A stretch of DNA of 64,000 bases from Candidatus Daviesbacteria bacterium. GTDB taxonomy: Bacteria > Patescibacteriota > Microgenomatia > Daviesbacterales > UBA10151. The stretch covers positions 7,150 to 71,149 of the forward strand of contig JACPKL010000005.1 in NCBI GenBank assembly GCA_016187035.1, in the 5' to 3' direction. This document shows, piece after piece, positions 1-64,000 of the stretch (within the stretch, counting starts at the first letter, position 1; each line of letters starts with the position of its first letter). The position numbers were made by a program, and so were the translations under genes. The notes beneath the pieces are model-generated. The model had not been told where the DNA came from. It saw only the letters and a program-made list of their open reading frames with translations, and did not search any database.

Positions 1-1987
1 TTGTATAAGAAGTATCAGGAATATTTTCCTCAATTTCTCCGTTATCTTTAATGCCTGTGTGTTTATCCCCGTCATATAATTCCAATTCCCCGTCATCTAA
101 AGTAAGCTGTTGCCCTTCCAGATCAATTTTGAGGCTTTTTACTTCTGCAGGTAAAGCATTGTCATCATTTAAAATAGATTTAACAGTTTGCATGGCAACT
201 CCATCCTTTCGTACTAAATCAACGTGTTCTTGTTCGGTATAATAGATTGTTGCTCCAGCAGAAAAGTCTTTTGAATTACTTTTTAATGACGCACTATAAA
301 GAGGAACAGTGCCGTCACCATTAACAAAAATCTCATCTCTTTTAGGAATGAGGTTGATAGGCCAAGTAATCCACCAAGTTTCTCTAATCTGTCCTAAAGT
401 TGGTTGATTAGAGCCAACTATACTATACAATTTGACATCATTACTTTTTTCAAAAAGTGATTGAGTTGAATCGTGTAATTGTTCTGCTAAGTTGAACACT
501 GCCATATTAAGATCTAAATTGGTTAAGAGGATTTTTATTTGATTAAAGTCTAGATCCCCTGTGATTTTGTTATTATCTATATCTCTTTCATCGCGGAATG
601 GGTATAGTTGATCTGTATTCGAGTTGTCGTAGAAATCAAAATAATGCTTCGATGGTAAGAGTTGGAATGCTGAAGATAGGTTTTGGAAGATATCTTTTAT
701 TTCAGATCCTGATATTCCGATATTGAAGAATCTTAAAATTGGTTTACCTAATGGTAAACCATAAACTATTGCCTTTATATCTTCCACTGCACCCAAATGA
801 GGAACACCTAGTTCTATTAATTTATTAATCTTGGAAGATTTTGAGGAATCTGAGATATAATATCTGGCTAATAAGCCTCCCATGGAGTGAGCTACCAGGT
901 TAACTTTGGATTGGCCTGATAGAGTTTTAGCTTGTTCTATTAAACTATCCAAACTATCCTTATTAGAGCGGACATCTTTTCTCCAGTCATATGGAAAAAT
1001 AAAATAGTTAGTCCCTTTCACATATCCCATACTTTCAAAAAATGAATCAATTTCTCCATACCCAAAAGGAGTTAAATTACCTGTTAAGGACAAATCTGCT
1101 GCTGAGGTTTGCCCATCAGCTTTCAGTCTTAATACATCAAAATAATCATCATCTCCCAGCTTAGTTGCTTCATCCTGGTTAACCCAAATTTTTTCGTCTT
1201 GTCCATAACCATGATTAAACTCTCCACCATGTCCATCAGGGGCTTTCCAGAAAATCTGTTGACTGGCTTTTAACTCTGATCCACCTATGCCAGGGATAAA
1301 AATTACAGGCAGTTTAGGTGGAGGAGGTGGAGGAGAATTGTTATTTAAGACAAAATATATATCACTTTTTGCATTGCCCCAGACATAGCAACCATTGCGA
1401 TAAGGGTTTGTGCCATTCCAGATATAAGTTAGAGGATTACAACTGCCTGAATTATTGTCGTAATCATAGCGGTTGCTATTAGCATATCTGACACCTCCAT
1501 CAGGGAAATAATCAGTGTTTCCTGAAGACAAAGCAGCAGCAAACAAAATTGTGCTTCCTATATTGGCATTGGAGATTTTGATTAAATATCTATGACCAGG
1601 GATAAAATTATAATTATGGCAGGAAAAATCCAAAGTGACATCTTCATACCCTGCTGGCACACCGCCTGTATTAAAAGTTAAACCTTTAAAGCGTCCATTA
1701 TCACCTGGAGGGCTGCAGCTAACAATATATTTATTAGTAGTTTTATCGTATAGCTTGGAATTGTTCGTAGTATGATCAAATTGACTTAAGTTTGACTTTG
1801 CTGCGCTTACTCTAAAAGTAAAGCTTTCAAAAGTACCGGTTAGATTAGTTCCAAGTTCTTGGATGATTTGAAAAGCATTTAGTTGGTCTGAGAACATTTC
1901 AGTTTGGGAGGCAATAGTGACTGCTAAACCATCCTTAGGTAGGATTAGGGTAAAAATTATTAAAATAATCCACAAGATGGCCCTCAT
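1..1987 (-). CDS. Secreted LCAT/lipase-like alpha/beta hydrolase (partial; 3' end runs off the left edge)
   Basis: Absent from the supplied ORF track because no stop lies in-window. Reverse-strand reading from ATG at 1987 (MRAILWIILIIFTLILP, signal/TM-like) stays open to position 1. Has a PPPPPP linker, PVIFIPGIGGSEL, and the nucleophile elbow VAHSMGG (codons 875-892). Confidence 0.75.
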   Translation of the reverse strand, partial: MRAILWIILIIFTLILPKDGLAVTIASQTEMFSDQLNAFQIIQELGTNLTGTFESFTFRVSAAKSNLSQFDHTTNNSKLYDKTTNKYIVSCSPPGDNGRFKGLTFNTGGVPAGYEDVTLDFSCHNYNFIPGHRYLIKISNANIGSTILFAAALSSGNTDYFPDGGVRYANSNRYDYDNNSGSCNPLTYIWNGTNPYRNGCYVWGNAKSDIYFVLNNNSPPPPPPKLPVIFIPGIGGSELKASQQIFWKAPDGHGGEFNHGYGQDEKIWVNQDEATKLGDDDYFDVLRLKADGQTSAADLSLTGNLTPFGYGEIDSFFESMGYVKGTNYFIFPYDWRKDVRSNKDSLDSLIEQAKTLSGQSKVNLVAHSMGGLLARYYISDSSKSSKINKLIELGVPHLGAVEDIKAIVYGLPLGKPILRFFNIGISGSEIKDIFQNLSSAFQLLPSKHYFDFYDNSNTDQLYPFRDERDIDNNKITGDLDFNQIKILLTNLDLNMAVFNLAEQLHDSTQSLFEKSNDVKLYSIVGSNQPTLGQIRETWWITWPINLIPKRDEIFVNGDGTVPLYSASLKSNSKDFSAGATIYYTEQEHVDLVRKDGVAMQTVKSILNDDNALPAEVKSLKIDLEGQQLTLDDGELELYDGDKHTGIKDNGEIEENIPDTSYT

Positions 1988-2067
1988 TTTCAAGCCAATT
2001 GTTGATCATGGAAAAGAAATTAACAATATATCTTTAACATAACAAACAAATACAATCCACCTCTGAG

Positions 2068-2793
2068 GTGTATAATAGGCAAATGTTTACAAACCAGAAA
2101 ATTTTAACAGTTTTTCTGATTTTATTTGTGATAGGGGCTTCTGTGTTTTTTGCCTTTACTAAATTCAAACAAGAAGTAAATAGCGTGACAGCCTCTCCTT
2201 CTCCCTCGCCTTCTCCTTTAGATTTTCTTTTGACTAAGACTCCTGCCCCTACTGCTGTGAACAACCAAACTCAATCAACTTCTCAACCTACTTCCCAGCC
2301 AACCGAGTTACCCTTGGAAAAAAACAAAAGATTAACCCAGTTTCCGGGAGTTTTGACAGATGAAAGCTTAGGAAATAAAAAAGCAGTGATACAAACGAAT
2401 AAAGGTACTATCCAAATTCAAATTTTTCCTGAAACAAAACTTGCCTCATCTAATTTTATGATTTTAGCAGCCAAGGGCTTTTATAATGGGTTGACCTTTC
2501 ACAGGGTAGAAGACTGGGTGGTCCAGGGAGGAGATCCAGAAGGAACAGGCAGAGGTGGGCCTGGGTATCAATTTAATGACGAGCCTGTAAACAGGTCTTA
2601 TGTAAGAGGGATAGTAGCTATGGCTAATGCTGGACCTAATACCAACGGCAGCCAATTTTTTATCTTAAAAAGAGATTATCCACTTGAGCCTCAATATACC
2701 ATTTTTGGCCAAGTTATTTCCGGGATTGATGTGGTAGATAATTTATCTGTTTCAGATGTGATACAAAAGGCGGTTGTCCAAAATCTTCAGTAA
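2068..2793 (+). CDS. Cyclophilin-type peptidyl-prolyl cis-trans isomerase, N-terminally membrane anchored
   Basis: TM helix ILTVFLILFVIGASVFFAF, SPSPSPSP linker, then cyclophilin core FHRVEDWVVQGGDPEGTGRGGPGY and MANAGPNTNGSQFFI. Confidence 0.9.
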   Translation: MYNRQMFTNQKILTVFLILFVIGASVFFAFTKFKQEVNSVTASPSPSPSPLDFLLTKTPAPTAVNNQTQSTSQPTSQPTELPLEKNKRLTQFPGVLTDESLGNKKAVIQTNKGTIQIQIFPETKLASSNFMILAAKGFYNGLTFHRVEDWVVQGGDPEGTGRGGPGYQFNDEPVNRSYVRGIVAMANAGPNTNGSQFFILKRDYPLEPQYTIFGQVISGIDVVDNLSVSDVIQKAVVQNLQ

Positions 2794-2811
2794 TAGTGAG
2801 CTAAGTCGAAC

Positions 2812-2829
2812 TATACAATATATTGTATA
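2812..2829. promoter_or_regulatory. Candidate NrdR box upstream of nrdR-nrdJ
   Basis: Perfect 18-bp palindrome TATACAATATATTGTATA. Its inner 16-mer matches the NrdR-box consensus acaCwAtATaTwGtgt at 14/16 positions. It abuts a TTGACA hexamer at 2830-2835. Confidence 0.55.
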
Positions 2830-2843
2830 TTGACAGTGTAGGG

Positions 2844-2859
2844 TATCAATATGTTATGG
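2844..2859. promoter_or_regulatory. Weaker second NrdR-box-like site
   Basis: TATCAATATGTTATGG matches about 10/16 of the consensus. Its centre lies 31 bp from the centre of the first box, the usual tandem-box phasing. Confidence 0.3.
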
Positions 2860-2886
2860 TATAAGTATAATTACTTTATTTAAAGG

Positions 2887-3330
2887 ATGAAATGCCCATT
2901 TTGTCAGAGTAGTTTGTCAAAAGTGATAGATAAAAGAGCAGTTGATAGCCGTGGGGAAATCCGCAGGCGCAGGGAGTGTTTAAAGTGCAGCAGACGCTTC
3001 ACGACTTATGAGACTGTAGCTGAGGTTGAGGTTTTGGTTATTAAAAGAGATGGAAAACGTGAACTGTTTGTGAGAGAGAAATTAGAAAGAGGTTTGAGCA
3101 AGGCTTTGGAAAAAAGACCAGGGATTGACAAGACCACTGAGGTAGTTGATAGAATAGAAGGCCGGATTAGAAATAGAAAGCTATCAGAAATTTCTTCACA
3201 AACTTTGGGCAAGTGGGTCCTTTCAGAACTTAAGAAACTAGATCTGATTGCTTATTTAAGGTTTGCTAGTGTGTACAGGACATTTTCCGATCCAAGAGAC
3301 TTTGCAAAAGAGTTGAAAACACTATCATGA
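2887..3330 (+). CDS. nrdR: Transcriptional repressor NrdR (zinc ribbon + ATP-cone)
   Basis: MKCPFCQS...CLKCSRRFTTYE zinc ribbon followed by an ATP-cone. 147 aa. Its stop overlaps the nrdJ start (ATGA at 3327-3330). Confidence 0.95.
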   Translation: MKCPFCQSSLSKVIDKRAVDSRGEIRRRRECLKCSRRFTTYETVAEVEVLVIKRDGKRELFVREKLERGLSKALEKRPGIDKTTEVVDRIEGRIRNRKLSEISSQTLGKWVLSELKKLDLIAYLRFASVYRTFSDPRDFAKELKTLS

Positions 3331-6300
3331 TAAAAAAAAGACAATATAGACCAACATTACAAATAATTACAGCACCAAAAGTTGGCAGGCCTAAAAAAAC
3401 TAATGGTGAATATGAACCTAATGGAATAGATAAAAATTCGCGTTCATTTGAAACCAGATTTGTTCCAAGATATAAAAAGATCCCTTCTTTGCCCCGAGGA
3501 CTACCCCAACCTGCTTTTTCTGAGAGTTCAAATAAGATTTTAAAAGAAAGATATTTGTTAAAAGGAGGAAATTTAGAAGTTACAGAAACTGTATCTGAAA
3601 GATTTTGGCATATTGCTTATGATATTGCCTCTGCAGATTTTGATTTCTCAGTTCCTGGCAAGCAAGTTTTTGAGACGGCTAAGCTGTTTTATACCATGAT
3701 GGTTAATCAGGAGTTTTTGCCTAATTCCCCTACTATTATGAATGCAGGCAAACAGAACGGATTACAATATTCAGCTTGTTTTGTTTTGCCTGTTGGTGAT
3801 TCCATCGGGGAAATTTTTGATAGCGTTAAGTATGCGGCACAAATCCACAAATCAGGAGGTGGAACCGGTTTTGCATTTTCCCGTCTTAGACCAAAAGACA
3901 GTATTGTTGCCACAACCGGTGGGGTTGCCTCCGGACCGGTCTCGTTTTTAAGAGTATTTAATGCTGCCACTGAAGCTATCAAACAAGGGGGCTGTTTCTC
4001 TGAAGATGCCTTGATTATGACTCATTTAGGTCTAGTCCCAATTAAAGAGATTGTTGAACAAAAAAGGACTTGGTATGTAGCTACTCATTTAGGCTTACAG
4101 CAAGTTACTGCTAAATTTGATAATGGGCAAAAAAAGCTTTATCAGGTGAAAACCCAGGCTGGTTTTACAGTCAAAGTTACAGCTGGGCATAAGTTTTTAA
4201 CAGCTGATAAAATGGGACATTTTTATCTTAAACCTTTATCTGACTTTCAAGTAGATGATCACTTAACGCTTTTGTTGGGAGCTTGGCCGGAAGATATTCC
4301 TTATGCTTTATTAAATACTGCAATCCCACAAAAATCTAAATACTCTTATGGCAGAATAGATATCAACTTGCCAAAACATCTTGATGAGAAATTGGCTTTT
4401 TTAATTGGTGTTTATCATGCTGATGGCTCAAAGATTTCTGATGAATATTCGCCTAATGGTAAGGGATTAAGAGTCGCTGTAGCAGAAAACAGGCCACAAG
4501 ATTTGCTTAAATTGACCAAAACAATAAAAGATATATTCGGATTGGATTGTACAATTACTAAAGGAGATGGAGCTGTCTATAATGTTAATTGTTTCTCCAG
4601 AAGTGTTAATGAGTTTTTAGCCTTGAACGGATTACTAAAAGAATCCTCAGTGGCAGTTACTGTTCCTGATATGATTTTTACTTCACCTAGAAGGGTGATT
4701 GAATCATACATAGCAGGAGTGTTTTTGGGTGACGGGGGAAATAGAGGGGGTAAGGGTGGGTTTAGGATCTCAACTGTTTCTAAAACCTTTGCACAACAGA
4801 TACAGGTATTACTTTTAAATCTAGGTATTGCCTCAAAAATAGCTGTTGAAAATAGACAAAGCAAGAATTGGAGAGATCTCTATAATGTTACCATTAATGG
4901 TAATCGCTTTATGAAAAAGTTTGCTGTTGTGATTTCTCCATATACTGAAAAAGTTAATGACCATCCAGTTTCTCATAAAGACTACGCCTTTAGGTGGCCT
5001 TTTAATTTAACTGAAAAGTATCTTCATTTATCAGGAATTCAAAGTGTTACTCCGGTTGGTAATATCTCTACTACTCAAAAGACAGTAGCATTTTTGCAAC
5101 AAAACGTAGGCTTTATTAATGAACAGGATCGCAATGACATATCACTCCTTGCCTCATGTGTTTCTGACAAAATTGCCTCTATTGAGTATATAGGGAAAGG
5201 TTATGTTTATGATTTAGAAGTGGGTAACACCCATCTTCTATCAGGAAATGGTTTTTATACCTCAAATTCCAGAAGAGGAGCAAACATGGGGATTTTAAGA
5301 ATAGATCATCCTGATATTTTAGAATTTATCAGGTGTAAAGCAGAGCTTGATGATACTAATAAACCAATATTTGAATCTGTAGCGCCGCTTCTGCCTGATG
5401 ATTCGACTAGAGAATATTTTAAGACTTTGCTTTTAGATAAACAGATTTCCAACTTTAACATTTCTTGTGCTATTACAGAAAAATTCATGGAAGCTTTGGA
5501 AAAGGATAAGGATTATGATTTGATTGATCCACATTCAGGTGAGGCTGTTGGTAAATTAAATGCTAGGCAGGTTTTTGATGAGATAGTGGAAAGGGCCTGG
5601 GCTACAGGAGATCCTGGTTTAATCTTTATTGACAGGATAAACAACTCCCCTGCCAATCCTGTACCATCCCTGGAAACTATTGAAAGCACAAATCCGTGCG
5701 GAGAACAGCCTCTGGCATCTTGGGATGCTTGTAACTTGGGATCAATAAACTTGGGTAAATTTGTTAAGGGAGATGGTAGCGGGGTGGATTGGGAAAGACT
5801 TGGGAACACAGTTAAGCTGGCTGTGCACTTTTTGGATAATGTTGTCCAAACTAACCCCTTTACCTTAAAACAGATTTATGATGAGGTACACCAAAATAGA
5901 AGGATAGGGTTGGGGGTAATGGGCTGGGCTGATATGCTGTTTATATTAAAAATTCCTTATAATTCTGAAGAGGCTTTAAAGTTAGCTGAACAGGTGATGC
6001 AGTTTATTAATGAAGAAGGACATAAGATGAGTGAGGATTTAGCTCAAGTGCGCGGGTCTTTTCCTAATTGGTCGAATTCCATCTATGCTGATGGAAACCC
6101 AATCAGAAACTCAACAATTACCACCATTGCTCCTACCGGAACAATTTCTATAATTGGTGATTGTTCTTCTGGAATTGAACCAGTTTTTGCCTTAGCCTAT
6201 ATTCATAAAGCTAAAAGTGTTGGCGATCAGTATAGAATTTTAACAATTGCTAATCAGACTTTTGCAGAGATAGCTAGAGAAAAGGGTTTTTGGTCTGATG

Positions 6301-7133
6301 ATTTAGCTGAAAAAGTTTTAGAAAAAGGTTCTGTGGCAGGGATACCAGAAGTGCCTGAGGAATGGCAAAAGGTTTTTGTAACTGCTCCAGAGATTGATCC
6401 AATTTTCCATGTAAAGATGCAAGCTGCATTTCAAAAATATACTGATAATGGAGTTTCCAAAACAATTAATTTACCAAATTCAGCAACAGTTGATGATGTG
6501 AGGACAGCTTATATGCTCTCGTACCAGACAGGCTGCAATGGCATTACTATTTACAGAGATGGGTCTAAGGCAGTTCAGGTTTTAAATGTTTCATCTGCTT
6601 TACAGAAAACTCAACAAGAAGTTATTCCTGTGGCTGAGAGGCCAATGATACTGCGTGGCAGAACCTATAAAGTATCTACTCCTGTGGGAGAAGCATTCAT
6701 TACTATTAATAGGGATGAGCAGGATCAACCATTTGAAGTATTTGTGACTGTTGGAAAAGGTGGGATGCATACAATGGCAGATGCTGAAGCAATGGGGAGA
6801 TTGGTTTCTTTATCTTTAAGGTTATCCAGAGCTGGTAAAAGTTTACCAAAGGAAGTTGCTCAAAAAATTACTCAGCAGTTAAGAGGAATTGGAGGAGCTT
6901 CAACAGTAGGGTTTGGGAAAAATAGGGTGATGAGTTTAGCTGATGCAATTGCTAAAGTTTTGTCAGAAGATTCGGCCCAGTCATCAACTGCTCAAACAGC
7001 AGAACCGATACCATTAAATTTAACTTCTTCTTCCAAGACCCAGGCAGATTTGTGTCCTGAATGCGGCAGCGCCTCCTTTGTAATGGAAGAAGGCTGTAAA
7101 AAATGCCATAGCTGTGGATACTCAATGTGTTAA
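3327..7133 (+). CDS. nrdJ: Class II (adenosylcobalamin-dependent) ribonucleotide reductase, interrupted by an intein
   Basis: 1268 aa. Has the extein motif KQGG / SRRGANMG split by the insert, TNPCGEQPL, NLGSINL, and a C-terminal Cys-rich zinc ribbon CPECGS...CKKCHSCG. The extein is 843 aa once the insert is removed. Confidence 0.9.
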   Translation: MIKKRQYRPTLQIITAPKVGRPKKTNGEYEPNGIDKNSRSFETRFVPRYKKIPSLPRGLPQPAFSESSNKILKERYLLKGGNLEVTETVSERFWHIAYDIASADFDFSVPGKQVFETAKLFYTMMVNQEFLPNSPTIMNAGKQNGLQYSACFVLPVGDSIGEIFDSVKYAAQIHKSGGGTGFAFSRLRPKDSIVATTGGVASGPVSFLRVFNAATEAIKQGGCFSEDALIMTHLGLVPIKEIVEQKRTWYVATHLGLQQVTAKFDNGQKKLYQVKTQAGFTVKVTAGHKFLTADKMGHFYLKPLSDFQVDDHLTLLLGAWPEDIPYALLNTAIPQKSKYSYGRIDINLPKHLDEKLAFLIGVYHADGSKISDEYSPNGKGLRVAVAENRPQDLLKLTKTIKDIFGLDCTITKGDGAVYNVNCFSRSVNEFLALNGLLKESSVAVTVPDMIFTSPRRVIESYIAGVFLGDGGNRGGKGGFRISTVSKTFAQQIQVLLLNLGIASKIAVENRQSKNWRDLYNVTINGNRFMKKFAVVISPYTEKVNDHPVSHKDYAFRWPFNLTEKYLHLSGIQSVTPVGNISTTQKTVAFLQQNVGFINEQDRNDISLLASCVSDKIASIEYIGKGYVYDLEVGNTHLLSGNGFYTSNSRRGANMGILRIDHPDILEFIRCKAELDDTNKPIFESVAPLLPDDSTREYFKTLLLDKQISNFNISCAITEKFMEALEKDKDYDLIDPHSGEAVGKLNARQVFDEIVERAWATGDPGLIFIDRINNSPANPVPSLETIESTNPCGEQPLASWDACNLGSINLGKFVKGDGSGVDWERLGNTVKLAVHFLDNVVQTNPFTLKQIYDEVHQNRRIGLGVMGWADMLFILKIPYNSEEALKLAEQVMQFINEEGHKMSEDLAQVRGSFPNWSNSIYADGNPIRNSTITTIAPTGTISIIGDCSSGIEPVFALAYIHKAKSVGDQYRILTIANQTFAEIAREKGFWSDDLAEKVLEKGSVAGIPEVPEEWQKVFVTAPEIDPIFHVKMQAAFQKYTDNGVSKTINLPNSATVDDVRTAYMLSYQTGCNGITIYRDGSKAVQVLNVSSALQKTQQEVIPVAERPMILRGRTYKVSTPVGEAFITINRDEQDQPFEVFVTVGKGGMHTMADAEAMGRLVSLSLRLSRAGKSLPKEVAQKITQQLRGIGGASTVGFGKNRVMSLADAIAKVLSEDSAQSSTAQTAEPIPLNLTSSSKTQADLCPECGSASFVMEEGCKKCHSCGYSMC
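3993..5267 (+). mobile_element. Intein with LAGLIDADG homing-endonuclease domain (425 aa) inside nrdJ
   Basis: Starts at Cys (CFSEDALIMT) directly after KQGG. Has block B TAGH, two LAGLIDADG-like motifs (LAFLIGVYHADGS, YIAGVFLGDGG), block F VYDLEVGNTHLL, and ends ...FYTSN followed by +1 Ser (SRRGANMG). Confidence 0.85.
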
Positions 7134-7144
7134 GCTTATTAGCT

Positions 7145-7160
7145 TTCCACCCCAAGGGTG
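7145..7160. repeat. REP-like motif copy 1 (TTCCACCCCAAGGGTG)
   Basis: CCACCC-CAA-GGGTG hairpin core 12 nt after the nrdJ stop. Identical over 16 nt to the copy at 7852. Confidence 0.7.
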
Positions 7161-7165
7161 CCCCC

Positions 7166-7810
7166 TCAAATTTCTTCTAAAACTTGATGTTTTATTTGTT
7201 CTAATCTTTCTCCGTAATCCACCTGGTCTAAGATATATTGTCTATAATCTTGAGGGTTTTTAAAAAAACCTAAAATTTCCTGTTTAGCACAAAAACCATC
7301 CACCTCACCTAAATATTCCTTATAAGAAGACCATTCATAACTTTCTAAATCTTTTACTAAAAGTGAGACTCTAGGATTCAGATGAATGTATCTGGAAAGA
7401 TGAATTAATTGTTCGTCTTTTTCTATAAGAACAGATTTGAATTCCCCTTGCAGGAGATGACCAATCCTATTATATTTGGCATTGTAATACTTTGTGTAAC
7501 TGTTGCTTATTTTACCCACAAATTCTGTGATTCCTCCATCCACTGACTGTCTGAGTAGCAGATGAAAATGGTTAGGCATCAGACAATAGGAAACAATATC
7601 TACAATCTTTTTAGATGGATCTGGTCTAAAAGTTTGAAATTGAGAAAAATTAGAAAATTTTGGTTTTGGCCCCGAATGCTGATAATAATTTAAAGTTTTT
7701 ATAAATCTTTGGTAATCTCTTCTGCTACTAAAAATTAACCTTTTTTCATTACCACGGTTATAAACATGATAAAAGTAACCATTGGCGAAGGGAAAAATTC
7801 TTGATGGCAT
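7166..7810 (-). CDS. REP-associated / IS200-like Y1 (HUH) transposase
   Basis: YHVYNRGN, HUH motif MPNHFHLLL and catalytic-Tyr region RYIHLNP. 214 aa. Confidence 0.85.
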   Translation of the reverse strand: MPSRIFPFANGYFYHVYNRGNEKRLIFSSRRDYQRFIKTLNYYQHSGPKPKFSNFSQFQTFRPDPSKKIVDIVSYCLMPNHFHLLLRQSVDGGITEFVGKISNSYTKYYNAKYNRIGHLLQGEFKSVLIEKDEQLIHLSRYIHLNPRVSLLVKDLESYEWSSYKEYLGEVDGFCAKQEILGFFKNPQDYRQYILDQVDYGERLEQIKHQVLEEI

Positions 7811-7851
7811 TCGATCTTAGCATATTCTAAAAATCCGCAGGTGTCAACCTA

Positions 7852-7870
7852 TTCCACCCCAAGGGTGGAA
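7852..7870. repeat. REP-like motif copy 2 (TTCCACCC-CAA-GGGTGGAA hairpin)
   Basis: Perfect 8-bp stem with a 3-nt loop. Shares TTCCACCCCAAGGGTG with 7145-7160. Confidence 0.7.
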
Positions 7871-7905
7871 GTAGTAATTAAGCTTGAGTTTGCTAAAATG
7901 AGCTC

Positions 7906-8433
7906 ATGGATAAGGGATTAGTGATTGTTTATACTGGTGAAGGAAAAGGGAAAACTACTGCTGCTTTGGGATTAGTGCTGAGGGCTTCTGGTTACAACAA
8001 AAGATGTTTTGTTGTTCAATTTGGCAAAGCTTGGTTTACAGGAGAGCTTGTTGGAATTAAAAAGCTAGGCACCAAGGTGAAAATAATCCAAGGCGGTAAA
8101 GGTTTTTTAAACATCTTAGGGAGTAAGATTTCCAAAACAGAGCATAAAAAAGCAGCTAATCAGACTTATGATATATTATATAAGGAAGTTATGTCCAATA
8201 ATTGGGATATAGTGGTAGCTGATGAGATTATTGGTGCAGTCTCATCTAAAGTCTTATCTATTACAAGACTTTTACAGCTTATCAATGATAAACCTTCCCA
8301 ATTAGATTTAGTATTAACAGGCCATCATGCTCCAAAGGAGTTGATTAAATTGGCTGATCTAGTAACCGAGATGAGGGAAGTCAAACATCCGTACCGAGTG
8401 GGAATTTTAGCAAAAAAAGGGATTGACTTTTAG
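7906..8433 (+). CDS. cobA: Cob(I)alamin (cob(I)yrinic acid a,c-diamide) adenosyltransferase, CobA/BtuR type
   Basis: 175 aa. P-loop YTGEGKGKTTAALG followed by VVQF.K, the typical CobA/CobO/BtuR layout. Confidence 0.8.
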   Translation: MDKGLVIVYTGEGKGKTTAALGLVLRASGYNKRCFVVQFGKAWFTGELVGIKKLGTKVKIIQGGKGFLNILGSKISKTEHKKAANQTYDILYKEVMSNNWDIVVADEIIGAVSSKVLSITRLLQLINDKPSQLDLVLTGHHAPKELIKLADLVTEMREVKHPYRVGILAKKGIDF

Positions 8434-8473
8434 CACTTTGGGTGATAGACTGCTAAGTATAGATTTATAGATT

Positions 8474-10891
8474 ATGGCAGACTTTATAAAACCTGGTTTA
8501 ACATCACCATTAACTTTAAAACCTGTTATACCAGTTGGGCCTTTAAGAGATACAGTGATCTTTCCTGGTAACTCTGTTCCAATAATTTCCGGAAGACCCA
8601 AATCTAAAGCAGCTTTAGATGTGGCCTGGAATTCTGATAAGTTAATTGTTTTTGTTACACAAAAAAACAGCAAAATTGAAGATCCTACAGAGAAAGATTT
8701 ATATAAAGTTGGCACTGTTTGTTTAATCCGACGGGTAGTAAAAAACCCAGAAGGTGAATATACTCTACAAGCTGAAGGTTTAAGCAGGGTATATTTAAAA
8801 AAATTCACTAAAACAGACACTTATTTAGAAGCAGAAATTGAAGAAATTCCAGAGCTTTATGAGAGGTCAGATCAAACTGAGGCTTTAATTAGAACAGTTA
8901 GGGAACAAGTCAGACGCTTCTTAGAACTTGGGGGAAATCCGTTTTTTGATCAAAGCAATTTTGCTAACTGGTCATTGTTTACATATAGTGATGATCCAAA
9001 TCAGCTTGTTAATTCCATTGCTCAGTCAATAGATTTTAAAACTATAGATAAGCAGCAAATCCTTGAGATGGTTTCAGCAGTGGACAGACTACACAGATTA
9101 TCAGAGCTTTTGGCTAAAGAAATTAGAATTATGGAAATTTCCCAAAAAATCTCATCTCAAACTCAAGAACGGGTTTCTAAGATTACTAAAGAAGCTATCC
9201 TAAAAGAGCAAATGAAAAGCATAGAAGAAGAGTTAAGCGGAGGGGATAGCGAACATCAAGAGATTCGTGAATTTGAAATGAGAATTAAAAGAGTAGGAAT
9301 GCCTAAGGAGGTACTTGAGAAAGCTAAGAAGGAGCTAGCAAGACTTGCCAAAATGTCTTCTTATAATCCTGAAGCTGGTTATATCAGAAATTATTTGGAG
9401 TGGTTAACAGATTTGCCTTGGAGGCTGCAAAAAGATAATAAGGTAAATTTGAAAAAAGCAGAACAGATTTTAGATGAGGACCATTATGGTTTAAAAAAAG
9501 TTAAAGAACGAATTATAGAATATTTGGCTGTGCATAAATTATCAGGGAAAATGAGAGGTCCTATTCTTTGTTTTGTCGGACCACCTGGAGTTGGGAAAAC
9601 CTCAATTGGAAAGTCTATTGCCAGGGCCTTAGGCAGAAAATTTATTAAAGTTTCTTTAGGAGGAATCAGAGATGAAGCTGAAATTAGAGGGCATCGAAGA
9701 ACATACGTAGGATCAATGCCAGGGAGAATCATCCAAGGGATTAAACAAGCAGGCAGCAAGAACCCGGTTTTTATGCTGGATGAGATTGATAAAATTGGGA
9801 CAGATTACCGCGGTGATCCTTCTGCAGCTTTGCTTGAAGCTCTAGACCCTGAACAAAATGAAGGTTTTTCTGATCATTATTTAGAAGTATCATATGATTT
9901 ATCCAATGTTATGTTTATCACCACAGCTAATATCTTAGATACTGTTCCCCCTGCTTTAAGAGATAGACTGGAGGTTATCCGCTATCCAGGTTATACTGAA
10001 GATGAAAAGTTCCATATTGCTAAAAAGTTTTTACTTCCTAAACAGATAAATAATCATGGATTAAAACCTACCCAGATTGAGTTTGAAGATGAGGCAATCA
10101 GATCAATTATTAGAGGTTATACCAGAGAAGCAGGGGTACGTAATTTAGAAAGAGAATTATCTGCTGTAATTAGAAAAGTAGCCAGAAAAGTAGCAGAAGG
10201 GGAAAGTAATCAAAAATTTATTATCAAGCCACAAGATTTACATGGGTTCCTAGGGCCAATTAAGTTTCTGCCTCTTTTAGCTGAGAAGCAGGATGAAGTA
10301 GGCATGGTGACTGGTTTGTCTGTAACTGAGGCAGGCGGTGAAATCCTGTTCATTGAGGTAACTTTGATGCCTGGTAAAGGGGGTTTGCTTTTGACCGGGC
10401 AACTGGGTGATGTGATGAAAGAATCAGGCCAGGCTGCTATGTCATATGTCAGATCCCATTGGTTACAGTTGGGTTTGCCTGAACGGTTTTTCCAAAAGAT
10501 GGATGTGCATATCCATGTTCCAGAAGGGGCTATTCCCAAAGATGGGCCATCAGCAGGTATTGCTCTAACAACAGCTATAGTGTCTGCATTCACTAAAATT
10601 GCTGTTCACAAAGATGTAGCTATGACTGGTGAGGTAACTTTAAGAGGTAGGGTTTTAGAGATTGGAGGATTTAAGGAAAAGGTGTTAGCAGCACACAGGG
10701 CAGGAGTAAAGGTGGTAATTGCACCTGCTGATAATGAGAAAGATATGGAAGATATTCCTGACTATGTCCAAAAAGATTTACAGTTTATCTTTGTTAGTCA
10801 CATGAATGAGGTGTTAAATGTAGCTTTAGTCAAACCCCCTAAGTCATCTCAGCAAAAGAGTGTGCCGGTTTCTCCGGTCTATATCGCCTGA
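8474..10891 (+). CDS. lon: ATP-dependent Lon protease
   Basis: LON N-domain, Walker [10 protein letters not shown], catalytic serine [10 protein letters not shown]. 805 aa. Confidence 0.95.
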
Positions 10892-10964
10892 TTAAAAATT
10901 CTACTTCCTCTTGACTTATGACGACTTTCTGTTGTAAATTCTAAGGTGCTGCCTTGCTATTTCC

Positions 10965-12971
10965 ATGAATTTAATTATTAATAATCTTAACTATTTAATT
11001 TGGGTTTCTGTGGCTGTTGCAGTGTTATATTCACTTTGGTTAATTATTGATGTGTTAAAAAAGGAGAGTGGTGATGAGAAAATGCTAGAAATAGCTTCTG
11101 CGATTCAAGTTGGTGCAGCAGCCTACTTACAAAGACAATATAAAGTAGTTACTATTGTGGCAATTATCTTGGGGGCCTTAATTTATTACACCTTGGGTAA
11201 AAATACTGCCATTGGTTTTTTAGTAGGTTCCTGTTTATCAGCATTAGCAGGATTTATTGGGATGAGTGTGGCAGTTAGAGCTAATGTGCGTGTTTCAGAA
11301 ATGGCTAAAAAAGGTTTATCTGATGCATTTGGACTGGCTTATAAAGGCGGAGCTGTGACTGGGTTTTTAGTAGTAGGACTTGCTTTAGGAGCAGTTTTTG
11401 GGTTTTACCAATTTACAAATGGAGATTTAAAAGCATTAATAGGTTTAGGATTTGGCGGTTCGCTAATTTCCGTATTTGCTCGTTTAGGCGGGGGGATCTT
11501 TACTAAAGGTGCAGATGTGGGAGCAGATTTAGTAGGAAAAGTGGAAGCTGGTATACCGGAAGATGATCCGAGGAATCCAGCAGTGATTGCAGATAATGTT
11601 GGTGATAATGTTGGTGATGATGCTGGAATGGCTGCAGATATTTTTGAAACTTATGTAGTCACAGCTATCGCTGCAATGATTTTGGGTCAACTGCTTTTTC
11701 CAGGTTTTGGACCAGCTACAGTATTCCCATTAAGTTTGCTATCAATGGGCATTTTTGCATCAGTTTTAGGATCATTATTTGTCAAATTAACTGGTAAAAA
11801 TATCATGGGAGCTTTATATAAGGGTATGATTATTACAGCTATTGTTTGTGGTGCGCTTTTTTACCCTATGACACTAATCTTTATGGGAAATAATGGTTTC
11901 TATCCTACAATAAACTTATTTTTGGCAGAAACTTTAGGGATATTAGTAACAGCTGGAATGGTTATGATAACTGAATATTATACAGGTACAAAGTATCTGC
12001 CAGTTCAGCAGCTAGCTTTTTCATCTAAAACAGGTCATGGCACTAATATTATTGCTGGGCTGGCACTGTCCATGAGATCCACATTTTGGCCAATAATTTT
12101 AATCTCGGCAGCCTTAATGATGAGTTTTCTTTTTGCAGGACTTTATGGAACTGCTTTAGCAGGAGTAACTATGTTGTCTTTGGCAGGAATTATTGTGGCA
12201 ATTGATGCTTTTGGCCCAATTACAGATAATGCTGGAGGAATTGCGGAGATGGCGGGTTTACCTCAAAAGGTTAGAAACGTGACTGATCCTTTAGATGCAG
12301 TAGGAAACACAACTAAAGCAATCACTAAAGGTTATGCTATTGGATCAGCTGCTTTAGCTGCTATGGTCCTATTCACAGCTTATGCTCAGGAGTTTTCGCT
12401 GACAGGAGACAATTTAAATTTCTCCTTATCTGATCCTAAAGTTTTGGTAGGTCTTTTTATCGGGGGGGCGCTACCTTACCTTTTTGGCTCTTTTGCTATG
12501 GAAGCGGTTGGGCGGGCAGGAGGAGCAGTGGTGGAAGAGGTTAGGCGTCAGTTTAAAACCATTAAAGGTATTATGGAAGGCAAACAAAAACCAGATTATG
12601 CTAAATGTGTAGAAATTGTCACAGCTTCTGCACAAAAGGAGATGTTAACACCTGCCTTGATTCCCCTTTTAGCTCCAGTGATTGTGGGATTTGTGTTAGG
12701 TCCTGTGGCTTTAGGGGGGCTTTTAGTAGGGTCAATTGTGACTGGAATTTTTGTGGCTGTATCTATGACTACAGGGGGAGCTGCTTGGGATAATGCTAAA
12801 AAATATATAGAGTCAGGGAAATTTGGTGGAAAGGGATCTGAAGCCCATAAAGCAGCAGTCACAGGTGATACTGTGGGTGATCCATATAAAGATACGGTAG
12901 GACCGGCAATAAATCCGATGATTAAAGTTGTTAATATAGTTGCTCTACTCCTTGTGCCATTTCTCCGTTAA
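10965..12971 (+). CDS. hppA: Membrane-bound proton-translocating pyrophosphatase
   Basis: 668 aa polytopic protein with GGG(I/L)[23 protein letters not shown] and [10 protein letters not shown] motifs. Confidence 0.95.
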
Positions 12972-13015
12972 CATATCCTTGCGATAACTTCATTATGTAA
13001 ATAATGCTGTTTTTG

Positions 13016-13444
13016 TTAACTTTGAGGTGTGGGGTTTGATGGAGTAGAAGCGTTGGGGTGTTGGGTGCCAAAAAGGGCATTCTTGACTTCGTTAACTACC
13101 TGGTCAGGGGTGTAGGAAGCTTTAATTAAATATGCTTGTGCTCCAAGTTCAAATCCTTCTTTAATAACTGCTTCTTGACCTAAGTTAGTCAGTAAAATAG
13201 TGATCATAGGAGAATTAGGGTTTTGGGTTTTAAACTCTCTCAGAAGCTGTAAGCCATTTATTCCTGGCAACATGATATCCAGCAGTAGCAAGTCAAAGGT
13301 TTCCCCTTTTAACATGTTTAACCCGGATTGACCATCAACAGCGCTTTTAACAGGAAATCCTTCTTTGGTGAGTTGTCTGACATATAACTCCCTAATAAAG
13401 TCTTCGTCCTCAACCAGTAAAATTTTTTTCTGACTTGGATCCAT
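13016..13444 (-). CDS. Stand-alone response-regulator receiver domain (no DNA-binding output)
   Basis: ILLVEDEDFIRE...LLLLDIMLPGINGL receiver fold. Short Pro-rich tail with no HTH. Confidence 0.85.
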   Translation of the reverse strand: MDPSQKKILLVEDEDFIRELYVRQLTKEGFPVKSAVDGQSGLNMLKGETFDLLLLDIMLPGINGLQLLREFKTQNPNSPMITILLTNLGQEAVIKEGFELGAQAYLIKASYTPDQVVNEVKNALFGTQHPNASTPSNPTPQS

Positions 13445-13487
13445 TACTTATAGTATAACCAAAAGGTGTAAATCCTTCAACCCCTCC

Positions 13488-14933
13488 TTAAGAGTAATTT
13501 AAAGCTCCTGCTTGAATTACTTCATTTGAAAATATATTAGCGTTTATAACCCCTGAACTAATTGTGACAATAGGTAAAGTAAAGGAGAATTGGCTCCCTT
13601 TACCTGGTTCTGACTCTACCCAAACTTTTCCATGGTGTTTTTCAACAATAGATTTGGAAATATACAACCCCAGCCCAGTGCCTTTGTTGGCTTGTTGAGT
13701 TTGATTAGATACTCTGAAGAATTTATTAAATAGATGTGGTATAGCTTCTTTGGGAATACCTATTCCAGTATCAGAAACAGTAGTGGTAATTTCATTAGGG
13801 GACAGATTCAGGGATATTTCAACTTTTCCTCCTGGGTTTGTGTAATTGATGGCATTAGCCAAAAGATTGGTTAGCACTTCCCCAATCCTGACTGGATCAG
13901 CCAGAACTTTTGGTACAGGCTGCTGGGGTAAAGTTAAACTTAATAAGATATTTTTTTGATTAGCTTGAGGTTTTAAATCATCTATGGCTTTGGATAATAC
14001 CTTAACATAATCTGTTTGTTCAATAGTAACTGACATTTTTTCATCTTCAATTTTATTAACATTTAAGATGTTTTGAATTAAGGTTAATAGCTGTTGAGCA
14101 GAAATGAGAGATCTTTTGATAAGCTCCAATTCTTCTTTTGGTACTTTATTTTGGTTTTCCTGAGTAAAAACAGATAAATAACCAATAATTGAGGTTAAAG
14201 GAGTTTTTAATTCATGGGAAGCCATGGAAATGAAATCTAACTTCATTCTTTCCAGTTCCTCTTCTTTAGATAAATCATGCAAAATCAAGATGCAGTATAA
14301 ATTGGAATGAAGAGATTGACCTGCTTGGACAGTGACTAGATTGATTTTTGTTTGTTTGCCATTTTTGCCAACTAACTTAGCTGAATTGTTGAAATTTATT
14401 TGGCAATACGTTTTTGAATATATTTCTTCTTTATCATCAAATAAATGAATTAATTGATCAATTGGCTTGCCCAGAATTTCAGATTGGGTATATCCAGTGA
14501 TTTCAGAGGCTGTTTTATTGGAAAGGAGGATATTTTTATTAAAATCTATAACAACTATCCCATCTATAATTGATGATAGCACTTCTTCCATTTTGCTTTT
14601 TTCACTGGTAGCTATATCTTTATCTTTTTCTAATGTTTGGAATGTCTGAGAAATTTTATCAGCCATTAGATTAAAAGATTTGCCTACACTTTCAAATTCA
14701 TCACCAGACCTGATATCTACCCTCTGGTTAAAATTACCATTTCCCAAATTTTCAGAGGCTTTTATTAAATTCTTAAGGGGTTTTAAAAAGAGAAATATTA
14801 AAAGTGTTGTTATAACTACAATAAATAGTCCAAGGAGGATTGAAAGAAATGTGTCGTTAATAAAAATAGAAGCAAAAAGAGGTATAAATATCCCTAAAAA
14901 GGTTAAAAGGATTAGCTTGGGCAATAGTCTCAT
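13488..14933 (-). CDS. Sensor histidine kinase (TM-HAMP-PAS-HisKA-HATPase)
   Basis: Two N-terminal TM helices, a HAMP-like segment, PAS-like region, H-box SHELKTPLTSI, N box NLLANAINYT, and G boxes DTGIGI and GTGLGL. Confidence 0.9.
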   Translation of the reverse strand: MRLLPKLILLTFLGIFIPLFASIFINDTFLSILLGLFIVVITTLLIFLFLKPLKNLIKASENLGNGNFNQRVDIRSGDEFESVGKSFNLMADKISQTFQTLEKDKDIATSEKSKMEEVLSSIIDGIVVIDFNKNILLSNKTASEITGYTQSEILGKPIDQLIHLFDDKEEIYSKTYCQINFNNSAKLVGKNGKQTKINLVTVQAGQSLHSNLYCILILHDLSKEEELERMKLDFISMASHELKTPLTSIIGYLSVFTQENQNKVPKEELELIKRSLISAQQLLTLIQNILNVNKIEDEKMSVTIEQTDYVKVLSKAIDDLKPQANQKNILLSLTLPQQPVPKVLADPVRIGEVLTNLLANAINYTNPGGKVEISLNLSPNEITTTVSDTGIGIPKEAIPHLFNKFFRVSNQTQQANKGTGLGLYISKSIVEKHHGKVWVESEPGKGSQFSFTLPIVTISSGVINANIFSNEVIQAGALNYS

Positions 14934-15044
14934 GCATATTTAAGAGTAACAAAGCCAGGTTTTCTAATCAACCCCTAGATTAGTTGTTTTAATATCTTGT
15001 GGTTTACCACAATTAGCTTGTTACAACAACCTAATCACCACAAC

Positions 15045-15073
15045 GGTACCAGTGTGGTGTCCACTGTGGTACC
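15045..15073. other. G+C-rich imperfect hairpin at the left edge of the accessory island
   Basis: GGTACCAGTGTGG-TGT-CCACTGTGGTACC: 7 bp, a 2x2 internal mismatch, then 4 bp, with a 3-nt loop. Confidence 0.4.
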
Positions 15074-15146
15074 CCGCAAACCCATACCCCCTTGTCGGCG
15101 AGGTTTCTATCTGCCTTTTATGTACGTTAAGTTTATTCTGATCCCT

Positions 15147-15182
15147 AATACCCCAAATCCCCCCAATCTCCCTAATCCTTCC
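15147..15182. repeat. C-rich direct repeat, copy A
   Basis: AATACCCCAAATCCCCCCAATCTCCCTAATCCTTCC. Reads NTPNPPNLPNPS in frame 0. Partner copy at 16779-16829. Confidence 0.75.
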
Positions 15183-15262
15183 CATGACTCTTCTTATTTC
15201 TGAAGTAGCCCAGCATAAATTAAGGGATTCCCATGGCAGATTTTCCTCAGATCATCTATCCT

Positions 15263-15397
15263 CTAATCCCTCCACAACCCATTAACGGTTTGCGCTTGAG
15301 ACAAAACCTCCATATTTTCTGCTGTAAGAAGTCCCAAAGATTCCAATAACTCTCTTGAATCGGCACTTATTCTTTCTCTTTCTTGTGGCACTGCCAT
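15263..15397 (-). CDS. Small ORF (44 aa) immediately downstream of the Fic-like gene; function unknown
   Basis: MAVPQERERISADSRELLESLGLLTAENMEVLSQAQTVNGLWRD. Below the ORF-track cutoff and found by manual translation. No recognisable motif. Confidence 0.25.
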   Translation of the reverse strand: MAVPQERERISADSRELLESLGLLTAENMEVLSQAQTVNGLWRD

Positions 15398-15437
15398 AAT
15401 TTAGAATTATATTCCGGAAGAGTATGAAAGTCAAAAG

Positions 15438-16487
15438 CTATAGGCTTGGCACATGTCCTCTAAACCAATCCTCAAGGATTTCTCTATCTCCTGCAAAAGC
15501 GTACTTATCCCATGCCTTAACAAGCTCCATTTCAGCATCAATGTCTTTTTTTATCTGCAACCAGTCAATCATAGGCAAGCCTCTTTTATGAAGATAATTA
15601 TCCACAAGGGTTCTAGTCATTGTGCCGTTATAATCCGGATGGGGATGGATGCCAATATATGTTCCGTATATCCATGCAAGTGAGATTGGGTCATATGGAT
15701 CAGGTTCTTGCAACAACTCATTATATTGAGGAAGAAAGTGATTTTCTATAACTCTTCTTCTCATAGTTGCAGAACTATGCGTGACGAGGTAGCGTAATCT
15801 CGGATTTCTGCAAAAACTATTTAACAGCGTATCACCCTCTGTATCTAGCGCTCTGAAAACCGGTACAGTAGTTGCATTTGGACGGATCGCTCTGACTGTT
15901 TGCTGATACACATATTCAATATCATCAATATCTACTTTTGGCTGTAATTCTTGCAAATACCCAAGATTACCTACTCTGGCTTCTTCTTTTGCCTCTGCCT
16001 CCAACTGTTTTCCATTTACCCAAACCACACTTGCCATAGCTGTTAACCAATCTGCTCCATCTCCAAAGTCCTCGCTAAAATCAAATCTGGCTCCGAATTC
16101 TACAGGGTCAAGTTTGATTCCTAAAGGATACATTTCATCCCGCTTGCCCAAAAGTAATCTGGTTTCGCTGTGAACAAGTTTTGCAAATCCAATAACTTCC
16201 AATTGTGATTGCGATAATTCAGGCTGTTTTGATAATGACAACGCATGGTCAGTCAGATCAGGTTCAATAGTAGTCCAGTTATGAGAGCGTGTATAGTCAA
16301 AAATAGCGCGATAACGTCTCCTTGATAATTCTCCCCTTAAATCATGATGCATTTCTACAACTGAATTTCTTAAGTGAGGCGCGGTATCTAAATTATTAGC
16401 AACAGCATTTGCCCATTGAAGAACAGGATGTGCTAAAGATGTTGCCTGATGGCTAGATAGTCCTAGTTCATTATCTGGTATAAGCAT
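15438..16487 (-). CDS. Divergent Fic/DOC-fold protein
   Basis: C-terminal IHPHPDYNGTMTRTLVDNYLHKRGLPMI aligns to the Fic core HPFxDGNGRxxRLLxNxxLxxxGxPPI. His, Asp, Asn-Gly and the final Arg are kept; three positions are substituted. Sampled lines give 43-48% G+C. Confidence 0.6.
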   Translation of the reverse strand: MLIPDNELGLSSHQATSLAHPVLQWANAVANNLDTAPHLRNSVVEMHHDLRGELSRRRYRAIFDYTRSHNWTTIEPDLTDHALSLSKQPELSQSQLEVIGFAKLVHSETRLLLGKRDEMYPLGIKLDPVEFGARFDFSEDFGDGADWLTAMASVVWVNGKQLEAEAKEEARVGNLGYLQELQPKVDIDDIEYVYQQTVRAIRPNATTVPVFRALDTEGDTLLNSFCRNPRLRYLVTHSSATMRRRVIENHFLPQYNELLQEPDPYDPISLAWIYGTYIGIHPHPDYNGTMTRTLVDNYLHKRGLPMIDWLQIKKDIDAEMELVKAWDKYAFAGDREILEDWFRGHVPSL

Positions 16488-16718
16488 GTGCGGTATTATA
16501 CTCGATTATCCTATAGGAGTCAAAATATAGTTGATTTATGCCTCAAAGAATTTTTTTACAGGAATTTTGATCTTTACATTAGAATCTACTTTTGTATCAT
16601 CTTTTCTATAATTAAGACAAAATTTCCAAATGTATGAGAGCAAAATAATCAAAGCAGGTATAATCAGAGATAGACCAAATATTTCATCTAAACTGCAACT
16701 TATGGTAACTTTAAATAT

Positions 16719-16964
16719 ATGAGCAAACTAATTACTATTTCAGAGAATTTACTTCAAGATATCTTACCTCATGTTAAAAATACTCCGAACCCTTATCCCC
16801 CAAATTCCCCTAATCTCCCTAATCCCTCTTCTATTGAACTAGCAAGGTTAGGTATGGCCCAAGTTGTAGTTTACCAACACAAAAGACCATTTATCTATCA
16901 AGACCAATTACTCAAACTTCAGGAAGAAGCCAAAAAGAAAAAACTCGGCATGTGGAGCTCGTAA
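16719..16964 (+). pseudogene. Thermonuclease (SNase) C-terminal remnant fused to the PNP-rich repeat
   Basis: ELARLGMAQVVVYQHKRPFIYQDQLLKLQEEAKKKKLGMWS matches the SNase C-terminus (pattern LVRQGLAKV...AQAKKEKLNIWS). The N-terminal catalytic part is absent. Confidence 0.55.
16779..16829. repeat. C-rich direct repeat, copy B
   Basis: AATACTCCGAACCCTTATCCCCCAAATTCCCCTAATCTCCCTAATCCCTCT (NTPNPYPPNSPNLPNPS). The core AATCTCCCTAATCC lies exactly 1647 nt (549 codons) from its copy at 15165. Confidence 0.75.
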
Positions 16965-17035
16965 TCCCTACTTCTGGTATTTTCTTACATTCAGAGTTAG
17001 AATTAAGCAAGAAAGTTACCTTATATATCTAAAAG

Positions 17036-17503
17036 ATGAGCGAAATTATCTATGTTCTGACAAATGAAGCCATGCCTGGCTATGTAAAAGTTGGCAGAAC
17101 TTCAACTAATCTTGAACAAAGAATTCGGGAACTTAATGCTTCAACCAGTGTTCCGTTACCATTCACTGCCTTTTATGCTTGTACAGTTGAAAATGCCCAA
17201 TTCGTCGAACATCAACTTCATGACGCTTTTGATGATAACAGAGTTAACCCGAAACGAGAATTTTTCCGCGTTGCGCCTGAACGGGTTGTTGCGGCTTTAA
17301 AACTTGCAGAGATAGAAAACATAACACCTAAGAGCGATATTGTAGAAAACAAAGAGGATCAAGAAGCTCTTGATGCTGCAAGGAAAATACGGAGTAGATT
17401 TAGTTTTGAGATGGCCCAAATTCCCCTAGGTGCGGAAGTCTACTTCAGCCGAGATGAAAACAAAAAAGCAAAGGTTATAACCTTGCCTAATTTCATAATT
17501 TAG
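17036..17503 (+). CDS. T5orf172 / GIY-YIG-like domain protein, probably C-terminally truncated
   Basis: IIYVLTNEAMPGYVKVGRTSTNLEQRIRELN...FRV is the T5orf172 signature. It ends abruptly at 155 aa. Confidence 0.65.
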   Translation: MSEIIYVLTNEAMPGYVKVGRTSTNLEQRIRELNASTSVPLPFTAFYACTVENAQFVEHQLHDAFDDNRVNPKREFFRVAPERVVAALKLAEIENITPKSDIVENKEDQEALDAARKIRSRFSFEMAQIPLGAEVYFSRDENKKAKVITLPNFII

Positions 17504-17790
17504 GCAGTATCTATCTTATAACTACTGTAGGTTTAATTGTCAAGTAAATTGTTTTATTGTAACAATGTTTAATATATTTACTCTAAAGTAAGTTCATTAC
17601 TCAAAATCAATAAAACAGAAAGACAGAAAAGAAAAAGCGAAAATTTCCGGAGGAAGGATTAGTTTAAAGCGAACCGCACTGAATAAAATCAGAATATTGA
17701 CATTCGGCTATAGTCCTGAGTCTTGCCGAAGGGTGATTTATGGATTAAAGTAAGCATAGCTTGCCTTTTAAAATAAAACGTAGAATTTGT

Positions 17791-17925
17791 ATGAAAAAAA
17801 GCAGACAAATTATTAAACAAAACAGCTTCACCGAGTTTTTGCACGAGAAATCAGTTAGTTCCATTTTGGAACATACTGCCAAAGACGGCAAGAAATATAA
17901 AACCTTTTGCTTGAATTATGAATAA
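17791..17925 (+). pseudogene. RhuM-family gene fragment
   Basis: Manual translation gives ...SVSSILEHTAKDGKKYKTFCLNYE, resembling the RhuM middle segment (compare FRITALDGKSYETKHYNLD in the next ORF). Confidence 0.4.
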
Positions 17926-18726
17926 AAATACTCAAAAACCGCAAATTGTCATTTATCAGGTAATTGGCGATAAACAAAAAATTAGTGTCAGAATTGAAGA
18001 TGAAAATGTGTGGTTGACGCAAAAACTAATTGCGGAACTTTTTAATGTCAGCATTCCCACGGTTAATGAGCACCTGAAAAATATATTTGAAAGCGGTGAA
18101 TTAGATGAAAATTCAGTTATTAGGAATTTCCGAATAACTGCTTTAGATGGCAAGAGTTATGAAACGAAACACTATAATTTGGATACGATTTTGGCGGTGG
18201 GTTATCGCGTGAAGTCTGAACAGGGCACACAATTCCGTAAATGGGCTACAGAAAGACTACGGGAATATCTTATCAAAGGGTTTACAATGGATGACGAACG
18301 TCTTAAGCAAGGTGGCGGCAGGGCTCGTTACTTTCAGGAATTACTGCAGCGGATACGTGATATCCGAAGCAGTGAGCGGATGTTTTATCAGAAAGTAACC
18401 GATATTTACGCAACGAGCATTGATTATAAACAAGCGGGCAGATAGTAAAAAACCATTGATGGGTCTGATGAGTTTTAAAAGCGATTATATTACCATTGAC
18501 GATATAGTAGTGGCTAAAAATTATTTAAACGAGAATGAACTCAATCAATTAAATCTGATCGTTTTCTGAAAAAAAATTATTGCATTCGGCCGGCAGGATA
18601 AGCGCCAAGCAGGCAGAAAAGAAAGCATTGGCGGAATATGAAAAGTACCGCAAAGAACGGGATAAAAAATATATTTCAGATTTCGACCGCGAAGTGAAAA
18701 AACTTTTGAAGAGAGCAAGGAAATAA
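17918..18726 (+). pseudogene. RhuM-family virulence-associated protein, frameshifted with an internal deletion
   Basis: 17918-18445 encodes the N-terminal two thirds (VWLTQKLIAELF, YNLDTILAVGYRVKSEQGTQFRKWATERLREY). The rest is readable only in other frames (MGLMSFKSDYITIDDIVVAKNYLNENELNQLNLIV; AEYEKYRKERDKKYISDFDREVKKLLK). Confidence 0.7.
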
Positions 18727-18767
18727 ATGATTAAATTATCGAGGTCGAAATTAGAATTACTTTTTGA
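18721..18767. repeat. 47-bp inter-cassette direct repeat, copy 1
   Basis: AAATAAATGATTAAATTATCGAGGTCGAAATTAGAATTACTTTTTGA. 45/47 identical to 19609-19655. Confidence 0.85.
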
Positions 18768-18779
18768 ATACAATTAATT

Positions 18780-19622
18780 ATGAAACGGGCGAAAGTTAAA
18801 TTAGCAATTTTTGAAGGTCGAAAAATCCGTCGTCATTGGGATGAGAAAGCGGAGAAATGGTATTTTTCGGTGGTGGATATTATTGCTGCGTTGACCAATA
18901 GCAGCAATCCGCAGGTTTATTGGCGCGTGTTAAAAAAACGCTTAATTGATGAGGGTTCAGGTAAAACCGTTACAAAATGTAACGGTTTGAAAATGTTGGC
19001 AGCTGACGGCAAAATGCGTATAACGGATGTAGCGGATACGGAAACAGTTTTTCGAATCATCCAGTCTATCCCTTCACCAAATGCCGAGCCGTTTAAGTTA
19101 TGGCTCGCCCGCGTGGGATACGAGCGTGTAGAGGAAACTGAAGATCCGGAAAGGGCTATCAACAGGGCTATGCAAACCTATCTCAAGAAGGGTTATTCAC
19201 GGGAGTGGATCAACCAACGGCTTAAAAGTATTGAGATACGGAAAGGTCTGACTGACGAATGGGAAAAACGAGGAGCAAAGGAGGGACTGGAATTTGCAAC
19301 TCTCACTGACGACATTACTTTTGCCTGGGCTGGTCTTACCACAAAACAGTATAAACGCCATAAGGGATTAAAGATGCAAAGTTTACGGGATAATATGACC
19401 AATCTTGAGCTGGTTTTAAATATGCTGGCAGAAGTGAGCACAACAGAAATATCACAAAAAGAAGAACCCGATACTTTTGACAAAAACAGGAACGTTGCCA
19501 GACGGGGCGGCGGTGTAGCGCGTGTGGCCCGAAGGAAAATAGAAATAGAGACCGGAAAGAAAGTAATCAGCGAGTCAAATTATCTTTCACAAGATAGGAA
19601 GAAATTAAAAATAAATGATTAA
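18780..19622 (+). CDS. BRO-N domain protein (prophage antirepressor-like)
   Basis: FEGRKIRRHWDEKAEKWYFSVVDIIAALTNSSNPQVYWRVLKKRL is the BRO-N pattern. 280 aa. G+C higher than the host background. Confidence 0.6.
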   Translation: MKRAKVKLAIFEGRKIRRHWDEKAEKWYFSVVDIIAALTNSSNPQVYWRVLKKRLIDEGSGKTVTKCNGLKMLAADGKMRITDVADTETVFRIIQSIPSPNAEPFKLWLARVGYERVEETEDPERAINRAMQTYLKKGYSREWINQRLKSIEIRKGLTDEWEKRGAKEGLEFATLTDDITFAWAGLTTKQYKRHKGLKMQSLRDNMTNLELVLNMLAEVSTTEISQKEEPDTFDKNRNVARRGGGVARVARRKIEIETGKKVISESNYLSQDRKKLKIND

Positions 19623-19655
19623 ATTATCAAGGTCTAAATTAGAATTACTTTTTGA
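19609..19655. repeat. 47-bp inter-cassette direct repeat, copy 2 (followed by hairpin 19655-19673)
   Basis: AAATAAATGATTAAATTATCAAGGTCTAAATTAGAATTACTTTTTGA, then ATCCCGAT-TTA-ATCGGGAT (8-bp stem). Confidence 0.85.
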
Positions 19656-19676
19656 TCCCGATTTAATCGGGATTGA

Positions 19677-19940
19677 ATGTCCTTGTTGTTTTTGATGGCT
19701 ATGAAAAAGAGAGGTTTACAAGTGGATAAAAATCAAATTATTATCTACGAATCAGATGATGGCAAGGCGCGGGTAGAGGTGCGTTTTGAAAATGAAAATG
19801 TGTGGTTGACTCAAGCGCAGATGGCAGAATTATTTGACAGAGATCAATCAGTCGTTTCAAAACATATTAAAAACGTATTAGACGAGAAAGAACTTGATGA
19901 AAAAAGCAATATGCAAAATTTGCATACGGCAAACCACTAA
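19677..19940 (+). pseudogene. RhuM-family N-terminal fragment
   Basis: IIIYESDDGKARVEVRFENENVWLTQAQMAELFDRDQSVVSKHIKNVLDEKELDEKS parallels residues 9-65 of the 17918 ORF, then terminates. Confidence 0.6.
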
Positions 19941-19998
19941 CTAATGAAGATAGGAAATTAGTAGATACTCCAAAAACTCTAATGATATAATTTTCTTT

Positions 19999-21504
19999 AT
20001 GACTCTAGCCGGACAGAAGGCATACAGTGTTGATGAAATCAGAAAGTCTTTTGCCAAAGCCTATGCTCCATGGACGAAGGATGAAGATACAATACTTAAA
20101 AGTGCTTATGAAGAGTTTGTTAAATTAAACCAACCAGAGGAGAATTTTATTGCGAAGCAAGAAGCTCGCTTCATTTTAGAATATGCCAAAAAGTTTGGCA
20201 GAAAACCAGGTGGTATCAGATCCCGAATTACTAAACTACTAAATGGAGAAATTACATACAGAAAAACACAAACTGATTTAAAAAGTCTCTCTGCTAATAT
20301 TGTTTCATCATCTCAATTTAACCAAGTAACTCTTCCAGAATATTTATCTTCAGATCAAAAATTTGTTTTAGAATCCTTGCTTTCCTGGGTCAGAAATCCT
20401 AAAAATGGTTTCATCACAGTCGGTGGTTATGCTGGAACTGGCAAAACCACGATTACTTCTGTTCTGAGAGTTTTACTTAAAAAACAATCTCCAAACCTAT
20501 CAATTAGCTTTGCCTGCTTTACTGGTAAAGCCAGTATAGTATTAAAGTCTAAATTAATAGAACAGAAAGCTATTTTTAACGGAGATACCATTGGGACAAT
20601 CCATTCTTTAATGTATAAACCAAGAATTGATAAAAATGGTCAGATTATTGGTTGGAGAAGGGTTAGTAAAATTGATGCAGATTTAATTATTGTTGACGAA
20701 GCCTCAATGGTCACTAAAGATATGTGGCAAGACCTATGCTCTTACAATATTCCAATTATTGCTATTGGTGACCATGGACAGCTTCCCCCTGTTGGAGATA
20801 CTTACAGTTTAATGGATAATCCAAGTCTTAAGTTAGAAACAATCCATAGGCATGCTCAAGACAATCCAATTTTACAAATAGCTACTCTTGCCAGAACTAC
20901 AGGACAAATTCCTTTTAAAGAATTTTCTCCTTTTGTTAAAAAAGTTCCCAGAGGCACAACTGATGCTCAAGAAATCATAGATAATATTTTTAGTAATTTT
21001 AATGAGAATACCTTAATCCTTTGTGGTAGAAATACAACCAGAGTTAAACTAAACCAACAAATCAGACAGAAAATGGGTTTGACATCAGATGAGCCAATAA
21101 TTGGCGAAAGAGTTATCTGTTTAAAAAACAATTACAAAAATTTAACCAGACCAATCTACAATGGCATGATTGGAAAATTAGTTAAACTTGCTCCTTCTGA
21201 CAAACATTGGTATGAAGCAGAAATTATCTTTCAAGATGACCCAGAACCTTTTCAAGGTAGAATCTCAAAATACCAATTCCATAAAGAAAAATATTTAGAA
21301 GAAGTCAAGGGTATTCACTATACAGAGATTGGTGACAGGTTTGATTTTGGTTATGCCTTAACAGTCCATAAATCTCAAGGTTCCCAAGCAGATATAGTTT
21401 TACTTTTTGAGGAACCATCAACTTATTGGGAAGATGAGCTATGGAATAGGTGGCTCTATACAGCAGTTACCAGAGCAGTTAAGCAGTTATATATTATCAG
21501 GTAG
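19999..21504 (+). CDS. RecD/Pif1-like superfamily 1 DNA helicase with an N-terminal extension
   Basis: Walker A GGYAGTGKTT, Walker B VDEASMV, GDHGQLPPV, TVHKSQGSQAD. About 130-aa N-terminal region with a Myb/SANT-like APWTKDEDTIL. Confidence 0.8.
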   Translation: MTLAGQKAYSVDEIRKSFAKAYAPWTKDEDTILKSAYEEFVKLNQPEENFIAKQEARFILEYAKKFGRKPGGIRSRITKLLNGEITYRKTQTDLKSLSANIVSSSQFNQVTLPEYLSSDQKFVLESLLSWVRNPKNGFITVGGYAGTGKTTITSVLRVLLKKQSPNLSISFACFTGKASIVLKSKLIEQKAIFNGDTIGTIHSLMYKPRIDKNGQIIGWRRVSKIDADLIIVDEASMVTKDMWQDLCSYNIPIIAIGDHGQLPPVGDTYSLMDNPSLKLETIHRHAQDNPILQIATLARTTGQIPFKEFSPFVKKVPRGTTDAQEIIDNIFSNFNENTLILCGRNTTRVKLNQQIRQKMGLTSDEPIIGERVICLKNNYKNLTRPIYNGMIGKLVKLAPSDKHWYEAEIIFQDDPEPFQGRISKYQFHKEKYLEEVKGIHYTEIGDRFDFGYALTVHKSQGSQADIVLLFEEPSTYWEDELWNRWLYTAVTRAVKQLYIIR

Positions 21505-21575
21505 CGCGTACGGGAGTTGAACCCGTGATCTTCACGTTGAGAACGTGACGTCCTGGACCGCTAGACGAACGCGCC
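21502..21575 (-). tRNA. tRNA-Glu (anticodon CUC)
   Basis: Manual cloverleaf of 74 nt. Acceptor GGCGCGU/ACGCGCU (G1-U72 wobble), D stem GUCU/GGAC, anticodon stem UCACG/CGUGA with loop UUCUCAA, 5-nt variable loop, T arm ACGGG-UUCAACU-CCCGU, discriminator A. CCA is not encoded. Confidence 0.85.
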
Positions 21576-21628
21576 GTCATTGACTTATGTTCCATTTTAG
21601 CATAAAATTTCCGCGATTTGCCTAAAAC

Positions 21629-22120
21629 ATGACAAAAATAAATATTGTTTCTGCAAAGAACGTAAAAAGCACTTATCTTACTGTTAGAGGATTAGCTGAG
21701 ACAAAAGTTGAGCTGGATTATCTAAAAAAAACTAAAAGAAGTGAAATTGCTGAAAGAATTCATCAAGCCAGACAATATGGGGATTTAACTGAAAATTCAG
21801 AATATGACAGTGCCATGGAAGATCAAGCTCTCACAGAAAATAGAATTGCAGAGCTGGAAAATATTTTAAAGAAGGTTAAGGTGATAGAGTATGATCATGC
21901 TAATGACTTTGTAGTGATTGGATCAACAGTTAAAATTGAGATGGATAATGAGATAGATGAGTTTACCATAGTAGGCAGGGTAGAGGCAGATCCTTCTAAA
22001 AAAAGAATTTCCAATGAATCTCCTTTAGGCACAGCCCTTTTAGGCGCCAAAAAAGGAGAAGTAGTAGAGGTTACTACCCCTATTGTCAGGTACAAATGTA
22101 AAGTGCTTGAAATTAGATGA
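21629..22120 (+). CDS. greA: Transcription elongation factor GreA
   Basis: 163 aa. N-terminal coiled coil (EIAERIHQARQYGDLTENSEYDSAMEDQA) plus a C-terminal FKBP-like domain. Confidence 0.9.
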   Translation: MTKINIVSAKNVKSTYLTVRGLAETKVELDYLKKTKRSEIAERIHQARQYGDLTENSEYDSAMEDQALTENRIAELENILKKVKVIEYDHANDFVVIGSTVKIEMDNEIDEFTIVGRVEADPSKKRISNESPLGTALLGAKKGEVVEVTTPIVRYKCKVLEIR

Positions 22121-23448
22121 AAACTAATAATTTACCATTAGTAGAATTTAATCCCAAACTGCCTAAACTATCAAAAAACGAACAGGCAGTTTTAAAGCTT
22201 TTAATTGAGGCAGGCAGGTTAACTGTACCTATTTTTCTTGCGCAGGAAAAACAGCTGGAGAAAGATGGTAATTTTTACCCAAAAGGTGTCAGCAAAAAAG
22301 AGGTTGATGAAGCAGCTAAGAAAAATCCTGAGATTCTCTCTCCTTTTACTGTAGTGGAGAAAATTGATGGGCAGCTTCAAGCTATCCCCTATCATATTAA
22401 GTATGCTAAAGCTTTAAAACCTATTGCTGATAAATTGTATGAGGCCAGCAAGTTAACTGAAAATAAAGAGTTTGCCAGGTTTTTGAAACTAAAAGCAAAT
22501 GCTTTAGTGGAAGGTAGCTATGAAGAACCTGTAGCTGCATGGATGAAAATGAAGACTTATATTTTAGATATTACTATTGGGCCTTTTGAGCATCATGATG
22601 ACAGGCTATTTTACGCCAAAGCTTCTTATCAGTGTTGGGTGGGGGTAGTTGATTTAGAAAAGACCAAACAGCTTAACTATTATAAATATATTGTGTTAAG
22701 TGCCAGAAGAAAGGCATTGTTTCCTGATGAAAGGTTTGAAAATTACAGAGAAGTTAAAGCAAAGGTTGATTCTGTAATTTTATTCTCCGGGCATATGGCC
22801 AGAACTAAATTTGTAGGGGTTAATATACCGATGAATCTTGACTGGGTGGAAAAATATGGCTCAGAAGTAACTCTTTTTAATGAGGTCAATGATGCAAGAG
22901 TAAAAGAGCAGATATTACCAACTTTTAATAAGATTTTCACTCCGGCTTTTAGAAAAGGATTTAGTGAAGAGGATTTAAGAAAAGGTAATATGAATTATGT
23001 TGCACTTCATGAGTTTGCCCACAATGATTTATACTACAAAAATGCTGCAAAGAATTTAGCTGATTTACTTTCTCCGGTTTATGAATTAAGTGCCAGTGTT
23101 TTAGGCATGAGGATGGCCGGTTCGCTTCTGTTAAAAGACATTATTACCAATAAACAGCTTGAGTCAATGGTTGTGGCCTTTATTTGTAGAAGTTTTTATC
23201 TAATAGAAAGAGGTCAGAAAAGTAAGACTTGGGCTAATTATGCCACAGGAGGGATAATTTTTATTAATTTTATGTTTAATAGAGAAGCTATAAAACGAAA
23301 AAATAGATTAATTATTGTTAACTTTATGAAAATCTTCTTAGCTTTACAAGATCTTTCATATGCTTTGGAGTTTTTGCTCTCCTCAGGAACCAGAGAAAAT
23401 GCAGACGCGTTTATTAAAAAATACGTACGGCTTAGTTATTTATCGTAA
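22117..23448 (+). CDS. HExxH zinc metallopeptidase, possibly DPP III (M49)-like
   Basis: ALHEFAHN (HExxH) followed by YELSAS where M49 enzymes carry EExxAE. Overlaps the greA stop by 4 nt. Confidence 0.4.
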   Translation: MKTNNLPLVEFNPKLPKLSKNEQAVLKLLIEAGRLTVPIFLAQEKQLEKDGNFYPKGVSKKEVDEAAKKNPEILSPFTVVEKIDGQLQAIPYHIKYAKALKPIADKLYEASKLTENKEFARFLKLKANALVEGSYEEPVAAWMKMKTYILDITIGPFEHHDDRLFYAKASYQCWVGVVDLEKTKQLNYYKYIVLSARRKALFPDERFENYREVKAKVDSVILFSGHMARTKFVGVNIPMNLDWVEKYGSEVTLFNEVNDARVKEQILPTFNKIFTPAFRKGFSEEDLRKGNMNYVALHEFAHNDLYYKNAAKNLADLLSPVYELSASVLGMRMAGSLLLKDIITNKQLESMVVAFICRSFYLIERGQKSKTWANYATGGIIFINFMFNREAIKRKNRLIIVNFMKIFLALQDLSYALEFLLSSGTRENADAFIKKYVRLSYLS

Positions 23449-23486
23449 TAAGTCTGTAAGATTCTAATTAAACTTCACTCTTAGAA

Positions 23487-23515
23487 TTGAAATTTTTCCC
23501 GAAAAGAAGTATAAT
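23487..23515 (+). promoter_or_regulatory. Sigma-70-type promoter for the orphan gene
   Basis: TTGAAA (23487-23492), 17-nt spacer, TATAAT (23510-23515), 31 nt upstream of the ATG. Confidence 0.55.
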
Positions 23516-23546
23516 GCAGCCGTAAGTTAGATAAGTTATTTACTCT

Positions 23547-24425
23547 ATGGCTACAGTTGAATTTGTAGGGTTACGAGGTATAGATAGGTCACCAAGGATA
23601 CCTTCTAAAAGATATCCATTAACCCATACCCATGGTGGATTTGATTATGTGGCATATAAAGTGACGCGTGAGAATAAGTTGTCGTTAAGGATTAGAGCTT
23701 TACCTTTTGAAAAGGAATTCGGTTATGCTGACCCATTTCTTATTCACGATAAAGTTAGAAGTTATATAAAAGAAGGAGGAGAGGTAGAATTTGCAAGAAC
23801 AAGAGGTGTTTATGCTAAAGATGTTGCAATTGTTACCCAAGACGTAAGGAGAGTTCCTGCAGATGATCAGAGAATCGTAGTGTTATGCCCAGGGATAAGA
23901 GTGGTTTTTCCCGAGTATCAAAGATTTGGGATAGCTACACACTTTGCGGGAGAAGCGATCACAAGACATAGTCCAGATCTTGTTGTAGGCAAGACTAGGA
24001 CATGGCGTATACCCCGTATGTATCGAGATACAGGATTGATTAGTAGCATTCATCCAATCGATGCACCGTTTACTCCTGAGATGCAGGGAGTTCTAAGGTT
24101 GATTCTTGATAGGAGTACGCTTTTCGCAACAGATTTAAGAACAGGGGTGTGTTTTGGAATTTACCCTCCAGAGGAAAGCAGTCGTTTTATCCCCCCTGGC
24201 ACCAATGTAAAAGGTGTTGAGATTGATAGAAGGATAAGGGAACTAGGAGCACAGCCTGAAAAGGGTGATGGAATAGTGTATTGTGCAGTGGTGAATCAAG
24301 ATGCTGTTCAGGCTCAAATTGACAGCAGGTATTTTGATCAATCATCTATTACTTCTGTTCAACCAACCCCCAGAGGGTTACTAAAAAGAATAGGGAGTGT
24401 TTTAGATACACTAAGAGTAAGATAG
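23547..24425 (+). CDS. Hypothetical protein (292 aa, Arg-rich, no recognisable motif)
   Basis: Long ORF with its own consensus promoter. About 43% G+C in sampled lines versus about 23-30% in the flanking lysS. Confidence 0.6.
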   Translation: MATVEFVGLRGIDRSPRIPSKRYPLTHTHGGFDYVAYKVTRENKLSLRIRALPFEKEFGYADPFLIHDKVRSYIKEGGEVEFARTRGVYAKDVAIVTQDVRRVPADDQRIVVLCPGIRVVFPEYQRFGIATHFAGEAITRHSPDLVVGKTRTWRIPRMYRDTGLISSIHPIDAPFTPEMQGVLRLILDRSTLFATDLRTGVCFGIYPPEESSRFIPPGTNVKGVEIDRRIRELGAQPEKGDGIVYCAVVNQDAVQAQIDSRYFDQSSITSVQPTPRGLLKRIGSVLDTLRVR

Positions 24426-24467
24426 AACCTCCTTTTAAAAACCTCTAGCTTCAGCTATACTTTATCC

Positions 24468-25925
24468 ATGGCTTTTCAGGATTTACAAAAAGAAAGACTT
24501 AAGAAATTAAAAAATATTCAAAACTTGGGGATTAATCCCTATCCTGCTAAAGCTAGTAGAAAGCATGAGATCTCTATTGCCCGGAAAATGATGGGTAAAA
24601 AAGTAATGGTAGCCGGAAGGATCAGATCTTCAAGGCCTCATGGCAAAATTACTTTTGCTGATATAGAAGATGCTACTGGCAAAATTCAATTATTCTTTTC
24701 TCAGGAAGAGCTAAAAGGAGAAAAATATGAATTCTTAAATAATCTGGATTTAGGAGATTTTTTGGAAAGTTATGGTGAGGTATTTAAAACTCAAGCAGGA
24801 GAAATAACAATTAGAGTAGCTGGATACAACTTGCTTTCAAAAAGCCTAAGGCCTTTACCGTCCAGCTGGTATGGATTAAAAGACATTGAGGAAAGATATA
24901 GAAAACGCTATGTGGACATGATTATGAATCCTGAAGTTAAAGAGATCTTAGAAAAACGCTCACAAATAATTTTTAAAATTAGGGATTTCTTGATAAATAA
25001 AAAAGGCTATTTTGAAGTTGAAAATCCTGTGTTGCAGCCAATTTATGGAGGAACAAGAGCAAGACCTTTTAAAACATATCATAACAGCTTGGATCAGACT
25101 TTTTATCTTCGTATATCCAGTGAACTTTATTTAAAAAAGTTAATAGTTGGAGGTTTTGAAAAGGTTTTTGAAATAGGCCACACTTTTAGAAATGAAGGGA
25201 TGGACAAAAACCATAACCCGGAATTTACCATGCTTGAAACAATGGAAGCATATGCTGACTATTTGGATAATATGAATTTGATAGAGGAAATGTTTGAGTA
25301 TGTAGCTAAAGAAGTTTTCGGAAGTACGAAACTAACTTTCCAAGGGAAAATAATAGATTATAAAAAACCATGGACAAGAGTCAGTTTGACTGAACTGTTT
25401 AAAAAACATACTAATGTTTCTTTACATGAAATTGATAGTTTGGAAAAAGCCTCTGATTTGGCAAAGAAACTGGGAGTTGAAATAAAAGATTATATGACTG
25501 ATGGAGAAATTTTACTTGAGATTTTTGAGAAAAAGTGTACAGACCAATTAATCCAGCCCACTTTTGTTTATGATTACCCGGCAGATTTTTACCCTTTGGC
25601 CAAAAGAAAAACTGATAATCCCCGCCTTGTGGAAAGTTTTGATATTTATGTTGCCGGGATGGAGATGGGCACAAATTATTCAGAACAGAATGATCCTCAG
25701 GAGCTAAGGAAAGCATGGGTAGCTGAGAAACAAAAGGCAAAGAAAGGTAATTTAGAAGCCCAAAAAATAGACGAGGATTTTTTGGAGAGTTTGGAATACG
25801 GTATGCCGCCAACTTCCGGTATAGGTCCTGGTCTAGACAGATGGCTAATGGTTATGACAGACTCCCCCTCAATTGCAGATGTGATACCATTCCCCATGCT
25901 CCGTTCAGACAAAAGGAAGAGATGA
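24468..25925 (+). CDS. lysS: Lysyl-tRNA synthetase (class II)
   Basis: 485 aa. N-terminal OB anticodon-binding domain and class II core (FRNEG, GxGxGxDR-like GIGPGLDRWLM). Confidence 0.95.
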   Translation: MAFQDLQKERLKKLKNIQNLGINPYPAKASRKHEISIARKMMGKKVMVAGRIRSSRPHGKITFADIEDATGKIQLFFSQEELKGEKYEFLNNLDLGDFLESYGEVFKTQAGEITIRVAGYNLLSKSLRPLPSSWYGLKDIEERYRKRYVDMIMNPEVKEILEKRSQIIFKIRDFLINKKGYFEVENPVLQPIYGGTRARPFKTYHNSLDQTFYLRISSELYLKKLIVGGFEKVFEIGHTFRNEGMDKNHNPEFTMLETMEAYADYLDNMNLIEEMFEYVAKEVFGSTKLTFQGKIIDYKKPWTRVSLTELFKKHTNVSLHEIDSLEKASDLAKKLGVEIKDYMTDGEILLEIFEKKCTDQLIQPTFVYDYPADFYPLAKRKTDNPRLVESFDIYVAGMEMGTNYSEQNDPQELRKAWVAEKQKAKKGNLEAQKIDEDFLESLEYGMPPTSGIGPGLDRWLMVMTDSPSIADVIPFPMLRSDKRKR

Positions 25926-26521
25926 ATATTAATAATCTGAAGAAGATTTTAAAAGTTTTTCTTACTTTACAGTGGACAAAGGAATTACCAAGGCAGGGTT
26001 TTATTGCTTTAGGGTTTAAGAGAAATGAGGCAGATTCTGTGGCTGCCCATTCTTTTACCACTGCCCTGCTTGCTTATTTTTTAGCCAAACAGTTGAGTAA
26101 AAGCGGGACAAAAATTGATGCAGAAAAAACTTTAAAAATGGCTCTTGTCCATGATATAGGTGAAACAATTGTGGGGGATGTTGGCACTTTTGTTAAAGGC
26201 ATGGCAAAAGGGGTTTTTAAGGATATTGAGAAAGAAGGGGTCAAGGCTTTGGTAGACGGGTTGGATTGTAAAGATGAGGTAATTGGACTGGTGGAAGAGT
26301 ATAATCAAAGGGAAAGCCTGGAAGCAAGGGTAGTTAAAGCAGCAGATAATCTGGATGCTTTAGCCCAGGCCAAAGGTGTACCTGGCGCTAAAGATGCGTT
26401 AAAATATTTTAAGCAAGTTTATCATCTGACAAAATTTGACTGGCACAAAACTGCTGTTGATCTGATTTTGTCTGGTAGTATTGAACCTGCTAGAGAGTGG
26501 CAAGAAAATGTTAGACATTAA
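25922..26521 (+). CDS. HD-domain phosphohydrolase (YfbR-like)
   Basis: AAHSF...LVHDIGETIVGD. I place the start at Met28 of the tracked ORF (MNINNLKK), which overlaps the lysS stop as ATGA. Confidence 0.75.
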   Translation: MNINNLKKILKVFLTLQWTKELPRQGFIALGFKRNEADSVAAHSFTTALLAYFLAKQLSKSGTKIDAEKTLKMALVHDIGETIVGDVGTFVKGMAKGVFKDIEKEGVKALVDGLDCKDEVIGLVEEYNQRESLEARVVKAADNLDALAQAKGVPGAKDALKYFKQVYHLTKFDWHKTAVDLILSGSIEPAREWQENVRH

Positions 26522-27740
26522 TTTTATTAGAGATAATTTAGAAAAAGTTAAACAATCTATATTAGATAGAAAAGCTAATGTTGATTTGGAAAAGCTTTTA
26601 AAGATTGATGGGCAAAGAAGATATTTAATCCAAAAAGTAGATGCTTTAAGGGCTAAAAGAAATGAAGCAGCCAAGGCAAAAGATATAGAAACAGGTAAGA
26701 AAATAAAAGGGGAATTGGCAGGGTTGGAAAAACAGCTGCATGAAATAGAAAATGAGTGGAGTAATTTAATGCTTAAGGTACCCAATATTTTACTTGATGA
26801 GGTCCCAAGAGGTGATGCAGCACAAAATAAAATTCTCAGAAAAGAAGGGGAGCCTCCTAAATTTTCTTTTACCCCCAAAGACCATATTAGTTTAGGTAAA
26901 CTTTTAGATATTATTGATTTTGACAGGGGAGTAAAAGTAGGTGGCTTTAGAGGATATTTTTTGAAAAATGAGGGAGCAAGGCTTCACTGGGCTGTTTTAA
27001 ATTTTGCCCTGGACCATTTGGTCCAAAAAGGCTTCCAGCCGATTGTTCCACCGGTCATCAACAGAAGGTTTGCCTTAGTAGGAGGAGGGCAATTCCCCTG
27101 GGGTGAGGAAGATACCTACAAGCTAGGTGATGAAGATTATTTGGTAGGAACAGCAGAGATTCCCTTAATGGCTTTTCATGCAGATGAAACTTTTAATTTA
27201 TCAGATTTGCCTAAAAAGTATGTTGGTTTATCAGCTTGTTTCAGGACAGAAATCGGTTCTTATGGTAAAGATACCAAAGGTTTATACAGGGTACATGAAT
27301 TTTATAAAGTGGAGCAGGTAGTGTTATGTGAGGCAAATGAGCAGGAATCTTTAGGTTTTTTTGAAGAGCTTCAAGATAATAGTGAAGATATTCTGCAAAG
27401 CTTAGGGCTTCCCTATCAAGTTGTTTGTTTATCCTCAGAGGATATGGGTAAGAAAGCTGTGATAACTTATGATATAGAAACCTGGATGCCTTCACGCAAT
27501 GGCCATGGGGAGACTCATTCAAATTCAGCTGTTTTTGATTTCCAGACCAGAAGGCTTAAAATTAAATATAAGGATAAAGATGGGTCTTATAAATTTTGTC
27601 ATGCTTTAAATAATACTGCTATAGCATCCCCCAGGATTTTAATTGCGATTTTAGAAAACTTTCAACAGGAAGATGGCTCAGTTAAAATCCCTGAGGTTTT
27701 ACAAAAATATACTAATTTTTCTGAAATTAAACCCAAATAA
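26508..27740 (+). CDS. serS: Seryl-tRNA synthetase
   Basis: MLDINFIRDNLEKV start (Met10 of the tracked ORF), coiled-coil arm, class II core. Confidence 0.93.
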   Translation: MLDINFIRDNLEKVKQSILDRKANVDLEKLLKIDGQRRYLIQKVDALRAKRNEAAKAKDIETGKKIKGELAGLEKQLHEIENEWSNLMLKVPNILLDEVPRGDAAQNKILRKEGEPPKFSFTPKDHISLGKLLDIIDFDRGVKVGGFRGYFLKNEGARLHWAVLNFALDHLVQKGFQPIVPPVINRRFALVGGGQFPWGEEDTYKLGDEDYLVGTAEIPLMAFHADETFNLSDLPKKYVGLSACFRTEIGSYGKDTKGLYRVHEFYKVEQVVLCEANEQESLGFFEELQDNSEDILQSLGLPYQVVCLSSEDMGKKAVITYDIETWMPSRNGHGETHSNSAVFDFQTRRLKIKYKDKDGSYKFCHALNNTAIASPRILIAILENFQQEDGSVKIPEVLQKYTNFSEIKPK

Positions 27741-27793
27741 TCATCTGTTAAAAAAATTGGCTTAAATATATCTTTAAAAAATAACTTTTAGCT

Positions 27794-28774
27794 TTATTGT
27801 GAAGTTGGAGTCTGTTGATTTCTCTGTCTTAATCTATCTATAACTGACGATCCTGTTGCTTGTTGGGTAGGCGTTGAACCGTTTTGTAACTGCCCAAAAT
27901 TAGCTGAAGGTGTAGCTGCAGCAGGGTTTGAGTTAGGTGTAGGATTAACTTGAGAAGGTATAGGCGGTGGAGTTTTTACTGATGTTTTTGTAACCTGAGC
28001 AGGCAGAGAAGTGGTATCTTTGCTTGGTTGTCCAATGCCTAAAATAAAGTAAGCTGAAGCTCCTGCTACAATGATTAGTAATCCAATACCTACGCCTATA
28101 GACCATTTAGGAAGTCCTTTTTGTTCTCCTAAGGGCGTGGTAGGTACATCAGGAGTAGGAGGTGATGCAGGTAGCACTAATGTTCCTGCTGCGCTAGAAG
28201 GGTTCAAATTATTTTGAGCAGGTTCAGTATGAGAATTGTTGTTACTAATTAGATGAGAAAGGTCTGTTGGAGCTGATTCCATTTGAGCAGGTTCAGTTTG
28301 TCCGTTCACTTGAGGTGTTAAGTCTTCAGGGCTGACTGATAAAGTAGATTGGAGGGGTGGAGTAGATATTGGTTCAGCATCAGATGGATTAGGTACCCAA
28401 GTGGGTTGGGGATTTTGATTAGATCCATCAATAGGTGGAGGTTGGATAGGTGCATTCCAAGGGTTATCCAGAGGAGAGATAGTTACAGTAGGGTCTGATG
28501 GTTGAGGGTTAATATTTGATTGTGTTGGGATTGAGGTTAGTTGATCTCCGGATGACAGCGGATTTACAGGAAGAGGATCTCCATTAACAGCAGCAGGAGC
28601 AGCCGATAAAGGTGGAGTTTGTATAGAGGAAGCTGGGTTTTGAGAGGGAAATAGATTTGTGGGAGTAGAAGGATTAACAACTTGAGAAGGATCTAGAGAC
28701 GGAGAGGCTGGAGTAGGATTAGGAAAAGGGGGAGCTGAATTATTTGGTAAACTCTGATTATTAGAATTATCCAT
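27794..28774 (-). CDS. Pro/Ser/Thr/Asn/Gln-rich low-complexity protein with a single TM helix
   Basis: 326 aa, almost entirely P/S/T/N/Q, with WSIGVGIGLLIIVAGASAYFILGI near residue 225. Confidence 0.6.
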   Translation of the reverse strand: MDNSNNQSLPNNSAPPFPNPTPASPSLDPSQVVNPSTPTNLFPSQNPASSIQTPPLSAAPAAVNGDPLPVNPLSSGDQLTSIPTQSNINPQPSDPTVTISPLDNPWNAPIQPPPIDGSNQNPQPTWVPNPSDAEPISTPPLQSTLSVSPEDLTPQVNGQTEPAQMESAPTDLSHLISNNNSHTEPAQNNLNPSSAAGTLVLPASPPTPDVPTTPLGEQKGLPKWSIGVGIGLLIIVAGASAYFILGIGQPSKDTTSLPAQVTKTSVKTPPPIPSQVNPTPNSNPAAATPSANFGQLQNGSTPTQQATGSSVIDRLRQRNQQTPTSQ

Positions 28775-28858
28775 AGGACAGATCTTTAATTATAGTTTAG
28801 TGTAGTAAAGGAGAAGGGTAGTTGTCAATGATTAATTCAGGTATAATTAGTTAAAATT

Positions 28859-31585
28859 ATGTTAGGATTTTTAGGAAAACTGTTAGATTCAAATGAAAGA
28901 GAGGTAAATAAACTTAAATCTCTTGTTGAAATTATTAACGGTTTTGAAAAAAAAGTCTCCAAATTAACCGATAAACAACTTAAGGGTAAATTCGCTGAAT
29001 TTAAGCTGGAACATGAACGAGGAAAGGGTTTAGATGAGCTTTTACCGGAAGTTTTTGCTTGTGTTCGTGAATCTGCTAAACGGAATTTAAAACAACGCCA
29101 TTTTGATGTTCAGCTTTTGGCAGCTATTGTTTTACATCAGGGCAAAATCGCTGAGCAAAGAACTGGTGAAGGAAAAACTTTATCAGCTACTCCGGCATTA
29201 TTTTTAAATGCTATAGCAGGAAAAGGGGTACACTTGGTGACTGTCAATGATTACTTAGCTATGAGAGATTGTGGTTGGATGGGGCCGATCTTTTATGCTT
29301 TGGGTGTAAGTTGTGCAACCATTGTGCATGATACTGCTTATATTTATGATCCAAAATATAGATCAGAAGGACATGATGATAAGAGGCTTCAACATTTAAA
29401 GCCTGTTTCCAGAAAAGAAGCTTATCAGGCAGATATTACTTATGGTACTAATAATGAATTTGGTTTTGATTATCTTCGGGACAATATGGTATTTAGATTA
29501 TCAGATCAAAGTCAAAGAGGACATTTTTTTGCTATAGTTGATGAGGTTGATTCTATTTTAGTTGATGAGGCAAGGACTCCTTTAATTATTTCTCAACCAG
29601 CCCAAGAGGCTACTGAAAAGTATCTTGAATTTGCCAAAATCATTGATACTTTATCTCCATCTGATTACGCTGTAGATGAAAAGCTCAGGACTGCTCACTT
29701 AACTGAACATGGAACTTTAAAAATAGAAAAAATGTTAAAGGTAGATAATTTATATGAAAAAGACTTTTCTACTCTTCACCATTTAGAGGAGGCCCTTAAA
29801 GCAAAAACTTTATTTCAAAAGGATAAAGATTATGTAGTCCGTGATGGTGAAGTTATTATAGTTGATGAGTTTACAGGAAGGTTGATGTTGGGCAGGCGTT
29901 ATTCTGAGGGGTTACATCAGGCAATTGAAGCAAAAGAAGGAGTAGCAATTCAACAAGAGTCTCAAACTTTAGCAACAATCTCTTTCCAAAATTACTTTAG
30001 GATGTATGAAAAATTAGCAGGAATGACAGGTACTGCTGTAACTGAGGCAGAAGAATTTCATAAGATATATCAGCTTGGTGTGATAGTTATTCCCACTAAT
30101 AACCCAATGATTAGAGAGGATCATCAAGACGCGATTTATAAAACTCAAGCTGCTAAATATACAGCTACAGCTAATTTAGTTTCAGAGCTACACAAAAAAG
30201 GGCAACCAGTTCTAGTAGGTACTACCTCGATTGAGAAAAATGAATTTTTATCTGAACTGCTAAAGAAAAAAGGGATTTCCCATGCCCTTCTTAATGCTAA
30301 AAATCATGAGAAAGAAGCAGAGATTATTGCAAAGGCAGGAGAAAAAGGAGCTGTCACTGTGGCAACTAATATGGCAGGTAGAGGTGTTGATATTGTTTTA
30401 GGAAAAGGTGTTGATAAGCTCGGCGGGTTGTATGTGGTTGGTACGGAAAGGCATGAATCAAGAAGAATTGATAATCAATTGAGAGGTAGGTCTGGCAGAC
30501 AAGGGGATTCAGGAGAAACCAGGTTTTTTGTATCTTTGGAAGATGATCTAATGAGAATCTTTGGTGGTGAACAAGTCTCAAAGGTCATGGATTTTCTTAA
30601 GATGCCAGAGGATGTACCAATTGAACATGGGTTGGTATCAAAAGCAATTGAGGGAGCCCAGAAAAAAGTTGAAGGGCACAATTTTGATATCAGAAAACAC
30701 ACTGTGGAATATGACGATGTGATGAATCAGCAAAGACAGATTATTTATCAGGTTAGGAAAAAAGTTTTAGAGACTGCGGAAAATAAAGATGTTGCCTTGA
30801 AGAAGGAAATTTTAGAAAAGATTGAAAAAGAATTATTAAGCATAGTAACTATTTACTCTGAAGCTGAAGAAGGAATAAACTACCAAAAAATATCAGAAGA
30901 ATTTTCAGTCATTGTTCCACTGGATGAAAATAGTCTAAAAGATATCACAAAACAAATATCTAGTTTTGCAACAGTAGATGAGATAACAAACTTTTTAGTG
31001 AAATTAGCAAATCACTTTTATGACAGCAGGGAAAAAACAGTTGGGGAGGAGACAGCAAGACAGATGGAGGTATTTGTTTACCTTAATACTATAGATACTT
31101 TATGGATTGAGCATCTAGATACTATGGATGATTTACGATCCGGCATAGGGCTCCGGGGTTATGCTCAAAGGGATCCTTTAATTGAATATAAAAGAGAAGG
31201 ATTTGATTTATTTGAGAAGTTGGTGGTTGAGATAGATTATGAAATAGTTCATCGGATTTTTAAAGTAGCAGTGCAAGGCGAAGCTCCCAGTATAGCAAGA
31301 AGTGAGCCTATTAGAATAGATCAGGCAGTTGAGGTCAGACCTAAGGTAGATATAAGTTATGAGCAAGAAAGCGCAGACGAAAGACCTTCCAGAGTATCAG
31401 AGTATCAAAGTATCGGTGAGTCAGAGGGAGTAACTAAGGTAAAGATAGAAAAGGATGGAGTGGTTTCTGAACAAGTTTATGGTTCTTCAGGCCAGCTTAA
31501 TAAACCTCATGGAAAAATAGGCAGAAACGATCCCTGTCATTGTGGAAGTGGAAAGAAATATAAGAAATGTCATTACCCAAATTAA
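28859..31585 (+). CDS. secA: Preprotein translocase ATPase SecA
   Basis: 908 aa. DEAD-like motor, DEVDSILVDEARTPLIIS, C-terminal zinc finger CHCGSGKKYKKCH. Confidence 0.97.
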   Translation: MLGFLGKLLDSNEREVNKLKSLVEIINGFEKKVSKLTDKQLKGKFAEFKLEHERGKGLDELLPEVFACVRESAKRNLKQRHFDVQLLAAIVLHQGKIAEQRTGEGKTLSATPALFLNAIAGKGVHLVTVNDYLAMRDCGWMGPIFYALGVSCATIVHDTAYIYDPKYRSEGHDDKRLQHLKPVSRKEAYQADITYGTNNEFGFDYLRDNMVFRLSDQSQRGHFFAIVDEVDSILVDEARTPLIISQPAQEATEKYLEFAKIIDTLSPSDYAVDEKLRTAHLTEHGTLKIEKMLKVDNLYEKDFSTLHHLEEALKAKTLFQKDKDYVVRDGEVIIVDEFTGRLMLGRRYSEGLHQAIEAKEGVAIQQESQTLATISFQNYFRMYEKLAGMTGTAVTEAEEFHKIYQLGVIVIPTNNPMIREDHQDAIYKTQAAKYTATANLVSELHKKGQPVLVGTTSIEKNEFLSELLKKKGISHALLNAKNHEKEAEIIAKAGEKGAVTVATNMAGRGVDIVLGKGVDKLGGLYVVGTERHESRRIDNQLRGRSGRQGDSGETRFFVSLEDDLMRIFGGEQVSKVMDFLKMPEDVPIEHGLVSKAIEGAQKKVEGHNFDIRKHTVEYDDVMNQQRQIIYQVRKKVLETAENKDVALKKEILEKIEKELLSIVTIYSEAEEGINYQKISEEFSVIVPLDENSLKDITKQISSFATVDEITNFLVKLANHFYDSREKTVGEETARQMEVFVYLNTIDTLWIEHLDTMDDLRSGIGLRGYAQRDPLIEYKREGFDLFEKLVVEIDYEIVHRIFKVAVQGEAPSIARSEPIRIDQAVEVRPKVDISYEQESADERPSRVSEYQSIGESEGVTKVKIEKDGVVSEQVYGSSGQLNKPHGKIGRNDPCHCGSGKKYKKCHYPN

Positions 31586-32445
31586 AATGTCAAAATAATG
31601 TCATAGCAGTTAATGAGTTAACCAAAAAGCAAGTTATTGGAAAGTTACCCAAAAGACCAAGGGATGCAAATAAAGGGACTTTTGGTAAAGTTTTAGTATT
31701 TGCTGGATCAGAAAATTACCCTGGGGCAGCATATCTTGCTTGTGAAGCTGTTTATAGAGTAGGCGCAGGATTAGTCACTTTAGCAACTATCCCTGAAGTA
31801 AAGATAATTGTTTCAAGGAAACTTCCAGAGGTAACTTTTTTATCATCTTCAGAAAGCTTCAAAAAACTAAAAGAATTTGATGTAGTTTTATTAGGTCCTG
31901 GTTTAGGACAAAGTAAACAATCAATAAACTTAATATACAGACTATTAAAAGAAAAATTACCAAAAATCATTATAGATGGTGATGGATTAAATCTTTTATC
32001 AAGGATAGAAAAATGGTGGGATAAATTAGGTGATGAAACTATATTAACACCACATCCAGGCGAGATGTTTAGATTAACTGGATTATCTATAGAGCAAATT
32101 CAATCAGATAGGGAAAATATTGCCAAACAATTTGCCAAAAAGTGGAATAAAATCATAGTTTTAAAAGGGGCAAATACAGTGATAGTCTCCCCCGGCAGGG
32201 GAGTAACAGTCGCTCCATTTGCTAATCCTTTACTTGCTACTGCCGGTACGGGAGATGTCTTAAGCGGAGCAATTGCCGGGTTTACCGCACAAGGACTAAA
32301 ACTGCTTGATGCGGCAGCTTGTGGAGTTTACATTCATGGATTAGCAGGTGAAACATTAAAAGAAAGATTTGGTAACACAGGACTACTTGCAAGTGATTTG
32401 TTATTAGTTTTACCTAAAGTGATTAAACAATTATCTTCATATTAA
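31567..32445 (+). CDS. nnrD: ADP-dependent NAD(P)H-hydrate dehydratase (YjeF C-terminal type)
   Basis: GPGLG, TPHPGE and GTGDVLSG motifs. Confidence 0.85.
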   Translation: MSLPKLKCQNNVIAVNELTKKQVIGKLPKRPRDANKGTFGKVLVFAGSENYPGAAYLACEAVYRVGAGLVTLATIPEVKIIVSRKLPEVTFLSSSESFKKLKEFDVVLLGPGLGQSKQSINLIYRLLKEKLPKIIIDGDGLNLLSRIEKWWDKLGDETILTPHPGEMFRLTGLSIEQIQSDRENIAKQFAKKWNKIIVLKGANTVIVSPGRGVTVAPFANPLLATAGTGDVLSGAIAGFTAQGLKLLDAAACGVYIHGLAGETLKERFGNTGLLASDLLLVLPKVIKQLSSY

Positions 32446-32447
32446 AG

Positions 32448-32500
32448 ATATTAATATTAAATATTAATATATTGACAATTATATTAATAATTGCTAATTT
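32448..32500 (+). promoter_or_regulatory. glnA promoter region with three copies of palindrome ATATTAATA(T)
   Basis: ATATTAATAT at 32448 and 32461, ATATTAATA at 32481. TTGACA (32472-32477), 17-nt spacer, TAATTT (32495-32500). Confidence 0.4.
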
Positions 32501-32527
32501 AAATCTTAATAATTCGATATATAAATT

Positions 32528-33967
32528 ATGCAAGATACTAATCCTCCATTAAAAAACTTCCTTGAAATTCCCTATGATGAACTGGCAGAGATGAATCTTA
32601 AGGCTAAAGAAAAACAACAGACAATTAGTCCTAAAGTATTGGAAGAGGAATATAGATTATATCTTAAGAAAGAGAAAAAATTAAAAGCTGTGACTTTGTG
32701 TTTCACTGACATTGAAGGAAGATTCCATATGCTGGATTATGACAAAAAATATCTTTTAGAATCTGCCGCTAACTTAACCTTTGATGGTTCATCAATCAGA
32801 GGATTTACAGCATTACATGAATCAGACTTAAGGCTTGAAGTAGATTGGTCTTCGATTATGTGGTTGCCTTCAGATGTATTTGGCTCTGGTAAGGTGATTA
32901 TGTTTGCAGATGTTTTGGACAAAGACAGAAGCCCTTATATCTCAGACTTTAGGAGCCAGTTAAAGCTTTATACTACAAAATTAAAAGAAAAGGATGGAAT
33001 ACAAGCTTTTACCGCAACAGAAACAGAAGGATTTTTAGTCGAGGGTGTAGATGCTGAACAAAAGTATACAGAAGAGGTAGGATTTACCTTGATTTCCATT
33101 GGAGGGTATTATCATTCATTGCCTCTTGATAAGTTAAGAAGATTTATTGATGCTGCAGCAGAAGCCCAGCGGGCAATGGGTTTTAGAAATGAAAAAGATC
33201 ATCCAGAAGTTGCACCTTCTCAATTTGAACTTAATTTTGGATATACAGAAGTGATTAGAGCATGTGATCAAATTCAGCTTTACAAATTAGTGTGCAGGCA
33301 GGTAGCTGATAATATGGGGATGACAGCCACTTTTTTACCCAAACCCATTGCTAATATTAATGGTTCTGGGATGCATGTTAATTTTTCTTTAGGAAAATTC
33401 GGCAAAAATATTTTCTATGATAAAAATGGACAAGATGGATTATCCAAAGAAGCGTGGGAATTTTTATTAAAAATTTTAAATCATGCTCCAGAAATCTGTT
33501 TAGCTTTGAATTCTTCAGTTAATGCTTATAGAAGATTAGATCCGCATTTTGAAGCGCCTAATCAAATAAAAGTTACCCCAAATGACAGGGGTTCTATGAT
33601 TAGAATTCCTACAGGTAATGAAAAAACTGCCAGGGTTGAAATTCGCTCAGTTGCTCCAGACTCTAATCCTTATCTTGCTCTTTATACAATCCTAAGAACT
33701 GGTTTGGAAGGGAAAAGGTTAAATCATCCAGCTAATAGAAGAGAGCGATTGAGATTTTTGCCCGGGACTATTCATGATGCTGTCAGGCTTTTTAAGACTA
33801 GTGATTTTATCTCTAAAATATTGGGAGAAGAAAATAAACAAAAATATCTTTTCTATAAAGAAGCAGTTGTTGATAGAAGTCCAAAAGAATTAGGTAAAAA
33901 AGTTAAGATGGGAGAAATTATTTATCACCATGAGGTAACAAATCAGGTTCTTTGGAATAACTTTTAA
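32528..33967 (+). CDS. glnA: Glutamine synthetase
   Basis: FDGSSIRGF, EVAPSQFELNF, GSGMHVNFSL, NAYRRL. 479 aa. Confidence 0.9.
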   Translation: MQDTNPPLKNFLEIPYDELAEMNLKAKEKQQTISPKVLEEEYRLYLKKEKKLKAVTLCFTDIEGRFHMLDYDKKYLLESAANLTFDGSSIRGFTALHESDLRLEVDWSSIMWLPSDVFGSGKVIMFADVLDKDRSPYISDFRSQLKLYTTKLKEKDGIQAFTATETEGFLVEGVDAEQKYTEEVGFTLISIGGYYHSLPLDKLRRFIDAAAEAQRAMGFRNEKDHPEVAPSQFELNFGYTEVIRACDQIQLYKLVCRQVADNMGMTATFLPKPIANINGSGMHVNFSLGKFGKNIFYDKNGQDGLSKEAWEFLLKILNHAPEICLALNSSVNAYRRLDPHFEAPNQIKVTPNDRGSMIRIPTGNEKTARVEIRSVAPDSNPYLALYTILRTGLEGKRLNHPANRRERLRFLPGTIHDAVRLFKTSDFISKILGEENKQKYLFYKEAVVDRSPKELGKKVKMGEIIYHHEVTNQVLWNNF

Positions 33968-35439
33968 TCTACATATCCTAGCATTGGATCGGTTAAATTA
34001 GTATTTGGAGTTTGGCAGCTTTTATTAATAACATCTTTAGGGGGAATATTAGTAGGTGGTATAATTCCAATGTGGCCGTACTTAACTTTCACTTCTTTCA
34101 AAGATAATTCATCAGGAATAACTATATTGTAAACTGGCACATTTAAAGAAGGATGGACTAAATGTTGGTTTTTTAAATAAAAAAAATAGCGAAAACCAGT
34201 ATTTTCTCCTGGAGCTGTAATATAAGAAATACCAATACAAGGGAAATCTTTTTGTTTGGCATCATTAACTATAAATTCCACAACACCTTTTCTTTCCTGG
34301 TAATCCTTTTTATAAATGTAATCTTGCGTAAAGTGATACAAGTTTTTAACAAACAGACTGCTTAAAGTGAAGACTACCAATATTTTTCCAAACTTACTTT
34401 TTATCAGTAGACTGAATATTAAACTAACAAGAGCTACAAATATAATTTCAATGTCATAAATATAATATTCAGAAACTAGGGAAGAAGACAAAGTGAAAAA
34501 ACTAATAACCCCCACTATTAAAGCAAGCAGAGGGATAATTTCTTTTTTGGTGAGGACTTTTTTCTTTATTAACAAACAACTTGAAGCCAATATGGCTAAA
34601 ACAAAAAAAGGTTTTAGCGGGTTTGGTAAAGAATAAGGGGAAAGGAATAAACTGTTAACATTTTTTGAAACTAAGTTGAGCATATAAATTAATTTTGATA
34701 TTCCTACTTCTCCACCATGGTTAGAGGTGAAATTTTCAGCTAAAGCACGGATTTGAATAAACTGGTGTCTTATTTCAAAAATCATTAGAGGTAGATTGGT
34801 AACCAATAGGACAATTAAAAAACCGATAAGATGTTTTACTTTAGGTATTTTTTTAGAAACTAAAAAAGCAAAAGGTATTGCGAATAAAGTTGGAAGTAAG
34901 GCTATATGAATATGCCAGATTAAACCAATTAGGATTCCTAAGAAAGGCAACACAAAAAAATTGCCTCTCGCGATTTGAATAATTATATAAAAATACCAAA
35001 CAACCCAAAGATCAGTAGGAGTTGAGGGAACAATTCTTCTGTCAAAACCTACCCATGTTAGTAAAATAGCATGCAAAAAAGAAGCTATTAATCCAGTATT
35101 TTTATTGAATAGTTTTGAAAAAACAAAATAATAGCTGAAAGTTGTAATTATCCCAATTACTGTAACAGGGATTAAAGCACCTACAGGATCCATCTTGGAC
35201 AGAAGGAAAAAGGGGACTAGCAAATAATAAAATAATGGTCCAATAAAAATACCCTCAGCAGAAGTCAGTTGTCCAATCAGTCTAGGGTGGTGATTAATTA
35301 GTATGTCTTTGACGATCCAGGAAAATAGTTCAGCATCATGGCCGTAACCATACCTCTCGATTATCTGATAAGTTCTGAAAAAAATACTAATTAGAAGAAT
35401 TATGGGAAGGGCTAAAATAACAATATTTAATCTACGCAC
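33964..35439 (-). CDS. GT-C-type polytopic membrane glycosyltransferase-like protein
   Basis: 491 aa, more than 10 TM helices. First-loop acidic motif YGHDAELFSWIVKDIL, C-terminal soluble domain. Confidence 0.6.
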   Translation of the reverse strand: MRRLNIVILALPIILLISIFFRTYQIIERYGYGHDAELFSWIVKDILINHHPRLIGQLTSAEGIFIGPLFYYLLVPFFLLSKMDPVGALIPVTVIGIITTFSYYFVFSKLFNKNTGLIASFLHAILLTWVGFDRRIVPSTPTDLWVVWYFYIIIQIARGNFFVLPFLGILIGLIWHIHIALLPTLFAIPFAFLVSKKIPKVKHLIGFLIVLLVTNLPLMIFEIRHQFIQIRALAENFTSNHGGEVGISKLIYMLNLVSKNVNSLFLSPYSLPNPLKPFFVLAILASSCLLIKKKVLTKKEIIPLLALIVGVISFFTLSSSLVSEYYIYDIEIIFVALVSLIFSLLIKSKFGKILVVFTLSSLFVKNLYHFTQDYIYKKDYQERKGVVEFIVNDAKQKDFPCIGISYITAPGENTGFRYFFYLKNQHLVHPSLNVPVYNIVIPDELSLKEVKVKYGHIGIIPPTNIPPKDVINKSCQTPNTNLTDPMLGYVD

Positions 35440-35501
35440 TTATATGATGTTAACAGCATATAATTGAATGTGCAATTAGAGAATGTTAAACTACAAAATC
35501 T

Positions 35502-36257
35502 ATGATAGTTAAAGCTATAAAATCTCGCAAATTTTTACCTCCTAAAGATGATCTTTGGGATCTTTTATCATCAATTAAGGTGTTAGATGAGAATTCAGTT
35601 ATAGCAGTGACTTCTAAAGTGGTGTCAATTGGTGAAGGTAGGTGTATTCCAATTGATCAGGTAACTAAGGATGAGGTTGCCATCAAAGAAGCTGATAAAT
35701 ATTTACCTAGAGAGTTTTCTCCTAATGGGCGGATTTTACATACCATAAAAAATAATATGCTGGTTGCTTCATCTGGAGTTGATGAAAGCAATGGAGATGG
35801 TTTTTATATTCTTTGGCCAAAAGATCCATTGCTTTCTGCTAAAAAAATCTGGTATTTTTTACGGAGGAAATTTAAGATTAAAAATTTGGGAATAATTATT
35901 ACTGATTCCAGACTTGTACCCCTTAGGCGTGGGGTAGTAGGGATTGCAATTGCTTATTTTGGATTTAAACCGTTAAAAGATTACCGCGGGAAACTGGATT
36001 TATTTGGTAGAGAGTTTAAGATAGAAACGTCAAACTTACCTGATAGTTTAGCAACAGCTGCAGTAATAGTGATGGGTGAGGGTTGTGAGACACAACCGAT
36101 AGCAATAATCAAAGATATTCCTGATTTGGAATTTATTCAGAGAGAATTTAACCCAAAATCTTTAAATGATTCTTTTGAAATAGCTGAAAAAGAAGATATG
36201 TTTTATCCTTTTTTATCATCAGTTGCTTGGAAAAAAGGTGAAGGAGGCAACAGATAG
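35502..36257 (+). CDS. CofE-family gamma-glutamyl ligase-like protein
   Basis: IAVTSKVVSIGEGR, SSGVDESN, IIITDSRLVPLRRGVVGIAIAYFGF. 251 aa. Confidence 0.65.
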   Translation: MIVKAIKSRKFLPPKDDLWDLLSSIKVLDENSVIAVTSKVVSIGEGRCIPIDQVTKDEVAIKEADKYLPREFSPNGRILHTIKNNMLVASSGVDESNGDGFYILWPKDPLLSAKKIWYFLRRKFKIKNLGIIITDSRLVPLRRGVVGIAIAYFGFKPLKDYRGKLDLFGREFKIETSNLPDSLATAAVIVMGEGCETQPIAIIKDIPDLEFIQREFNPKSLNDSFEIAEKEDMFYPFLSSVAWKKGEGGNR

Positions 36258-36259
36258 AC

Positions 36260-37180
36260 TTAGGATTTAAGAGATTTAAAAAATTCTATTGTTTTTCTTA
36301 AACCTTCATCTAAGTCGACTTTTGCTTGCCACCCGAATTGTTGTTTTATTTTTTCTGACGAGGCAACCAAAGAAGGTACATCTCCTTTTCTTTCTCCTTT
36401 GTCTTCAATAGGCACCTCATATCCAACGATTTCAAAAATCTTTTTTACTACATCAATAACTTCAGTTCCAGTTTGAGTACCAACATTATATATATGAAGT
36501 CCGCTTTGGGATAAGGGTAAGGTATGTGCAAAAGCTAGATCATCAATATAAATAAAATCTCTTATTTGATTGCCTTTCCAATACAGAGGGATTGATTTTT
36601 TCTCTAAAACTGCTTTAATGAAATTAGGAATAGCATGTGTTTCTGGAGTGTGTAATTCATTAGGACCATAAGGGTTAAAATAACGCAAGATTGAAACATC
36701 AAAATTGTAAAGTTTATTATAAAGAATACAAAATTGCTCCATAGAGACTTTGGTTAGTCCATAAGGATTTTCTTGTTCTCCTAAGATATCCTCCTCTGTG
36801 ATAGGCAATTTTTTAGGCCTACCATAAACACAGGCACTTGATGAAAAAATTATCTTTTTGACTGCTGCCTTCCGCATAGCCTCTAAGAGTTTGACTGTAC
36901 CAACTATATTATTCTCAGAGAATTCGACTGCTTTTTTGACAGATTCCCCTACCTCAATAAAAGAAGCCATATGAATTACTGCATCATGTCCGTGTAAAGT
37001 ATCTTCAATTTTAGATTGATCTAACAAGTCTGCCTGTATAAAGTTTACGGCCGGATTTAATAAGTTTTTGTGTCCGTGCGATAAATTATCTACTACAGTT
37101 ATTTGATGATTCTGCTCAAGTAATATATCGCAAACATGAGATCCGATAAAACCAGCTCCCCCTGTGACAAGTATTTTCAT
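36260..37180 (-). CDS. galE: NAD-dependent sugar epimerase (UDP-glucose 4-epimerase-like)
   Basis: ILVTGGAGFIGSH, YGLTK (YxxxK). 306 aa. Confidence 0.8.
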   Translation of the reverse strand: MKILVTGGAGFIGSHVCDILLEQNHQITVVDNLSHGHKNLLNPAVNFIQADLLDQSKIEDTLHGHDAVIHMASFIEVGESVKKAVEFSENNIVGTVKLLEAMRKAAVKKIIFSSSACVYGRPKKLPITEEDILGEQENPYGLTKVSMEQFCILYNKLYNFDVSILRYFNPYGPNELHTPETHAIPNFIKAVLEKKSIPLYWKGNQIRDFIYIDDLAFAHTLPLSQSGLHIYNVGTQTGTEVIDVVKKIFEIVGYEVPIEDKGERKGDVPSLVASSEKIKQQFGWQAKVDLDEGLRKTIEFFKSLKS

Positions 37181-37211
37181 ACGAAGTTTATTCTAACATA
37201 TAATTTAATTA

Positions 37212-38141
37212 TTATTTTATTGCGTGGTAGTAAATCTGGTGCAAAAAGCGTGAGACATCCCAAGAAATTAAGAGGAAAATAATAAAGAAAACAAGATATC
37301 GAAGACAGGGTTGTTTTATCCTTTTGGAAATCCAAGCAAAGCAAAAATAGAAACCAACACCGCTTATGATAATTAATGGAATTACCATACTATATGAGGT
37401 AAGGGAGATTTGTAAATTATTTGATAAAGCTGTAGGTATTGGGGCAATTAGCAACCAAATTATAATTGGTTTATAGTCATTAGATGTTTTTATAATATAA
37501 ACTAATCCTAAAGATATTAAGATAGAATCGAATAAATACATCAGTCCCATTTCGGAAATTCTATTTTTTTGATAAAGATCTCCATCAAGGAATAAAGTTT
37601 GGAAGGAGAAATGATTGGAATAATTATTGAAGACAACATTAATGTAATTTGTTAATTTATTATGAGAAACTCTTAGTATTAAACTGCTTGAACCGTGTTC
37701 TCTTATCTGCTCATCTGTTAACCAAACAAGTTGTGGATTTTGAAATATACTCCTGTATGTAGTTTGCATAAAATTAGATGGAAATAAAATGAAAAGAATA
37801 CAAATTGAAATACTTACAAAAAAGATAATAGAATTCTGATATAAGTATTTTATTAAGAGAGTCATGATTATAAGGACAATAATTAACATTAGATTAACTG
37901 CAAATCCTTCTTTTGATAAAAAAATATGCCAGGGAGAAATTGAGAGGAATAAGGTTGAGAAAAGATGAATTAAGGTCCTTTGTTTAAATATTGTGTTTAT
38001 AAATAACCAAAATAAGACAATTGAAACAATATTTAAAGAAAAAGATGAGATATTAATAACCGGATCAATTTGAAGAAGGTAATATAATCTTATTAATACT
38101 GATATTAAGAGAATAATTAATATTAAGAAAATCTTTTTCAT
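37212..38141 (-). CDS. Polytopic membrane protein related to the core of the adjacent GT39-like enzyme but lacking its N-terminal catalytic loop
   Basis: SISPWHIFLSKEGFAVNLML parallels AFSPSQIIFSRGAWEANTSL in the 38138-39718 protein. 309 aa. 4-nt overlap with the upstream gene. Confidence 0.5.
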   Translation of the reverse strand: MKKIFLILIILLISVLIRLYYLLQIDPVINISSFSLNIVSIVLFWLFINTIFKQRTLIHLFSTLFLSISPWHIFLSKEGFAVNLMLIIVLIIMTLLIKYLYQNSIIFFVSISICILFILFPSNFMQTTYRSIFQNPQLVWLTDEQIREHGSSSLILRVSHNKLTNYINVVFNNYSNHFSFQTLFLDGDLYQKNRISEMGLMYLFDSILISLGLVYIIKTSNDYKPIIIWLLIAPIPTALSNNLQISLTSYSMVIPLIIISGVGFYFCFAWISKRIKQPCLRYLVFFIIFLLISWDVSRFLHQIYYHAIK

Positions 38142-39718
38142 TCGAATTTTAAGAATTTATATATTGTAAAATTATCTAAGTCTTTGATTGTATCTACAAC
38201 TTTATAGTTTAAATTATTCACATCCGGTATTTTGGAAGATGGCAAAATATATAAATCATCTAATTTGGGTTTATAATTATTCCAATCGATCTTATCGAAT
38301 ACAATTTTCCTGCTTGTTTCAATAGTTAAATTGCGACCGAATAAAAGGAAGAAAATATAAGGTCGATCAGGTCCATCAGCAATATGAATTTTCCTAAAAT
38401 TAGATGTAGTAGAGTTAATTTTGGAAATCATTTGTTTATATCCATACTGCCAAGCACCATTCTTTTTAGAAGCATGGGCAAAATACTGATCAATAAAATA
38501 CATATAACTTCCAAGATAAATAATTATAGATATTACAAAGATACAATAGATTAGTCTCGAATTTTTGTTTTTTTTGAAATATTGATAAAATTCAAATGCC
38601 CCAAGGGATTCAATTATTATTAAGGGGATAAACATTAGAAGGGAGCGAACAAAATTTACTGACTCAATTGTTAATGAAGATGGTATTGGGGATAATACTA
38701 ACCATAAAAATAAGAAGCCTCTTTGCTTGGGTAGTTTTAATCTTATTAACTTAATCAGGCCAAGTATTACAAAGATGCCATCGAATAAAATAAAAGGGCC
38801 CATATTTGGCGGTGTATGCTGTGGATTTAAATCCCCCTTAACAAATAAAGTAGAAAGAGTAAAATGTTCTGACCAGCGCCACAGTATTGACCTTAAATAC
38901 ACTAAAAATTGATTATGATACAAAATATTAATAAAATTGTGATTACTTTCCCCGCTTTGCGATAAGATTGAATTTATATATGTTTGCGGAGCTATATTAT
39001 TAATAAGACTTAATGAGTTTATTCTTGATGATTTATTATTAAAAAATGACAGAAGGACAGGGAAGGAAATTACTAAAGCGATCATTAAGCTTAATACAAT
39101 AATAGTTTTATAATAATTAAATTTACGGAATTCTTTATAGTAAATAGTAGTTAACACAATTAAAATTAATATTGTTGATACTTTAGCACCATGATAGGTG
39201 AGAAAGGTTAAGGAGAAAAAGACAGTTGAAATCAATAAGGATTTAGGTTTAGTAAATGATTTGAGAAAGAAATAGATACCAAATAAGGTAAACGTCAAAG
39301 ATGTATTTGCTTCCCATGCTCCTCTTGAAAATATAATTTGTGAAGGAGAGAATGCTGTAAAAAACGCTGCGTAAGCAGAAATAACTTTATTAGCAAATAA
39401 TTGGTTAGTTATTAAATAAACTAAAAATATGGTAAGTATCCCTGAAATTGCCGAGAATAGTCTAATTGTTGTCTCATTAATTCCTAGAATATTTATTATT
39501 GGGATAGTTAAATATATATAAAGTCCTGGTTTCCAATCTTCAAATGATTGAAAAAGTAAAGGGAAAAAGCGGCCATATTCATCTTTACCTGTGGTTAAAA
39601 TTGAATACGCATTATATCCTAATGCAGCCTCGTCATTTCTTAAATGGGGTGGCATAATTTCTAATCCCCAAAATCTTAGGATTAATATGAATATTATTAA
39701 TATTATAATTTTTTTCAC
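38138..39718 (-). CDS. GT39/PMT_2 (ArnT-like) membrane glycosyltransferase
   Basis: N-terminal loop PPHLRNDEAALGYNAYSI (DEA..GY motif). 526 aa polytopic. Confidence 0.7.
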   Translation of the reverse strand: MKKIIILIIFILILRFWGLEIMPPHLRNDEAALGYNAYSILTTGKDEYGRFFPLLFQSFEDWKPGLYIYLTIPIINILGINETTIRLFSAISGILTIFLVYLITNQLFANKVISAYAAFFTAFSPSQIIFSRGAWEANTSLTFTLFGIYFFLKSFTKPKSLLISTVFFSLTFLTYHGAKVSTILILIVLTTIYYKEFRKFNYYKTIIVLSLMIALVISFPVLLSFFNNKSSRINSLSLINNIAPQTYINSILSQSGESNHNFINILYHNQFLVYLRSILWRWSEHFTLSTLFVKGDLNPQHTPPNMGPFILFDGIFVILGLIKLIRLKLPKQRGFLFLWLVLSPIPSSLTIESVNFVRSLLMFIPLIIIESLGAFEFYQYFKKNKNSRLIYCIFVISIIIYLGSYMYFIDQYFAHASKKNGAWQYGYKQMISKINSTTSNFRKIHIADGPDRPYIFFLLFGRNLTIETSRKIVFDKIDWNNYKPKLDDLYILPSSKIPDVNNLNYKVVDTIKDLDNFTIYKFLKFE

Positions 39719-39757
39719 CTGTTCTATTTTATTTTATATTGTTTTATATTAAAACTA

Positions 39758-41227
39758 ATGAATTTCTTAACTAAAAATTATGATAAGCTAATTTTAGTAT
39801 TACTACTGTTGATATATTTAAAACTAAATATAAACCTGCTTTTAGTTGAACCACCAATCTGGCCGGATGAAGCATATATTGCAGATGTTGCAAATAATAT
39901 TTCTTATGAAGGAAGAGCTGGTACGGATTTATGGGGAGATACCGTAATAAATATAAAAAAGTCGTTATATTGGTACCCTCCTATTTTTGTGAATTTATTA
40001 GCTATTTGGTTTAAAGTTTTCGGATTATCTATTATTAATCAACGGTTTTTATCTGTAATGATCGGGATGTTATTTTTAGTAATTCTTTATCTACTGGGCC
40101 AAAAGATTTTTTCTGAAGATTCTTGTAAACATAAGCTTCTGAGTTTGGGATTAATTTTGCCAATAATCTTCGATAACAGTTTTCTAAAAGCATCGAAAAT
40201 GGGCAGACCCGAAATGATGGTTGTATTATTAGTTTTTATAGCTATATATATCTATCAACATTTAAGAGAATCCAAAGACAAAGAAATTCTTTATGTAGCT
40301 ATAGGTATTATTTTAGGATTTGCTACATTAACTCATCTTGTCGCCAGTCTTTTCTTTCTAATATTTTTAGGTGATTTTTTTATTTTTAAAAAAGAAGCCT
40401 TAAGAAATAGAGGATTTTATTTATTAATAATAAGCTATATTTTCTCGTTACTTCCTTGGTTAATCAGTATACTTCCAAATTATGGTATATTTTTGCAACA
40501 AATCAGTTTACAAAGTTCATTCAGGAATTTAGTGCCTTCCCATATTGAATCTATCTTTCGTTATTATCCTATTGAACAAAAAATAATTTATACGCTTTAC
40601 TTATTTCTATCTGGTACCTGTTTTTTGTTACTTCTGAGGAAAAAAACACTAAAATATTTTTTTCTAAATTTAGGACTTTTAGCTGGTTGGTTTATTTGCT
40701 TGGAAGGTAAATTAGAATGGTATTCGGTTTACATTGTAAGTTTTTTGTATACTCTGGTTTTAGTTATTGTTAAAAGTTCTTTTAAAGTATTTTCAATCTT
40801 AACATTTGTTTTGTTATTAACTCTTTTTTTTGTTAACATAAAAATTTATTCCGATTCACTAAAGTTTTATAAAGACAAAAGGGATGTATATTTTACATTT
40901 GGTCAAGAAATTAAAGATAAAATCGTTCAAGGAAAAACAGTTTATCTTTCTACCACTCCTGATTTATATTTTGTTCTAAAAGATAGAAACCCATTATATG
41001 AATTTCCATCAGTCCAACCAATCCGAGATAAATTTATTAGTTTACTCAATGATAGTGATTACTTAGTAATAAACTTCCATTTAGAACGCCTTTTTGTAGG
41101 TAATCTACTGGATAAATATATAGAGCTTAATAAATCGAGAGAATATCAGATAGCTACTGATAATTTATACCAAGCACAAATTATAGAATTAGTTCCAAGA
41201 AATATTAGGAAATTACCTAAATTATGA
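39758..41227 (+). CDS. GT-C-type (ArnT-like) membrane glycosyltransferase
   Basis: PPIWPDEAYIADVANN first-loop motif. 489 aa polytopic. Confidence 0.65.
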   Translation: MNFLTKNYDKLILVLLLLIYLKLNINLLLVEPPIWPDEAYIADVANNISYEGRAGTDLWGDTVINIKKSLYWYPPIFVNLLAIWFKVFGLSIINQRFLSVMIGMLFLVILYLLGQKIFSEDSCKHKLLSLGLILPIIFDNSFLKASKMGRPEMMVVLLVFIAIYIYQHLRESKDKEILYVAIGIILGFATLTHLVASLFFLIFLGDFFIFKKEALRNRGFYLLIISYIFSLLPWLISILPNYGIFLQQISLQSSFRNLVPSHIESIFRYYPIEQKIIYTLYLFLSGTCFLLLLRKKTLKYFFLNLGLLAGWFICLEGKLEWYSVYIVSFLYTLVLVIVKSSFKVFSILTFVLLLTLFFVNIKIYSDSLKFYKDKRDVYFTFGQEIKDKIVQGKTVYLSTTPDLYFVLKDRNPLYEFPSVQPIRDKFISLLNDSDYLVINFHLERLFVGNLLDKYIELNKSREYQIATDNLYQAQIIELVPRNIRKLPKL

Positions 41228-42759
41228 TTAAGGATAAGGTCTTTTATATATTATTGTTTATTTTCTTATTTGCGATAATTTTACGTTTTCTTTATTTTCC
41301 TAAGGATATTTATTTTGGAATAGACCAAGCTCTTGGCTCTTTCGCGGTTAAAGAAATATTAGAAGGACACCCTAAGATAGTTGGACCTCCAACAACATTT
41401 CCAGGATTACGACACGGTGTTTTGTACTACTATTTATATACTCCTTTCTATTGGTTAGGCGGAGGGGATCCCAGTTTAGCTGCAGCTTTTTTGAGGGTAG
41501 CGAACGCACTTGGAGTTTTTTTAATATTTATAGTTGGAGCAATTTTATTTAATAAGTATGTAGGAATTATTGCTAGTTTATTGTTTGCTATTTCTTTTGA
41601 ACAAACTCAGTTTGCTCTATATTTTAATCATCCATCGTTAGCAGTTATAAGTGTTTTAATAATGTTCTTGGGATTAAGTATTTTAATCTTTAAGAAGAGT
41701 AAAATCGGTTTCATTATTGCTTTGTTAGGTTTAGGGTTATCGATTCAATTAGAGTTTATTCTAACTTATTTAATTGTTCCTTTCTTAATAACTTTAATTT
41801 GTTTTAGAAAATCATTTCCAAATATAAATCTTAAAATTTTTGTTTCAGGATTGTTTATTTTCCTTCTAACTATATCCTCATTTATTGCAGCAGAATTAAA
41901 ATTTAACTTCAGATCAGTTCATCTATTGCCAAAGCTTTTGTTTAGCGGTGAGCCAAAATCTTTAGTAAAAATAATTTCAACTTACGTCTTCGAAATAGGA
42001 CAAATAATTAAATTCAATTTGACTGGTTCATCTGAATTTGCTCCATTTGCGGGGATAATACTTCTTGTATTGCTTATCTTATTAAGTATTTCTAAGATAA
42101 AGAGGCAAGCTTTTTTCTTACAGATTTGGTTTTTCTCATTGTTAATAATTTATATAGTTGGGGGAGGAGAAAGTTTAAATGTAGACGTTTTACAATATCA
42201 TGGAAATGCAGGAGTTTCATCAAGTCTGATTATTTTTGTTTCCTATCTTCTTTGGCGTTTAGGTAAAAAAATAAAATTTCTAGCTTTTTTAGTGGTTATA
42301 TTAATAATAATTGCAAACTTCCGTCTGATAGAGAAAATTAATCCTTATGGAACTATGCCACAACTTAATGCTCAGTCATTTATGTTGTTATCGGATGAGA
42401 TAAAAGTATTAGATTATATTTATCAAGACGCAAATAATAAATCATTTGCTGTAAAAGCAATTTCTTTACCTTTTTATATTAATTCTACCTGGAGTTATCT
42501 TTTTGAATGGTATGGTAATAAAAAATATGGATACTTGCCAATTTGGGGTGGTAAAAATGCATCAGGGTATCCAGGAAATCTGTTAGTAGAAGATGCACAA
42601 GATAAATTACCTGACAAAAGATATTTAATTATAGAACCTACACGAGGTATTCCTGAACACCTAATTAATGATTATTTAAGAGAAGAAAATTATTTCTCTG
42701 ATAGTATTCAAGAGAAAGAGATAGGTCGTTTTAAAGTTCAAGTTAGGTTTAGAAAATAA
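41224..42759 (+). CDS. GT-C-type membrane glycosyltransferase-like protein (paralogue A)
   Basis: ILRFLYFPKDIYFGIDQALGSFAVKEIL. C-terminal domain with WSYLFEWYGNKKYGYLP. 511 aa. Confidence 0.6.
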   Translation: MIKDKVFYILLFIFLFAIILRFLYFPKDIYFGIDQALGSFAVKEILEGHPKIVGPPTTFPGLRHGVLYYYLYTPFYWLGGGDPSLAAAFLRVANALGVFLIFIVGAILFNKYVGIIASLLFAISFEQTQFALYFNHPSLAVISVLIMFLGLSILIFKKSKIGFIIALLGLGLSIQLEFILTYLIVPFLITLICFRKSFPNINLKIFVSGLFIFLLTISSFIAAELKFNFRSVHLLPKLLFSGEPKSLVKIISTYVFEIGQIIKFNLTGSSEFAPFAGIILLVLLILLSISKIKRQAFFLQIWFFSLLIIYIVGGGESLNVDVLQYHGNAGVSSSLIIFVSYLLWRLGKKIKFLAFLVVILIIIANFRLIEKINPYGTMPQLNAQSFMLLSDEIKVLDYIYQDANNKSFAVKAISLPFYINSTWSYLFEWYGNKKYGYLPIWGGKNASGYPGNLLVEDAQDKLPDKRYLIIEPTRGIPEHLINDYLREENYFSDSIQEKEIGRFKVQVRFRK

Positions 42760-42818
42760 TCTAAATTTTTTCTCGAATTTGGACAATAAAGGTACCGAAC
42801 TTTTTTTCATCCATTACT

Positions 42819-43113
42819 TTAGTAAAATATCCTTCCATAAGGATTAATAGTGAGAATAGAAAGCAGATTATTTAAAATAACAGCCAAAATAATTAGGGAA
42901 CCTAAAAAGATTTTACCTAAAGAGAGCAGTTTATCTATAGAATAAGCGCTAATAAGCAGTAAACAATATCCCCCATGGTTTATTTGCAAAAAGATAAAGA
43001 GCAAGTCCGAGATAAAATAATAAAACATCAGGGAAATAAAGGAAACGGATGATAATAGCTACAAGAAAGGTAAAAAGTAAACAAAATGAATTATGATGAA
43101 AAAATTTACCCAT
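42819..43113 (-). pseudogene. Fragment of a further GT-C paralogue (frameshifted)
   Basis: Manual translation from ATG 43113 gives MGKFFHHNSFCLLFTFLVAIIIRFLYFPDV..., like the N-termini of neighbouring GT-C genes. It stops after 54 codons and continues in another frame as the 69-aa ORF 42819-43028. Confidence 0.45.
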
Positions 43114-43208
43114 TATAAATTCTATTAATATTATTTTACACTGTTAGGAAGACTAAATTGACTAGTCAAATAAATTATGGCAAGATTTTCTAGCTGATAA
43201 CCTTACGA

Positions 43209-44729
43209 ATGAATAGAAATACATCACTAATTATTATAGCGATTCTGCTTGTTGGCATTTTGTATCGTCTGATGCTAACAGCTAATGGTAATTTTCTATT
43301 CAATATGGATAATGCTCGGGATTTTGTAGATGTTAGAGAAATGGTGGAGTTAAAAAAGTTAAGATTAACAGGGCCTACGTCTGCTATAGACGGTTTATAT
43401 AATGGTCCGCTTTGGTACTACTTTTTGGCTATTTCCTACACCTTTGGTAAAGGTGATCCTTATGGAGCTATTATTTTTGAAATAATCCTTTGGGCTATAG
43501 GCGGATATTTTTTATTGAAGTTAGTGGGAAACTTCGGGAGATATTTAGTAATACCAATTGGTTTAATATGGGTTGCTTCAAACTACATTGTTTTGACTAA
43601 CCTTTACTCTTTTAATCCAAATCCTGTTACCTTACTGACACCGCTTTTTATTTATGGTCTCTTTAGATATTCAAAGTCATTAAAAAGTATGTGGATTATA
43701 TTAACCTGGTCTTTAGCTGGAGCATTTTTTAATTTTGAAATGAATTTCGGGATATTTACTCCTTTGATAATTATTATTTCTTTATTTTTGCTAAATAAAA
43801 ACGCTTTTAAAGATAAGTATTTTTGGATAGGAGTAATAATTTTTACATTAACACTTTTACCTCAATTATTATTTGATTTGAGACATCAATTTATTATGAG
43901 TAAAGCAATTTTTAAATTTTTGTCAAATAATCAAAATGTTAAATTTAATTTGATTTCTAGGACACAAATCATTCTGCAAAGCTTCTTCAGTGTTTTTCAG
44001 GCAACCCTTATGAATAATAGACTAATTACATGGGCAGTAATATTACTGGCAATTCCAATAGTAAAGAATTTTTTGCGAAGAGGTAAAAAAGAATCAATAT
44101 TTATAGTCTCTCTCCTTTATATAGTAATTCCTTTTTTAGGATACTTAATCATTTCAGTAACTGTTAATCCTTGGCATTTAGGAGGACCAGCTGTTGCGCT
44201 TTTAATATTAATTGCTGTCATAATTTCTCGGTTATGGCAGATTAATATTACCGGTAGATTAGTATCATTGATATTATCTTTGAGTTTATTTTATTTCTCT
44301 GTATTTAATATATTAAATTTTTTTGTTAATGATTTAGGAAAAGAAAATATGGATCCGTCACTTTATAAAAATGAAATAAAGGCTATAGATTATGTTTACC
44401 AAAAAGCAAATGGTAAAAATTTTAAAGTCTATATATATCTACCTTCGGTTTATGATTACCCTTATCAATATTTATTTTGGTGGTATGGGCAAAAAAAATA
44501 TGGGTACATTCCTAAAGAATATGTTTACTCCCCTAATAAACCACAATATATACCAAGTCAAGAAAAGTTTCAGGGAGAAAAGAGTAATTTTTCTGAATTA
44601 GTATTTTTAATTAAAGAACCAGACCGGATTAAGATGAGGCAGGCATGGGAGAATGATTATAAAGATATGGAGATGTTATCTAAAGAAATGGTGGGTCCAA
44701 TAGAGGTGGAAGTGAGAAGAGAATTATGA
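43209..44729 (+). CDS. GT-C-type membrane glycosyltransferase-like protein (paralogue B)
   Basis: NMDNARDFVDVREMV first loop. C-terminal YQYLFWWYGQKKYGYIP matches paralogue A. 506 aa. Confidence 0.6.
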   Translation: MNRNTSLIIIAILLVGILYRLMLTANGNFLFNMDNARDFVDVREMVELKKLRLTGPTSAIDGLYNGPLWYYFLAISYTFGKGDPYGAIIFEIILWAIGGYFLLKLVGNFGRYLVIPIGLIWVASNYIVLTNLYSFNPNPVTLLTPLFIYGLFRYSKSLKSMWIILTWSLAGAFFNFEMNFGIFTPLIIIISLFLLNKNAFKDKYFWIGVIIFTLTLLPQLLFDLRHQFIMSKAIFKFLSNNQNVKFNLISRTQIILQSFFSVFQATLMNNRLITWAVILLAIPIVKNFLRRGKKESIFIVSLLYIVIPFLGYLIISVTVNPWHLGGPAVALLILIAVIISRLWQINITGRLVSLILSLSLFYFSVFNILNFFVNDLGKENMDPSLYKNEIKAIDYVYQKANGKNFKVYIYLPSVYDYPYQYLFWWYGQKKYGYIPKEYVYSPNKPQYIPSQEKFQGEKSNFSELVFLIKEPDRIKMRQAWENDYKDMEMLSKEMVGPIEVEVRREL

Positions 44730-45139
44730 ATTATGAAACTTCTTTTATGAGAGTTTATTTTCTGAATAGAAATTTTCATTGTTCCTTTTGGTAAGTCGGT
44801 TAACTTTTCTGCCCATTCAATCAGGATTAAGTTGCTTGGATTATTAATGATTTCTTGTAAACCTAACTCTGATAAATTTTGATTTTCCTCTAAACGGTAT
44901 AGATCAACATGAAAAAGGATATTATTAGTTTTAGGGATTTGGTGTTGTCTGATTAAAACAAAAGTAGGAGAGATAATTTTTTCTGCAATTCCCAGACCTT
45001 GAGCAAAACCCTGGACAAAAGTAGTTTTGCCTGCTCCTAATTCACCAGTTAAGGCAATTACACCACAAGGAAATTGCCTAGCTATTTTAGCAGCTATCTG
45101 TTTGGTTTCATCTTCTGAATTTGATATGCAAGTTGGCAT
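44657..45139 (-). CDS. tsaE: tRNA t6A biosynthesis ATPase TsaE
   Basis: GELGAGKTTFVQG P-loop, SPTF, HVDLYRL. Its 3' tail overlaps the convergent GT-C gene by 73 nt. Confidence 0.85.
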   Translation of the reverse strand: MPTCISNSEDETKQIAAKIARQFPCGVIALTGELGAGKTTFVQGFAQGLGIAEKIISPTFVLIRQHQIPKTNNILFHVDLYRLEENQNLSELGLQEIINNPSNLILIEWAEKLTDLPKGTMKISIQKINSHKRSFIIHNSLLTSTSIGPTISLDNISISL

Positions 45140-45857
45140 TTTTCCTTAAGTAAATATACCCTAATGAGGAAATTCCGGCAAATATAAATATTATTCCTAT
45201 CCAAACAAAATAATTAATTTGCTTTTGATTTTTTACTGCTACTTTGGCAGAAGGAGTGGCAGATGCCGTGGCAGCAGCTACAGAGGCAATACGATAGTTC
45301 GGCTTTGGAGTAATGATTGATTTAGAAAGAGATGCTTTTGGAGTAGAAGTGACTGGTGGAGAAGGAGAAGCGGTTGGCCCCGATTGAATCGGGGTTGGGG
45401 CAGGAGTTTTAGGAGTTGGGGTGGGTTTAGGTTTTGGGGTAGGAGTAGGTGTAGGAGTAGAAGAGGGAGTTGGTGTTTGGGTTGGTGATGGTTCAGGGGA
45501 TGGAGTGGCGCTTGCAAAAATAAATGACCAGCTATTGCTCCAGTCACTCCAAGTACCACTACTATCTTTAGCTTTGATTCTCCAATACCATGTGCCTTCG
45601 GTTAACACCGGCTTGTAATAATTTCTTTCAGTTTTGTAGTCTCTATAAACACTTGAAAAGTCAGAATTATCATCAACCTGTATTCTATAGGGATCATTTG
45701 AATACAGCGGATATGCGGGAGTTTCCCAAGTTAGTTTAGAGGAAGATACTTGTGAATTATCAACAGGACTGATTTGTACTGGAGGGCTTATTGCGGAAAC
45801 GGATTTAACCCCAAGAAAGAGGAATAAGACAGCAAGAAATAATAAGTTTACTCTCAC
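45108..45857 (-). CDS. Secreted FN3-like domain protein with Pro/Thr-rich linker and C-terminal TM anchor
   Basis: Signal peptide, W-rich beta domain (TWYWRIKAKDSSGTWSDWS), TPSPEPSPTQTPTPSSTPTPTPTPKPKPTPTPKTP linker, C-terminal helix. Confidence 0.65.
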   Translation of the reverse strand: MRVNLLFLAVLFLFLGVKSVSAISPPVQISPVDNSQVSSSKLTWETPAYPLYSNDPYRIQVDDNSDFSSVYRDYKTERNYYKPVLTEGTWYWRIKAKDSSGTWSDWSNSWSFIFASATPSPEPSPTQTPTPSSTPTPTPTPKPKPTPTPKTPAPTPIQSGPTASPSPPVTSTPKASLSKSIITPKPNYRIASVAAATASATPSAKVAVKNQKQINYFVWIGIIFIFAGISSLGYIYLRKNANLHIKFRR

Positions 45858-45883
45858 TAGCTCAATAGTAACACTATACTGAT

Positions 45884-47128
45884 TTAATAATAAACATGCA
45901 GATATAATGTTTCAAGACTGTCCTCATTATGCTTTACCCGTACATAAGGCAGAGCGCATCCTGCCACTCCTGAATAACTGCCTCTGAAAAGGGTGCCTGA
46001 CTTTACTGCTTTCACTTCCATTGATGAGCCTTCTATATCCAGCCCATTATGAAAATTATAAATCCTGCCCACATAAGTATGTTGTACTGCCCAGGTGCTG
46101 CCGTATCCCTGATTCATTTTAATAGGGCTGTTTAACGGCCAGTCCCAGCTTCCTGCAGGGTTAAATGGATCAGCATCATTGGTCCCGCAAGATGCATTTG
46201 ATGGTCCACCTGAACAATTTTGATTATCAATTGATTTTAAATAGTTAAATGGATTTAAAGCTGATCCGTCTTTAACAACCGTAAAATGCAGGTGTGCACC
46301 TCCTGAATTGCAAGATGGCCCGTTAATCAGTGTAGCAATTTTTTGTCCCTGGCTAACAGATCCAACTTCAGTTTCTTTTCCTTGTCCGGCAACTATTCCC
46401 TGGATAGCTAAATATTCAGCTCTTACCTGGGCAAGTAATGACTGATAACGTGCTTCATCGTTTTTTGTAACACGAAGCAGCTCATCTTTATCTTTTTTTT
46501 GCTGGGCAAGTTGGGATTTATATGTTTCCAGTTCTTTATTTAATTTTTCAGCTTCTTCTTGTCTGGTTTGTTTATCTTGTTTTTGTTCATGGTAAGCCAG
46601 TTTAGTTGCTTGCAGGTCATAAAGTTTTTTCTTATCATAAGCTTGAGCTACTTGGATATATTTTAATCTTTCCAAAAGGTCTGCAAAACCATGAGAGGAA
46701 AGAAGCAGATCAAGTTCAGAAATAGCATTATTGTATTTGTAGGTTTGAATGATCCTTTTAAGAAGGATTTCTGAAAGTGTATCTAAGTTTTTGGAAATTC
46801 TAGTTATCCTTGATGATAAATCTGTAATTTCCCGTTTCAATTTTTCAATCTTAAGATTGGTTTCTTCAATTTTCAAACTTGTTACTTTAGTCTGGCCGTC
46901 TATAAGGCTCAGTTGAGATTTGAGGGTTTTTTCTTGACTGCGGGCATTTTGAAGCTGTTCCTCACATTTTTCCGTAACTTTATTCAAACAGTTTATACGC
47001 TCAATTGGATCCTGGGGACAAGAAGAAGGATCGCATGTTTCGTCTGCCAACGCAACCTGTGTATAGACACTAATTATAATAATAAGTGTAAGAAAAAGAA
47101 TTGATGCAAAGATAAAAAATCTTTTCAT
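45884..47128 (-). CDS. EnvC/PcsB-like coiled-coil M23 metallopeptidase with permuted domain order
   Basis: Signal peptide, about 200-aa coiled coil, then GGAHLHF (HxH, aa 279-281) preceding FHNGLD (HxxxD, aa 360-364) and YLHV (aa 409-412). Lies directly downstream of ftsEX. Confidence 0.75.
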   Translation of the reverse strand: MKRFFIFASILFLTLIIIISVYTQVALADETCDPSSCPQDPIERINCLNKVTEKCEEQLQNARSQEKTLKSQLSLIDGQTKVTSLKIEETNLKIEKLKREITDLSSRITRISKNLDTLSEILLKRIIQTYKYNNAISELDLLLSSHGFADLLERLKYIQVAQAYDKKKLYDLQATKLAYHEQKQDKQTRQEEAEKLNKELETYKSQLAQQKKDKDELLRVTKNDEARYQSLLAQVRAEYLAIQGIVAGQGKETEVGSVSQGQKIATLINGPSCNSGGAHLHFTVVKDGSALNPFNYLKSIDNQNCSGGPSNASCGTNDADPFNPAGSWDWPLNSPIKMNQGYGSTWAVQHTYVGRIYNFHNGLDIEGSSMEVKAVKSGTLFRGSYSGVAGCALPYVRVKHNEDSLETLYLHVYY

Positions 47129-47140
47129 ATAAACTCAAGT

Positions 47141-48013
47141 TCATATTTTCAAATATCGTCTGACAGCCCCAAATGAACCTAGAGCTCCTACAAAACAGGC
47201 TATTAACAGATTTGTCCCTAGCAGGATGAGCATAAAATATGGATTGACTGGGAGCAATCTAACTTCACCCAAATATCCTTGTAAAAACGGTGTAAAATAC
47301 CATAGTATTCCATAACTAACAACCCAAGCAAGTATTGCACCTATAAGTCCATAAAAGACTCCTTCCAATATAAAAGGATTTCTGATAAATGAGGTAGATG
47401 CTCCTAAAAGACGCATTATTTCAATCTCATTTCTGCGAATCCTTATCTTAAACCCAATTATCATTAAAATAATAAGCAGGGAAAAGATTAAGAGAAATAT
47501 CACAATAGCTGATCCAATTAAACGAACGGTTGTCGTAAAATATGTTAAATTTCTGATAACATCCTTGGGTATAAAAGTTTGTTCTATAACTGGCTCTTTA
47601 GTTAGAATTTGAGCAATAGCAGATAAGTCCTCTGGATTTTTAGTAGAAACCTCAATTGAAGGAGGCAAAATATTAGCAGTTACTAACTCCAAAAGCATAG
47701 GATCATTTTTGTTGTCTCTTTGATATTTTTTCAAAGCTTCTTCTTTTGAGACAAATTTAGTGTTAATAACCCTAGGATCTTGTTTAAGAGCATTTTCTAT
47801 AGTAGAAATATCTGAATCTGTGGTACCTTCTTTAAAAAAAGCAATCACTTGGGGTTTGCTTTCAAAGAAGCGTAATGTAGCTTGGGAGCCGGCAGCCAAT
47901 AGCAAAAAGGAGGTTAAAGCAAAGAAGGTTAAAAACATCACCATAGAAGCAGCAATAGCTTGAAAGGGGGTTCTTCTTATATTTCTCTTAGCATAAAAAG
48001 TTGTTCTACTCAT
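47141..48013 (-). CDS. ftsX: Cell-division permease FtsX
   Basis: 290 aa, 4 TM helices with a large first extracytoplasmic loop. Downstream of ftsE. Confidence 0.9.
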   Translation of the reverse strand: MSRTTFYAKRNIRRTPFQAIAASMVMFLTFFALTSFLLLAAGSQATLRFFESKPQVIAFFKEGTTDSDISTIENALKQDPRVINTKFVSKEEALKKYQRDNKNDPMLLELVTANILPPSIEVSTKNPEDLSAIAQILTKEPVIEQTFIPKDVIRNLTYFTTTVRLIGSAIVIFLLIFSLLIILMIIGFKIRIRRNEIEIMRLLGASTSFIRNPFILEGVFYGLIGAILAWVVSYGILWYFTPFLQGYLGEVRLLPVNPYFMLILLGTNLLIACFVGALGSFGAVRRYLKI

Positions 48014-48021
48014 AACGTTAG

Positions 48022-48089
48022 TTAGAAGGTCCCCTTCATAATCCTATTAGAAGGTCCCCTTCATAATCCTATTAGAAGGTTCCCTTCAT
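48022..48089. repeat. 25-bp tandem repeat (2.7 copies) in the ftsE-ftsX spacer
   Basis: TTAGAAGGTCCCCTTCATAATCCTA x2 plus TTAGAAGGTTCCCTTCAT. On the coding (minus) strand each unit reads ATGAAGGGGACCTTCTAA (MKGTF stop). Confidence 0.85.
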
Positions 48090-48093
48090 TTTT

Positions 48094-48774
48094 TTAATGA
48101 AGTTCATACTTACCCTCTTTATCATCTTTGGTAATTTTACCGTTTTTGATTATTATGACTCTTCTTTTTAATGTATTAACTATTTCTTGATTATGCGTTG
48201 CCATAATAATAGTAGTTCCCCAGGAATTAATCTCATTTAATAGTTGGATTACCCCCCAGGCGGTTTTGGGATCTAAATCTCCTGTTGGTTCATCTGCTAA
48301 CAACACATCTGGTTTTCCTACTACTGCTCTGGCTATGGCAGTTCTTTGAGCTTCTCCACCAGAAAGTTGCCTTGGAAAAAGATTTCTTTTATCCCAAATT
48401 TCGACAAGCTTACAAATATGCTCAACTAGTTTTTTGATATCTTGATCATTTTTGTCTAAAACTTCTAATGCTAAGGCTATATTTTCAAAAACAGTCCGAT
48501 CATCTAATAGCTTAAAATCTTGAAAAACTACCCCTACTTTCCTTCTTAGTATAGGTAAATCCTTATCTTTTATTTTAATGATATCAATATTACCCAACTT
48601 TACTTTTCCGAAGCTAGGTTGAATTTCTCTTGTCAGGATTCTAAGCAGAGTAGATTTTCCAGCACCAGATGGACCAACAATAAAAACAAACTCGCCTTGT
48701 TTTATCTCTAGGCAGATTTCATCAAGCGCTAGAGTTGAACCAAATTTCTTTGAGACATTTTCAAAAAGAATCAT
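48094..48774 (-). CDS. ftsE: Cell-division ABC ATPase FtsE
   Basis: GPSGAGKST, LSGGEAQR, LLADEPTG. Confidence 0.93.
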   Translation of the reverse strand: MILFENVSKKFGSTLALDEICLEIKQGEFVFIVGPSGAGKSTLLRILTREIQPSFGKVKLGNIDIIKIKDKDLPILRRKVGVVFQDFKLLDDRTVFENIALALEVLDKNDQDIKKLVEHICKLVEIWDKRNLFPRQLSGGEAQRTAIARAVVGKPDVLLADEPTGDLDPKTAWGVIQLLNEINSWGTTIIMATHNQEIVNTLKRRVIIIKNGKITKDDKEGKYELH

Positions 48775-48781
48775 TCATTAA

Positions 48782-49231
48782 TTACTTTATTTCTTCTACT
48801 TTACCAATATCCATTAACCAGCCTTCTTTGAGGGCTTTTTGTGTTTCACCATACACTTTTACCTTTTTACCTTCATATTGTGATAAATCTACAACTGAAG
48901 AGGTTAAAGCTACAGGTACAGCTCCGACTCTTTCTAACAGATGAGTACCTTCTACATATTCTCCAGGATCAGAAGGTTGAGGGCGGGGTTTGATTGTGCC
49001 TTCTGCAAAATCTCTGAAAGTGCGTTTATCAGATTGAGGGTTTTTAGCTGGTTGTCCTAATCCAGCACTGGCTAAACCACCTCTTTTATTTTTATTTGCT
49101 AAAATGAAGCCAGTTAAGCTACCTAAGATAATTGAGATAATAACTACAGTTAATAATAGCTTACGAGGATTATTTGTAGTAACAAAGCTTTTTGTTATTT
49201 TATCAGTACTAAGAGATTTAATTCCTTCCAT
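48782..49231 (-). CDS. Membrane-anchored hypothetical protein
   Basis: One TM helix (LLLTVVIISIILGSLTGFILA) and a 90-aa extracytoplasmic domain. No recognisable motif. Confidence 0.5.
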   Translation of the reverse strand: MEGIKSLSTDKITKSFVTTNNPRKLLLTVVIISIILGSLTGFILANKNKRGGLASAGLGQPAKNPQSDKRTFRDFAEGTIKPRPQPSDPGEYVEGTHLLERVGAVPVALTSSVVDLSQYEGKKVKVYGETQKALKEGWLMDIGKVEEIK

Positions 49232-49279
49232 ATTATTTTTATGAATACATCTATATTAACAACAAATTGAGTAATTTGT

Positions 49280-50392
49280 CTACCCTGAAGTTTTGGGTAT
49301 CATTTTAAGCTCTGCTTCTATAAATGCTTGCAAATCTCCATCTAAAACAGCATCTGTATTAGAGGTTTCTACCTCAGTTCTTAAGTCTTTAACCATATGG
49401 TAAGGGTGTAAAACATAAGACCTAATTTGTGTTCCCCAGGAAGCTTGAGTTGCTCCTCTTTTAAGTTCTTGTTTCAGTTTTTCACCTTGAGCTTGGTGAA
49501 GATCCCAAAGTTTTGCTAAGAGTAATTTCATGGCATTTTCTCTGTTTTGGAGTTGTGATCTTTCTGTTTGGCAAGTAACTACAATACCACTAGGAAGATG
49601 TTTTAATCTGACAGCTGTAGAGACTTTATTAACATTTTGTCCTCCTGCTCCTCCAGACCTAAATGCCTCAAATTCAATATCTGATTCATTAATCTCTACC
49701 TCAGAAGGGCTAATTATTGGTAAAACTTCTACTAAAGCAAAAGAAGTTTGTCTTAAATTATCTGCATTAAAAGGGGATTGTCTAACTAATCTATGTGTGC
49801 CCTTTTCACCTTTTAAATAGCCATAAGCAAAGCTTGCATGGATAATCATGGAAACTGTTTTAATACCAGCTTCCTCACCAGCATCTTCATCAGTTATCTC
49901 ATATTTCCAGCCAAGTCTTTGAAAATATCTTTGATACATTCTGACAAGCATTGCTGCCCAGTCCATGGCTTCAACTCCACCAGTGCCCGAGTGGACAGAT
50001 AAAATAGCTTCCGATTCATCATGAGGATTTGATAAAAATAATTTTAATTCTAATTTATCCTGAATACCTTCTAGATCCTTAATTTCCTTGTTAAGGTCCT
50101 CTTGCATAAATGGCTCTTCAGATATTTCCAAAGCATTATGAATTCTGGTATCCAAGTCTTCTATGATGGAAAGGGTTTTTTGTTTATCATTAAGCTTCTG
50201 ACTAATAATTGAAGACTGAGATGGATCATTCCAAAATCCTTCCTTCATTGTTTGAGCTTCAAGTTTTCTGATTTCCCCTCTTAATTCATCCTGATTAATA
50301 GATTGGGATGATTTCTCAAATCTATCTTTTAACTGTTTTAATCTATTCTGAATCTCTTCCATGAACAAATTATACCTGACTGAGGTAGTCAT
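49280..50392 (-). CDS. prfB: Peptide chain release factor 2 (uninterrupted ORF)
   Basis: SPF tripeptide (RQSPFNA) and GGQ ([12 protein letters not shown]). The likely true start is MEEIQNRL at Met11. Confidence 0.92.
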
Positions 50393-50422
50393 TGCGAGCT
50401 AAACTAAATTAGGTATAATAAA

Positions 50423-50731
50423 ATGAATATGATTTTGCATATTGATACTCAAGATCAAAAGGTTATCAGAGTGACTCTAAAAAGAAAGGGGGAGGTGATA
50501 AAAAGTTTGAGCGAGGAAAACAAATTTGGATCACAAATTTTATTGCCTTTGATTGAGAAAATATTAAAAGAGCTAAACTTGGTTTACAAAGATCTAAAAG
50601 GAATAGAAGTAGAGACTGGTCCTGGGTCTTTCACTGGGATAAGAGTTGGGGTATCTGTTGCTAACACATTAGCTTATTCACTTAATATTCCAGTTAATGG
50701 GGAAAAGTTAGAAACAGAGGTGCAATACTAA
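50423..50731 (+). CDS. tsaB: TsaB-like protein, N-terminal half only (102 aa)
   Basis: GPGSFTGIRVGVSVANTLAYSLNIPV is the TsaB/YeaZ signature. The protein ends about 120 aa short of typical TsaB. Confidence 0.65.
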   Translation: MNMILHIDTQDQKVIRVTLKRKGEVIKSLSEENKFGSQILLPLIEKILKELNLVYKDLKGIEVETGPGSFTGIRVGVSVANTLAYSLNIPVNGEKLETEVQY

Positions 50732-50761
50732 TTTTGAAATTTCTGATAAGATTATTATAAT

Positions 50762-51637
50762 ATGCCTCTTTATAACTGGTTCTTACCTCATAAGGAAACA
50801 CATAAAAAAGCTCGTCTAATTTCTTGGGAAGCTCTTTTGGTTTATGTACTTCTTTTTATCCTTCTTCAAGTAGGCTTTTCTATTATTAGTTACTCTAAAC
50901 CAGGGGTTTTAGGAATTACAGCCAATATTGACCAAAAAAAACTGATTGAGCTAACCAATATCGAAAGGCAAAAAAAAGGGTTATCCCCAGTTTCAGAAAA
51001 CGAAGCTTTAGATAAAGCAGCTAAATTAAAAGCAGAAAATATGTTTGCAGAAAATTATTGGGCTCATTTTTCTCCTTCAGGAAAAACACCATGGGATTTT
51101 ATCTTAGGTACTGGTTATCACTTTACTTTTGCAGGAGAGAATTTAGCTAAAAATTTTTATTCTTCTGATGAGATAGTGACTGCTTGGATGAATTCTCCAA
51201 CACATAGGGATAATTTACTTAACTCAAATTATAAAGATATCGGTATAGCTGTTATTGAAGGAAATTTAAATGGACAAAAAACTACTTTAATTGTTCAAGA
51301 GTTTGGCACTACAGAAGCGGTAGTAAGCAAACCATCTGTGAACATTCAAGGTAAAAATGTTAGTGTGCCTACTGAAGATATTATTAATAAACCACAGCTT
51401 AAGTTTGTGACTTCAGAGGTTAAACTGAATGCAAAAACAATTTTTGACCCTTATCTAGTTTCTAAAGTAGCTGGGTTTTCGGTAATTACATTTGTAATTG
51501 TTTTACTTGCTTTAGATATTTGGGTATTAAGAAAGAGGAGAGTATTTAGATTGTCTTCACATAACATTGCTCATATGACACTTTTATCTTTAGCAGCCGG
51601 TGGATTACTTTTAAGTAGTCCGGGAGTTATTTTGTGA
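50762..51637 (+). CDS. CAP/SCP (YkwD-like) domain protein with N- and C-terminal TM segments
   Basis: NIERQKKGLSPV...AENYWAHFSP...GENLAKNF...WMNSPTHRDNLL. Confidence 0.8.
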   Translation: MPLYNWFLPHKETHKKARLISWEALLVYVLLFILLQVGFSIISYSKPGVLGITANIDQKKLIELTNIERQKKGLSPVSENEALDKAAKLKAENMFAENYWAHFSPSGKTPWDFILGTGYHFTFAGENLAKNFYSSDEIVTAWMNSPTHRDNLLNSNYKDIGIAVIEGNLNGQKTTLIVQEFGTTEAVVSKPSVNIQGKNVSVPTEDIINKPQLKFVTSEVKLNAKTIFDPYLVSKVAGFSVITFVIVLLALDIWVLRKRRVFRLSSHNIAHMTLLSLAAGGLLLSSPGVIL

Positions 51638-51792
51638 ATATCTTAAAATTATTTGCATTTGGAGTGTTAATTTATTTAATTTGGGCATTGATACACCACA
51701 AAAGAGATAAAAGTTTGACTTTTAACATATTATTGGAGTATCTTTTAACTGTACTACTCTCAATGGTTATTTTGACTGGAGTATCGTTTTAG
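51634..51792 (+). CDS. Possible small two-TM membrane protein (52 aa, GTG start)
   Basis: Manual translation VNILKLFAFGVLIYLIWALIHHKRDKSLTFNILLEYLLTVLLSMVILTGVSF. It exactly fills the gap between the CAP gene stop and the rmlA-like start. Confidence 0.3.
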   Translation: MNILKLFAFGVLIYLIWALIHHKRDKSLTFNILLEYLLTVLLSMVILTGVSF

Positions 51793-52875
51793 ATGAAGGC
51801 AATAATTCCAACAGGAGGGCGTGGTACCAGAATGCGTCCTCTAACATTTTCTACCAATAAACATTTTATTCCAGTTGCCAACAAACCTTTGATTTTTTAT
51901 CCAATTGAAACCATTGCTGATACTGGTATTAAGGAGGTTGGAATTACTTATAACCCTGGTGGATTGGAAGAAGCCAAAGCTTATTTAGGAGATGGTAGCA
52001 AATGGGGTTTAAGTATTAGCTATATTTTACAAGAAAAGGCAGCAGGACTTGCAAATATTGTTCAGGTTTGTGAACAGTTTTTAAATGGAGATTCGTTTGT
52101 TTTCCACTTAGGGGATAACATGTTTGTTGATGGAATTAAAGATCAAGTCAAATACTTTGAAAAGAAGAAGCCTGATGGATTGGTAACTATGATTCATCAT
52201 AAAGAGAATAGAAGAATGGGAGTGCCTTTTTTTGATGATAACGGAAGGTTAATAAAATATGTAGAGAAACCAGAGAATCCTCCACATGATTTTGCTGTTC
52301 CTGGAGTGTATTTTGGTAATTCTAATTTTTTTAAGTGTTTTAAAGGAGAAAAAGCTATCAAGCCCTCAGAAAGAGGAGAATATGAAATTCCTGCTGCTTT
52401 TCAATGGCTAATTGATAATGGGTATAGAGTTAATGTTTTAGAATATAAAGGTAAATGGTTAGATCCAGGAAAATTTGATGATTGGATTTTGGCAAATCAT
52501 TATATTTTGGAAAATAAATTGATTGGGAATATTGAATGCCCATTAGATCAATCCTCAAAGATAGAAGGTAAGGTGGTTCTGGGAAAAGACTGTACGATTG
52601 TTAATACCAGAATTCATGGTCCAGTTATTATTGGAGATAATGTAGTAATCACAGATTCAGAGGTTGGTCCTTTTGTTTCTATTGCTCATGATTGTGAAAT
52701 AGTTGGGAGTATAGTTTCAAATAGTGTATTAATGAGTGGAGTAAGGGTAATAGATGTAAAAGAACACCCTGTGGACAATAGTTTGGTGGGGACTGATAGT
52801 GAAGTAATTGGTAAAAATGGCAGAGGAGCAACGACCTCCCTTTTTGTTGGAGAAAAATGTAAGATTCAGATATAA
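51793..52875 (+). CDS. rmlA: Sugar-1-phosphate nucleotidyltransferase, long RmlA-like form with C-terminal left-handed beta-helix
   Basis: KAIIPTGGRGTRMRPLTFSTNKHFIPV. C-terminal hexapeptide-repeat region. Heads the rmlBCD genes. Confidence 0.8.
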   Translation: MKAIIPTGGRGTRMRPLTFSTNKHFIPVANKPLIFYPIETIADTGIKEVGITYNPGGLEEAKAYLGDGSKWGLSISYILQEKAAGLANIVQVCEQFLNGDSFVFHLGDNMFVDGIKDQVKYFEKKKPDGLVTMIHHKENRRMGVPFFDDNGRLIKYVEKPENPPHDFAVPGVYFGNSNFFKCFKGEKAIKPSERGEYEIPAAFQWLIDNGYRVNVLEYKGKWLDPGKFDDWILANHYILENKLIGNIECPLDQSSKIEGKVVLGKDCTIVNTRIHGPVIIGDNVVITDSEVGPFVSIAHDCEIVGSIVSNSVLMSGVRVIDVKEHPVDNSLVGTDSEVIGKNGRGATTSLFVGEKCKIQI

Positions 52876-52885
52876 TCTGAATCTT
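52861..52885 (+). terminator. Weak hairpin spanning the rmlA-like stop codon
   Basis: AAGATTCAGA-TATAA-TCTGAATCTT (10-bp A/T-rich stem) followed by GCCTTTTGTCTTT. Confidence 0.25.
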
Positions 52886-52919
52886 GCCTTTTGTCTTTAG
52901 CAAAACGTGAGATTCAACT

Positions 52920-53924
52920 ATGAAGATTTTAGTGACTGGAGGAGCTGGATTTATAGGCTCAAACTTTATCCATTACTGGTTAGAAAATCATTCTCAGGAT
53001 CAAGTTGTTAATCTGGATGTTCTAACTTATGCCGGGCATTTGGAAAGCCTTAAGGATATAGAAGGAAACTCTAATTATAAATTCATTAAAGGAGATATTA
53101 CTGATGCCTCCACTGTCTCCTCTGCCATGCAGGGAATAGGTGTAGTTGTCCATTTTGCAGCCGAATCCCATGTTGACCGGTCGATTATTGATCCGATGCA
53201 GTTTATTAAGACAAACGTTTGCGGGACAGCGCGACTTCTGGAAGCTGCCTTAGATGCAAAAGTAAAGCATTTTCACCATGTGAGTACGGATGAATGTTTT
53301 GGTCAACTAGGTCCAAATGATCCACTCTTTAATGAGCAAACACCTTATGCACCACGAACACCTTATGCGGCCTCCAAGGCAGGATCAGACCATCTGGTAA
53401 GAGCGTATCATCAGACTTATGGTTTGCCAATAACTATTACCAATTGCTCAAACAATTTTGGTCCTTTTCAAGATCCAGAAAAATTAATACCACGGTTTAT
53501 TACCAATCTTCTTCAAGGTCAAAAAGCGCCATTAATGGGCCAGGGAGAAAATATCAGAGATTGGTTATATGTTAAAGATCACTGTCGGGCAATTGATATA
53601 GTTTTACAAAGAGGTAAGGTTGGTGAAACCTACTGCGTGGGAGGGGAAGAGAAAAGTAATTTAGAAGTTACCAAAAAAATTTTACAAATTTTAGGAATGG
53701 ATGAATCTTTTATTGAACTGGTTAAACATCGTTTAGGTCATGATTTTAGATATGCTATAGATTCTACTAAAATAGAACAGCTTGGATGGAAAGCGGAACA
53801 TAGTTTTGATGGGTGGTTGTCAGAAACTGTCAAGTGGTATCAAGGAAACCAGTGGTGGTGGAAAAGTTTAAAAGACAATAGACCAAACGTAGACAGAGTA
53901 GCCCAAAGAGGATATTATGAGTGA
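52920..53924 (+). CDS. rfbB: dTDP-glucose 4,6-dehydratase
   Basis: ILVTGGAGFIGSNF, STDECFG, YAASKAGSDHL. Confidence 0.93.
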   Translation: MKILVTGGAGFIGSNFIHYWLENHSQDQVVNLDVLTYAGHLESLKDIEGNSNYKFIKGDITDASTVSSAMQGIGVVVHFAAESHVDRSIIDPMQFIKTNVCGTARLLEAALDAKVKHFHHVSTDECFGQLGPNDPLFNEQTPYAPRTPYAASKAGSDHLVRAYHQTYGLPITITNCSNNFGPFQDPEKLIPRFITNLLQGQKAPLMGQGENIRDWLYVKDHCRAIDIVLQRGKVGETYCVGGEEKSNLEVTKKILQILGMDESFIELVKHRLGHDFRYAIDSTKIEQLGWKAEHSFDGWLSETVKWYQGNQWWWKSLKDNRPNVDRVAQRGYYE

Positions 53925-54465
53925 CTTTGTCCAAAAAACATCGATTGAAGGATTGCTAATTTTAAAAAGGCCAATTCATAAAGATGCGAGGGGCTTTTTT
54001 AGAGAAGTTTTCCATATTAATGAAATAGAGGAAACTTTAAATATTGAATTTAAGGGAGTGCAAATGAATCATGCTTTTTCAAAGCCAAAAGTTTTAAGAG
54101 GTATTCATGCGGAAAACTGGAATAAAATAATTTGTCCTGTTAATGGAGAAGTATTTATAGCAATAGTTGATATCAGACTTGATTCTTCTACTTTTACTAA
54201 AGTTGAAACTTTCACTATTAATGATCAAAATAGGATTGCTCTTTTTGTTTCCAAAGGTTTGGCCAATTCTTACTGTGTTACATCAGAAGGATCAGTAGAT
54301 TATATTTATTTAGTAGATGCTTATTATGATTGGACAGATACCAGGGCAATTGCATGGGATGATCCAGATTTAAAAATTAACTGGCCAGTGAAGAATCCAA
54401 TCATTTCAGAGAGGGATAGAAATAATCCTAAGTTAAGAGAACTTTTTCCAGGGAAATTCCCATGA
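53917..54465 (+). CDS. rfbC: dTDP-4-dehydrorhamnose 3,5-epimerase
   Basis: DARGFFREVF, VLRGIHAE. 182 aa cupin. Confidence 0.9.
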   Translation: MSDFVQKTSIEGLLILKRPIHKDARGFFREVFHINEIEETLNIEFKGVQMNHAFSKPKVLRGIHAENWNKIICPVNGEVFIAIVDIRLDSSTFTKVETFTINDQNRIALFVSKGLANSYCVTSEGSVDYIYLVDAYYDWTDTRAIAWDDPDLKINWPVKNPIISERDRNNPKLRELFPGKFP

Positions 54466-55343
54466 AGAACGTACTAATTTTTGGGGGTAGTGGTTTAGTT
54501 GGCTCTAAATTTAACAATTTATTAAAAAAAGAATTTGAGATTATTTCTCCTCCTGCTTCAGAGGTAGATATTTTGAATCAAGATCAACTAATGAAAATCT
54601 TAGAAGAGGAGAATCCTTCTTGGGTAATTAACTTTGCTGCTATTACAGATGTGGAAGGATCAGAAAAGGAGAATGGAGATAAAGACGGGTTGTGCTTTAG
54701 GGTAAACGCAATAGGTGCTCAAAATGTTGCTCAAGCTTGTAAGAACTTCAACAAAAGATTAATCCATATTTCCACAGAATATGTGTTTGATGGTACTAAG
54801 TCAGATAATCCTTATACAGAAGAAGATATTCCTAATCCTATAAACTGGTATGGGCAAACTAAACTCTTTGGTGAAGATTTTGTTTTAGAAAGTGGTTGTG
54901 AAGCAATTATCATGAGAATTTCTATGCCTTTTACATCTCATTATAAATTAAAAAAAGATATAGCCAGGTTCTTTTTAGAACAACTAAAGGCTGGAAATAA
55001 TATTAAGGCAGTTGAAGACCAGAGGATTACACCTACATTGGTAAACGATATAGTCAATGCTTTAAGAGTATTTTTAGAAAGTCAAAGTAGTGGTATTTAT
55101 CATGTTTCAAGTAGGGATTCTGTTACCCCTTTGGAATTTGCTAAAACTATTGCTAAAACTTTCCGTCTAAACTATTCATTAATTAATTCAATCTCTTTAG
55201 ACGAATTTAGTAAAAATAAAAAAGCAAAGCTTTTGAAATTTTCTTGGTTAAACCCAACAAAATTTGAGAAAGAATTTGGAGATGATATATTGCATTTAGT
55301 TGAAGAGAGTTTAGTAATTCTCAAGCAAGAGGTTCTATTGTAA
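54462..55343 (+). CDS. rfbD: dTDP-4-dehydrorhamnose reductase
   Basis: ISTEYVFDG, YGQTK. 293 aa. Confidence 0.88.
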   Translation: MKNVLIFGGSGLVGSKFNNLLKKEFEIISPPASEVDILNQDQLMKILEEENPSWVINFAAITDVEGSEKENGDKDGLCFRVNAIGAQNVAQACKNFNKRLIHISTEYVFDGTKSDNPYTEEDIPNPINWYGQTKLFGEDFVLESGCEAIIMRISMPFTSHYKLKKDIARFFLEQLKAGNNIKAVEDQRITPTLVNDIVNALRVFLESQSSGIYHVSSRDSVTPLEFAKTIAKTFRLNYSLINSISLDEFSKNKKAKLLKFSWLNPTKFEKEFGDDILHLVEESLVILKQEVLL

Positions 55344-55386
55344 AACGGGGTTGACCTTCAACTTCAAATTAGATATATTAATTCAA

Positions 55387-56400
55387 ATGGCAAATAAAAG
55401 AGCATTTATTACGGGTATTTCAGGACAAGATGGTTCTTATTTAACAGAATTTCTTTTAGACAAAGGATATGAAGTGGCAGGATTAGTCAGGAGAAATGCT
55501 GTATTGGATTTAGGTAATATTAATCAATTAAGAGAGGAAGTTAAAATTTATTATGGAGATTTGCAATCACCTGAATCAATTGCTTTAGCTCTCTACGATT
55601 TTAAACCAGATGAAATTTATAATTTAGCTGCTCTATCTTCTCCTTTAGCCTCGTTTTCTGATAAAGTTGCCACCATTATGGTGACAGGAGTAGGAGCTCT
55701 CCATGTTTTTGAAAGAGCTAAACAAATTGTGCCTGAAGCTAAAATCTATCAGGCTTCAACATCAGAAATGTTTGGTGCACCTAAACAGGTTCCCCAAAAT
55801 GAAGATACCTCTCTTGCTCCAGCAAACCCCTATGCAGCGGCCAAAGAATTTGCCCACAGGATGGCGCAAATCGCCAGACATGATAAAAAACAACCGCAAT
55901 TTATTACTTGCGGAATTCTTTTTAATCATGAAAGCCCCAGACGCGGTTTGAATTTTGTAACCAGAAAAATTACAGCTAGCGTTGCCTGTATTAAAAACAA
56001 CAGGAAAGAAGGAATACCTTTAAATGAAATCGGTGAACCAATTGTCCAAAATGGAAAAGTCAAATTAGGGGATCTGGATGCAAGAAGAGACTGGGGTTAT
56101 GCCCCGGATTATGTTAAGGCAATGTGGATGATGCTGCAGCAAGAGAAGGCAGATGATTTTGTGATTGCCACAGGCGAGGTCCATACTGTCCAGGAATTTG
56201 TTGAAGAAGCCTTTAGTGTGGTAGGTCTTGACTGGAAAGACCACATAGAAACAGATTCTCATTTCGTACCTCCGATACAAACTGGACCACTTTGCGGGGA
56301 TGCTGCCAAAGCTAAAAAAATATTAGGATGGGGAGCAGAGACAAAATTCAAAGATCTTGTTAGAATTATGGTTCATGCAGATCTTGCTAAATTCTCCTGA
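55387..56400 (+). CDS. gmd: GDP-mannose 4,6-dehydratase
   Basis: AFITGISGQDGSYL, STSEMFG, YAAAK, NHESPRRG. Start moved to the ATG (MANKRAF); the tracked ORF begins at an upstream TTG. Confidence 0.9.
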   Translation: MANKRAFITGISGQDGSYLTEFLLDKGYEVAGLVRRNAVLDLGNINQLREEVKIYYGDLQSPESIALALYDFKPDEIYNLAALSSPLASFSDKVATIMVTGVGALHVFERAKQIVPEAKIYQASTSEMFGAPKQVPQNEDTSLAPANPYAAAKEFAHRMAQIARHDKKQPQFITCGILFNHESPRRGLNFVTRKITASVACIKNNRKEGIPLNEIGEPIVQNGKVKLGDLDARRDWGYAPDYVKAMWMMLQQEKADDFVIATGEVHTVQEFVEEAFSVVGLDWKDHIETDSHFVPPIQTGPLCGDAAKAKKILGWGAETKFKDLVRIMVHADLAKFS

Positions 56401-56421
56401 TTTCTACTACAATCGATCAGT

Positions 56422-57609
56422 ATGAAAAAAATAGTTAGTGTAATTTTGCCTACCTTTAACGAAGAAGCTAATATTGAGAAGACTTTAAAAAGAGTTTTAG
56501 AACAAGAAAAGGATTTACCTGGTTGGCAAATTGATGTGGTAATTGTAGATGATATTCGGTCATCTGATAATACTGATAAAATAATACAAAAACTATCTAG
56601 AAAAGATAACAGAATATATCTAATAAAAGCTGAACCGGGCTTAGGGGTAAGTCTGATAGAAGGTCATAAGTTTGCTACTGCACATCTTCATCCTGATATA
56701 TTAGCTCAACTTGATGCTGACGGACAGGTTGAGCCCGATGTTTTAGTGAGACTGGTTAAAGGTATTGAAGAAGGTTTTGATTTTGTGATTGGATCTAGAT
56801 TAATCTCAGGCGGGCGGAACAAGCTAAGTTTATCAAGACGATTATTTACGTTAGGATCATCACTGTTTTGTAGATTGGTAATGGGACCAACAAACATTAA
56901 AGAATTCACAAATTCTGCTAGAGCATTTACCCCGAAAATTTTTAAAAAAATAAATTTAGATAGATTACCCTGGAGAGAAAAAACCTTTATCATCCAACCC
57001 GCTTTCTTGAATGAGATGATTTTAGCAGGTGCTAAATATAAAGAAGTACCACTGATATTTAAAAACAGATTAGAAGGGTATTCAAAAAATAAAGTCTTTA
57101 ACTATACATATGACGTGATTTCTTATTGTTTAGATGTTAGGCTTCATAAATGGGGAGTTAATATTTCTCTTTATAAACTTAGTAGAAGGGCTAAAACGTT
57201 AGTTAAATTCAGTTTAGTAGGGGCAGCAGGAACAACAGTAGACTTTTTATTTTATAAAATATTTATAAATTATTTTGGATTTCCTCCAGCTACTTCGAAA
57301 GGTTTTTCAGCAGAAATTGCAATTATAAATAACTTCTTTCTTAATAATTTTTGGACCTTTAGATATAGAAAGACTAAAACTAATCTTTGGCAAAAGTTAG
57401 GTATATTCAACCTAGTCTCTTTAGGAGGATTAATAATAGCTGTTTTAATAGTTAAACTGCTCCATAATATTTATGGAGATGGGTTTATTAATTTGTTTGG
57501 TAAGTTAATTGCTTATAATAACTTTTACTTTTTTGCAACAATTATACCTGTAATGATTTGGAATTTTACTATTAACCATTTTATTACCTGGCGTCATCAA
57601 GAGGATTAA
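56422..57609 (+). CDS. Dpm1/GtrB-like GT2 polyprenyl-phosphate sugar synthase fused to a GtrA-like domain
   Basis: VSVILPTFNEEANI, VVIVDD, DADGQ (GT2). From about aa 262 (nt 57205) FSLVGAAGTTVDFLFYKIF...AIINNFFLNNFWTF is the GtrA 4-TM pattern. Confidence 0.75.
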   Translation: MKKIVSVILPTFNEEANIEKTLKRVLEQEKDLPGWQIDVVIVDDIRSSDNTDKIIQKLSRKDNRIYLIKAEPGLGVSLIEGHKFATAHLHPDILAQLDADGQVEPDVLVRLVKGIEEGFDFVIGSRLISGGRNKLSLSRRLFTLGSSLFCRLVMGPTNIKEFTNSARAFTPKIFKKINLDRLPWREKTFIIQPAFLNEMILAGAKYKEVPLIFKNRLEGYSKNKVFNYTYDVISYCLDVRLHKWGVNISLYKLSRRAKTLVKFSLVGAAGTTVDFLFYKIFINYFGFPPATSKGFSAEIAIINNFFLNNFWTFRYRKTKTNLWQKLGIFNLVSLGGLIIAVLIVKLLHNIYGDGFINLFGKLIAYNNFYFFATIIPVMIWNFTINHFITWRHQED

Positions 57610-58775
57610 TTAAATAAAGTTAGGTTAGGAATAGGAGCCATATTCTGCAATATAAAATTTTGAGCATACAGATAAATTGCTAATAATATAATAGGTAAAA
57701 TAATTTTAAATTCTTTACTAGTTAATGTTTTTTCAAACGCAATTAAAATAAATGGACCAATCGGTAAAAGATATCTAGAAATATCTCTGTGTGCAACAAA
57801 TGTAGCAGCTAACAGATAAGTTAGTGTGAAAAAAGCTAATGGATAGACCTTCCTTTTTAGAAGTGTAATTCCCCCTAAAAAGCCAAAAATATAAATAAAA
57901 ATTATATCTTCTAACCAAATATCCCCAACCCAGAATTGTGATTTGTTGAAAACTTGAAAAGGAGGAAATGTGAGATGAATATTATCTCCGCTATGGAAGT
58001 AAGCCCAGAAATCTTGATAGGTTTGACTATATAAATAAAATATTCCCAATAATCCTAGAGGGATAAAGATTATTGGAAAGTACTTTAAGTAATCAATCCA
58101 AGCTTTCTTAAGTCCGATGTCTTTTATTAGTAAATAAAATCTGAAATGTACATAAAGTATTAAAGCAATAAATAGTAGAATACCGGGGGGTCTAGTAATT
58201 TGAGCGAATAGCCCTGCAATGGCTGCAAGGATAATATCTATGAAATGTTTAGTTTCCTCAAATCTTATGAAAAAATATAACGCAGTAATAATTAAAAAAA
58301 TAAATAAAGGTTCTGAAGAGCCAACACTATGAACAATTAACCATCTGGCAGGTAGAATCAAAAAAAGAACGCTTAAAAATAGGGGATGCCCACTAAGTTT
58401 CAGGTTTTTAACTAAAAAATAGAATGATATTGACGAAGCGATCGTAAAAAACACAGATACAAATAACATTGATTTTAAATAACCTAATAGAAAAGCGAAC
58501 GTACTTATCAAAATAGAATACCCAGGAAAATGTGAGGCAAAATAAATAGCAGGAAGTGATTGAGGGAGCGAAGCGATTAGATTTGGATTATAAAAAGTTT
58601 TTGCAATGATGATATACTCCAACCCGTCAAAATTTCTATAGATTGTGGAAAATCCCTCTTTGAAGGATAAACCCCAGAAATTTGGTACTGATAAAAGGTG
58701 TGGCAACCAAACAAAAAGCGTTAGAGCAAAAGTGCAAACTATTAAAATAACAATATCTTTAATTGTCTTGCTCAT
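57606..58775 (-). CDS. GT-C-like polytopic membrane protein
   Basis: 389 aa, about 11 TM helices. First loop YRNFDGLEYIIIAKTFY. Convergent 4-nt overlap with the GT2-GtrA gene. Confidence 0.5.
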   Translation of the reverse strand: MSKTIKDIVILIVCTFALTLFVWLPHLLSVPNFWGLSFKEGFSTIYRNFDGLEYIIIAKTFYNPNLIASLPQSLPAIYFASHFPGYSILISTFAFLLGYLKSMLFVSVFFTIASSISFYFLVKNLKLSGHPLFLSVLFLILPARWLIVHSVGSSEPLFIFLIITALYFFIRFEETKHFIDIILAAIAGLFAQITRPPGILLFIALILYVHFRFYLLIKDIGLKKAWIDYLKYFPIIFIPLGLLGIFYLYSQTYQDFWAYFHSGDNIHLTFPPFQVFNKSQFWVGDIWLEDIIFIYIFGFLGGITLLKRKVYPLAFFTLTYLLAATFVAHRDISRYLLPIGPFILIAFEKTLTSKEFKIILPIILLAIYLYAQNFILQNMAPIPNLTLFN

Positions 58776-58825
58776 GCTCCAATTATTCTAGCATGAAGAG
58801 CTTAAGCTATGCTACACTTGATTAA

Positions 58826-61006
58826 ATGAAAACTCAAGCCCTGTCAGTTTTTTTTCCTTCTGTTAACGAAGAAGGCAATATTGAGATAACGGTTGGAAAG
58901 GCAGATAAAGTCTTAAAAAGATTAGATTTAGATTATGAAATTATCGTTGTAAACGATGGTTCAACAGACCATACTCGCACTATTGCTGAAAACTTAGCCA
59001 AGAAGAACTCAAAAATTAGAGTAATAAATCATCAAAGGAATTTAGGTTATGGAGAGGCTCTAAAGTCAGGATTTTATAATGCTAAATATGACACTATAGT
59101 TTATACAGATGGAGATGGGCAATTTGATTTTTCAGAGGTAGTAAAATTTTTAGAAAATATTGAGGATCATGATTTAGTTATAGGTTACAGAATTAAAAGA
59201 CAAGATTCATTTTTAAGGAAACTTTTTGGTAAAGGATGGAGATTATCTCTCTTAATCTTTTTTGGTTTAAGGCTTAAAGACGTGGACTGTGGATTTAAAA
59301 TGATCAAAAGAAAAGTTTTAGAAACTATCCCTCATCTGGAATCTCAAAGAGGAGCTATGATTAATGCGGAGTTAGTAATAAAGACAAAAAAATTCGGATT
59401 TAACGTTACTCAAGTTGGAGTTAATCACTATCCACGTTTAGCCGGTAAACCAACTGGCGCCAATATAAGAGTAATTATAAAATCTTATCTAGATTTAATT
59501 AGATTATGGTGGAAATTAAAGAATCAAAAGTTGTTATTTATGGCTTTCCTGTTAATCCTATCTTTAGCTACGTTTTTAAGGTTTTTTAAATTATCTGAGT
59601 ATATGACTTTCTTAGGAGATGAAGGAAGAGATGCCTTAGTTGTGAAAGATATGTTAACGAATTATCACTTTCCTTTAATTGGTCCTCCTACATCAGTAGG
59701 AAATATTTATCTCGGACCCCTTTATTATTATATGATGGCTTTTTCTATGATGATTTTCTGGCTAAATCCGATAGCTGCAGCTATGATGAATGCTTTAGTT
59801 GGAGTAGCGGTTGTAGTCTTAATTTACTGCTTAGGGAAAATTTGGTTTAACAAAGCGGCTGGTTTAATAGCGTCTTTCTTTTATGCAATTTCTCCGATAA
59901 CAATAATATATTCTAAATCATCTTGGAATCCGAATCCTGCTCCATTTTTTGCACTGATCTCAATGTTGGGACTTTATAAAGTAAATAAAACCGGTAATTT
60001 TTTATGGTTAATATTAACTGGAATTATGGTTGCAGCTGCTTTGCAGATGCATTATTTGGCCCTAATTCTAATACCTATTTGTGCAGTTATTTGGTTATAT
60101 GAAATACTCTTTAGGATTCAAAGAAAAGAACAAATTAGACACTTTTTCATGGGGACATCTTTAGGAATTTTATTCTTTCTTCTTGTGATGTCTCCTCTAT
60201 TTTGGTTTGATTTAAGGCATAATCTCCTAAATTACCGGGGAATTATAGAACTAATGTCAAGTGACAGTGCTATAAAGGGGAATTTATTTAATAATTTATT
60301 AAAAATTCCTAATCTTTATTCCTATAATTTGATAGGAAGGTATATTGCTGGAGAAAATCTTATCTTGACTTGGATTTTATCCTTAGTTATTTTAATACCA
60401 TTTGCTGCATCAATTTACCAAAGAGTTAGATCCAATAAAATTATTTGGCCTTACTTTGTTTTAGGAGTATGGTTATTTGTTGGTCTTCTAGGTTTATCTT
60501 TTTATCAGCAAGGTATTTACGACCACTATTTAGGGTTTATGAATCCTGTCCCTTTTTTGCTTTTAGGATCACTAGCAACAGTGAAATATAAAAAAAAGAT
60601 TACTAAAGTTTTATTATTAAGTCTAGTTCTGCTTCTAGCTTATGTTAATTTACAGAAAAATCCTTTAAACAACAAACCCAACAATCAACTTAAAAGAACT
60701 CAAGATGTTGCGCGGTTTGTAATTAATAAAACAGAAGGAAAGGATTTTAATTTTGCATTAATCGCTGAAAGTAATTACGATGCAGCTTATCAATTCTATC
60801 TTGATCAGTATGATCATAAACCAAAACAAGTTCCGTTCGATATCACAGATCAATTATTTGTAGTTTGCGAAGATTCTGTTTGCGACCCTACACATAATGC
60901 TAAATATGAAGTAGCAGCTTTTGGTTGGTCAAAAATTGATTGGATGGAGGAATATTCAGGTGTTAAACTTTACAAACTTATACATAATCCAAGCGGCAAG
61001 CCATAA
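58826..61006 (+). CDS. Fusion of a GT2 polyprenyl-phosphate sugar synthase and a GT-C membrane transferase-like domain
   Basis: N-terminus LSVFFPSVNEEGNI, IIVVNDGSTDHT, TDGDGQFD (GT2, aa 1-230). From about aa 236 (nt 59531) a polytopic domain with FLGDEGRDALVVKDM first loop and a soluble C-terminal domain. 726 aa. Confidence 0.75.
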   Translation: MKTQALSVFFPSVNEEGNIEITVGKADKVLKRLDLDYEIIVVNDGSTDHTRTIAENLAKKNSKIRVINHQRNLGYGEALKSGFYNAKYDTIVYTDGDGQFDFSEVVKFLENIEDHDLVIGYRIKRQDSFLRKLFGKGWRLSLLIFFGLRLKDVDCGFKMIKRKVLETIPHLESQRGAMINAELVIKTKKFGFNVTQVGVNHYPRLAGKPTGANIRVIIKSYLDLIRLWWKLKNQKLLFMAFLLILSLATFLRFFKLSEYMTFLGDEGRDALVVKDMLTNYHFPLIGPPTSVGNIYLGPLYYYMMAFSMMIFWLNPIAAAMMNALVGVAVVVLIYCLGKIWFNKAAGLIASFFYAISPITIIYSKSSWNPNPAPFFALISMLGLYKVNKTGNFLWLILTGIMVAAALQMHYLALILIPICAVIWLYEILFRIQRKEQIRHFFMGTSLGILFFLLVMSPLFWFDLRHNLLNYRGIIELMSSDSAIKGNLFNNLLKIPNLYSYNLIGRYIAGENLILTWILSLVILIPFAASIYQRVRSNKIIWPYFVLGVWLFVGLLGLSFYQQGIYDHYLGFMNPVPFLLLGSLATVKYKKKITKVLLLSLVLLLAYVNLQKNPLNNKPNNQLKRTQDVARFVINKTEGKDFNFALIAESNYDAAYQFYLDQYDHKPKQVPFDITDQLFVVCEDSVCDPTHNAKYEVAAFGWSKIDWMEEYSGVKLYKLIHNPSGKP

Positions 61007-61011
61007 TTAAT

Positions 61012-61767
61012 ATGAAAGAATTAACCATAATTATACCTTCATATAATGAGTCAGCTAATTTAAAAAGGGGAGTATTAGAAGGAGTATCAAGCTATTTAGA
61101 AAAACTAAAGATTAATTATGAAGTATTGATAGTCGATGATGGTTCTTCGGACAATTCAGTAGAGTTAGTTAAAAAGTATATTTCCAAAATGGGGACTTCC
61201 TCTAGAGGTGAAAATCTTAAATTAATACAAAATAAACACGGCGGCAAAGCTAAGGCAGTGCTGACTGGGATGGAAAAAGCAAGCGGGGAAACAGTCTTGT
61301 TTACAGATATGGATCAAGCTACCCCTATAAACCAATTAGAAAAATTTATTCCTAAGTTCAAAGAAGGATACGATATTGTAATTGGATCAAGAAAAGGAAG
61401 AAAAGGGGCGCCTATGATTAGGAAAATAGCAGCGTGGATCTTTTCGATCTTAAGAGGATTAATTTTAGGACTTCCTTTTAAAGATACTCAATGTGGTTTT
61501 AAAGCCTTTTCTAAGAATTCAGTCAATAAAATACTTCCTAAGATTAGAAGTGAATGGGGTGAATTACACTTCAGAGGAGGGGCAGTAAATGCAGGATTTG
61601 ATGTTGAGCTTCTTTACCTATCTAAAAAGTATGGTCTAAAAATCGCAGAGGTTGGAGTAGAATGGAATTATGTTGATACAGAAAGAGTGCAAGTTGTTAA
61701 AGATGCTTTAGCAGCAATTTATGATATGTTGAGAATCAGAATGAATGATTTCCGTGGTAAGTATTAA
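61012..61767 (+). CDS. GT2 glycosyltransferase (dolichyl/polyprenyl-phosphate beta-glucosyltransferase-like)
   Basis: LTIIIPSYNESANL, VLIVDDGSSDNS, TDMDQATP. 251 aa. Confidence 0.8.
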   Translation: MKELTIIIPSYNESANLKRGVLEGVSSYLEKLKINYEVLIVDDGSSDNSVELVKKYISKMGTSSRGENLKLIQNKHGGKAKAVLTGMEKASGETVLFTDMDQATPINQLEKFIPKFKEGYDIVIGSRKGRKGAPMIRKIAAWIFSILRGLILGLPFKDTQCGFKAFSKNSVNKILPKIRSEWGELHFRGGAVNAGFDVELLYLSKKYGLKIAEVGVEWNYVDTERVQVVKDALAAIYDMLRIRMNDFRGKY

Positions 61768-61811
61768 TTTCTGAACTTGCCTCTGCTGACTAGCAGACGT
61801 AAAATGGTAGG

Positions 61812-63311
61812 GTGAAACTTATTTTGAAACACAAAGCTAAGATTGCACTTTTTTTAATTTTAATTGTTTTCTATTTTACTCTAAGATTACCTAATTTAAC
61901 TTTACAGCCTATCTTTGCTGATGAGGCTATTTATATCAGATGGGCTCAAGTTATGAAATCTGAACCTACCTTAAGATTCTTACCTTTGACTGATGGGAAA
62001 ACACCTCTTTTTATGTGGATGATGATACCTTTTTTTAAAGTATTTAAAGATCCCCTTTTTGCTGGTAGGTTTTTATCCGTATTTAGTGGTTTTTTTACTC
62101 TTTTGGGGGTTTATTTCTTAACCAAGAAAGCTTTTAACTTAAAAGCTGCATTCTGGGCAGCTTTATTTTATGTAATTACACCATATACAGTTTTCTTTGA
62201 TCGGATGGCTTTAGTAGATTCTATGTTATCCGCTTTTACTATTTGGATAATATATTTTGCTATTTGGTTAGTTGAAAGTATCAGACTAGATCTAGCAATG
62301 ATTTTAGGATATTTAACGGGAGGAGCGATTTTAACCAAGACCCCCGGCTTGATTAATATTTTAATACTACCTCTTTCTGTTGTGGCCTTTTTTGGAAAAA
62401 GAGGGGTGAAGAGATCATTTCTAAAATTAGTAACCTTTTGGTTAGTAGCGATAAGTATAGCTCTGGTGATGTATAATATGCTTAGGTTAGGTCCTGAATT
62501 TAATAAATTATCAACAAGAAATACAGATTATGTATTTTCACCACTAGAACTCATTGGGAGACCTCTTGATCCATTCATCCCGCATTTTCATGACATGCAA
62601 GATTGGTTTCCAAAGCTTTTTACTATACCTACATTATTATTAATAATCATGGGGATTTTCTATTCTTTGAAAAAATTTAACAGTAAAGCCTTAGTTATTT
62701 TGTTTTGGCTAGTGATTCCTATGCTTTCATCGATGGTATTTCTAAAAACCTTTACAGCTAGATATTTATTAACTTCTGTTGCCCCTCTATTAACTTTTGC
62801 AGGTTTCGGACTTGCCAAATTAAACGATAAATTGAAATTAAAAAGTTATATTAAAATTTTACTATCTCTGCTTATCTTTCTACCACTATCTTTAAATTTT
62901 GATTATCAACTGATTAATAATCCTCCTCCGTCTGATTTACCTAAGGAAGAAAGAAAGGGATATTTTGAAGATTGGACAGCCGGATATGGATTTAAAGAGA
63001 TTGCTAATTTTTTAGTAGAAAAAAGCAAAGAGAGGAATGTAGTTGTCGGAACTGATGGATTTTTTGGAACCCTTCCAGACGGAATTCAAATCTATCTTGA
63101 TAAATCCAAAATTTCTATTGTAGGAAGTTCAGCTACTATTTCAGCTCAAATTAGAAATGCTGCCATAGGTAATCTCACTTTTTTTGTTGGTAATAAAAAG
63201 AGCTTGCAAGGAAGTTTAAAAAATGTGCTTCTGATTAAGGAGTTTCCAAAAGTTAAGCCAGAAGATAGTTCTTTGGAGGATGCCACAGTTTTATATCAGG
63301 TTTTACCATGA
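61812..63311 (+). CDS. GT39/GT83 (ArnT-like) membrane glycosyltransferase
   Basis: PIFADEAIYIRWAQVM first-loop motif. 499 aa polytopic with a C-terminal soluble domain. Confidence 0.7.
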   Translation: MKLILKHKAKIALFLILIVFYFTLRLPNLTLQPIFADEAIYIRWAQVMKSEPTLRFLPLTDGKTPLFMWMMIPFFKVFKDPLFAGRFLSVFSGFFTLLGVYFLTKKAFNLKAAFWAALFYVITPYTVFFDRMALVDSMLSAFTIWIIYFAIWLVESIRLDLAMILGYLTGGAILTKTPGLINILILPLSVVAFFGKRGVKRSFLKLVTFWLVAISIALVMYNMLRLGPEFNKLSTRNTDYVFSPLELIGRPLDPFIPHFHDMQDWFPKLFTIPTLLLIIMGIFYSLKKFNSKALVILFWLVIPMLSSMVFLKTFTARYLLTSVAPLLTFAGFGLAKLNDKLKLKSYIKILLSLLIFLPLSLNFDYQLINNPPPSDLPKEERKGYFEDWTAGYGFKEIANFLVEKSKERNVVVGTDGFFGTLPDGIQIYLDKSKISIVGSSATISAQIRNAAIGNLTFFVGNKKSLQGSLKNVLLIKEFPKVKPEDSSLEDATVLYQVLP

Positions 63312-64000
63312 TTCAAATGAGAGCTACCCTATTGATTTTAGTATTGCTTGTTTTACCAACTTTGCTTCCTTTTTTTAATCCTAAATTTTTCTATACCCAA
63401 GATCATATTTTTATAGCTAGATTAAATCAGATAAGTACTGCTTTATCAGATGGTCATTTCCCCGTCAGATGGGTTCCTGATTTAAGGTATGGTGAACCTC
63501 TTTTTAACTATTATGCTCCTTTGCCTTATTATATTGGAGCCTTGATTCATCTAATTGGCTTCAATTTTATATGGGTATCTAAAATCCTTTTTATTTTGTC
63601 AACCACTTTATCTGCTCTTACAATGTATATTTTAGCTAAGGAGCTATTTGGTAAAAAGGGAGGATACTTAGCAGCTATTCTTTACACCTATGCTCCATAT
63701 CGAGCCGTTGATACTTATGTCAGGGGGGCATTGTCAGAAACCTGGGCTTTTGTGTTTATCCCTTTAATTTTTTATTTTTCTCTACTCCTCGCAAAGCGAG
63801 GAGTCTCCTTCCTTACGATAAGAAAGAGCTTAATAAATATTTCTTTTCTGACCTTGTCTTTAGCAGGATTATTTCTAACTCATAATGTAACAACGTTGAT
63901 GTTTCTTCCCTTTTTAGTTTTGTGGTGGATTTATTTATTAATTTTTGAAACATCAGGCTTTTTTAAACGCAAGGCTTTAGTGTTTTTAAGTTTATGTATT
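63308..64000 (+). CDS. Further GT-C/YfhO-like polytopic membrane protein (partial; runs off the right edge)
   Basis: Absent from the ORF track because no stop lies in-window. ATG at 63308 overlaps the previous stop (ATGA). MIQMRATLLILVLLVL...DGHFPVRWVPDLRYGEPLFNYYAPLPYY stays open for 231 codons to the window end. Confidence 0.6.
   Translation, partial: MIQMRATLLILVLLVLPTLLPFFNPKFFYTQDHIFIARLNQISTALSDGHFPVRWVPDLRYGEPLFNYYAPLPYYIGALIHLIGFNFIWVSKILFILSTTLSALTMYILAKELFGKKGGYLAAILYTYAPYRAVDTYVRGALSETWAFVFIPLIFYFSLLLAKRGVSFLTIRKSLINISFLTLSLAGLFLTHNVTTLMFLPFLVLWWIYLLIFETSGFFKRKALVFLSLCI

Follow-up and report, generated by a model that had tools for sequence, protein, structure and literature searches.

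The class II adenosylcobalamin-dependent ribonucleotide reductase (RNR) NrdJ of Candidatus Daviesbacteria (Microgenomates/CPR) is predicted to be an 843-aa enzyme made from a 1268-aa precursor whose insert ends in Ser-Asn. In the window (the whole 64-kb stretch of DNA that was analyzed), the precursor ORF with its one intein occupied positions 3327 to 7133 of the forward strand (1268 aa plus stop) and scored 991.7 bits against PRK08665 (cut-off 961). An identical protein is deposited in NCBI as MBI2596793.1, where it is named only adenosylcobalamin-dependent ribonucleotide reductase. Pfam domains on the precursor were Ribonuc_red_lgN, a split Ribonuc_red_lgC and TSCPD. The match to TIGR02504 (NrdJ_Z) was broken in two in the unspliced precursor; when the insert was removed, residues 69-661 matched positions 2-606 of the 606-position model in a single stretch with 694.7 bits (cut-off 399.95). 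The spliced protein scored 1018 bits against PRK08665 (cut-off 961) and matched T. maritima NrdJ (1xje) with an E value of 4.5e-121. This 843-aa protein aligned collinearly with the NrdJ of T. maritima and of 92 orthologues that lack an intein, and the alignment placed the insert within a conserved 12-residue NrdJ segment, as the initial annotation had claimed. The insert is very probably a class 1 intein with its own LAGLIDADG homing endonuclease, acquired horizontally in specificity loop 2 of NrdJ, with Lys67 and His414 proposed to compensate for the replaced penultimate His.

The sequence identifies the insert as an apparently intact intein in which a two-motif LAGLIDADG endonuclease is nested within a HINT splicing domain, and its motif and profile matches were far beyond chance. 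All features lie on the forward strand. The boundaries and motifs given in the initial annotation were all recovered, the boundaries exactly to the base: positions 3993 to 5267 translated into 425 codons with no stop, beginning with CFSEDALIMT, ending with GNGFYTSN and followed by SRRGANMG. The N-extein (3327-3992, 222 aa) was delimited by alignment to T. maritima NrdJ and ended in ATEAIKQGG, with Gly at position -1. The C-extein (5268-7133, 621 aa plus stop) opened with the +1 Ser (5268-5270) of SRRGANMG and contained the catalytic-Cys motif NPCGE, the TSCPD domain and, at its C terminus, a CxxC...CxxC ribbon. Motif alignment identified block A (CFSEDALIMT, 3993-4022) with the Cys1 nucleophile at 3993-3995, and block B (GFTVKVTAGHKFLT, 4161-4202) with T63-A-G-H66 at 4179-4190, in which Thr63 (B:7) was encoded at 4179-4181, His66 (B:10) at 4188-4190 and, directly after it, Lys67 (B:11) at 4191-4193. 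LAGLIDADG motif 1 (LAFLIGVYHADGS, 4392-4430) aligned to motif 1 of PI-PkoII and the TliVMA intein, and motif 2 (ESYIAGVFLGDGG, 4701-4739) was found with Pfam LAGLIDADG_3. Each motif closed with an acidic residue, Asp144 (4422-4424) in LAFLIGVYHA-D144-GS and Asp247 (4731-4733) in ESYIAGVFLG-D247-GG. Block F (YVYDLEVGNTHLLSG, 5202-5246) had a core, YVYDLEVGNTHLL, that held both Asp407 (F:4, 5211-5213) and His414 (F:13, 5232-5234). Block G (NGFYTSN, 5247-5267) ended with the penultimate Ser424 (5262-5264) and the terminal Asn425 (5265-5267), so the Ser of TSN and the +1 Ser behind it were read as previously described.

HMMs, homologues and Foldseek all identified the insert as an intein. Both the Hint and the LAGLIDADG profiles, proposed earlier as a check, scored above their curated cut-offs in Pfam and NCBIfam: PF14890 Intein_splicing with 48.3 bits (cut-off 35.8), PF14528 LAGLIDADG_3 on intein residues 237-311 with 60.5 bits (cut-off 22.5), PF05204 with 22.6 bits (cut-off 21.1) and TIGR01445 intein_Nterm with 35.6 bits (cut-off 24.5). 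The intein_Cterm score of 14.2 bits was slightly below the cut-off of 15.6, as expected because the penultimate His is missing. The best homologue of the intein scored 581 bits (E = 1e-169). Cys1, the TxxH of block B, the Asp and His of block F, and Asn425 followed by +1 Ser are those of a class 1 intein, in which a penultimate His (G:6), here Ser424, is usual but not obligatory. Class 3 inteins have no N-terminal nucleophile and carry a Trp(B:12)-Cys(F:4)-Thr(G:5) motif; this class was rejected by the presence of Cys1, Asp407 at F:4 and Phe68 at B:12. A bacterial intein-like domain was likewise rejected, with Cys1, Asp at F:4 and the +1 nucleophile all in place. The AF2 model of the intein had a mean pLDDT of 65.9, with residues 96-124 and 328-387 below 50. 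Foldseek matched it to the TliVMA intein (5e-19) and PI-PfuI (3e-14), and also to PI-PkoII, PI-SceI and I-DmoI, the TM score against endonuclease-containing inteins and I-DmoI being approximately 0.7 when normalized to the target. Since the confidence of the model was moderate, the predicted endonuclease fold is not strong evidence alone.

Homologues of the intein were collected as 102 representatives at E ≤ 1e-30, which gave 79 full-length matches, 47 of them at the same site. Cys1, His66, Asp407, His414 and Asn425 were invariant in all 47 same-site inteins; Cys1 was present in 73 of 73 related inteins, the Thr63 position was Thr or Ser throughout the family, and all homologues were delimited by Cys1 and an Asn/Ser junction (a slash marks the insertion or splice point). 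Same-site inteins ending in Ser-Asn spanned CPR bacteria, Chloroflexi and viral contigs, all with intact ORFs, and the same-site relatives on IMG/VR contigs were 26-33% identical. GTDB was scanned with two queries: the intein sequence alone gave no match, and alignment A1 gave matches. In a tblastn search of 50,697 cultured-phage records, only two distant matches (24% identity; a terminase and a hypothetical protein) were obtained, giving no evidence in those records for a known phage vector of the intein. The same-site inteins from Microgenomates (P0001, 'Microgenomates group bacterium'; P0009; and L002-L009 and L020 from Levyibacteriota, Gottesmanbacteria and Microgenomates MAGs) shared the insertion point QGG/SRRGA and the 425-aa architecture, with Cys1, TxxHK, two LAGLIDADG motifs, a HLLSGNGFYTSN/S ending and an intact ORF. 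They differed in that their host NrdJ belonged to another clade; none was located in a Daviesbacteria-type NrdJ.

Among the 120 closest NrdJ orthologues, the loop-2 site was occupied in the NrdJ of the window alone. Ninety-two of the 120 (68-81% identical) were intein-free and read straight through the site, where the closest orthologues had KQGG, then Thr (111), Ser (7) or Ala (1), then RRGA and NMG. The 72-bp intein-free nrdJ site sequence was TTTAATGCTGCCACTGAAGCTATCAAACAAGGGGGCTCCAGAAGAGGAGCAAACATGGGGATTTTAAGAATA. At the syntenic intein-free locus L001, the amino acids at the site were the same as in the window, including Ser at +1, and the DNA differed there by synonymous changes only, with an overall identity of approximately 75%. 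No case for a co-conversion footprint could be made, as the intein-free L001 already had the identical amino acids, +1 Ser included. The GC content of the intein and the extein (35.4 vs. 39.0%; GC3 25 vs. 29%) was too similar to serve as a sign of foreign origin, and composition was dropped. The closest inteins were 48-61% identical to that of the window and were found in Microgenomates, Levyibacteriota and Gottesmanbacteria NrdJ of a different clade, yet their host exteins were only 31-45% identical to the window extein. Conversely, of the exteins that carry an intein at the same site, the closest was 58% identical, yet its intein was only 37% identical. Occupancy in one of 120 orthologues together with this incongruence suggests horizontal acquisition by homing and points to entry into the lineage from another NrdJ clade of Microgenomates. 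That even the nearest known intein is only 61% identical counts against this reading.

It is possible, although on the doubtful side, that the intein splices while its endonuclease is inactive, as a fixed and vertically inherited passenger that is no longer mobile. The motif 2 Asp was conserved in 46 of the 47 same-site inteins, whereas the motif 1 acidic residue was Asn in 21 of them, and the natural mini-inteins P0007 and P0008 have no endonuclease at all, indicating that decay of the endonuclease is common in this family. The distance to the nearest relative and the low-confidence AF2 segments in and around the endonuclease are also consistent with loss of activity. However, the window copy retained Asp144 and Asp247 with no stops or frameshifts, its 425-aa length was shared by eight of the closest relatives, and the sporadic occupancy and the intein/extein incongruence show mobility in the not-too-distant past. 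In the preferred reading, a homing endonuclease with Asp144 and Asp247 would cut intein-free nrdJ at the loop-2 coding sequence, and repair would copy the element in.

In E. coli RNR, loop 2 comprises residues 292-301, and the published primers encode C-S-Q294-G-G-V-R298-G-G-A (PMC4728125). Residues 147-248 of the extein aligned to T. maritima NrdJ 130-231 with no gaps across the junction, the -1 Gly corresponding to residue 205 and the +1 Ser to residue 206. The intein thus interrupts specificity loop 2 between the residues that match E. coli Gln294 and Arg298; by motif, QGG/SRRGA sets the insertion between the counterparts of Gly296 and Val297. We describe the site by residues because no InBase-style RNR site names (RIR1-x) are given in PMC2814812, PMC4760082 or PMC3653736. 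The 1268-aa precursor would be unable to form loop 2, because the intein parts the side of Gln220 from that of Arg224 (Gln294 and Arg298, respectively, in E. coli). In the proposed mechanism, Thr63 and His66 would aid an N-S acyl shift at Cys1, the +1 Ser would attack the thioester to give a branched ester, cyclization of Asn425 would release the intein, and an O-N shift would leave the uninterrupted 12-residue segment in the 843-aa active enzyme.

A CobA/BtuR corrinoid adenosyltransferase gene was found approximately 770 bp downstream of nrdJ, with a Y1_Tnp ORF between them, and an NrdR repressor gene upstream; these neighbors give indirect support for the predicted cobalamin dependence of NrdJ. 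No second RNR was detected among the ten largest other ORFs of the window, and an Rfam scan of the window returned one tRNA only, with nothing bearing on the intein. The earlier proposal that the dNTP supply of the organism depends on intein splicing is a reasonable hypothesis on the 64 kb of the genome covered here. Whether the intein serves as a conditional switch in a small-genome bacterium, for example with splicing that responds to redox state or nucleotides and so controls RNR maturation and dNTP supply, was also considered; RNR is essential and the intein lies in its allosteric specificity loop, which would suit such a role. Conditional splicing is reportedly documented for Pho RadA. 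An intein in the Aquifex R2 protein improves iron loading (PMC8772380). However, nothing in the sequence pointed to regulation, most close orthologues do without the intein, and its distribution was that of a selfish element, so we regard a switch as very unlikely.

The Ser-Asn end, called non-canonical in the initial annotation, departs from the general intein consensus but is the majority state at its own site: the penultimate residue was Ser in 40 of the 47 related inteins there. On this comparison, Ser-Asn is the normal state of the loop-2 family and no defect. Lys or Arg at B:11 co-varied with a non-His penultimate residue in the family alignment (counts 42/2/4/26, uncorrected for shared ancestry), with 42 basic/non-His pairs, 26 other/His pairs and only 6 exceptions. 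Most of this signal reflects two clades; only about five within-clade switches support co-evolution, including His-Pro at B:10-B:11 in three of the four His-bearing site-A inteins and His-Lys in both Ser-bearing site-B inteins. A sister family, inserted one residue upstream (GQ/SGRRGA), kept His(G:6) and had a hydrophobic residue at B:11.

The Npu and Ssp DnaE inteins resemble the window intein in belonging to class 1, in lacking a penultimate His and in having the block F Asp and His. In Ssp DnaE, the penultimate residue is Ala. The sequence ATKDHKFMT, which appears in the same paper as the tail of the Npu C-intein, is taken here to be block B of the Npu N-intein. Both inteins have a basic residue directly after the block-B His, which in Ssp is Arg B:11, and this Arg assists Asn cyclization (PMC4031507). 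They showed weak sequence similarity to the N-terminal splicing region of the window intein (PDB 7qil, 2keq and 4kl5; E = 4e-6 to 9e-6), and differ from it in being naturally split, in having no endonuclease and a +1 Cys, and in their host, DNA polymerase III alpha. By analogy with the proposal for Ssp DnaE, Ser424 replaces the penultimate His, whose role in Asn cyclization is most likely taken by His414 and Lys67 (B:11). That Ser(G:6)-Asn and Lys B:11 form a co-evolved alternative arrangement for Asn cyclization, shared by a large, previously uncharacterized RNR loop-2 intein family, is a broader suggestion that we advance tentatively.

The penultimate His normally helps Asn cyclization, some inteins splice better once a non-His residue is reverted to His (PMC4031507), and the intein_Cterm score lay just under its threshold, all as would be expected if Ser-for-His blocked cyclization and left a degenerate intein, with nrdJ effectively a pseudogene or its product an inactive precursor. 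Such a failure is most improbable. The penultimate His is absent from about 5% of functional inteins (PMC4031507), and the very efficient Npu DnaE intein, which ends in GFIASN/CF (PMC6086869), splices very fast with Ser-Asn (PMC4031507, PMC6086869). The prevalence of Ser-Asn at the site, in inteins whose ORFs are all intact and whose catalytic residues do not vary, indicates purifying selection for splicing, and the extein was fully intact and above the equivalog cut-off. That the segment is instead a native lineage-specific NrdJ domain and no mobile intein, for which its in-frame position and nothing else speaks, has next to no probability and is ruled out by its absence from the 92 orthologues that are collinear across the site and from the uninterrupted gene at L001, and it conflicts with HINT and LAGLIDADG HMMs above threshold and homologues bounded by Cys1 and Asn/Ser. 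Neither observation that the initial annotation had named as fatal to an intein, NrdJ homologues with equivalent sequence as a normal domain or a lack of Hint similarity, was made.

Among known large inteins, PI-PfuI (the P. furiosus RNR intein, PDB 1dq3) and the TliVMA intein (PDB 7qss) likewise have a nested two-motif LAGLIDADG endonuclease, and they were among the best structural matches of the AF2 model and among the PDB sequence matches. PI-PfuI is also inserted in a class II RNR. However, the two were only 16-20% identical to the window intein, the host of TliVMA is a different protein, and both have extra DNA-binding/stirrup regions that were not confidently modeled in the window intein. 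Other inteins in orthologous Daviesbacteria NrdJ share the host gene family (exteins 68-81% identical), the LAGLIDADG motifs, the sporadic occurrence and the location at catalytically important motifs. They were inserted at different sites, GGG/TGFAF (approximately 460 aa, ending in IHN/T) and TNP/CGEQ (approximately 367 aa, ending in SHN/C), had the canonical His-Asn end and were not close relatives of the window intein.

Among bacterial proteins, RNR ranks second in intein richness, with 211 inteins counted (PMC4760082). The loop-2 intein adds to a known kind, would not surprise a specialist and has small import beyond annotation; the MBI2596793.1 record could be updated to show where the intein lies and to list an 843-aa mature product. 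The Daviesbacteria NrdJ family is targeted by inteins at three different sites, and the RNR specificity loop 2 is a multi-register hot spot, with homologous inteins at at least three adjacent peptide bonds. CPR/Microgenomates NrdJ genes seem to swap inteins across deeply divergent NrdJ clades. The tracking of a basic B:11 by the penultimate state across a large natural family gives comparative support to the known compensation model. If true, the co-evolved Ser/Lys arrangement would generalize the DnaE model of splicing without a penultimate histidine, and the natural 137-142-aa mini-inteins P0007 and P0008 would be candidate fast-splicing tools with a Ser +1 nucleophile.

Within the nrdJ precursor ORF (3327..7133, + strand, 1268 aa), translation of positions 3993-5267 gave 425 stop-free codons running from CFSEDALIMT to HLLSGNGFYTSN; the upstream flank ended in ATEAIKQGG and the first residue downstream was Ser. 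Motif inspection revealed Cys1 as the first residue of the insert, block B as T63-A-G-H66, two LAGLIDADG motifs (LAFLIGVYHADGS and ESYIAGVFLGDGG), block F as YVYDLEVGNTHLL and a terminal Ser424-Asn425 followed by the +1 Ser, all where the initial annotation had placed them. When the insert alone was compared with Pfam, Intein_splicing scored 48.3 bits over residues 15-419 (gathering score 35.8), LAGLIDADG_3 60.5 bits (cut-off 22.5) and Hom_end 22.6 bits (cut-off 21.1), demonstrating similarity to both HINT and endonuclease domains. The Intein_splicing match was split, in the pattern expected of an endonuclease nested within a HINT domain. The NCBIfam model intein_Nterm, at 35.6 bits, exceeded its cut-off of 24.5. 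The intein_Cterm model, 24 positions long, reached 14.2 bits, slightly below its cut-off of 15.6, because the penultimate His is absent. A PDB sequence search matched PI-PkoII, the TliVMA intein and the DnaE and DnaB mini-inteins. An AlphaFold2 model built from a 7-sequence alignment had a mean pLDDT of 65.9, with the splicing domain mostly at 80-95 and residues 96-124 and 328-387 below 50. With this model, Foldseek retrieved the TliVMA intein (5e-19), PI-PfuI (3e-14), PI-PkoII and PI-SceI. I-DmoI, a LAGLIDADG enzyme of the single-chain type, was matched too, with a target-normalised TM of about 0.7. The insert is a real intein, as had been proposed from the sequence alone, and of a kind already known.

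The spliced extein retrieved the window's own protein, MBI2596793.1, from a 279,519-bp contig, annotated as 'adenosylcobalamin-dependent ribonucleoside-diphosphate reductase [Candidatus Daviesbacteria...]', and it was analyzed together with its 119 closest orthologues (68-81% identity). The motif KQGG-x-RRGA was uninterrupted in 119/119 of them (x was Thr in 111, Ser in 7 and Ala in 1), and none carried an insert at the site of the window intein. At L001, a syntenic intein-free locus with the gene order PPIase-NrdR-NrdJ-CobA-Lon-PPase, the peptide at the insertion site was identical to that of the window and the DNA differences were synonymous only. The alternative that the segment is a normal domain shared by homologous NrdJ proteins was ruled out by the uninterrupted L001 gene and by 92 intein-free proteins among the 119. 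Two other sites in the Daviesbacteria-type NrdJ family were sporadically occupied: GGG|TGFAF by an intein of about 460 aa ending in IHN|T (9 proteins, including P0158, P0196, P0224 and P0238), and TNP|CGEQ, immediately N-terminal to the catalytic Cys, by one of about 367 aa ending in SHN|C (18 proteins, including P0161, P0163 and P0206), with a 147-aa mini version in P0253.

A word-indexed search with the intein found only 8 relatives, all in ribonucleotide reductases (RNRs), two of them being natural mini-inteins 137 and 142 aa long. The end ...HLLSG[ND]G[FI]YTSN|SRR was present in 7/7 relatives covering the junction; P0003 stopped before it. An exhaustive HMMER search returned 3262 proteins at E <= 1e-3, of which 102 passed the stricter limit of E <= 1e-30, and family counts were taken from 79 matches spanning the whole intein. 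The peptide bond used by the window intein (site A, ..G[G/A]|[S/T]RRGA) was occupied in 47/79, with a penultimate Ser in 40, His in 4 and other residues in 3. Site B, one residue upstream (..GQ|SGRRGA), accounted for 26/79, with a penultimate His in 24 and Ser in 2. The few others used either GVA|SGPVSF, 21 residues upstream, or peptide bonds 2-3 residues downstream. Four inteins with 32-35% identity (P0028, P0040, P0031 and P0075) ended in Ser-Asn|Ser (TSN or VSN) elsewhere in NrdJ, at GVA|SGPVSF or at QRR|SAAL and HGR|SGAL 2-3 residues downstream, suggesting ectopic moves of the intein lineage inside the nrdJ gene. The Ser-Asn end was kept in CPR bacteria, Anaerolineae and IMG/VR viral contigs, with all reading frames intact, and Cys1, His66, Asp407, His414 and Asn425 were invariant in 47/47 site-A inteins. 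The Ser-Asn end flagged by the initial annotation as unusual was therefore present but atypical only against the general intein consensus; with Ser in 40/47, it is the norm at this site. It is also a variation already known in the literature: a residue other than His occupies this position (G:6) in about 5% of functional inteins, and some inteins need no His at F:13 or G:6 (PMC4031507); the fast Npu DnaE intein ends in GFIASN|CF (PMC6086869 Table 3).

In the family alignment, block B position 11 (B:11), which follows the block-B His, was Lys or Arg in 42/46 inteins with a non-His G:6 residue, compared with only 2/28 of those with His at G:6 (Fisher test, p = 1e-13, uncorrected, most of the signal coming from two clades). 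The coupling recurred inside each clade: 3/4 site-A inteins bearing a penultimate His had His-Pro in place of His-Lys at B:10-B:11, and 2/2 Ser-bearing site-B inteins had His-Lys, the rest of that clade having His-Ile or His-Val. The sequence ATKDHKFMT, which we take to be block B of Npu DnaE, was printed in papers that also give the Npu C-intein. The window intein, with Lys67 (4191-4193), resembles Ssp DnaE in combining a basic B:11 residue with the lack of a penultimate His, and in Ssp DnaE the Arg at B:11 has been proposed to aid Asn cyclisation (PMC4031507, citing Sun et al. 2005). From the coupling and this parallel, we infer that Lys67 and His414 would take over the role of the absent His.

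The closest inteins, in P0001 and P0009, were 61% identical to that of the window, while their flanking exteins were only 31-45% identical. P0022, the closest extein with a site-A intein (58%), carried an intein only 37% identical. Relatives at 48-61% in the GTDB species set came from MAGs of the Microgenomates group, Levyibacteriota and Gottesmanbacteria, all with the same other NrdJ type. An intein more conserved than its host gene, in 1/120 orthologues, bears the signature of horizontal transfer through homing into a conserved target. The acidic residue of motif 1 was replaced by Asn (GNG) in 21/47 site-A and 8/26 site-B inteins, with Asp kept in motif 2; endonucleases of this type could be in decay, or could be nickases with a single active site. 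Both acidic residues, D144 and D247, were retained in the window intein, so its endonuclease may still be active, with the chances roughly balanced.

The nrdR gene (Zn-ribbon and ATP-cone; 2887-3330) lay directly upstream, its stop overlapping the nrdJ start (ATGA, 3327-3330). An AT-rich palindrome, TATACAATATATTGTATA (2813-2835), about 60-75 bp 5' of nrdR and adjoining TTGACA, resembles a putative NrdR box overlapping a promoter. An ORF of the IS200-like Y1 transposase family (214 aa; 7166-7810, - strand; PF01797, 35.1 bits) separated nrdJ from the CobA/CobO/BtuR ATP:corrinoid adenosyltransferase gene (7906-8433, + strand; PF02572, 184.6 bits). At L001, cobA directly followed nrdJ with no transposase-like gene between; the window locus therefore has two insertions relative to L001, the intein and the transposase-like ORF. 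The adenosyltransferase gene adjoined nrdJ at both loci, consistent with local supply of the adenosylcobalamin cofactor. Elsewhere, 38138-44729 and 58826-63311 held a cluster with several paralogous PMT_2-type (dolichyl-phosphate-mannose/ArnT-like) glycosyltransferase genes; two ORFs of about 500 aa (41224-42759 and 43209-44729) had no Pfam match.

Removal of the insert left an 843-aa NrdJ and raised the PRK08665 score (cut-off 961) from 991.7 to 1018.2 bits; TIGR02504 matched two stretches in the precursor and a single one after removal (residues 69-661, model 2-606 of 606). By these profiles, both precursor and spliced protein qualify as the NrdJ equivalog. The N-terminus (residues 1-68, 3327-3530, MIKKRQYRPTLQIITAPKVGRPKK...) was Lys/Arg/Pro-rich and outside every RNR profile; orthologue lengths ranged from 791 to 911 aa, leaving the extension or start codon uncertain. 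The spliced protein aligned with Thermotoga maritima NrdJ (1xje) at E = 4.5e-121, and a gapless block (extein 147-248, T. maritima 130-231) spanned the junction, bearing out the predicted collinearity and placing the insertion between T. maritima residues 205 and 206 (K202-Q203-G-S-R-R207-R-G-A). Inteins are commonplace in RNRs, with 211 bacterial and 43 archaeal cases, second only to DnaB (PMC4760082). The organism's dNTP supply may depend wholly on splicing of this intein; no second RNR was found among the ten largest other ORFs of the 64-kb window. Specificity loop 2 of the E. coli enzyme, read from printed mutagenesis primers, is C-S-Q294-G-G-V-R298-G-G-A (PMC4728125). By motif (QGG|SRRGA), the intein interrupts the counterpart of the Gly296-Val297 bond, thus lying between the pyrimidine-selecting Gln and the Arg essential for binding of all substrates; the unspliced precursor would therefore be unable to form a functional specificity loop.

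Follow-up and report, generated by a model that had tools for sequence, protein, structure and literature searches.

Most of what is known about REP/RAYT systems comes from Proteobacteria with large genomes. In E. coli and Pseudomonas, the RAYT gene is reportedly flanked by REPs in an arrangement called the REPtron (Nunvar 2010; Bertels & Rainey 2011; Ton-Hoang 2012), and presence in a single copy and vertical inheritance are said to be criteria by which RAYTs are recognized (Bertels et al. 2017). IS200/IS605 transposases are shorter proteins of 130–155 aa, and their elements are multi-copy and mobile. Short palindromic repeats are also found as Rickettsia palindromic elements (RPEs), which measure 100–150 bp and, to our knowledge, have no known cognate enzyme. 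The literature searched yielded no description of REP/RAYT systems in Daviesbacteria. TnpA_REP-related Y1 proteins with atypical REPs have been grouped as TnpAY1 subclass 2.6 and class 3 in a study that also noted in-frame REP insertions in genes and makes no mention of CPR or Microgenomates (Quentin et al. 2018, PMC6006769).

Here, we analysed a 64-kb stretch of DNA (hereafter, the window) from Daviesbacteria, a CPR bacterium of ∼1 Mb, in which a Y1 gene lies between nrdJ and cobA and is flanked by a GC-rich repeat. We consider it probable that this locus represents a RAYT/TnpA_REP-like system that has become resident ('domesticated') and is atypical, being REPtron-like but without the GTAG tag. 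If so, a RAYT-like enzyme would have been kept under housekeeping-like selection at one fixed locus in much of a ∼1-Mb CPR lineage, together with an unusual cognate repeat that consists of a hairpin and a distal box, carries no GTAG tag and has the promoter of the gene embedded in it. In these gene-dense genomes, the repeat would survive in frame inside essential genes. The locus would then also offer a compact natural setting in which to study the host roles of domesticated Y1 enzymes.

The Y1 protein and its residence between nrdJ and cobA

The Y1 gene is an ATG-to-stop ORF of 214 aa on the minus strand (positions 7166–7810). The original prediction had called its product an HUH/Y1 transposase, which was confirmed: the protein matches Pfam Y1_Tnp with 35.1 bits (cutoff 23), placing it within the Y1 transposases, and it contains an HUH motif (H81-F-H83, nt 7570–7562) as well as the catalytic Tyr141 (nt 7390–7388) within the sequence RYIHLNP. 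A WSS motif (residues 160–162) and a C-terminal helical extension of ∼60 aa (residues ∼150–214) were also recognized. Among 57 diverse homologues, with identities down to 36%, H81 and H83 never vary, and conservation of Y141 is 90% or higher.

The best match of the protein in a PDB profile search was 4er8 (TnpA_REP; E = 2.9e-7), the E. coli YafM/TnpA_REP structure solved bound to a REP hairpin. The match spans the region from HUH through the Tyr to WSS, whereas ISDra2 TnpA was matched over the HUH region only (E = 2e-3). Foldseek searches with an AF2 model of the protein (pLDDT 71) again returned 4er8 as the top match (E = 5e-4, probability 1.0), with the IS200/IS608/ISDra2 transposases at E-values of ∼0.1. 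Judged by profile and predicted fold, the protein appears to be closest to E. coli TnpA_REP (RAYT) and not to IS200/IS605 TnpA, in agreement with its original placement, and an HUH/Y1 core of this type is a feature shared with REPtrons. The Daviesbacteria protein nevertheless differs from REPtron enzymes in its ∼60-aa helical extension and in scoring under the NCBIfam RAYT equivalog cutoff (REP_Tyr_transpos, NF047646; 45.9 bits against a cutoff of 80, residues 60–161 only). Extensions of the core domain with a conserved serine are shared with TnpAY1 subclass 2.6 and class 3 (PMC6006769). With IS200/IS605 TnpA (IS608, ISDra2, IS200) the protein has HUH/Y1 chemistry in common, but it is longer and its gene is syntenic and single-copy.

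In the window, the Y1 gene is convergent with nrdJ, which codes for a class II ribonucleotide reductase with a LAGLIDADG intein (positions 3327–7133, plus strand), and divergent from cobA/btuR, coding for ATP:corrinoid adenosyltransferase (positions 7906–8433, plus strand); both neighbours were identified with Pfam. Loci were then compared across relatives. Of 22 distinct ones in which a unit immediately precedes the Y1 gene, 17 have cobA as the divergent neighbour, and the Y1 gene adjoins nrdJ in most loci inspected. Y1 protein identities among the cobA-adjacent loci range from 61 to 95%, and the order nrdR-nrdJ-[Y1]-cobA-lon-PPase is retained in relatives whose Y1 protein has as little as 63% identity to that of the window. 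Distances between Y1 proteins correlate with those between CobA proteins (Mantel r = 0.45, 0 of 5000 permutations), and the two proteins have equal mean identities (0.68 and 0.69, respectively), indicating purifying selection like that on a housekeeping gene. The window contains one Y1 gene copy, and no near-identical second cassette was found in the window or in the flanks of the relatives' loci. One relative (L258) is without the Y1 gene at this locus. As far as sequence comparison goes, these data show the Y1 gene to be immobile and vertically inherited at the nrdJ/cobA junction, in an arrangement that is old and syntenic across Daviesbacteria. Taken to mean a recent insertion, the cassette 'wedged' between the two genes is thus not supported, since the synteny is old and Y1 co-diverges with CobA. 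Vertical inheritance, housekeeping-like conservation and a single copy (in the 64-kb window) are again traits shared with REPtrons. In CPR genomes derived from metagenomes, such genes are given the label 'transposase' as a matter of routine, despite being immobile.

The hairpin and box unit

A full repeat unit of ∼65 nt lies upstream of the Y1 gene (positions 7807–7873, minus strand) and was detected with an nhmmer model built from 106 distinct units (E = 1.9e-19). On the minus strand, it reads TTCCACCC-TTG-GGGTGGAA-TAGG-TTGACA-CCTGCGGAT-TTTTAGAA-TATGCT and ends 8 nt before the Y1 ATG. Its hairpin is GC-rich, with 8 perfectly paired bp and a loop of 3 nt (plus strand, TTCCACCC-CAA-GGGTGGAA; positions 7852–7870), and comes out as the minimum-free-energy element whichever strand is folded (z = -3.3 and -3.8). 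The unit has a second conserved element, the box CACCTGCGGAT (positions 7833–7843, minus strand), located 9–10 nt from the foot of the hairpin; this is the sole copy of the box within the window. The 5' unit is kept upstream of all orthologues, with a box-to-ATG distance of 23–24 nt.

A sigma-70-like promoter of the Y1 gene is predicted at positions 7819–7847 on the minus strand (TTGACA-17 nt-TATGCT, promoter scan 10/12), its -35 and spacer falling inside the 5' unit and its spacing to the ATG being fixed across all orthologues. Since the -10 ends 8 nt before the ATG, the Y1 mRNA is probably leaderless. The box is also kept in unit subfamilies whose -35-like hexamer differs, and GTAGCTAC in the spacer of the unit is restricted to one subfamily.

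The feet of the hairpin are CTAC/TAGG in the window, compared with AAAC, xATG and the like elsewhere among the units, and no consensus for a canonical 5' GT[AG]G tag at the hairpin foot was found among the units examined. A search of Rfam gave no match. Compared to the REPs of REPtrons, the Daviesbacteria repeat thus differs in having no GT[AG]G tag and in carrying a second conserved element, of 11 nt, 9–10 nt from the hairpin. Flanking 'atypical secondary structures' without GT[AG]G, with copies elsewhere in the genome, are shared with TnpAY1 subclass 2.6 and class 3, although a hairpin and box with an embedded promoter are not described in that study (PMC6006769). The constant spacing between conserved nucleotides and the foot of the hairpin also has a counterpart in IS200/IS605 elements, where guide and cleavage sequences are analogous.

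The hairpin was present on both flanks of the Y1 gene in all orthologues examined. At one locus (L256), both flanking hairpins and the box have changed together, to CACATCGGGAGTGG and CACATCGGTA, and compensatory variants of the stem (CCACCT/AGGTGG and TGTACACCC/GGGTGTACA) are present. Paralogous Y1 genes (44–58% identity), found in L147, L009, L030 and L156/181/183, are flanked by palindromes of their own, for example AACCTCGGAGGTT and GCACACTCCTGGTGTG. That different paralogues carry different hairpins follows the REPtron logic and is a further likeness to the described systems.

On the reading that we favour, the 214-aa protein would be a single-domain HUH/Y1 ssDNA endonuclease/ligase with H81, H83 and Y141 as catalytic residues. 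It would recognize its cognate repeat as ssDNA, through the 8-bp hairpin TTCCACCC-N3-GGGTGGAA together with the CACCTGCGGAT box 9–10 nt away. The recognized strand would most likely be the lagging-strand template, here the plus strand of the window, on which the box lies 5' of the hairpin. By cutting and rejoining DNA beside the repeat, the protein might maintain, copy or remove ∼65-nt units in the genome. Bound to the 5' unit, it could in addition auto-regulate the Y1 gene and influence the abutting cobA promoter.

Dispersed units, strand bias and sites within genes

Searches of the 64-kb window with the 16-mer described below, the box and the nhmmer model revealed no solo unit copy, and ∼140 kb around the orthologous loci of nine relatives gave two weak partial matches only. 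With few or no copies near the locus, the repeat population in these genomes may be tiny or extinct; unlike that of REPtrons, the copy number looks very low in genomes with a Daviesbacteria orthologue. Confinement of the motif to this one place, which the original prediction had named as evidence against itself, is thus what is seen inside the window, but it is overturned by solo copies in orthologous genomes. One solo unit was found in Daviesbacteria UBA9644 (L063), whose genome has an orthologue; a further unit copy in UBA9644, at the start of contig L119, is not classable as solo. JAUYKM (L101) has two solo unit copies, and in the JACPZA and JACOYE genomes other contigs carry copies of the hairpin alone. 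The metagenome matches listed include at least 18 units upstream of a Y1 gene, at least 4 downstream and at least ∼80 solo units, the latter not assignable to genomes carrying this exact orthologue; as both collection scans relied on exact patterns, these numbers are minima, and some of the conservation seen within the pattern reflects ascertainment. The proposed REPtron layout therefore holds insofar as the gene is flanked by its own GC-rich palindromic repeat, with copies dispersed in related genomes, but not as regards inverted orientation.

The units are not distributed evenly between the strands. At 62 of 70 loci, GC skew is negative on the strand in unit orientation (p = 2e-11), a bias confounded with gene orientation, and the plus strand of the window, which is G-rich throughout, bears the reverse-complement unit. 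Just 2 of 106 units are bordered on both sides by genes running in the unit's own orientation, and on the sense strand of a gene the reverse-complement unit usually comes just past the 3' end. REPtrons share a strand bias that would fit action on the lagging-strand template, and a bias of this kind is also known from IS200/IS605 elements.

Short tandem duplications of the left hairpin arm were detected in 8 of 106 units compared with 0 of 94 controls, and may be taken as signs of DNA processing (cutting or joining) at the hairpins. Left-arm tandem duplications also occur in L004, L014 and L181.

In related loci, but not in the window, units lie in frame within lepA, murT, tsaE-sua5, nifU-like, recO and yfhO-like genes. 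The lepA unit occupies the same codon position in lineages with LepA proteins that are only 70–75% identical, and the peptide encoded at this site shifts frame (SAGVNVFHPKGG, SAGVNIIPPQGW, SAGVATVPPRGW) while the DNA motif persists. Tolerance of short palindromic repeats in frame is shared with RPEs and with other intragenic REPs or MITEs; unlike RPEs, the Daviesbacteria-type unit measures ∼40–65 nt and is linked to a Y1 gene.

We considered whether the Y1 protein might be fully exapted and mobilize nothing, acting instead as a DNA-binding or nicking factor, specific for sequence and structure, for which the hairpins serve as operators. It could regulate its own gene or the divergent cobA promoter, or assist in replication or repair, with solo units elsewhere being relics or the property of other enzymes. 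Housekeeping-like conservation, fixed synteny with cobA and the scarcity of solo units in the window or near orthologous loci are all consistent with such a role, as is the position of the hairpin and box, which cover the -35 and spacer of the promoter driving Y1 and abut that of cobA; moreover, some TnpAY1 subclasses have no REPs, and host functions have been proposed (PMC6006769, PMC5581495). However, the catalytic HUH and Tyr are strictly retained, which a pure binder would not need, and solo units are present in genomes with an orthologue, such as UBA9644. In addition, the tandem duplications point to cutting or joining of DNA at the hairpins, and the 5' and 3' hairpins evolve in concert (L256). 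Full exaptation therefore seems to us unlikely.

We are similarly doubtful of a more far-reaching reading, in which the hairpin and box would go beyond selfish DNA and form a signal read as ssDNA across several CPR lineages, selected for its nucleotide sequence and read or written by the Y1 protein. It is suggested by the lepA site, with its constant codon position and frame-shifting peptide, by the other in-frame sites, by the near-absolute strand bias, and by the fixation of the Y1 gene beside the nucleotide-supply genes nrdJ and cobA. If it were true, a REP/RAYT pair would have given rise, in ultra-small genomes, to a host function linked to replication forks or ssDNA.

Repeat orientation, outer ends and transcription signals

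The exact 16-mer TTCCACCCCAAGGGTG occurs at positions 7145–7160 and 7852–7867, flanking the Y1 gene, and no further copy was found in the 64-kb window even when 3 mismatches were allowed (shuffles average 0.35 matches). The two 16-mers have an identical CAA loop and are in direct orientation. The TTCCACCCCAAGGGTG hairpins expected on both sides are present as an exact 16-mer, but only the right copy forms a full hairpin (8 bp). The left one is a truncated 3' copy (positions 7139–7163, minus strand; (TGA)GGGGG-CACCC-TTG-GGGTGGAA-AGCTAA), recovered as a partial nhmmer match (E = 5e-3). Lacking the far arm (GGGTGcc), it can form only 5 bp and is not the minimum-free-energy fold; its tail, GGTGGAAAGCTAA, is kept downstream of the orthologues in relatives. 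The 'inverted hairpin ends' are thus not found in the window, and the direct, partly truncated copies and the lack of inverted REPIN doublets set the locus apart from REPtrons. Across relatives, the 3' end of the locus varies between truncated, direct and inverted: two full direct units surround the Y1 gene in L009, L040, L174, L227, L228 and L259, and the flanking repeats are inverted in L202 and L247.

Related inverted ends (AAGCTTA..TTA) had also been proposed outside the hairpins. These also fit a direct 8-mer, TTAAGCTT, whose left copy (positions 7130–7137, plus strand) contains the nrdJ stop codon TAA (7131–7133), while the right copy (positions 7878–7885, plus strand) falls in a spacer that is not conserved and separates the hairpin from the cobA promoter. 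The 8-mers are missing from L260 (84% protein identity), L001 and L004, the closest relatives, and are therefore probably due to chance and not element ends. The flanking hairpins, by comparison, are not due to chance, since all relatives examined have them on either side of the orthologous gene. Nor does a conserved left end reach into the nrdJ stop codon: the conserved part of the 3' tail extends to 7139, leaving 5 nt in between, and the TTAAGCTT copy that does overlap this codon is not conserved.

Hairpins in direct orientation on one strand, subterminal at both ends, are shared with IS200/IS605 elements and could be regarded as the left and right ends (LE/RE) of an autonomous, single-copy insertion sequence with tnpA only, inserted site-specifically between nrdJ and cobA. 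The two full direct units in some relatives, the absence of the cassette from L258 and the frequent breakage of contigs at the hairpin (L119, L260) are consistent with this arrangement, but we regard it as very improbable. The gene occupies the same chromosomal position in most loci over 61–95% identity and co-diverges with CobA. No second copy was found in the window or the flanks and, where second copies were seen, they are 54–58% paralogues with different hairpins. The protein, at 214 aa with a RAYT-type YxHxNP...WSS region, is nearer to 4er8 than to the IS200/IS608/ISDra2 transposases, and the 3' end is variable.

The original prediction also allowed for a terminator of nrdJ and a promoter of cobA within the cassette. 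Between positions 6900 and 8100, no terminator-like site and no T-run after a stem were found on either strand, and the left hairpin is weak, which argues against a terminator. An extended -10 of cobA, TGC-TAAAAT (TGCTAAAAT), lies outside the repeat unit at positions 7891–7899 on the plus strand, 6 nt before the ATG at 7906. The pattern TGnTAnAAT followed by 6 nt and ATG is also found at cobA in L001, L004, L009 and L258, so that cobA has a conserved promoter element of its own even in a relative that has no Y1 gene, and the suggestion that the cassette supplies its promoter is not supported. The notion that the hairpins are ordinary transcription signals (a terminator of nrdJ or the Y1 gene, a regulatory stem of cobA) beside a decaying transposase relic has in its favour the GC-rich stems at gene ends and the usual location of the reverse-complement unit just past a 3' end, but it is already largely refuted and hardly credible, given that the stem has no T-run and no terminator-like site, that the left copy does not fold as a hairpin, that the upstream copy sits between two divergent starts with nothing to terminate, that the Y1 gene is intact and as conserved as CobA, that units lie in frame inside genes, and that Rfam gave no match.

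Contigs often end at the hairpin, as was seen for L119 and L260, and the repeats therefore also break assemblies.

The Y1 gene as a long-standing resident of the nrdJ/cobA junction

The 214-aa ORF encoding the HUH/Y1 protein (the Y1 gene, 7166-7810, minus strand) is embedded in a plus-strand array consisting of nrdR (2887-3330), nrdJ with a LAGLIDADG intein (3327-7133), cobA/btuR (7906-8433), lon (8474-10891) and, 3' of lon, an H+-pyrophosphatase gene. Its product matches the Pfam Y1_Tnp domain with 35.1 bits (cutoff 23) and reads NHFHLL at the HUH motif and RYIHLNP at the tyrosine motif. Across 57 aligned homologues, the most distant at 36% identity, H15, H81, H83 and G117 are invariant, and Y14, N18, R19, R140, Y141, H143, N145, P146, S161 and S162 are kept in at least 90% of the sequences. 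A single-sequence phmmer search against the PDB returned only spurious Cas13b matches, so a profile built from this alignment was needed. With the profile, the best solved relative was E. coli TnpA_REP (4er8, E=2.9e-7), with a match that runs from the HUH motif through the tyrosine helix to the WSS motif; ISDra2 TnpA was found at E=2e-3, its match being limited to the surroundings of the HUH motif. An AlphaFold2 model of the protein (mean pLDDT 71, with residues 94-121 weak) gave 4er8 as the sole significant Foldseek match (E=5e-4, probability 1.0), followed by the IS200, IS608 and ISDra2 transposases at E ~0.1. We conclude that the protein is correctly called RAYT-like, in keeping with the original prediction of a RayT-type Y1 transposase. 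The family is large: in a 50%-identity library, E<=1e-30 gives 488 clusters and E<=1e-10 gives 10,446.

Nine protein-based look-ups, which used CobA homologues and Y1 homologues at 63-84% identity as starting points, recovered the order nrdR-nrdJ-[Y1, opposite strand]-cobA-lon-pyrophosphatase in all cases but one, with extra genes between Y1 and nrdJ in occasional relatives. The divergent neighbour was cobA in 17 of 22 distinct loci that have a repeat unit (described below) directly upstream of a Y1 gene. Y1 and CobA co-vary in pairwise identity (Mantel r=0.45, 0/5000 permutations), and the two proteins are conserved alike (mean identity 0.68 and 0.69, respectively). No second Y1 copy was found within the 64-kb window. 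Among the relatives looked up, the Y1 gene was present at the junction in all except L258, a related locus whose CobA is 78% identical to that of the window; it has neither Y1 gene nor unit, and its nrdJ-cobA gap (L258:4386-4797) is occupied by an unrelated plus-strand ORF of 94 aa for which no Pfam hit is recorded. Judging from L258, the junction looks like a variable slot. The element at 7132-7885 is real; since the gene order is shared by relatives and Y1 co-varies with CobA, it is a resident of long standing at the nrdJ/cobA junction and not the wedge between two genes that had been proposed. The related outer ends attributed to the cassette (AAGCTTA..TTA / TTAAGCTT) are specific to the window, being absent from relatives at 80-84% protein identity. 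They were considered as a target-site duplication or terminal inverted repeat, but as the closest relatives lack them, they are probably due to chance.

A hairpin and box unit paired with the Y1 gene

Two exact copies of the 16-mer TTCCACCCCAAGGGTG are found, at 7145-7160 and 7852-7867, so the predicted hairpin sequence is indeed present on both sides of the Y1 gene. Allowing up to three mismatches, no further copies were found in the 64 kb, and the two flanking copies are the only ones that accompany the gene within the window. They are not inverted, as had been thought: both are in direct orientation with an identical loop, and only the right one is complete, an 8-bp hairpin at 7852-7870 that is the minimum-free-energy element. 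For the left copy, pairing is limited to 5 bp, and the predicted fold is a different one.

Aligned flanks revealed a conserved element upstream of Y1 that is longer than the hairpin. On the Y1 strand, this ~65-nt unit reads (T)TCCACCC-loop-GGGTGGA-(9-10 nt)-CACCTGCGGAT-(AT-rich)-TAtgCT, where CACCTGCGGAT is an 11-nt box, and 23-24 nt separate this box from the Y1 ATG downstream. A full unit is located at 7873..7807 on the minus strand (nhmmer E=1.9e-19, using a model built from 106 distinct units) and a TTGACA-17-TATGCT promoter is predicted for Y1 inside it. The 3' flank of Y1 differs between lineages: in the window and in related loci L001 and L004 it consists of a truncated hairpin with a conserved tail, GGTGGAAAGCTAA; in L009, L040, L174, L227, L228 and L259 it is a second full unit in direct orientation; and in L202 and L247 it is an inverted unit. 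In L247 (upstream of Y1) and in L202, a box lies on either side of the hairpin (ATCCGCAGGTG..hairpin..CACATACGGAT). Because the box brackets the hairpin in these loci, the complete ancestral element may have been a long palindrome of ~60 nt, with just one half left in most copies.

Several lines of evidence tie the hairpin to the gene. The two flanking hairpins of L256 (complete Daviesbacteria genome CP066688.1) show a concerted change to CACATCGGGAGTGG, and its box has become CACATCGGTA. Y1 paralogues bear other palindromes on both flanks, namely AACCTC(C)GGAGGTT (L147), GCACAC(T/A)CC(T/A)GG(T/A)GTG (L009), TTCCACCT-TAG-AGGTGGAA (L030) and TGTACACCC..GGGTGTACA (L156/181/183), and pairing is retained through double changes in several hairpin variants. 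We conclude that the hairpin and the Y1 gene belong together. In L009 (3479-4129) and L147, a second Y1 paralogue, 54-58% identical, lies a few kb from the first, each with a separate flanking palindrome family.

Short tandem duplications of the left arm were detected beside 8 of 106 hairpins versus 0 of 94 control positions, and similar ones flank Y1 in L004, L014 and L181. These duplications (L004:4298-4345, L014:6189-6232, both Y1 flanks of L181, and L251, L136, L191, L253 and L185) are 10-31 nt long and directly adjoin the hairpins, examples being 3x TGAGCCGACACCCT, 2x GGGTGGGAAAGCTAAAATG and 2x AAACTTCCACCCTTG. Slippage or cut-and-rejoin events may have left them behind. In the Amesbacteria locus L029 (1400-1480), three related hairpins (TCCCACC-TCTC-GGGTGGGA, TTCCACCC-TTG-GGGTGGAA and TCCCACCTC-GG-AGGTGGGA) stand in tandem in one intergenic region, an arrangement that resembles a BIME cluster. 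A relation to tRNA genes or att sites was considered for L086, in which the box (opposite strand) follows the T-arm-like GGTTCAAATCC, and was rejected as ARAGORN found no tRNA there or near any unit.

The Y1 gene and its unit work like a REPtron, but the system differs from canonical REPtron/RAYT systems in that the protein scores 45.9 bits against the NCBIfam REP-associated tyrosine transposase model, under the cutoff of 80, and the GT[AG]G tag is lacking. RAYTs have been characterized as single-copy, vertically inherited genes whose flanking 16-mers are frequent elsewhere in the genome (Bertels et al. 2017, PMC5581495); the Y1 gene is single-copy within the window and vertically inherited, and its flanking repeat has no further copy in the window but has copies elsewhere in related genomes. 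Twelve TnpAY1 subclasses have been described, some with atypical REPs without GT[AG]G, and in-frame REP insertions in genes are mentioned in the same work (Quentin et al. 2018, PMC6006769), so atypical repeats and intragenic copies both have precedents. The repeat architecture, a hairpin plus a distal box with an embedded promoter, is distinctive. CPR lineages are not mentioned by Quentin et al. 2018 (PMC6006769), and a full-text search found no papers tying REP/RAYT systems to the candidate phyla radiation.

Dispersal and placement of units

The unit family was seen in Daviesbacteria, which belong to the candidate phyla radiation, and also in one Paceibacterota genome. No further units were found in the 64-kb window, and ~140 kb around orthologous loci yielded two weak partial matches only. 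Some genomes with the Y1 orthologue do hold copies at other places. In Daviesbacteria UBA9644, a solo unit (one that does not adjoin a Y1 gene) lies 20 kb from the Y1 locus (L063), and a further copy stands at the very start of a second contig (L119), where a solo copy cannot be told from one beside Y1. Hairpin-only copies are present on other contigs in JACPZA and JACOYE, and JAUYKM has two units 1.75 kb apart. Thus, the motif occurs only at this locus within the window, which the original prediction had regarded as speaking against a REP family, but not in related genomes, where copies lie elsewhere. The hairpin or box forms the exact start or end of several assembled contigs (e.g. the starts of L119 and L260), as expected of a repeat at which short-read assemblies break.

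A metagenome scan with the pattern GGGGTGGA-N9-10-CACCTGCGGAT matched at least 120 stretches. The matches listed comprise 18 units directly upstream of Y1, 4 directly downstream, ~80 genuine solo units and ~20 more that are GC-rich chance hits without a left arm. The same unit pattern gave zero matches in a viral collection. The 16-mer CACCCTTGGGGTGGAA gave at least 120 matches in species-representative genomes; those listed are mostly from high-GC Actinomycetota (loci L016-L135) and are assumed to be chance occurrences in GC-rich DNA. Within the window, an intergenic palindrome at 2054-2072, TCCACCTC-TG-AGGTG with TATAAT after it, is similar to the CCACCT/AGGTGG variant of the hairpin beside some Y1 genes (nhmmer E=0.055, marginal) and may be a decayed solo copy.

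Taking hairpin to box as the forward direction, 41 of the 106 distinct units adjoin the 3' end of an oppositely running gene, and the box-side gene is nearly always antisense to the unit, units in front of Y1 excepted. Only 2/106 lie between two genes both oriented as the unit, which argues against solo units being promoters of downstream genes. Fifteen of the 106 are antisense inside long ORFs, and the reverse complement of the unit, which the coding strand of these hosts always carries, is translated in frame. The hosts are lepA (L083, L138, L176, L218-220, L232, L236, L239), a gene for a YfhO-like membrane protein (L153/L197/L203/L253), murT (L229), a tsaE-sua5 fusion (L188), a gene for a NifU-like protein (L207), recO (L212) and an epimerase gene (L173). 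Compared with solved LepA structures, the unit adds 8 residues exactly where the G domain meets domain II; no lepA allele without a unit is present among the fetched loci, all of whose lepA genes were retrieved through the unit. Because the reading frame depends on the length of the spacer, lineages differ in the encoded peptide.

Negative GC skew was seen on the strand bearing the forward unit in 62 of the 70 loci that measure 4 kb or more (p=2e-11). The plus strand of the window, which carries the reverse-complement unit, is G-rich throughout and holds 71% of long-ORF bases. In the account given in PMC6006769, IS608/ISDra2 and TnpA_REP act on the lagging-strand template. On that basis, a single-strand-specific Y1 enzyme would give rise to just such a strand bias; as the bias is confounded with gene orientation, it is supporting evidence and not proof. 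The wider family of dispersed, strand-biased and sometimes intragenic units is the most interesting by-product of the analysis.

Transcription signals and other features of the window

It had been suggested that the cassette supplies a terminator for nrdJ and possibly the promoter for cobA. No terminator-like site was found in 6900-8100, and cobA keeps its own extended -10, TGCTAAAAT (7891-7899, plus strand), which ends 6 nt before the ATG. As the equivalent arrangement is conserved in relatives and in L258, which lacks Y1, this -10 is not supplied by the cassette. The hairpin occupies the place where a cobA -35 would be; Y1 binding and cobA expression might influence one another. The Y1 -10 (TATGCT) ends 8 nt before the ATG (7819-7810), and a Shine-Dalgarno sequence is not evident for Y1 (7819-7810) or cobA (7894-7908); judged by sequence, the two divergent genes both appear to be leaderless. 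An Rfam E-value search of 6900-8100 detected no known RNA, the sole hit being a sub-threshold Histone3 false positive.

The G+C content of the window is 34.7%. A segment at 36001-44000 has a value of 0.29, compared with 0.35-0.37 in the rest, and may be foreign or otherwise atypical. The NrdJ intein (approximately aa 237-641) carries a LAGLIDADG homing-endonuclease domain. It is absent from the orthologous nrdJ genes of L004, L009, L010, L014, L256 and L259 (843-903 aa) and present in those of L001 and L258, indicating that the intein is polymorphic within the lineage.

Follow-up and report, generated by a model that had tools for sequence, protein, structure and literature searches.

The 349-aa protein encoded within a 64,000-nucleotide stretch of DNA from a Candidatus Daviesbacteria bacterium (hereafter the window) is a Fic homologue with a predicted Fic fold, an assignment that sequence profiles and structural models together make solid. 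By alignment, it belongs to a divergent Fic subfamily with the signature HPHxDxNG(T/S)xxR, which has so far been named only in Patescibacteria. On balance, and with modest confidence, we favour reading its sequence and models as those of a stand-alone, catalytically competent Fic-fold transferase whose donor binding is non-canonical, and the patchy, island-associated distribution of the family suggests an accessory role (toxin, defence protein or effector) instead of a housekeeping one. Changes in the Fic signature motif have repeatedly gone along with new protein modifications, namely phosphorylation by Doc, phosphocholination by AnkX and rhamnosylation by AvrB. With a catalytic core under strong selection, the first motif arginine (Arg1) lost and a structural Phe turned into His, the present family is a well-defined candidate for another such chemistry.

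The 349-aa open reading frame (ORF) reported in the initial annotation is present on the minus strand and ATG-initiated (Table 1), and its product is identical in sequence to an NCBI entry, hypothetical protein HYW41_01465 of Candidatus Daviesbacteria bacterium, a source that falls in the Patescibacteria/Microgenomates group. Promoter-like sites of the TTGACT-17-TATAAT type precede both this gene and a 44-aa ORF downstream of it; such sites occur in the region nine times, with 8.1 expected.

Table 1 Features of the Fic-like locus, in positions of the window
Feature	Position	Strand	Remarks
56-nt direct repeat, copy 1	15126..15181	+	80% identity between copies
44-aa acidic ORF	15263..15397	-	Starts 40 nt downstream of the Fic-like stop codon
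Promoter-like TTGACT-17-TATAAT of the 44-aa ORF	15406-15434	-	Consensus match only
Fic-like gene	15438..16487	-	ATG start, 349 aa
Active-site motif HPHPDYNGTMTR, H281-P-H-P-D-Y-N-G-T-M-T-R292	15612..15647	-	Alpha4-alpha5 loop and start of alpha5
Flap-equivalent loop, residues 202-216 (RPNATTVPVFRALDT)	15840..15884	-	Between helices 187-201 and 217-225
Family-specific helical N-terminal region, residues 1-185	15933..16487	-	Residues 1-16 modelled as disordered
E163...K167, invariant	15987..16001	-	N-terminus of helix 162-180 (model)
Promoter-like site TTGACT-17-TATAAT	16495..16523	-	Ends 7 nt before the Fic-like ATG, leaderless-like; consensus match only
56-nt direct repeat, copy 2	16773..16828	+	Ends 7 nt before the start of the truncated SNase remnant

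A lack of Fic-fold similarity in profile or structure searches had been set beforehand as grounds for dropping the assignment, and both kinds of search retrieve Fic proteins. A phmmer comparison of the 349-aa query with the Fic protein BT_2513 (PDB 3cuc) gives E = 0.0026, and in the resulting alignment IHPHPDYNGTMTRTLV of the query pairs with IHPFEDGNGRIARLLV of 3cuc, with the motif in register. The family profile, an alignment of 21 sequences, matches 3cuc at E = 6.5e-9 and FICD at about 1e-4, followed by SoFic, IbpA and NmFic. Pfam Fic (PF02661) is matched by 15 of the 21 family members at E <= 1 (best E = 3.3e-7), whereas the query alone gives no match to it even at that threshold; by these searches, PF02661 membership is detectable at the family level only. 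Five genuine class II Fic proteins of plasmid origin served as controls for hhalign, and the family alignment matched each of them with 97-98% probability (E = 1e-10 to 1e-13).

The predicted structure agrees. AlphaFold (AF2) models built on 6 and on 21 sequences have a pLDDT of 79 and 90.2 and a pTM of 0.76 and 0.88, respectively, and among the top 50 Foldseek matches in the PDB, Fic proteins account for all 50 with the first model and for 49 with the second. The best Foldseek E value is a modest 3e-4, with target-normalised TM scores of 0.5-0.6 across some 190-215 columns for the small Fic proteins. The Fic core that the initial annotation had recognised at the C terminus is thus borne out, but its limitation to that core is not: the Foldseek alignments span about 190-225 columns, covering whole small Fic domains (VbhT, Bep1, EfFic and HpFic), and the confident part of the hhalign match to class II Fic runs from about residue 185 to the C terminus. 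In the models, the Fic fold takes in roughly the C-terminal two-thirds of the protein, beyond a short core.

What sets the family apart is its active-site motif (residues 281-292), which both phmmer and the family profile align to HPFEDGNGRIAR of 3cuc. The substitutions noted at the outset are all seen against 3cuc: His, Asp, Asn, the second glycine (Gly2) and the last arginine (Arg2) are kept, while Phe is replaced by His, the first glycine (Gly1) by Tyr and Arg1 by Thr, and the complete canonical motif HxFx(D/E)GNGRxxR is absent from the 349-aa protein. Two of these changes, Phe to His and Arg1 to Thr/Ser, are family-wide, with HPH and a Thr or Ser in 21/21 members, and every one of the 21 motifs fits H-P-H-x-D-(Y/G/A/C/F)-N-(G/N/A/H)-(T/S)-(M/I/T)-x-(R/K). 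The third is not a family feature: Tyr in place of Gly1 (residue 286) is confined to the subclade of the window protein, whereas more distant members keep Gly (HPHxDGNGT). Gly2 (residue 288) is lost in four members, to Asn, His or Ala and never to Lys.

In other Fic proteins these positions have published roles. The motif His acts as catalytic base and Asp/Glu as the Mg2+ ligand. Asn touches the alpha-phosphate and also steadies the loop, which Phe in turn tethers to the hydrophobic core. Gly1 is sterically required, Gly2 can bear no side chain if phosphates are to bind, and Arg2 binds the gamma-phosphate or, in the inhibited state, the inhibitory Glu (PMC3667792, PMC8401265). Each of the three Fic classes uses Arg1 for two hydrogen bonds to the beta-phosphate (PMC3667792). 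Among 1883 surveyed Fic/Doc sequences, five motif groups were defined, each of which retains Arg1 (PMC4454073), and the FIC domains of Bartonella Bep proteins, even degenerate ones, keep PFxxGN strictly (PMC8401265). Because of this, the combination of Phe to His with Arg1 to Thr/Ser, which is found in none of the five groups, appears to be undescribed.

Across the 21 sequences, which go down to 25% identity, only seven columns are invariant (Y277, H281, P282, H283, D285, N287 and W309); six of them fall within residues 277-287, and R292 is nearly invariant. Judged by this pattern, selection acts mainly on the active-site loop, which speaks against a pseudo-site in decay, and an active enzyme is favoured by the conservation of His, Asp, Asn and the final Arg. 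The clade-specific Tyr286 has a counterpart elsewhere in the chain. In 20/20 sequences residue 202 is Arg where residue 286 is Tyr, and Tyr where residue 286 is Gly, Ala, Cys or Phe, which suggests that the apparent swap of a Tyr between the motif and the loop at the flap position is a compensated change and not decay. Tyr286 also tracks residue 275 (Gly versus a larger residue) and residue 137, and the covariation could be purely clade-defining and stem from shared ancestry.

That loop, residues 202-216, was paired with 'VDPVE' of FICD in a weak HMMER stretch and is the putative equivalent of the Fic flap. It contains a conserved P203 and, towards its end, the pair F211-R212; it is coil in the AF2 model, and DSSP assigns no beta-hairpin to it. 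Further upstream, the N-terminal region is as unrecognisable as first reported, its 185 residues having no sequence match in the PDB, in Pfam or among class II Fic N-termini, and a Pfam search of the whole protein yielded nothing beyond a sub-threshold HEAT match. Five residues are nonetheless invariant among 17 N-terminal sequences (W25, D146, L148, E163 and K167), of which we infer E163 and K167 to be candidate active-site or regulatory residues. E163 precedes the catalytic His by 118 residues, compared with 128-149 for the inhibitory Glu of the class II controls, and by helix counting it would begin alpha1 instead of occupying the alpha-inh position.

The inhibitory (S/T)xxxE(G/N) helix that the initial annotation could not find is absent from the protein, its homologues and the flanking small ORFs: a search with the expression [ST]xxxE[GN] over full-length members and, at seven loci, over neighbouring ORFs of 25 aa or more gave no homologous match, the two matches that did occur both being at non-homologous positions. 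A placement of the class II segment 'IEGNTLT' at query residues 113-127, which have no conserved Glu, comes from a stretch that hhalign aligned with low confidence and was discarded as too weak to count for or against. Nor did we find, on the same strand upstream of the Fic-like genes, a small ORF that could encode a Phd-type antitoxin. None of the arrangements that define inhibition classes I-III (an upstream antitoxin or an N-terminal or C-terminal inhibitory helix) was found.

An exhaustive HMMER scan of 1.84 billion cluster representatives returned 23 matches only, and by this measure the family is very small, about 20 clusters among those 1.84 billion. One match, a 5,622-aa adhesin-like repeat protein (P0019) with 19 matched stretches, lacks a Fic motif and was set aside as a repeat or composition artefact, and two others (P0023 and P0024), considered as separate architectures with the N-terminal region only, were rejected as truncated fragments. 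Full-length members have 339-379 aa and a single architecture. Two of the named members are from Daviesbacteria and the rest are labelled 'Patescibacteria group'; one family member carries the automatic JGI annotation 'fido (protein-threonine AMPylation protein)'. A profile search of a word-indexed protein database added no further members; no family members were found in IMG/VR or among GenBank phages, and the query had no matches in PHROG.

The orthologue and neighbourhood search that had been proposed for this protein thus leads to a family of some 20 clusters whose gene neighbours differ at every locus; comparing them revealed no conserved neighbour. Loci in other metagenomes and metagenome-assembled genomes lie beside an SBP and UvrC, or beside PPDK and a TPR protein; another has an M23 peptidase and, two genes off, a serine recombinase; another an epimerase and a pyruvate kinase, with HicAB nearby; and yet another a GIY-YIG gene and a tRNA-like sequence. 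No consistent defence or toxin context emerges across the family loci.

In the window, the Fic-like gene and the 44-aa ORF are bracketed by 56-nt direct repeats, whose 17-mer core is found three times against 0.32 expected. Downstream, in the same orientation as the Fic-like gene, are genes for a PAS-HAMP histidine kinase and a response regulator. Upstream lie an 81-aa remnant in which only the last ~40 SNase-domain positions survive, a T5orf172/GIY-YIG-like gene (PADLOC PDC-S57, 5e-54), a RhuM gene broken into at least two ORFs (PDC-S05), a gene for a Bro-N protein (PDC-S13, 9e-128) whose GC3 (41%) exceeds that of all other long ORFs examined, a RecD-like helicase and a tRNA-Glu; the T5orf172, broken RhuM, Bro-N and RecD-like helicase genes all match PADLOC candidate-defence models. 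The N-terminal half of the SNase gene was not recognisable upstream of repeat copy 1, an Rfam search of the flanks returned nothing, and there is no integrase between the repeats. Five metagenome contigs, all 100% collinear with the window, contain neither a circle nor an empty site at the repeats.

The Fic-like gene therefore adjoins a rearranged, island-like stretch, and there is some support for a mobile origin. The case for mobility is made by the patchy distribution and these surroundings and not by composition. The gene had been described as foreign-looking, with lines of 43-48% G+C against a background of about 30%, which is overstated: the ORF has 40.3% G+C, the background is about 35% (34.7% for the window; mean over 49 long ORFs 35.2%, s.d. 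4.0), and individual 60-nt lines of the ORF range from 32% to 47%. With z = 1.3 for G+C and z = 0.8 for GC3 (30% versus 26%), the gene is no compositional outlier.

Several other chemistries can be set against these data. An ordinary AMP transferase, with Arg1 replaced in space by a basic residue such as K167 or by the Thr/Ser hydroxyl together with Mg2+, fits the retention of His, Asp, Asn, Gly2 and Arg2 in most members, the resemblance of the conserved F-R pair to the (F/Y)R of a canonical flap, the invariance of K167 and E163, and the JGI label on one member. It would, however, have to dispense with a residue that binds the beta-phosphate in all three classes (PMC3667792) and is present in every catalogued motif group (PMC4454073), and four members have also lost Gly2, a change seen as precluding triphosphate binding (PMC8401265), so that we regard this reading as unlikely. 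Were it correct, Arg1 would be dispensable, a useful lesson for motif-based function prediction. Arg1 would be unnecessary in a hydrolase or eraser (a de-AMPylase or phosphodiesterase), where His281, the Asp285-bound metal and E163 would activate water. Glu234 of FICD activates water in this way. The loss of Arg1, the invariance of E163 and its spacing from the catalytic His, not far below that of the class II inhibitory Glu, all point in this direction, as does the support that a conserved Glu gives to deAMPylation in FICD and EfFic (PMC6408439). Yet E163 is predicted to stand at the start of alpha1 and not in alpha-inh, it lacks the (S/T)xxxE(G/N) context, and Arg2, which hydrolysis would need no more than Arg1, is conserved; we consider an eraser improbable. 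Least probable of all, in our estimate, is that the Fic fold here has no catalytic activity and serves as a scaffold or for binding, in the manner of BepC, the FIC domain of which acts by binding GEF-H1. Three motif positions do deviate from the canonical form, among them the structural Phe and the Gly1 that are strict even in degenerate Beps (PMC8401265), and the query has no Pfam Fic match, but the strongest conservation in the family is that of the catalytic His, Asp and Asn and of the substituted His and Thr/Ser, which would be unexpected for a dead site.

For the biological role, the 44-aa ORF invites comparison with a SoFic/AS1-like toxin-antitoxin or abortive-infection pair, carried as a cassette within the 56-nt repeats. 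The ORF, which the initial annotation had mentioned, does exist and was also called by gene callers on the five independent metagenome contigs; it is acidic, closely follows the Fic-like gene and has a promoter-like site of its own, just as EcSofic carries a 47-aa antitoxin gene immediately downstream (PMC12249575). In addition, the repeats bracket both genes, copy 2 abuts the truncated SNase gene, and the neighbours match PADLOC candidate-defence families. Against this, no counterpart of the 44-aa ORF was found beside any homologue, making it unique to the window locus; the protein has no PADLOC SoFic match and only a weak match to a Fic model of PDC-S04 (5.5e-5); and the supposed cassette has no integrase, has repeats that are only 80% identical and shows the same junctions on all five metagenome contigs, with no sign of excision. 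Such a pair is, in our view, rather doubtful, and the parallel with the small antitoxin of EcSofic is an analogy that may serve as a lead, not as evidence.

In the non-canonical transferase that we favour, His281 would deprotonate the target hydroxyl, and Asp285-bound Mg2+, Asn287 and the alpha5 anion nest would hold the reacting phosphate. The donor would not sit there as ATP does in canonical AMP transfer; canonical ATP binding is probably precluded because Arg1 is gone, some members in addition having Asn, His or Ala at Gly2. Either the transferred group would then be a different phosphate-linked moiety or the donor would be oriented differently. A bolder proposal, that this is the first Fic-fold lineage to replace both Arg1 and the core Phe with the catalytic His, Asp and Asn still in place, and that it catalyses a new Fido reaction as an accessory toxin, effector or defence protein of ultra-small Patescibacteria, is tentative and, for the present, rather unlikely. 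If true, that reaction could involve, for example, a non-triphosphate donor or the metal-dependent removal of a nucleotide modification. In any case, few enzymes of Patescibacteria can be recognised as candidate toxins or effectors, and the family is among them; how these bacteria interact with hosts and phages is poorly understood.

The initial annotation had drawn a parallel to Doc and AnkX, which is loose. Like the window protein, Doc of P1 Phd-Doc has an altered motif; it is a Fic-fold kinase in which this alteration changes donor orientation and chemistry, so that small motif changes are seen to be able to re-purpose the fold. Its motif, HxFx(D/N)(A/G)NKR, has Lys for Gly2 and keeps Arg1 (PMC4177925), whereas the window protein keeps Gly2 and loses Arg1. 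Doc also lacks a flap, for which the window protein has a putative equivalent loop; it has ~125 aa and is preceded by the Phd antitoxin, neither of which applies here, and neither Lys at Gly2 nor an upstream Phd-type antitoxin, the marks of a Doc kinase, is present. AnkX, a Fic-fold phosphocholine transferase, works from a donor other than ATP while relying on the same catalytic residues. It cannot do without ankyrin repeats and an insertion domain that binds CMP (PMC4177925, PMC4454073), and its inverted donor binding depends on the extra CMP domain (PMC4177925); a Pfam search detected neither CMP-binding nor ankyrin domains in the window protein, which sets it apart from the AnkX type. In the Bartonella Bep proteins, conserved departures from the FIC motif have likewise been read as new functions (Glu at Gly2 in Bep8, Lys for Asp/Glu in BepC). 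The Patescibacteria family differs from them in that all its members have the Phe changed, those in the clade of the window protein Gly1 as well, and in that BID and OB domains and a FicA-type antitoxin are lacking.

The SoFic anti-phage system of E. coli, with its 47-aa AS1 antitoxin (PMC12249575), resembles the window locus in its stand-alone Fic-fold gene, the small ORF downstream (44 aa in the window) and neighbours that are defence candidates. The small ORF is, however, not conserved in the Patescibacteria family and the motif is non-canonical; whereas canonical class II Fic proteins, used as a control, match the PADLOC SoFic model at about 1e-28 to 4e-51, the window protein matches only PDLC04839 of PDC-S04, over the Fic core. 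Class II Fic proteins, represented by BT_2513 (3cuc), SoFic (3eqx) and human FICD/HYPE, have the canonical HPFx(D/E)GNGRxxR in place of HPHxDxNG(T/S)xxR, and the Patescibacteria family differs from them further in having no N-terminal inhibitory motif, no TPR or HTH domain and an unrelated stretch of 185 N-terminal residues. They are nevertheless its best matches in both sequence and structure and the homologues whose way of working it would most resemble, and they share with it a similar length, a helical N-terminal extension and an alignable alpha2, flap lead-in and alpha4-loop-alpha5 unit.

The 44-aa ORF begins 40 nt downstream of the stop codon of the Fic-like gene, and each of the two is preceded by a TTGACT-17-TATAAT-like site. 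Because both sites end 7-8 nt upstream of the respective ATG, the sequence suggests that the two transcripts would be leaderless or near-leaderless.

Feature coordinates (window positions unless a contig is named)
Feature	Position	Strand	Details
TTGACT-17-TATAAT-like site	16495-16523	-	11/12 match; before Fic-like gene ATG
TTGACT-17-TATAAT-like site	15406-15434	-	11/12 match; before 44-aa ORF ATG
56-nt direct repeat, copy 1	15126-15181		80% identity between copies
56-nt direct repeat, copy 2	16773-16828
Truncated SNase remnant (ORF)	16719-16964		matches SNase profile positions 67-107 only
Accessory-gene cluster	17036-21575		adjoins tRNA-Glu(CTC)
RhuM-family gene, broken	17918-18726		Pfam PF13310, PADLOC PDC-S05
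T5orf172/GIY-YIG-like gene	in cluster		PDC-S57, 5e-54
Bro-N gene	in cluster		PDC-S13, 9e-128
RecD/PIF1-like helicase	in cluster		PDC-M16A, 5e-39
tRNA-Glu(CTC)	21500-21575	-	overlaps stop codon of helicase gene
IS200-like Y1 transposase domain	7166-7810	-	PF01797, 1.7e-8
Fic-like homologue	L016 5881-6945		251-kb metagenome contig

The two are flanked on both sides by copies of a 56-nt direct repeat, which are both in-frame on the + strand and read as a '...PNxPNLPNPS' peptide; the SNase remnant starts 7 nt beyond the end of copy 2. Between the 44-aa ORF and the start of the histidine-kinase gene lies an intergenic stretch (14940-15262) that is rich in G+C (41-45%), has a marked C-skew on the + strand and includes a near-palindrome around 15045-15075. 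Its minus-strand RNA folds with a z score of -3.1 relative to shuffled sequences, none of 100 of which folded equally well, and Rfam returned no family matching the stretch. This RNA could be a structured leader, a 3'UTR or a small RNA.

The accessory-gene cluster, several members of which match PADLOC candidate-defence (PDC) models, is possibly a defence or mobile island. Its Bro-N gene has a GC3 of 41%, the top value among the long ORFs examined, and its RhuM-family gene looks like a frameshifted pseudogene, with profile positions 1-110 covered by ORF 17918-18445 and positions 138-184 by ORF 18420-18569. Elsewhere in the window, the IS200-like Y1 transposase domain has housekeeping neighbours (Lon protease, H+-pyrophosphatase and corrinoid adenosyltransferase).

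On the metagenome contig L016, the Fic-like homologue has a small GIY-YIG gene on its downstream side. On the upstream side, the translation of an ORF at about 5645-5815 contains 'GEVSEWSKE...', which suggests that a putative tRNA gene immediately precedes the homologue. The class II Fic control from the Mycetohabitans megaplasmid NZ_CP062179.1 (L019 772-1572) has its catalytic His replaced by Tyr (IYPFVDGNGRTGR) and retains the SNAIEG inhibitory motif; it is another natural motif variant.

Follow-up and report, generated by a model that had tools for sequence, protein, structure and literature searches.

GtrA/GtrB/GtrC of Shigella phages, ArnC/ArnE-F/ArnT, and streptococcal GacI/J-GacK-GacL and PgfS/PgfM are three-component systems of extracytoplasmic glycosylation, in which a GT2 enzyme makes a polyprenyl-phosphate-sugar inside and a GT-C enzyme transfers the sugar outside (PMC11127046, PMC10821137). 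In csbB-yfhO of B. subtilis and gtlA/gtlB of Listeria, the GT2 synthase gene adjoins the gene of its GT-C partner (PMC5836110). Synthases may also be joined to other kinds of membrane proteins: Ppm1 of M. tuberculosis is a fusion of D1 (membrane) and D2 (PPM synthase), and the corresponding proteins of M. smegmatis, Ppm2 and Ppm1, are split and interact with each other (PMC3485146). Human DPM1 has no TM helices and needs a membrane partner, e.g., DPM3 (PMC5526996).

Here we describe a gene of a Candidatus Daviesbacteria bacterium whose product resembles the three-component systems in its predicted division of labor and differs from them in that the synthase and the GT-C form one polypeptide. 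The gene lies in a stretch of 64,000 nts, which is called the window below. Its ORF begins with ATG and contains no internal stops, and an NCBI protein labeled 'glycosyltransferase [Candidatus Daviesbacteria bacterium]' is 100 % identical to the fused product. The features of the gene are as follows:

58826..61006 (+): whole fused gene; 726 aa plus stop codon in the ORF list
58826..59464 (+): cytoplasmic GT2 (GT-A fold) catalytic domain, aa 1-213, predicted polyprenyl-phosphate type (PF00535, PDB and fold matches)
59108..59122 (+): D95-G-D97-G-Q99, putative donor/metal motif of the GT2 half, aligning to DADLQ of ArnC, GtrB and PfDPMS
59465..59518 (+): amphipathic interface helix at the C-terminal end of the GT2 half, aa 214-231 (...IRVIIKSYLDLIRLWWKL); helix in the AF2 model, mean hydropathy 0.73
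59519..59527 (+): fusion junction, a kink of three residues (K232-N233-Q234) linking the interface helix to TM1 (DSSP on the model, junction alignment)
59528..60655 (+): GT-C TM domain, aa 235-610, with 11 predicted TM helices and the N-terminus inside (PF13231, PF02366, model)
59615..59632 (+): G264-D-E-G-R-D269, a motif of the first external loop with candidate catalytic acids (conservation)
59921..59935 (+): S366-W-N-P-N370 loop, predicted external, a family-specific motif (conservation)
60656..61003 (+): extracytoplasmic alpha/beta C-terminal domain, aa 611-726 (AF2 models)

A preliminary description of this DNA had placed GT2 motifs and a GDEGRD loop in a single ORF that continues from the GT2 part into a polytopic domain without a stop. 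All four motifs are present (NEEGNI at aa 14-19, VNDGSTDHT at aa 42-50, TDGDGQFD at aa 94-101 and GDEGRD at aa 264-269), and the ORF confirms the uninterrupted course. The same description had cautioned that a read-through artefact might be present near 59500-59560. In most relatives, the two genes are indeed split with an overlapping stop and start, and a single indel error could imitate a fusion. However, the junction DNA (59471-59593) is clean and in frame, and at least 120 full-length homologues with 63-71 % identity have the same architecture, all of them with both PF00535 and PF13231. Nearly all of these homologues are located on different contigs, and they come from several data sources and many assemblies. 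The fused form was also found in 20 of 80 species-representative genomes. In addition, the fused genes group in one coherent clade whose junction (LWWKLKDQK) is conserved, and fused and split junctions differ by 17 nts in length, which is not a 1-nt slip. Because the read-through recurs in so many homologues and genomes, an assembly, sequencing or frameshift artefact joining two separate genes has practically no chance of being the explanation and is ruled out by this conservation. As judged by sequence comparison, 58826..61006 is a natural fusion of a GT2 synthase gene and a GT-C gene.

We also compared the corresponding loci of the 80 species-representative genomes with that of the window. 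The fused form is present in 21 loci, an adjacent GT2 gene on the same strand in 59, and one locus is truncated by the end of a contig. The adjacent GT2 is the orthologue of the GT2 half (234-374 bits) in 57 of the 59 split loci, and in 45 of the 59 the called ORFs overlap. The commonest apparent distance is -19 nt; each of the four loci of this kind that were inspected proved to have an ATGA overlap, and two more inspected split loci were called at -4 directly. The length of the Daviesbacteria fusion is exactly that expected from a 17-nt deletion across the ATGA overlap; by length, the fused linker corresponds to the full GT2 C-terminus joined to a GT-C shortened by six residues. There are separate clades of fused genes, with differing junction sequences; more junction variants occur in Beckwithbacteria and other lineages, and the independent fusions always unite these two orthologues. 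Read from these junctions, the pair has been fused repeatedly and independently in Microgenomates lineages. By the same comparison, the split form is the majority state and the fusion is a recurrent variant of the known GT2 synthase/GT-C transferase module. This majority state had been missed in the preliminary description.

The organization of the Firmicutes GT2/GT-C operons, of which ykcC-ykcB and ykoT-ykoS of B. subtilis are further examples, resembles the split majority state of Microgenomates. In Firmicutes, however, the genes are separate and the GT2s have TM helices, whereas the Microgenomates pair shows the ATGA overlap, an anchor-less GT2 and repeated fusion. An anchor-less synthase gene beside a membrane partner, fused or split depending on the species, is also reminiscent of Ppm1 (PMC3485146). 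Nevertheless, the mycobacterial partner, with six TM segments, lies N-terminally and does not belong to the GT-Cs, whereas the partner found here is C-terminal and is a GT-C, i.e., unlike the mycobacterial one, it belongs to the enzyme class that consumes synthase products. Several other proteins in public databases, none of them described so far, likewise have GT2 and GT-C in one chain: P0264/P0270 from Ktedonobacteraceae (GtrA + GT2 + PMT_2 + YkcB_C, 1145 aa), P0223 (PMT_2 and then GT2), and P0226 and P0214 (GT2 + PMT_2). They contain other GT-C subfamilies, and another domain order or an extra GtrA, and represent fusion events unrelated to that in Daviesbacteria. Their annotation is generic only ('glycosyltransferase family 39 protein', 'hypothetical protein').

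The N-terminal part had been described as a GT2 of the DPMS/GtrB/ArnC type, which is supported by Pfam, NCBIfam, PDB sequence and fold matches. PF00535 (Glycos_transf_2) covers aa 7-167 with 94.2 bits (gathering cut-off 23.3, E 1e-26), and the best PDB sequence matches are ArnC, GtrB and PfDPMS. ArnC, GtrB and DPMS also occupy Foldseek ranks 1-25 (E 1e-12 to 1e-9), and soluble GT2s rank behind them (~1e-7); among the three-component systems, GtrB and ArnC are closest to the GT2 half in both sequence and fold. Residue roles were assigned from the described role of D91/Q93 in PfDPMS (PMC5526996), and R204 aligns with the Arg of the ArnC loop (acceptor-loop arginine). All 19 fused copies retain D44, D97, Q99, D152 and R204, and 17 of them retain D95; among split copies, D97 is present in 58/58 and Q99 in 56/58. 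Two amphipathic interface helices were identified (129-146 and 214-231). This GT2 core, together with DxDxQ, the acceptor-loop Arg and the interface helices, is shared with eukaryotic type-II DPM synthase (DPM1 with DPM2/DPM3) and archaeal type-III PfDPMS. The partner of DPMS is a small two-TM protein or its own four-TM domain and not a glycosyltransferase, whereas the partner here is a GT-C. On the evidence of sequence and model, the GT2 half is an enzyme of the DPMS/GtrB/ArnC kind, a predicted polyprenyl-phosphate-sugar synthase at the inner membrane face.

GtrB-type enzymes are fixed in the membrane by a small anchor consisting of one or two TM helices (PMC11127046), whereas the GT2 half has no TM helices and resembles the TM-less type-II DPM1. 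A C-terminal TM anchor of its own, as in GtrB, ArnC, yeast Dpm1 and PfDPMS, is absent from the GT2 half. The split GT2 orthologues (230-250 aa) end directly after the second interface helix, stopping at the counterpart of helix 214-231 with ...LWWKIR. Orthology of the GT2 half to PgfS, ArnC, AglJ or the halobacterial Dol-P-hexose transferase was not found with NCBIfam, where all equivalog cut-offs were missed widely (best 54-70 bits vs. cut-offs of 325-529). The fused protein is thus not an orthologue of a named member of the three-component systems, and no named orthologue gives its sugar specificity.

With regard to the C-terminal half, Pfam reports PF13231 (PMT_2) at aa 298-460 with 40.7 bits (gathering cut-off 26.1) and PF02366 (PMT) with 28.2 bits (gathering cut-off 22.7). 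The model of this half (pLDDT 94.1, pTM 0.93) was searched with Foldseek, and ranks 1-44 are all GT-C enzymes, in agreement with the GT-C fold similarity proposed earlier. They include AglB (1e-7) and ArnT (6e-7, TMq 0.62/TMt 0.58), the latter being the member of the three-component systems that matches this half well, as well as Pmt4, STT3, ALG12, PglB, ALG9, AftB, Emb and AftD. Moreover, profile A2, from an alignment with 27-53 % identity, matches yeast Pmt1 (6p25; E 1e-5). Among the orthologues, 81/81 have D265, R268 and D269 and 79/81 have E266, and these four residues are also invariant or nearly so in alignment A2. In the SWNPN loop, W367, N368, P369 and N370 occur in 81/81 and S366 in 80/81, and the motif as a search pattern retrieved at least 551 relatives. 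H409 is kept in 81/81 orthologues. The C-terminal domain, anticipated as soluble and here assigned to aa 611-726, is alpha/beta in the AlphaFold models; its C681/C686 pair (nt 60866-60883) is invariant in 81/81, and in Pfam with E up to 10 it gave a chance-level match only and no family. No MIR or PMT_4TMC domain was detected by Pfam in the fused protein; without these domains and a C-terminal family match, it is better not classed as a protein O-mannosyltransferase proper (GT39 PMT).

Could the C-terminal half be something other than a transferase, i.e., a membrane anchor or activator for the GT2, or a flippase-associated protein? The GT2 has no TM segment of its own, DPM3 for human DPM1 (PMC5526996) and domain D1 of M. 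tuberculosis Ppm1 (PMC3485146) provide precedents, and TIGR03663 ('flippase activity-associated protein Agl23') is matched weakly, with E 1e-8 and 34.7 bits vs. a cut-off of 126. However, the outer-face residues (D265/R268/D269, SWNPN, H409, D566-H-Y568 and the Cys pair of the external domain) are conserved down to ~30 % identity, and this constraint far exceeds the needs of an anchor. The fold also aligns to catalytic GT-Cs over ~500-580 columns. Furthermore, in one fused form (P0155) the GT2 domain has decayed to the point of no longer matching PF00535, and the GT-C half is intact. A mere anchoring or flippase-associated role is therefore quite improbable, and the C-terminal half is better regarded as an 11-TM GT-C enzyme that is predicted, from sequence and model, to use a polyprenyl-phosphate-sugar on an extracytoplasmic acceptor. 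Some other fused lineages have an altered GT2 motif (in L048 and L058, Pro replaces the first Asp of DxD), and because the motif is altered in these and the PF00535 match is lost in P0155, coupling of the two halves is not obligatory everywhere.

In the full-length AlphaFold model (AF2; pLDDT 87.7, pTM 0.81), helix 214-231 is followed by the 3-residue kink and then by TM1 (235-253) of the GT-C, and the pTM value hints at a defined inter-domain geometry, giving indirect support to the placement of the two domains relative to each other. Lys and Arg are frequent in the short loops assigned to the inside (12 per 31 residues) and rare in those assigned to the outside (1 per 27 residues). These counts agree with the predicted topology, in which the GT2 and GT-C active sites would lie on opposite membrane faces, as had been proposed.

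Taken together, the gene is probably a fusion of two neighbor genes, which in Microgenomates-type Patescibacteria would act together as one functional module. We propose that the GT2 would load the sugar from a nucleotide sugar onto polyprenyl phosphate at the inner membrane face, and that the 11-TM GT-C, with its acidic first loop and C-terminal domain facing outward, would move the sugar from polyprenyl-phosphate-sugar to an extracytoplasmic acceptor. In the ancestral split state, the anchor-less GT2 may have docked on its GT-C partner, as adjacency and fusion suggest. A net 3n+2 deletion in the Daviesbacteria clade (17 nt, equivalent to the stop codon and the six initial codons of the GT-C) would then have linked the two covalently, so that the last amphipathic GT2 helix runs directly into TM1 of the GT-C. 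The GT-C half would probably consume the lipid-linked sugar of its own GT2 half once this has been flipped. Since the GT2 is anchor-less, its gene usually overlaps that of the partner (ATGA) and the two have been fused several times, the fusion would serve to tether the GT2 to its GT-C partner; the pattern suggests that synthase and transferase work as a physical unit.

Several genes around the fusion bear on how the donor might reach the outer face and which enzymes might use it:

56422..57609 (+): GT2 plus GtrA/DPMS TM domain, a PfDPMS-like 'type III' architecture (PF00535 + PF04138)
57606..58775 (-): 389-aa polytopic membrane protein between the GT2-GtrA gene and the fusion
61012..61767 (+): separate 251-aa GT2 lacking TM segments; paralogous to the GT2 half, with 31 % identity
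61812..63311 (+): stand-alone PMT_2-type GT-C, 499 aa, a distant paralogue

The preliminary description had held that a covalent fusion implies channeling of the donor. This claim finds no support in the present data; the product still needs flipping, and no flipping route or flippase was identified. True channeling would mean that the fused protein or the split complex itself carries the polyprenyl-phosphate-sugar across the bilayer, along the TM domain of the GT-C, without a separate flippase. The strict adjacency of the GT2 partner in 59/59 split loci, the repeated fusion and the geometry hinted at by the full-length model are in favor of it. Unlike the three-component systems, the pair is not adjoined by a dedicated small flippase gene, and the Pfam scan of window ORFs, which covered part of the window and left three ORFs without a match at the threshold used, revealed no GtrA, Wzx or ArnE/F-type gene standing alone. 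On the other hand, a GtrA-like TM domain, the only one among these ORFs, lies 1.2 kb upstream, fused to another GT2. Between this gene and the fusion lies the polytopic 57606..58775 protein, which has no match in Pfam, NCBIfam or PDB sequences. In addition, GT-C enzymes of known structure draw their donor from the outer leaflet. Channeling in this strict sense is therefore improbable, and the simpler reading is that an anchor-less synthase is tethered to its partner; the fusion would set a 1:1 stoichiometry and proximity, and transbilayer movement of the donor would not be supplied by the fusion itself. If channeling were nevertheless true, the single polypeptide would be a minimal reconstitutable system for the flipping of polyprenyl-phosphate monosaccharides, a long-standing unsolved question.

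At the upstream position corresponding to 56422..57609, the Daviesbacteria loci have a GT2-matching ORF of the same size (~395 aa; GT2 match only). Downstream of the pair, most loci have a GT2 ORF whose size and score (~100 bits) are similar to those of 61012..61767. The fusion had been likened to nearby stand-alone GT-C genes; the pair 61012/61812 does exist and is paralogous, but only distantly. It is not a recently split twin of the fusion, as the GT2s are only 31 % identical and 61812-63311 has only a weak 67-residue match in common with the GT-C half. RmlA-D-like genes and Gmd at 51793-56400 are suggestive of nearby rhamnose or 6-deoxyhexose metabolism. They were rejected as a guide to the sugar of the fused enzyme, to which proximity does not link them.

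The two halves might also act in different pathways, with the GT2 product going to other GT-Cs, the GT-C half acting on another donor and the fusion providing co-expression and membrane targeting. The window contains three GT2 synthase-like genes and at least seven GT-C-type genes, so that many-to-many relations are possible; with two more GT2 synthase-like genes and at least six GT-C paralogues beside the fusion, donors could be shared. However, the paralogues vary in number and position, whereas a same-strand GT2 adjoins the GT-C gene in every split locus, nearly always the orthologue, and the independent fusions join the same two orthologues each time. Separate pathways for the two halves are therefore unlikely, and the reading as one module is retained.

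A full-text literature search, including PMC10821137, PMC11127046, PMC5836110 and PMC4973528, returned no description of a GT2-GT-C fusion, although such absence is not proof; the only fusions discussed there are GacJ-GacI, Alg13/14 and Ppm1 D1/D2. The two classes of enzyme, and the way they cooperate via a lipid-linked sugar, are already textbook knowledge, and the fusion by itself reveals no new chemistry. The novelty lies in genetic evidence of the Rosetta-stone kind: one anchor-less GT2 and one GT-C are almost always adjacent, mostly overlapping and repeatedly fused. This adjacency and repeated fusion argue for a physical pair rather than for two enzymes meeting only via a freely diffusing lipid intermediate. 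The fused protein is also a natural 1:1 single-chain construct for work on the coupling of synthesis, flipping and transfer and on the structure of a synthase-transferase assembly. Moreover, it draws attention to a GT-C-based surface-glycan system of very large size in Daviesbacteria and other Microgenomates, whose envelopes are essentially uncharacterized.

The open reading frame (ORF) listing of the window contains a 726-aa ORF with an ATG start at 58826..61006 (+), exactly where the preliminary description had placed a GT2 + GT-C fusion, and all the motifs named there were found (NEEGNI, aa 14-19; VNDGSTDHT, 42-50; TDGDGQFD, 94-101; GDEGRD, 264-269). Pfam assigns PF00535 (Glycos_transf_2) to aa 7-167 (94.2 bits), PF13231 (PMT_2) to aa 298-460 (40.7 bits) and also PF02366 (PMT, 28.2 bits), each above the gathering cut-off, and the junction DNA (59471-59593) is in frame and unambiguous. 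A search of a 5.8-billion-protein collection found an NCBI entry with 100% identity (annotated 'glycosyltransferase [Candidatus Daviesbacteria bacterium]'; 279.5-kb contig) and at least 120 further full-length homologues (707-740 aa, 63-71% identity, query coverage 97-100%), all with PF00535 and PF13231. Because nearly all of these come from distinct contigs and from several data sources, an artefactual fusion is excluded. Judging from the sequences, both halves are under constraint; a 50-sequence alignment has 161 invariant columns, among them those of the GDEGRD loop and of W228/W229, where the GT2 half ends.

Residues 231-726 were modelled on a more diverse alignment (pLDDT 94.1, pTM 0.93), and Foldseek ranks 1-44 for this model were GT-C enzymes only (AglB, ArnT, Pmt4, STT3, ALG12, PglB, ALG9, AftB, Emb and AftD folds; for ArnT, TMq 0.62 / TMt 0.58). 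The C-terminal half thus has the GT-C fold suggested earlier; in sequence profile searches, the GT-C family profile reaches yeast Pmt1 (E 1e-5). When model helices were weighed against hydropathy and charge, this half was assigned 11 predicted transmembrane (TM) helices with the N-terminus inside, TM1 (235-253) following a three-residue kink (K232-N233-Q234) in the model. Short cytoplasmic loops contain 12 K/R in 31 residues vs 1 in 27 in short external loops. Under this assignment, all family-invariant polar motifs would be external (D265-E-G-R-D269 in loop 1, S366-W-N-P-N370, Q407/H409 and D566-H-Y568), as would the C-terminal domain with C681/C686. Outward placement of such motifs agrees with the rule for GT-C enzymes, and this topology would put the GT2 and GT-C catalytic centres on opposite membrane faces, in line with the original proposal.

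For the N-terminal 230 residues, the closest solved structures by sequence are ArnC (9hwj, E 1e-13), GtrB (5eke/5ekp) and Pyrococcus DPMS (5mlz). In the AlphaFold2 model of the full-length protein (pLDDT 87.7, pTM 0.81), the PDB fold matches ArnC, GtrB and DPMS (E 1e-12 to 1e-9) precede soluble GT2s (about 1e-7). NCBIfam gives PgfS, ArnC, a halobacterial dolichyl-phosphate hexose transferase and AglJ as best matches, but none comes near its equivalog cut-off, and specificity is therefore not transferable. D95-G-D97-G-Q99 aligns with the DADLQ motif of ArnC, GtrB and PfDPMS, in the last of which Asp91 and Gln93 hold the metal and donor diphosphate and the acceptor-loop Arg202 closes the active site (PMC5526996). 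Model and hydropathy together revealed two amphipathic helices (129-146 and 214-231) and no hydrophobic span in the GT2 half.

Residue conservation was examined in 19 fused and 58 split GT2 sequences (split meaning separate adjoining genes) and in 81 GT-C sequences. D97 and D152 are retained in all GT2 sequences, and D44, Q99 and R204 in 19/19 fused and 54-56 of the 58 split ones. D95 is present everywhere except in two scorable fusions with a longer junction, L048 (5185-7413) and L058 (5230-7437), where Pro replaces the first Asp of the DxD motif (IPADNQ / VPSDNQ). A distant, GC-rich fused protein, P0155 (736 aa), has an intact PMT_2 half and an N-domain without a PF00535 match; the GT2 half is eroding in these three relatives. 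D265, R268, D269, W367-N370, H409, Y568, C681 and C686 of the GT-C half are invariant (81/81), which, together with the intact PMT_2 half of P0155, argues that this half has a conserved function of its own and is more than an anchor.

Among 1.84 billion cluster representatives, searched exhaustively, full-length fusions form only about 10 clusters at 50% identity. Most relatives of residues 231-726 stand alone (about 500 aa, 27-53% identity), as do relatives of residues 1-231 (227-250 aa, 45-62% identity), which terminate directly past the second amphipathic helix. At least 551 relatives exist, and 80 loci from species-representative genomes were fetched with three family-specific peptide patterns; their six-frame ORFs were scored by a purpose-built HMM for each half. 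A same-strand GT2 lies directly upstream of the GT-C gene (orthologues, 597-667 bits) in 59 loci and is orthologous (234-374 bits) in 57 of them; 20 loci, like the window, are fused, and one more is interrupted by a contig end. Of the 59 split loci, 45 have overlapping ORF calls; the most frequent apparent distance (-19 nt) is a product of the ORF caller choosing an upstream alternative start codon. At the DNA level, all six inspected split Daviesbacteria-type loci (L018, L019, L021, L022, L025 and L030) have an ATGA stop/start overlap, a classic translational-coupling arrangement. One fused-type ORF (L017, 591-2369) has only 592 aa, with just the last 116 residues of the GT2 part covered, and starts 590 nt inside its contig; N-terminal truncation or a frameshift may explain its short length. 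All informative locus labels are Microgenomates-type Patescibacteria (Daviesbacteria, Woesebacteria, Amesbacteria, Collierbacteria and Blackburnbacteria). Many other labels, such as 'uncultured Gammaproteobacteria', 'Alphaproteobacteria' and 'Clostridia' (L003, L007, L009, L011-L016, L020, L026, L066 and others) look unreliable, since gene order there is Microgenomates-typical and identity to the Daviesbacteria protein over the GT-C half is 39-63%.

In the split state, GT2 ends in ...LWWKIR* and GT-C starts with M-I-x-W-I-K-K-N-R-x-E; the window junction reads ...LWWKLK-NQK-LLF.... The window stretch that separates the WW pair from the conserved FLR in TM1 has as many residues as the GT2 C-terminus plus GT-C minus its first six residues, as expected if a 17-nt (3n+2) deletion had removed the stop codon and first six codons. 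Stand-alone GT-C orthologues conserve a cytoplasmic M-x-x-W-I-K-K-N-R/K-x-E just before TM1 (L018 5989-6030, L019 5938-5980, L025 5953-5995), which might be a docking site for the anchor-less GT2; its first six residues are gone in the Daviesbacteria fusion, and the motif is retained in the fused P0126 (..DFIKRNRIE..). In neighbour-joining trees of both halves, Daviesbacteria fusions form essentially one clade, and L048, L052 and L058, fused via another junction 10 residues longer (WWQLKQEI[L/M]VEQGRAVFRWEA), are placed among split Amesbacteria-type sequences. P0125 (Candidatus Beckwithbacteria, PIS09412.1), P0126 and P0128 each have a further distinct junction. A domain scan of relatives revealed that unrelated GT-C subfamilies are also joined to GT2s, as in P0223 (673 aa), with PMT_2 preceding GT2, and P0264/P0270 (Ktedonobacteraceae, HEU5378195.1; 1145 aa), where GtrA + GT2 + PMT_2 + YkcB_C bring all three Gtr-type components into one chain. 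Given these differing junctions and clades and the fusions in unrelated subfamilies, lipid-sugar synthases have, by sequence comparison, been fused to GT-Cs repeatedly in evolution.

The window contains three GT2 synthase-like genes and at least seven GT-C-type genes (33964, 38138, 39758, 41224, 43209, 58826 and 61812). The following features are relevant here:

38138-39718 (-), first of four tandem paralogous GT-C-type genes, PMT_2 above the Pfam cut-off
39758-41227, second, PMT_2 above the Pfam cut-off
41224-42759, third, found by our GT-C HMM
43209-44729, fourth, found by our GT-C HMM
50762-51637 (+), 291-aa protein with a CAP / cysteine-rich secretory protein family domain, just before the nucleotide-sugar genes
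51793-56400, RmlA-like, RmlB, RmlC, RmlD and Gmd genes
56422-57609 (+), GT2 + GtrA/DPMS TM domain, archaeal 'type III' DPMS architecture
57606-58775 (-), polytopic membrane protein, 389 aa, flanked by the GT2-GtrA gene and the fusion

By analogy, this gene set looks like one for a glycan built largely outside from lipid-linked monosaccharides, presumably comparable to corynebacterial or mycobacterial lipoglycans. GC content in 38000-44000 is 0.275-0.289 vs about 0.35 elsewhere, and the region may represent a glycosylation island, either variable or acquired by horizontal transfer. Daviesbacteria loci have a same-sized ORF matching our GT2 HMM upstream of the pair (cf. 56422-57609) and a right-sized gap at the position of 57606-58775. 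Pfam, NCBIfam and PDB sequences yielded no match for the latter protein, whose first loop, 'NFDGLEY', resembles that of a GT-C by eye.

In the best-supported account of the fusion, the GT2 half would use a nucleotide sugar to glycosylate polyprenyl phosphate at the inner leaflet; the resulting lipid-linked sugar would then be flipped across the membrane, and the GT-C half would transfer the sugar to an extracytoplasmic acceptor. Lacking an anchor, the GT2 presumably relies on its GT-C partner for membrane placement, much as human DPM1 is placed via DPM3 (PMC5526996), and fusion would turn this association covalent and 1:1. Mycobacterial Ppm1 also interacts with its membrane partner Ppm2 (one chain in M. 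tuberculosis, two interacting proteins in M. smegmatis), although in this case the synthase alone is enough for activity (PMC3485146). The preliminary description held that covalent fusion implies donor channelling; strictly defined, such channelling is possible but lacks support. Among the scanned window ORFs, a GtrA-like domain (a candidate flippase) was found only in 56422-57609, 1.2 kb upstream, where it is fused to a different GT2, and the 389-aa polytopic protein is encoded in between.

The fusion functionally corresponds to the GT2 + GT-C core of three-component systems (GtrABC, ArnC/ArnT, GacI-L and CsbB/YfhO), but differs from all named ones by its anchor-less synthase and single chain. 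It scores below the equivalog cut-offs and so is orthologous to no named member; lacking a MIR domain, it does not count as a PMT either. Public databases have listed fused proteins for years under no more specific names than 'glycosyltransferase', 'glycosyltransferase family 39 protein' or 'hypothetical protein', and full-text literature searches found no description of a GT2-GT-C fusion of this type. The fusion is of moderate interest and not a new principle; it provides useful evidence of physical synthase-transferase pairing and a handy natural construct for experiments.
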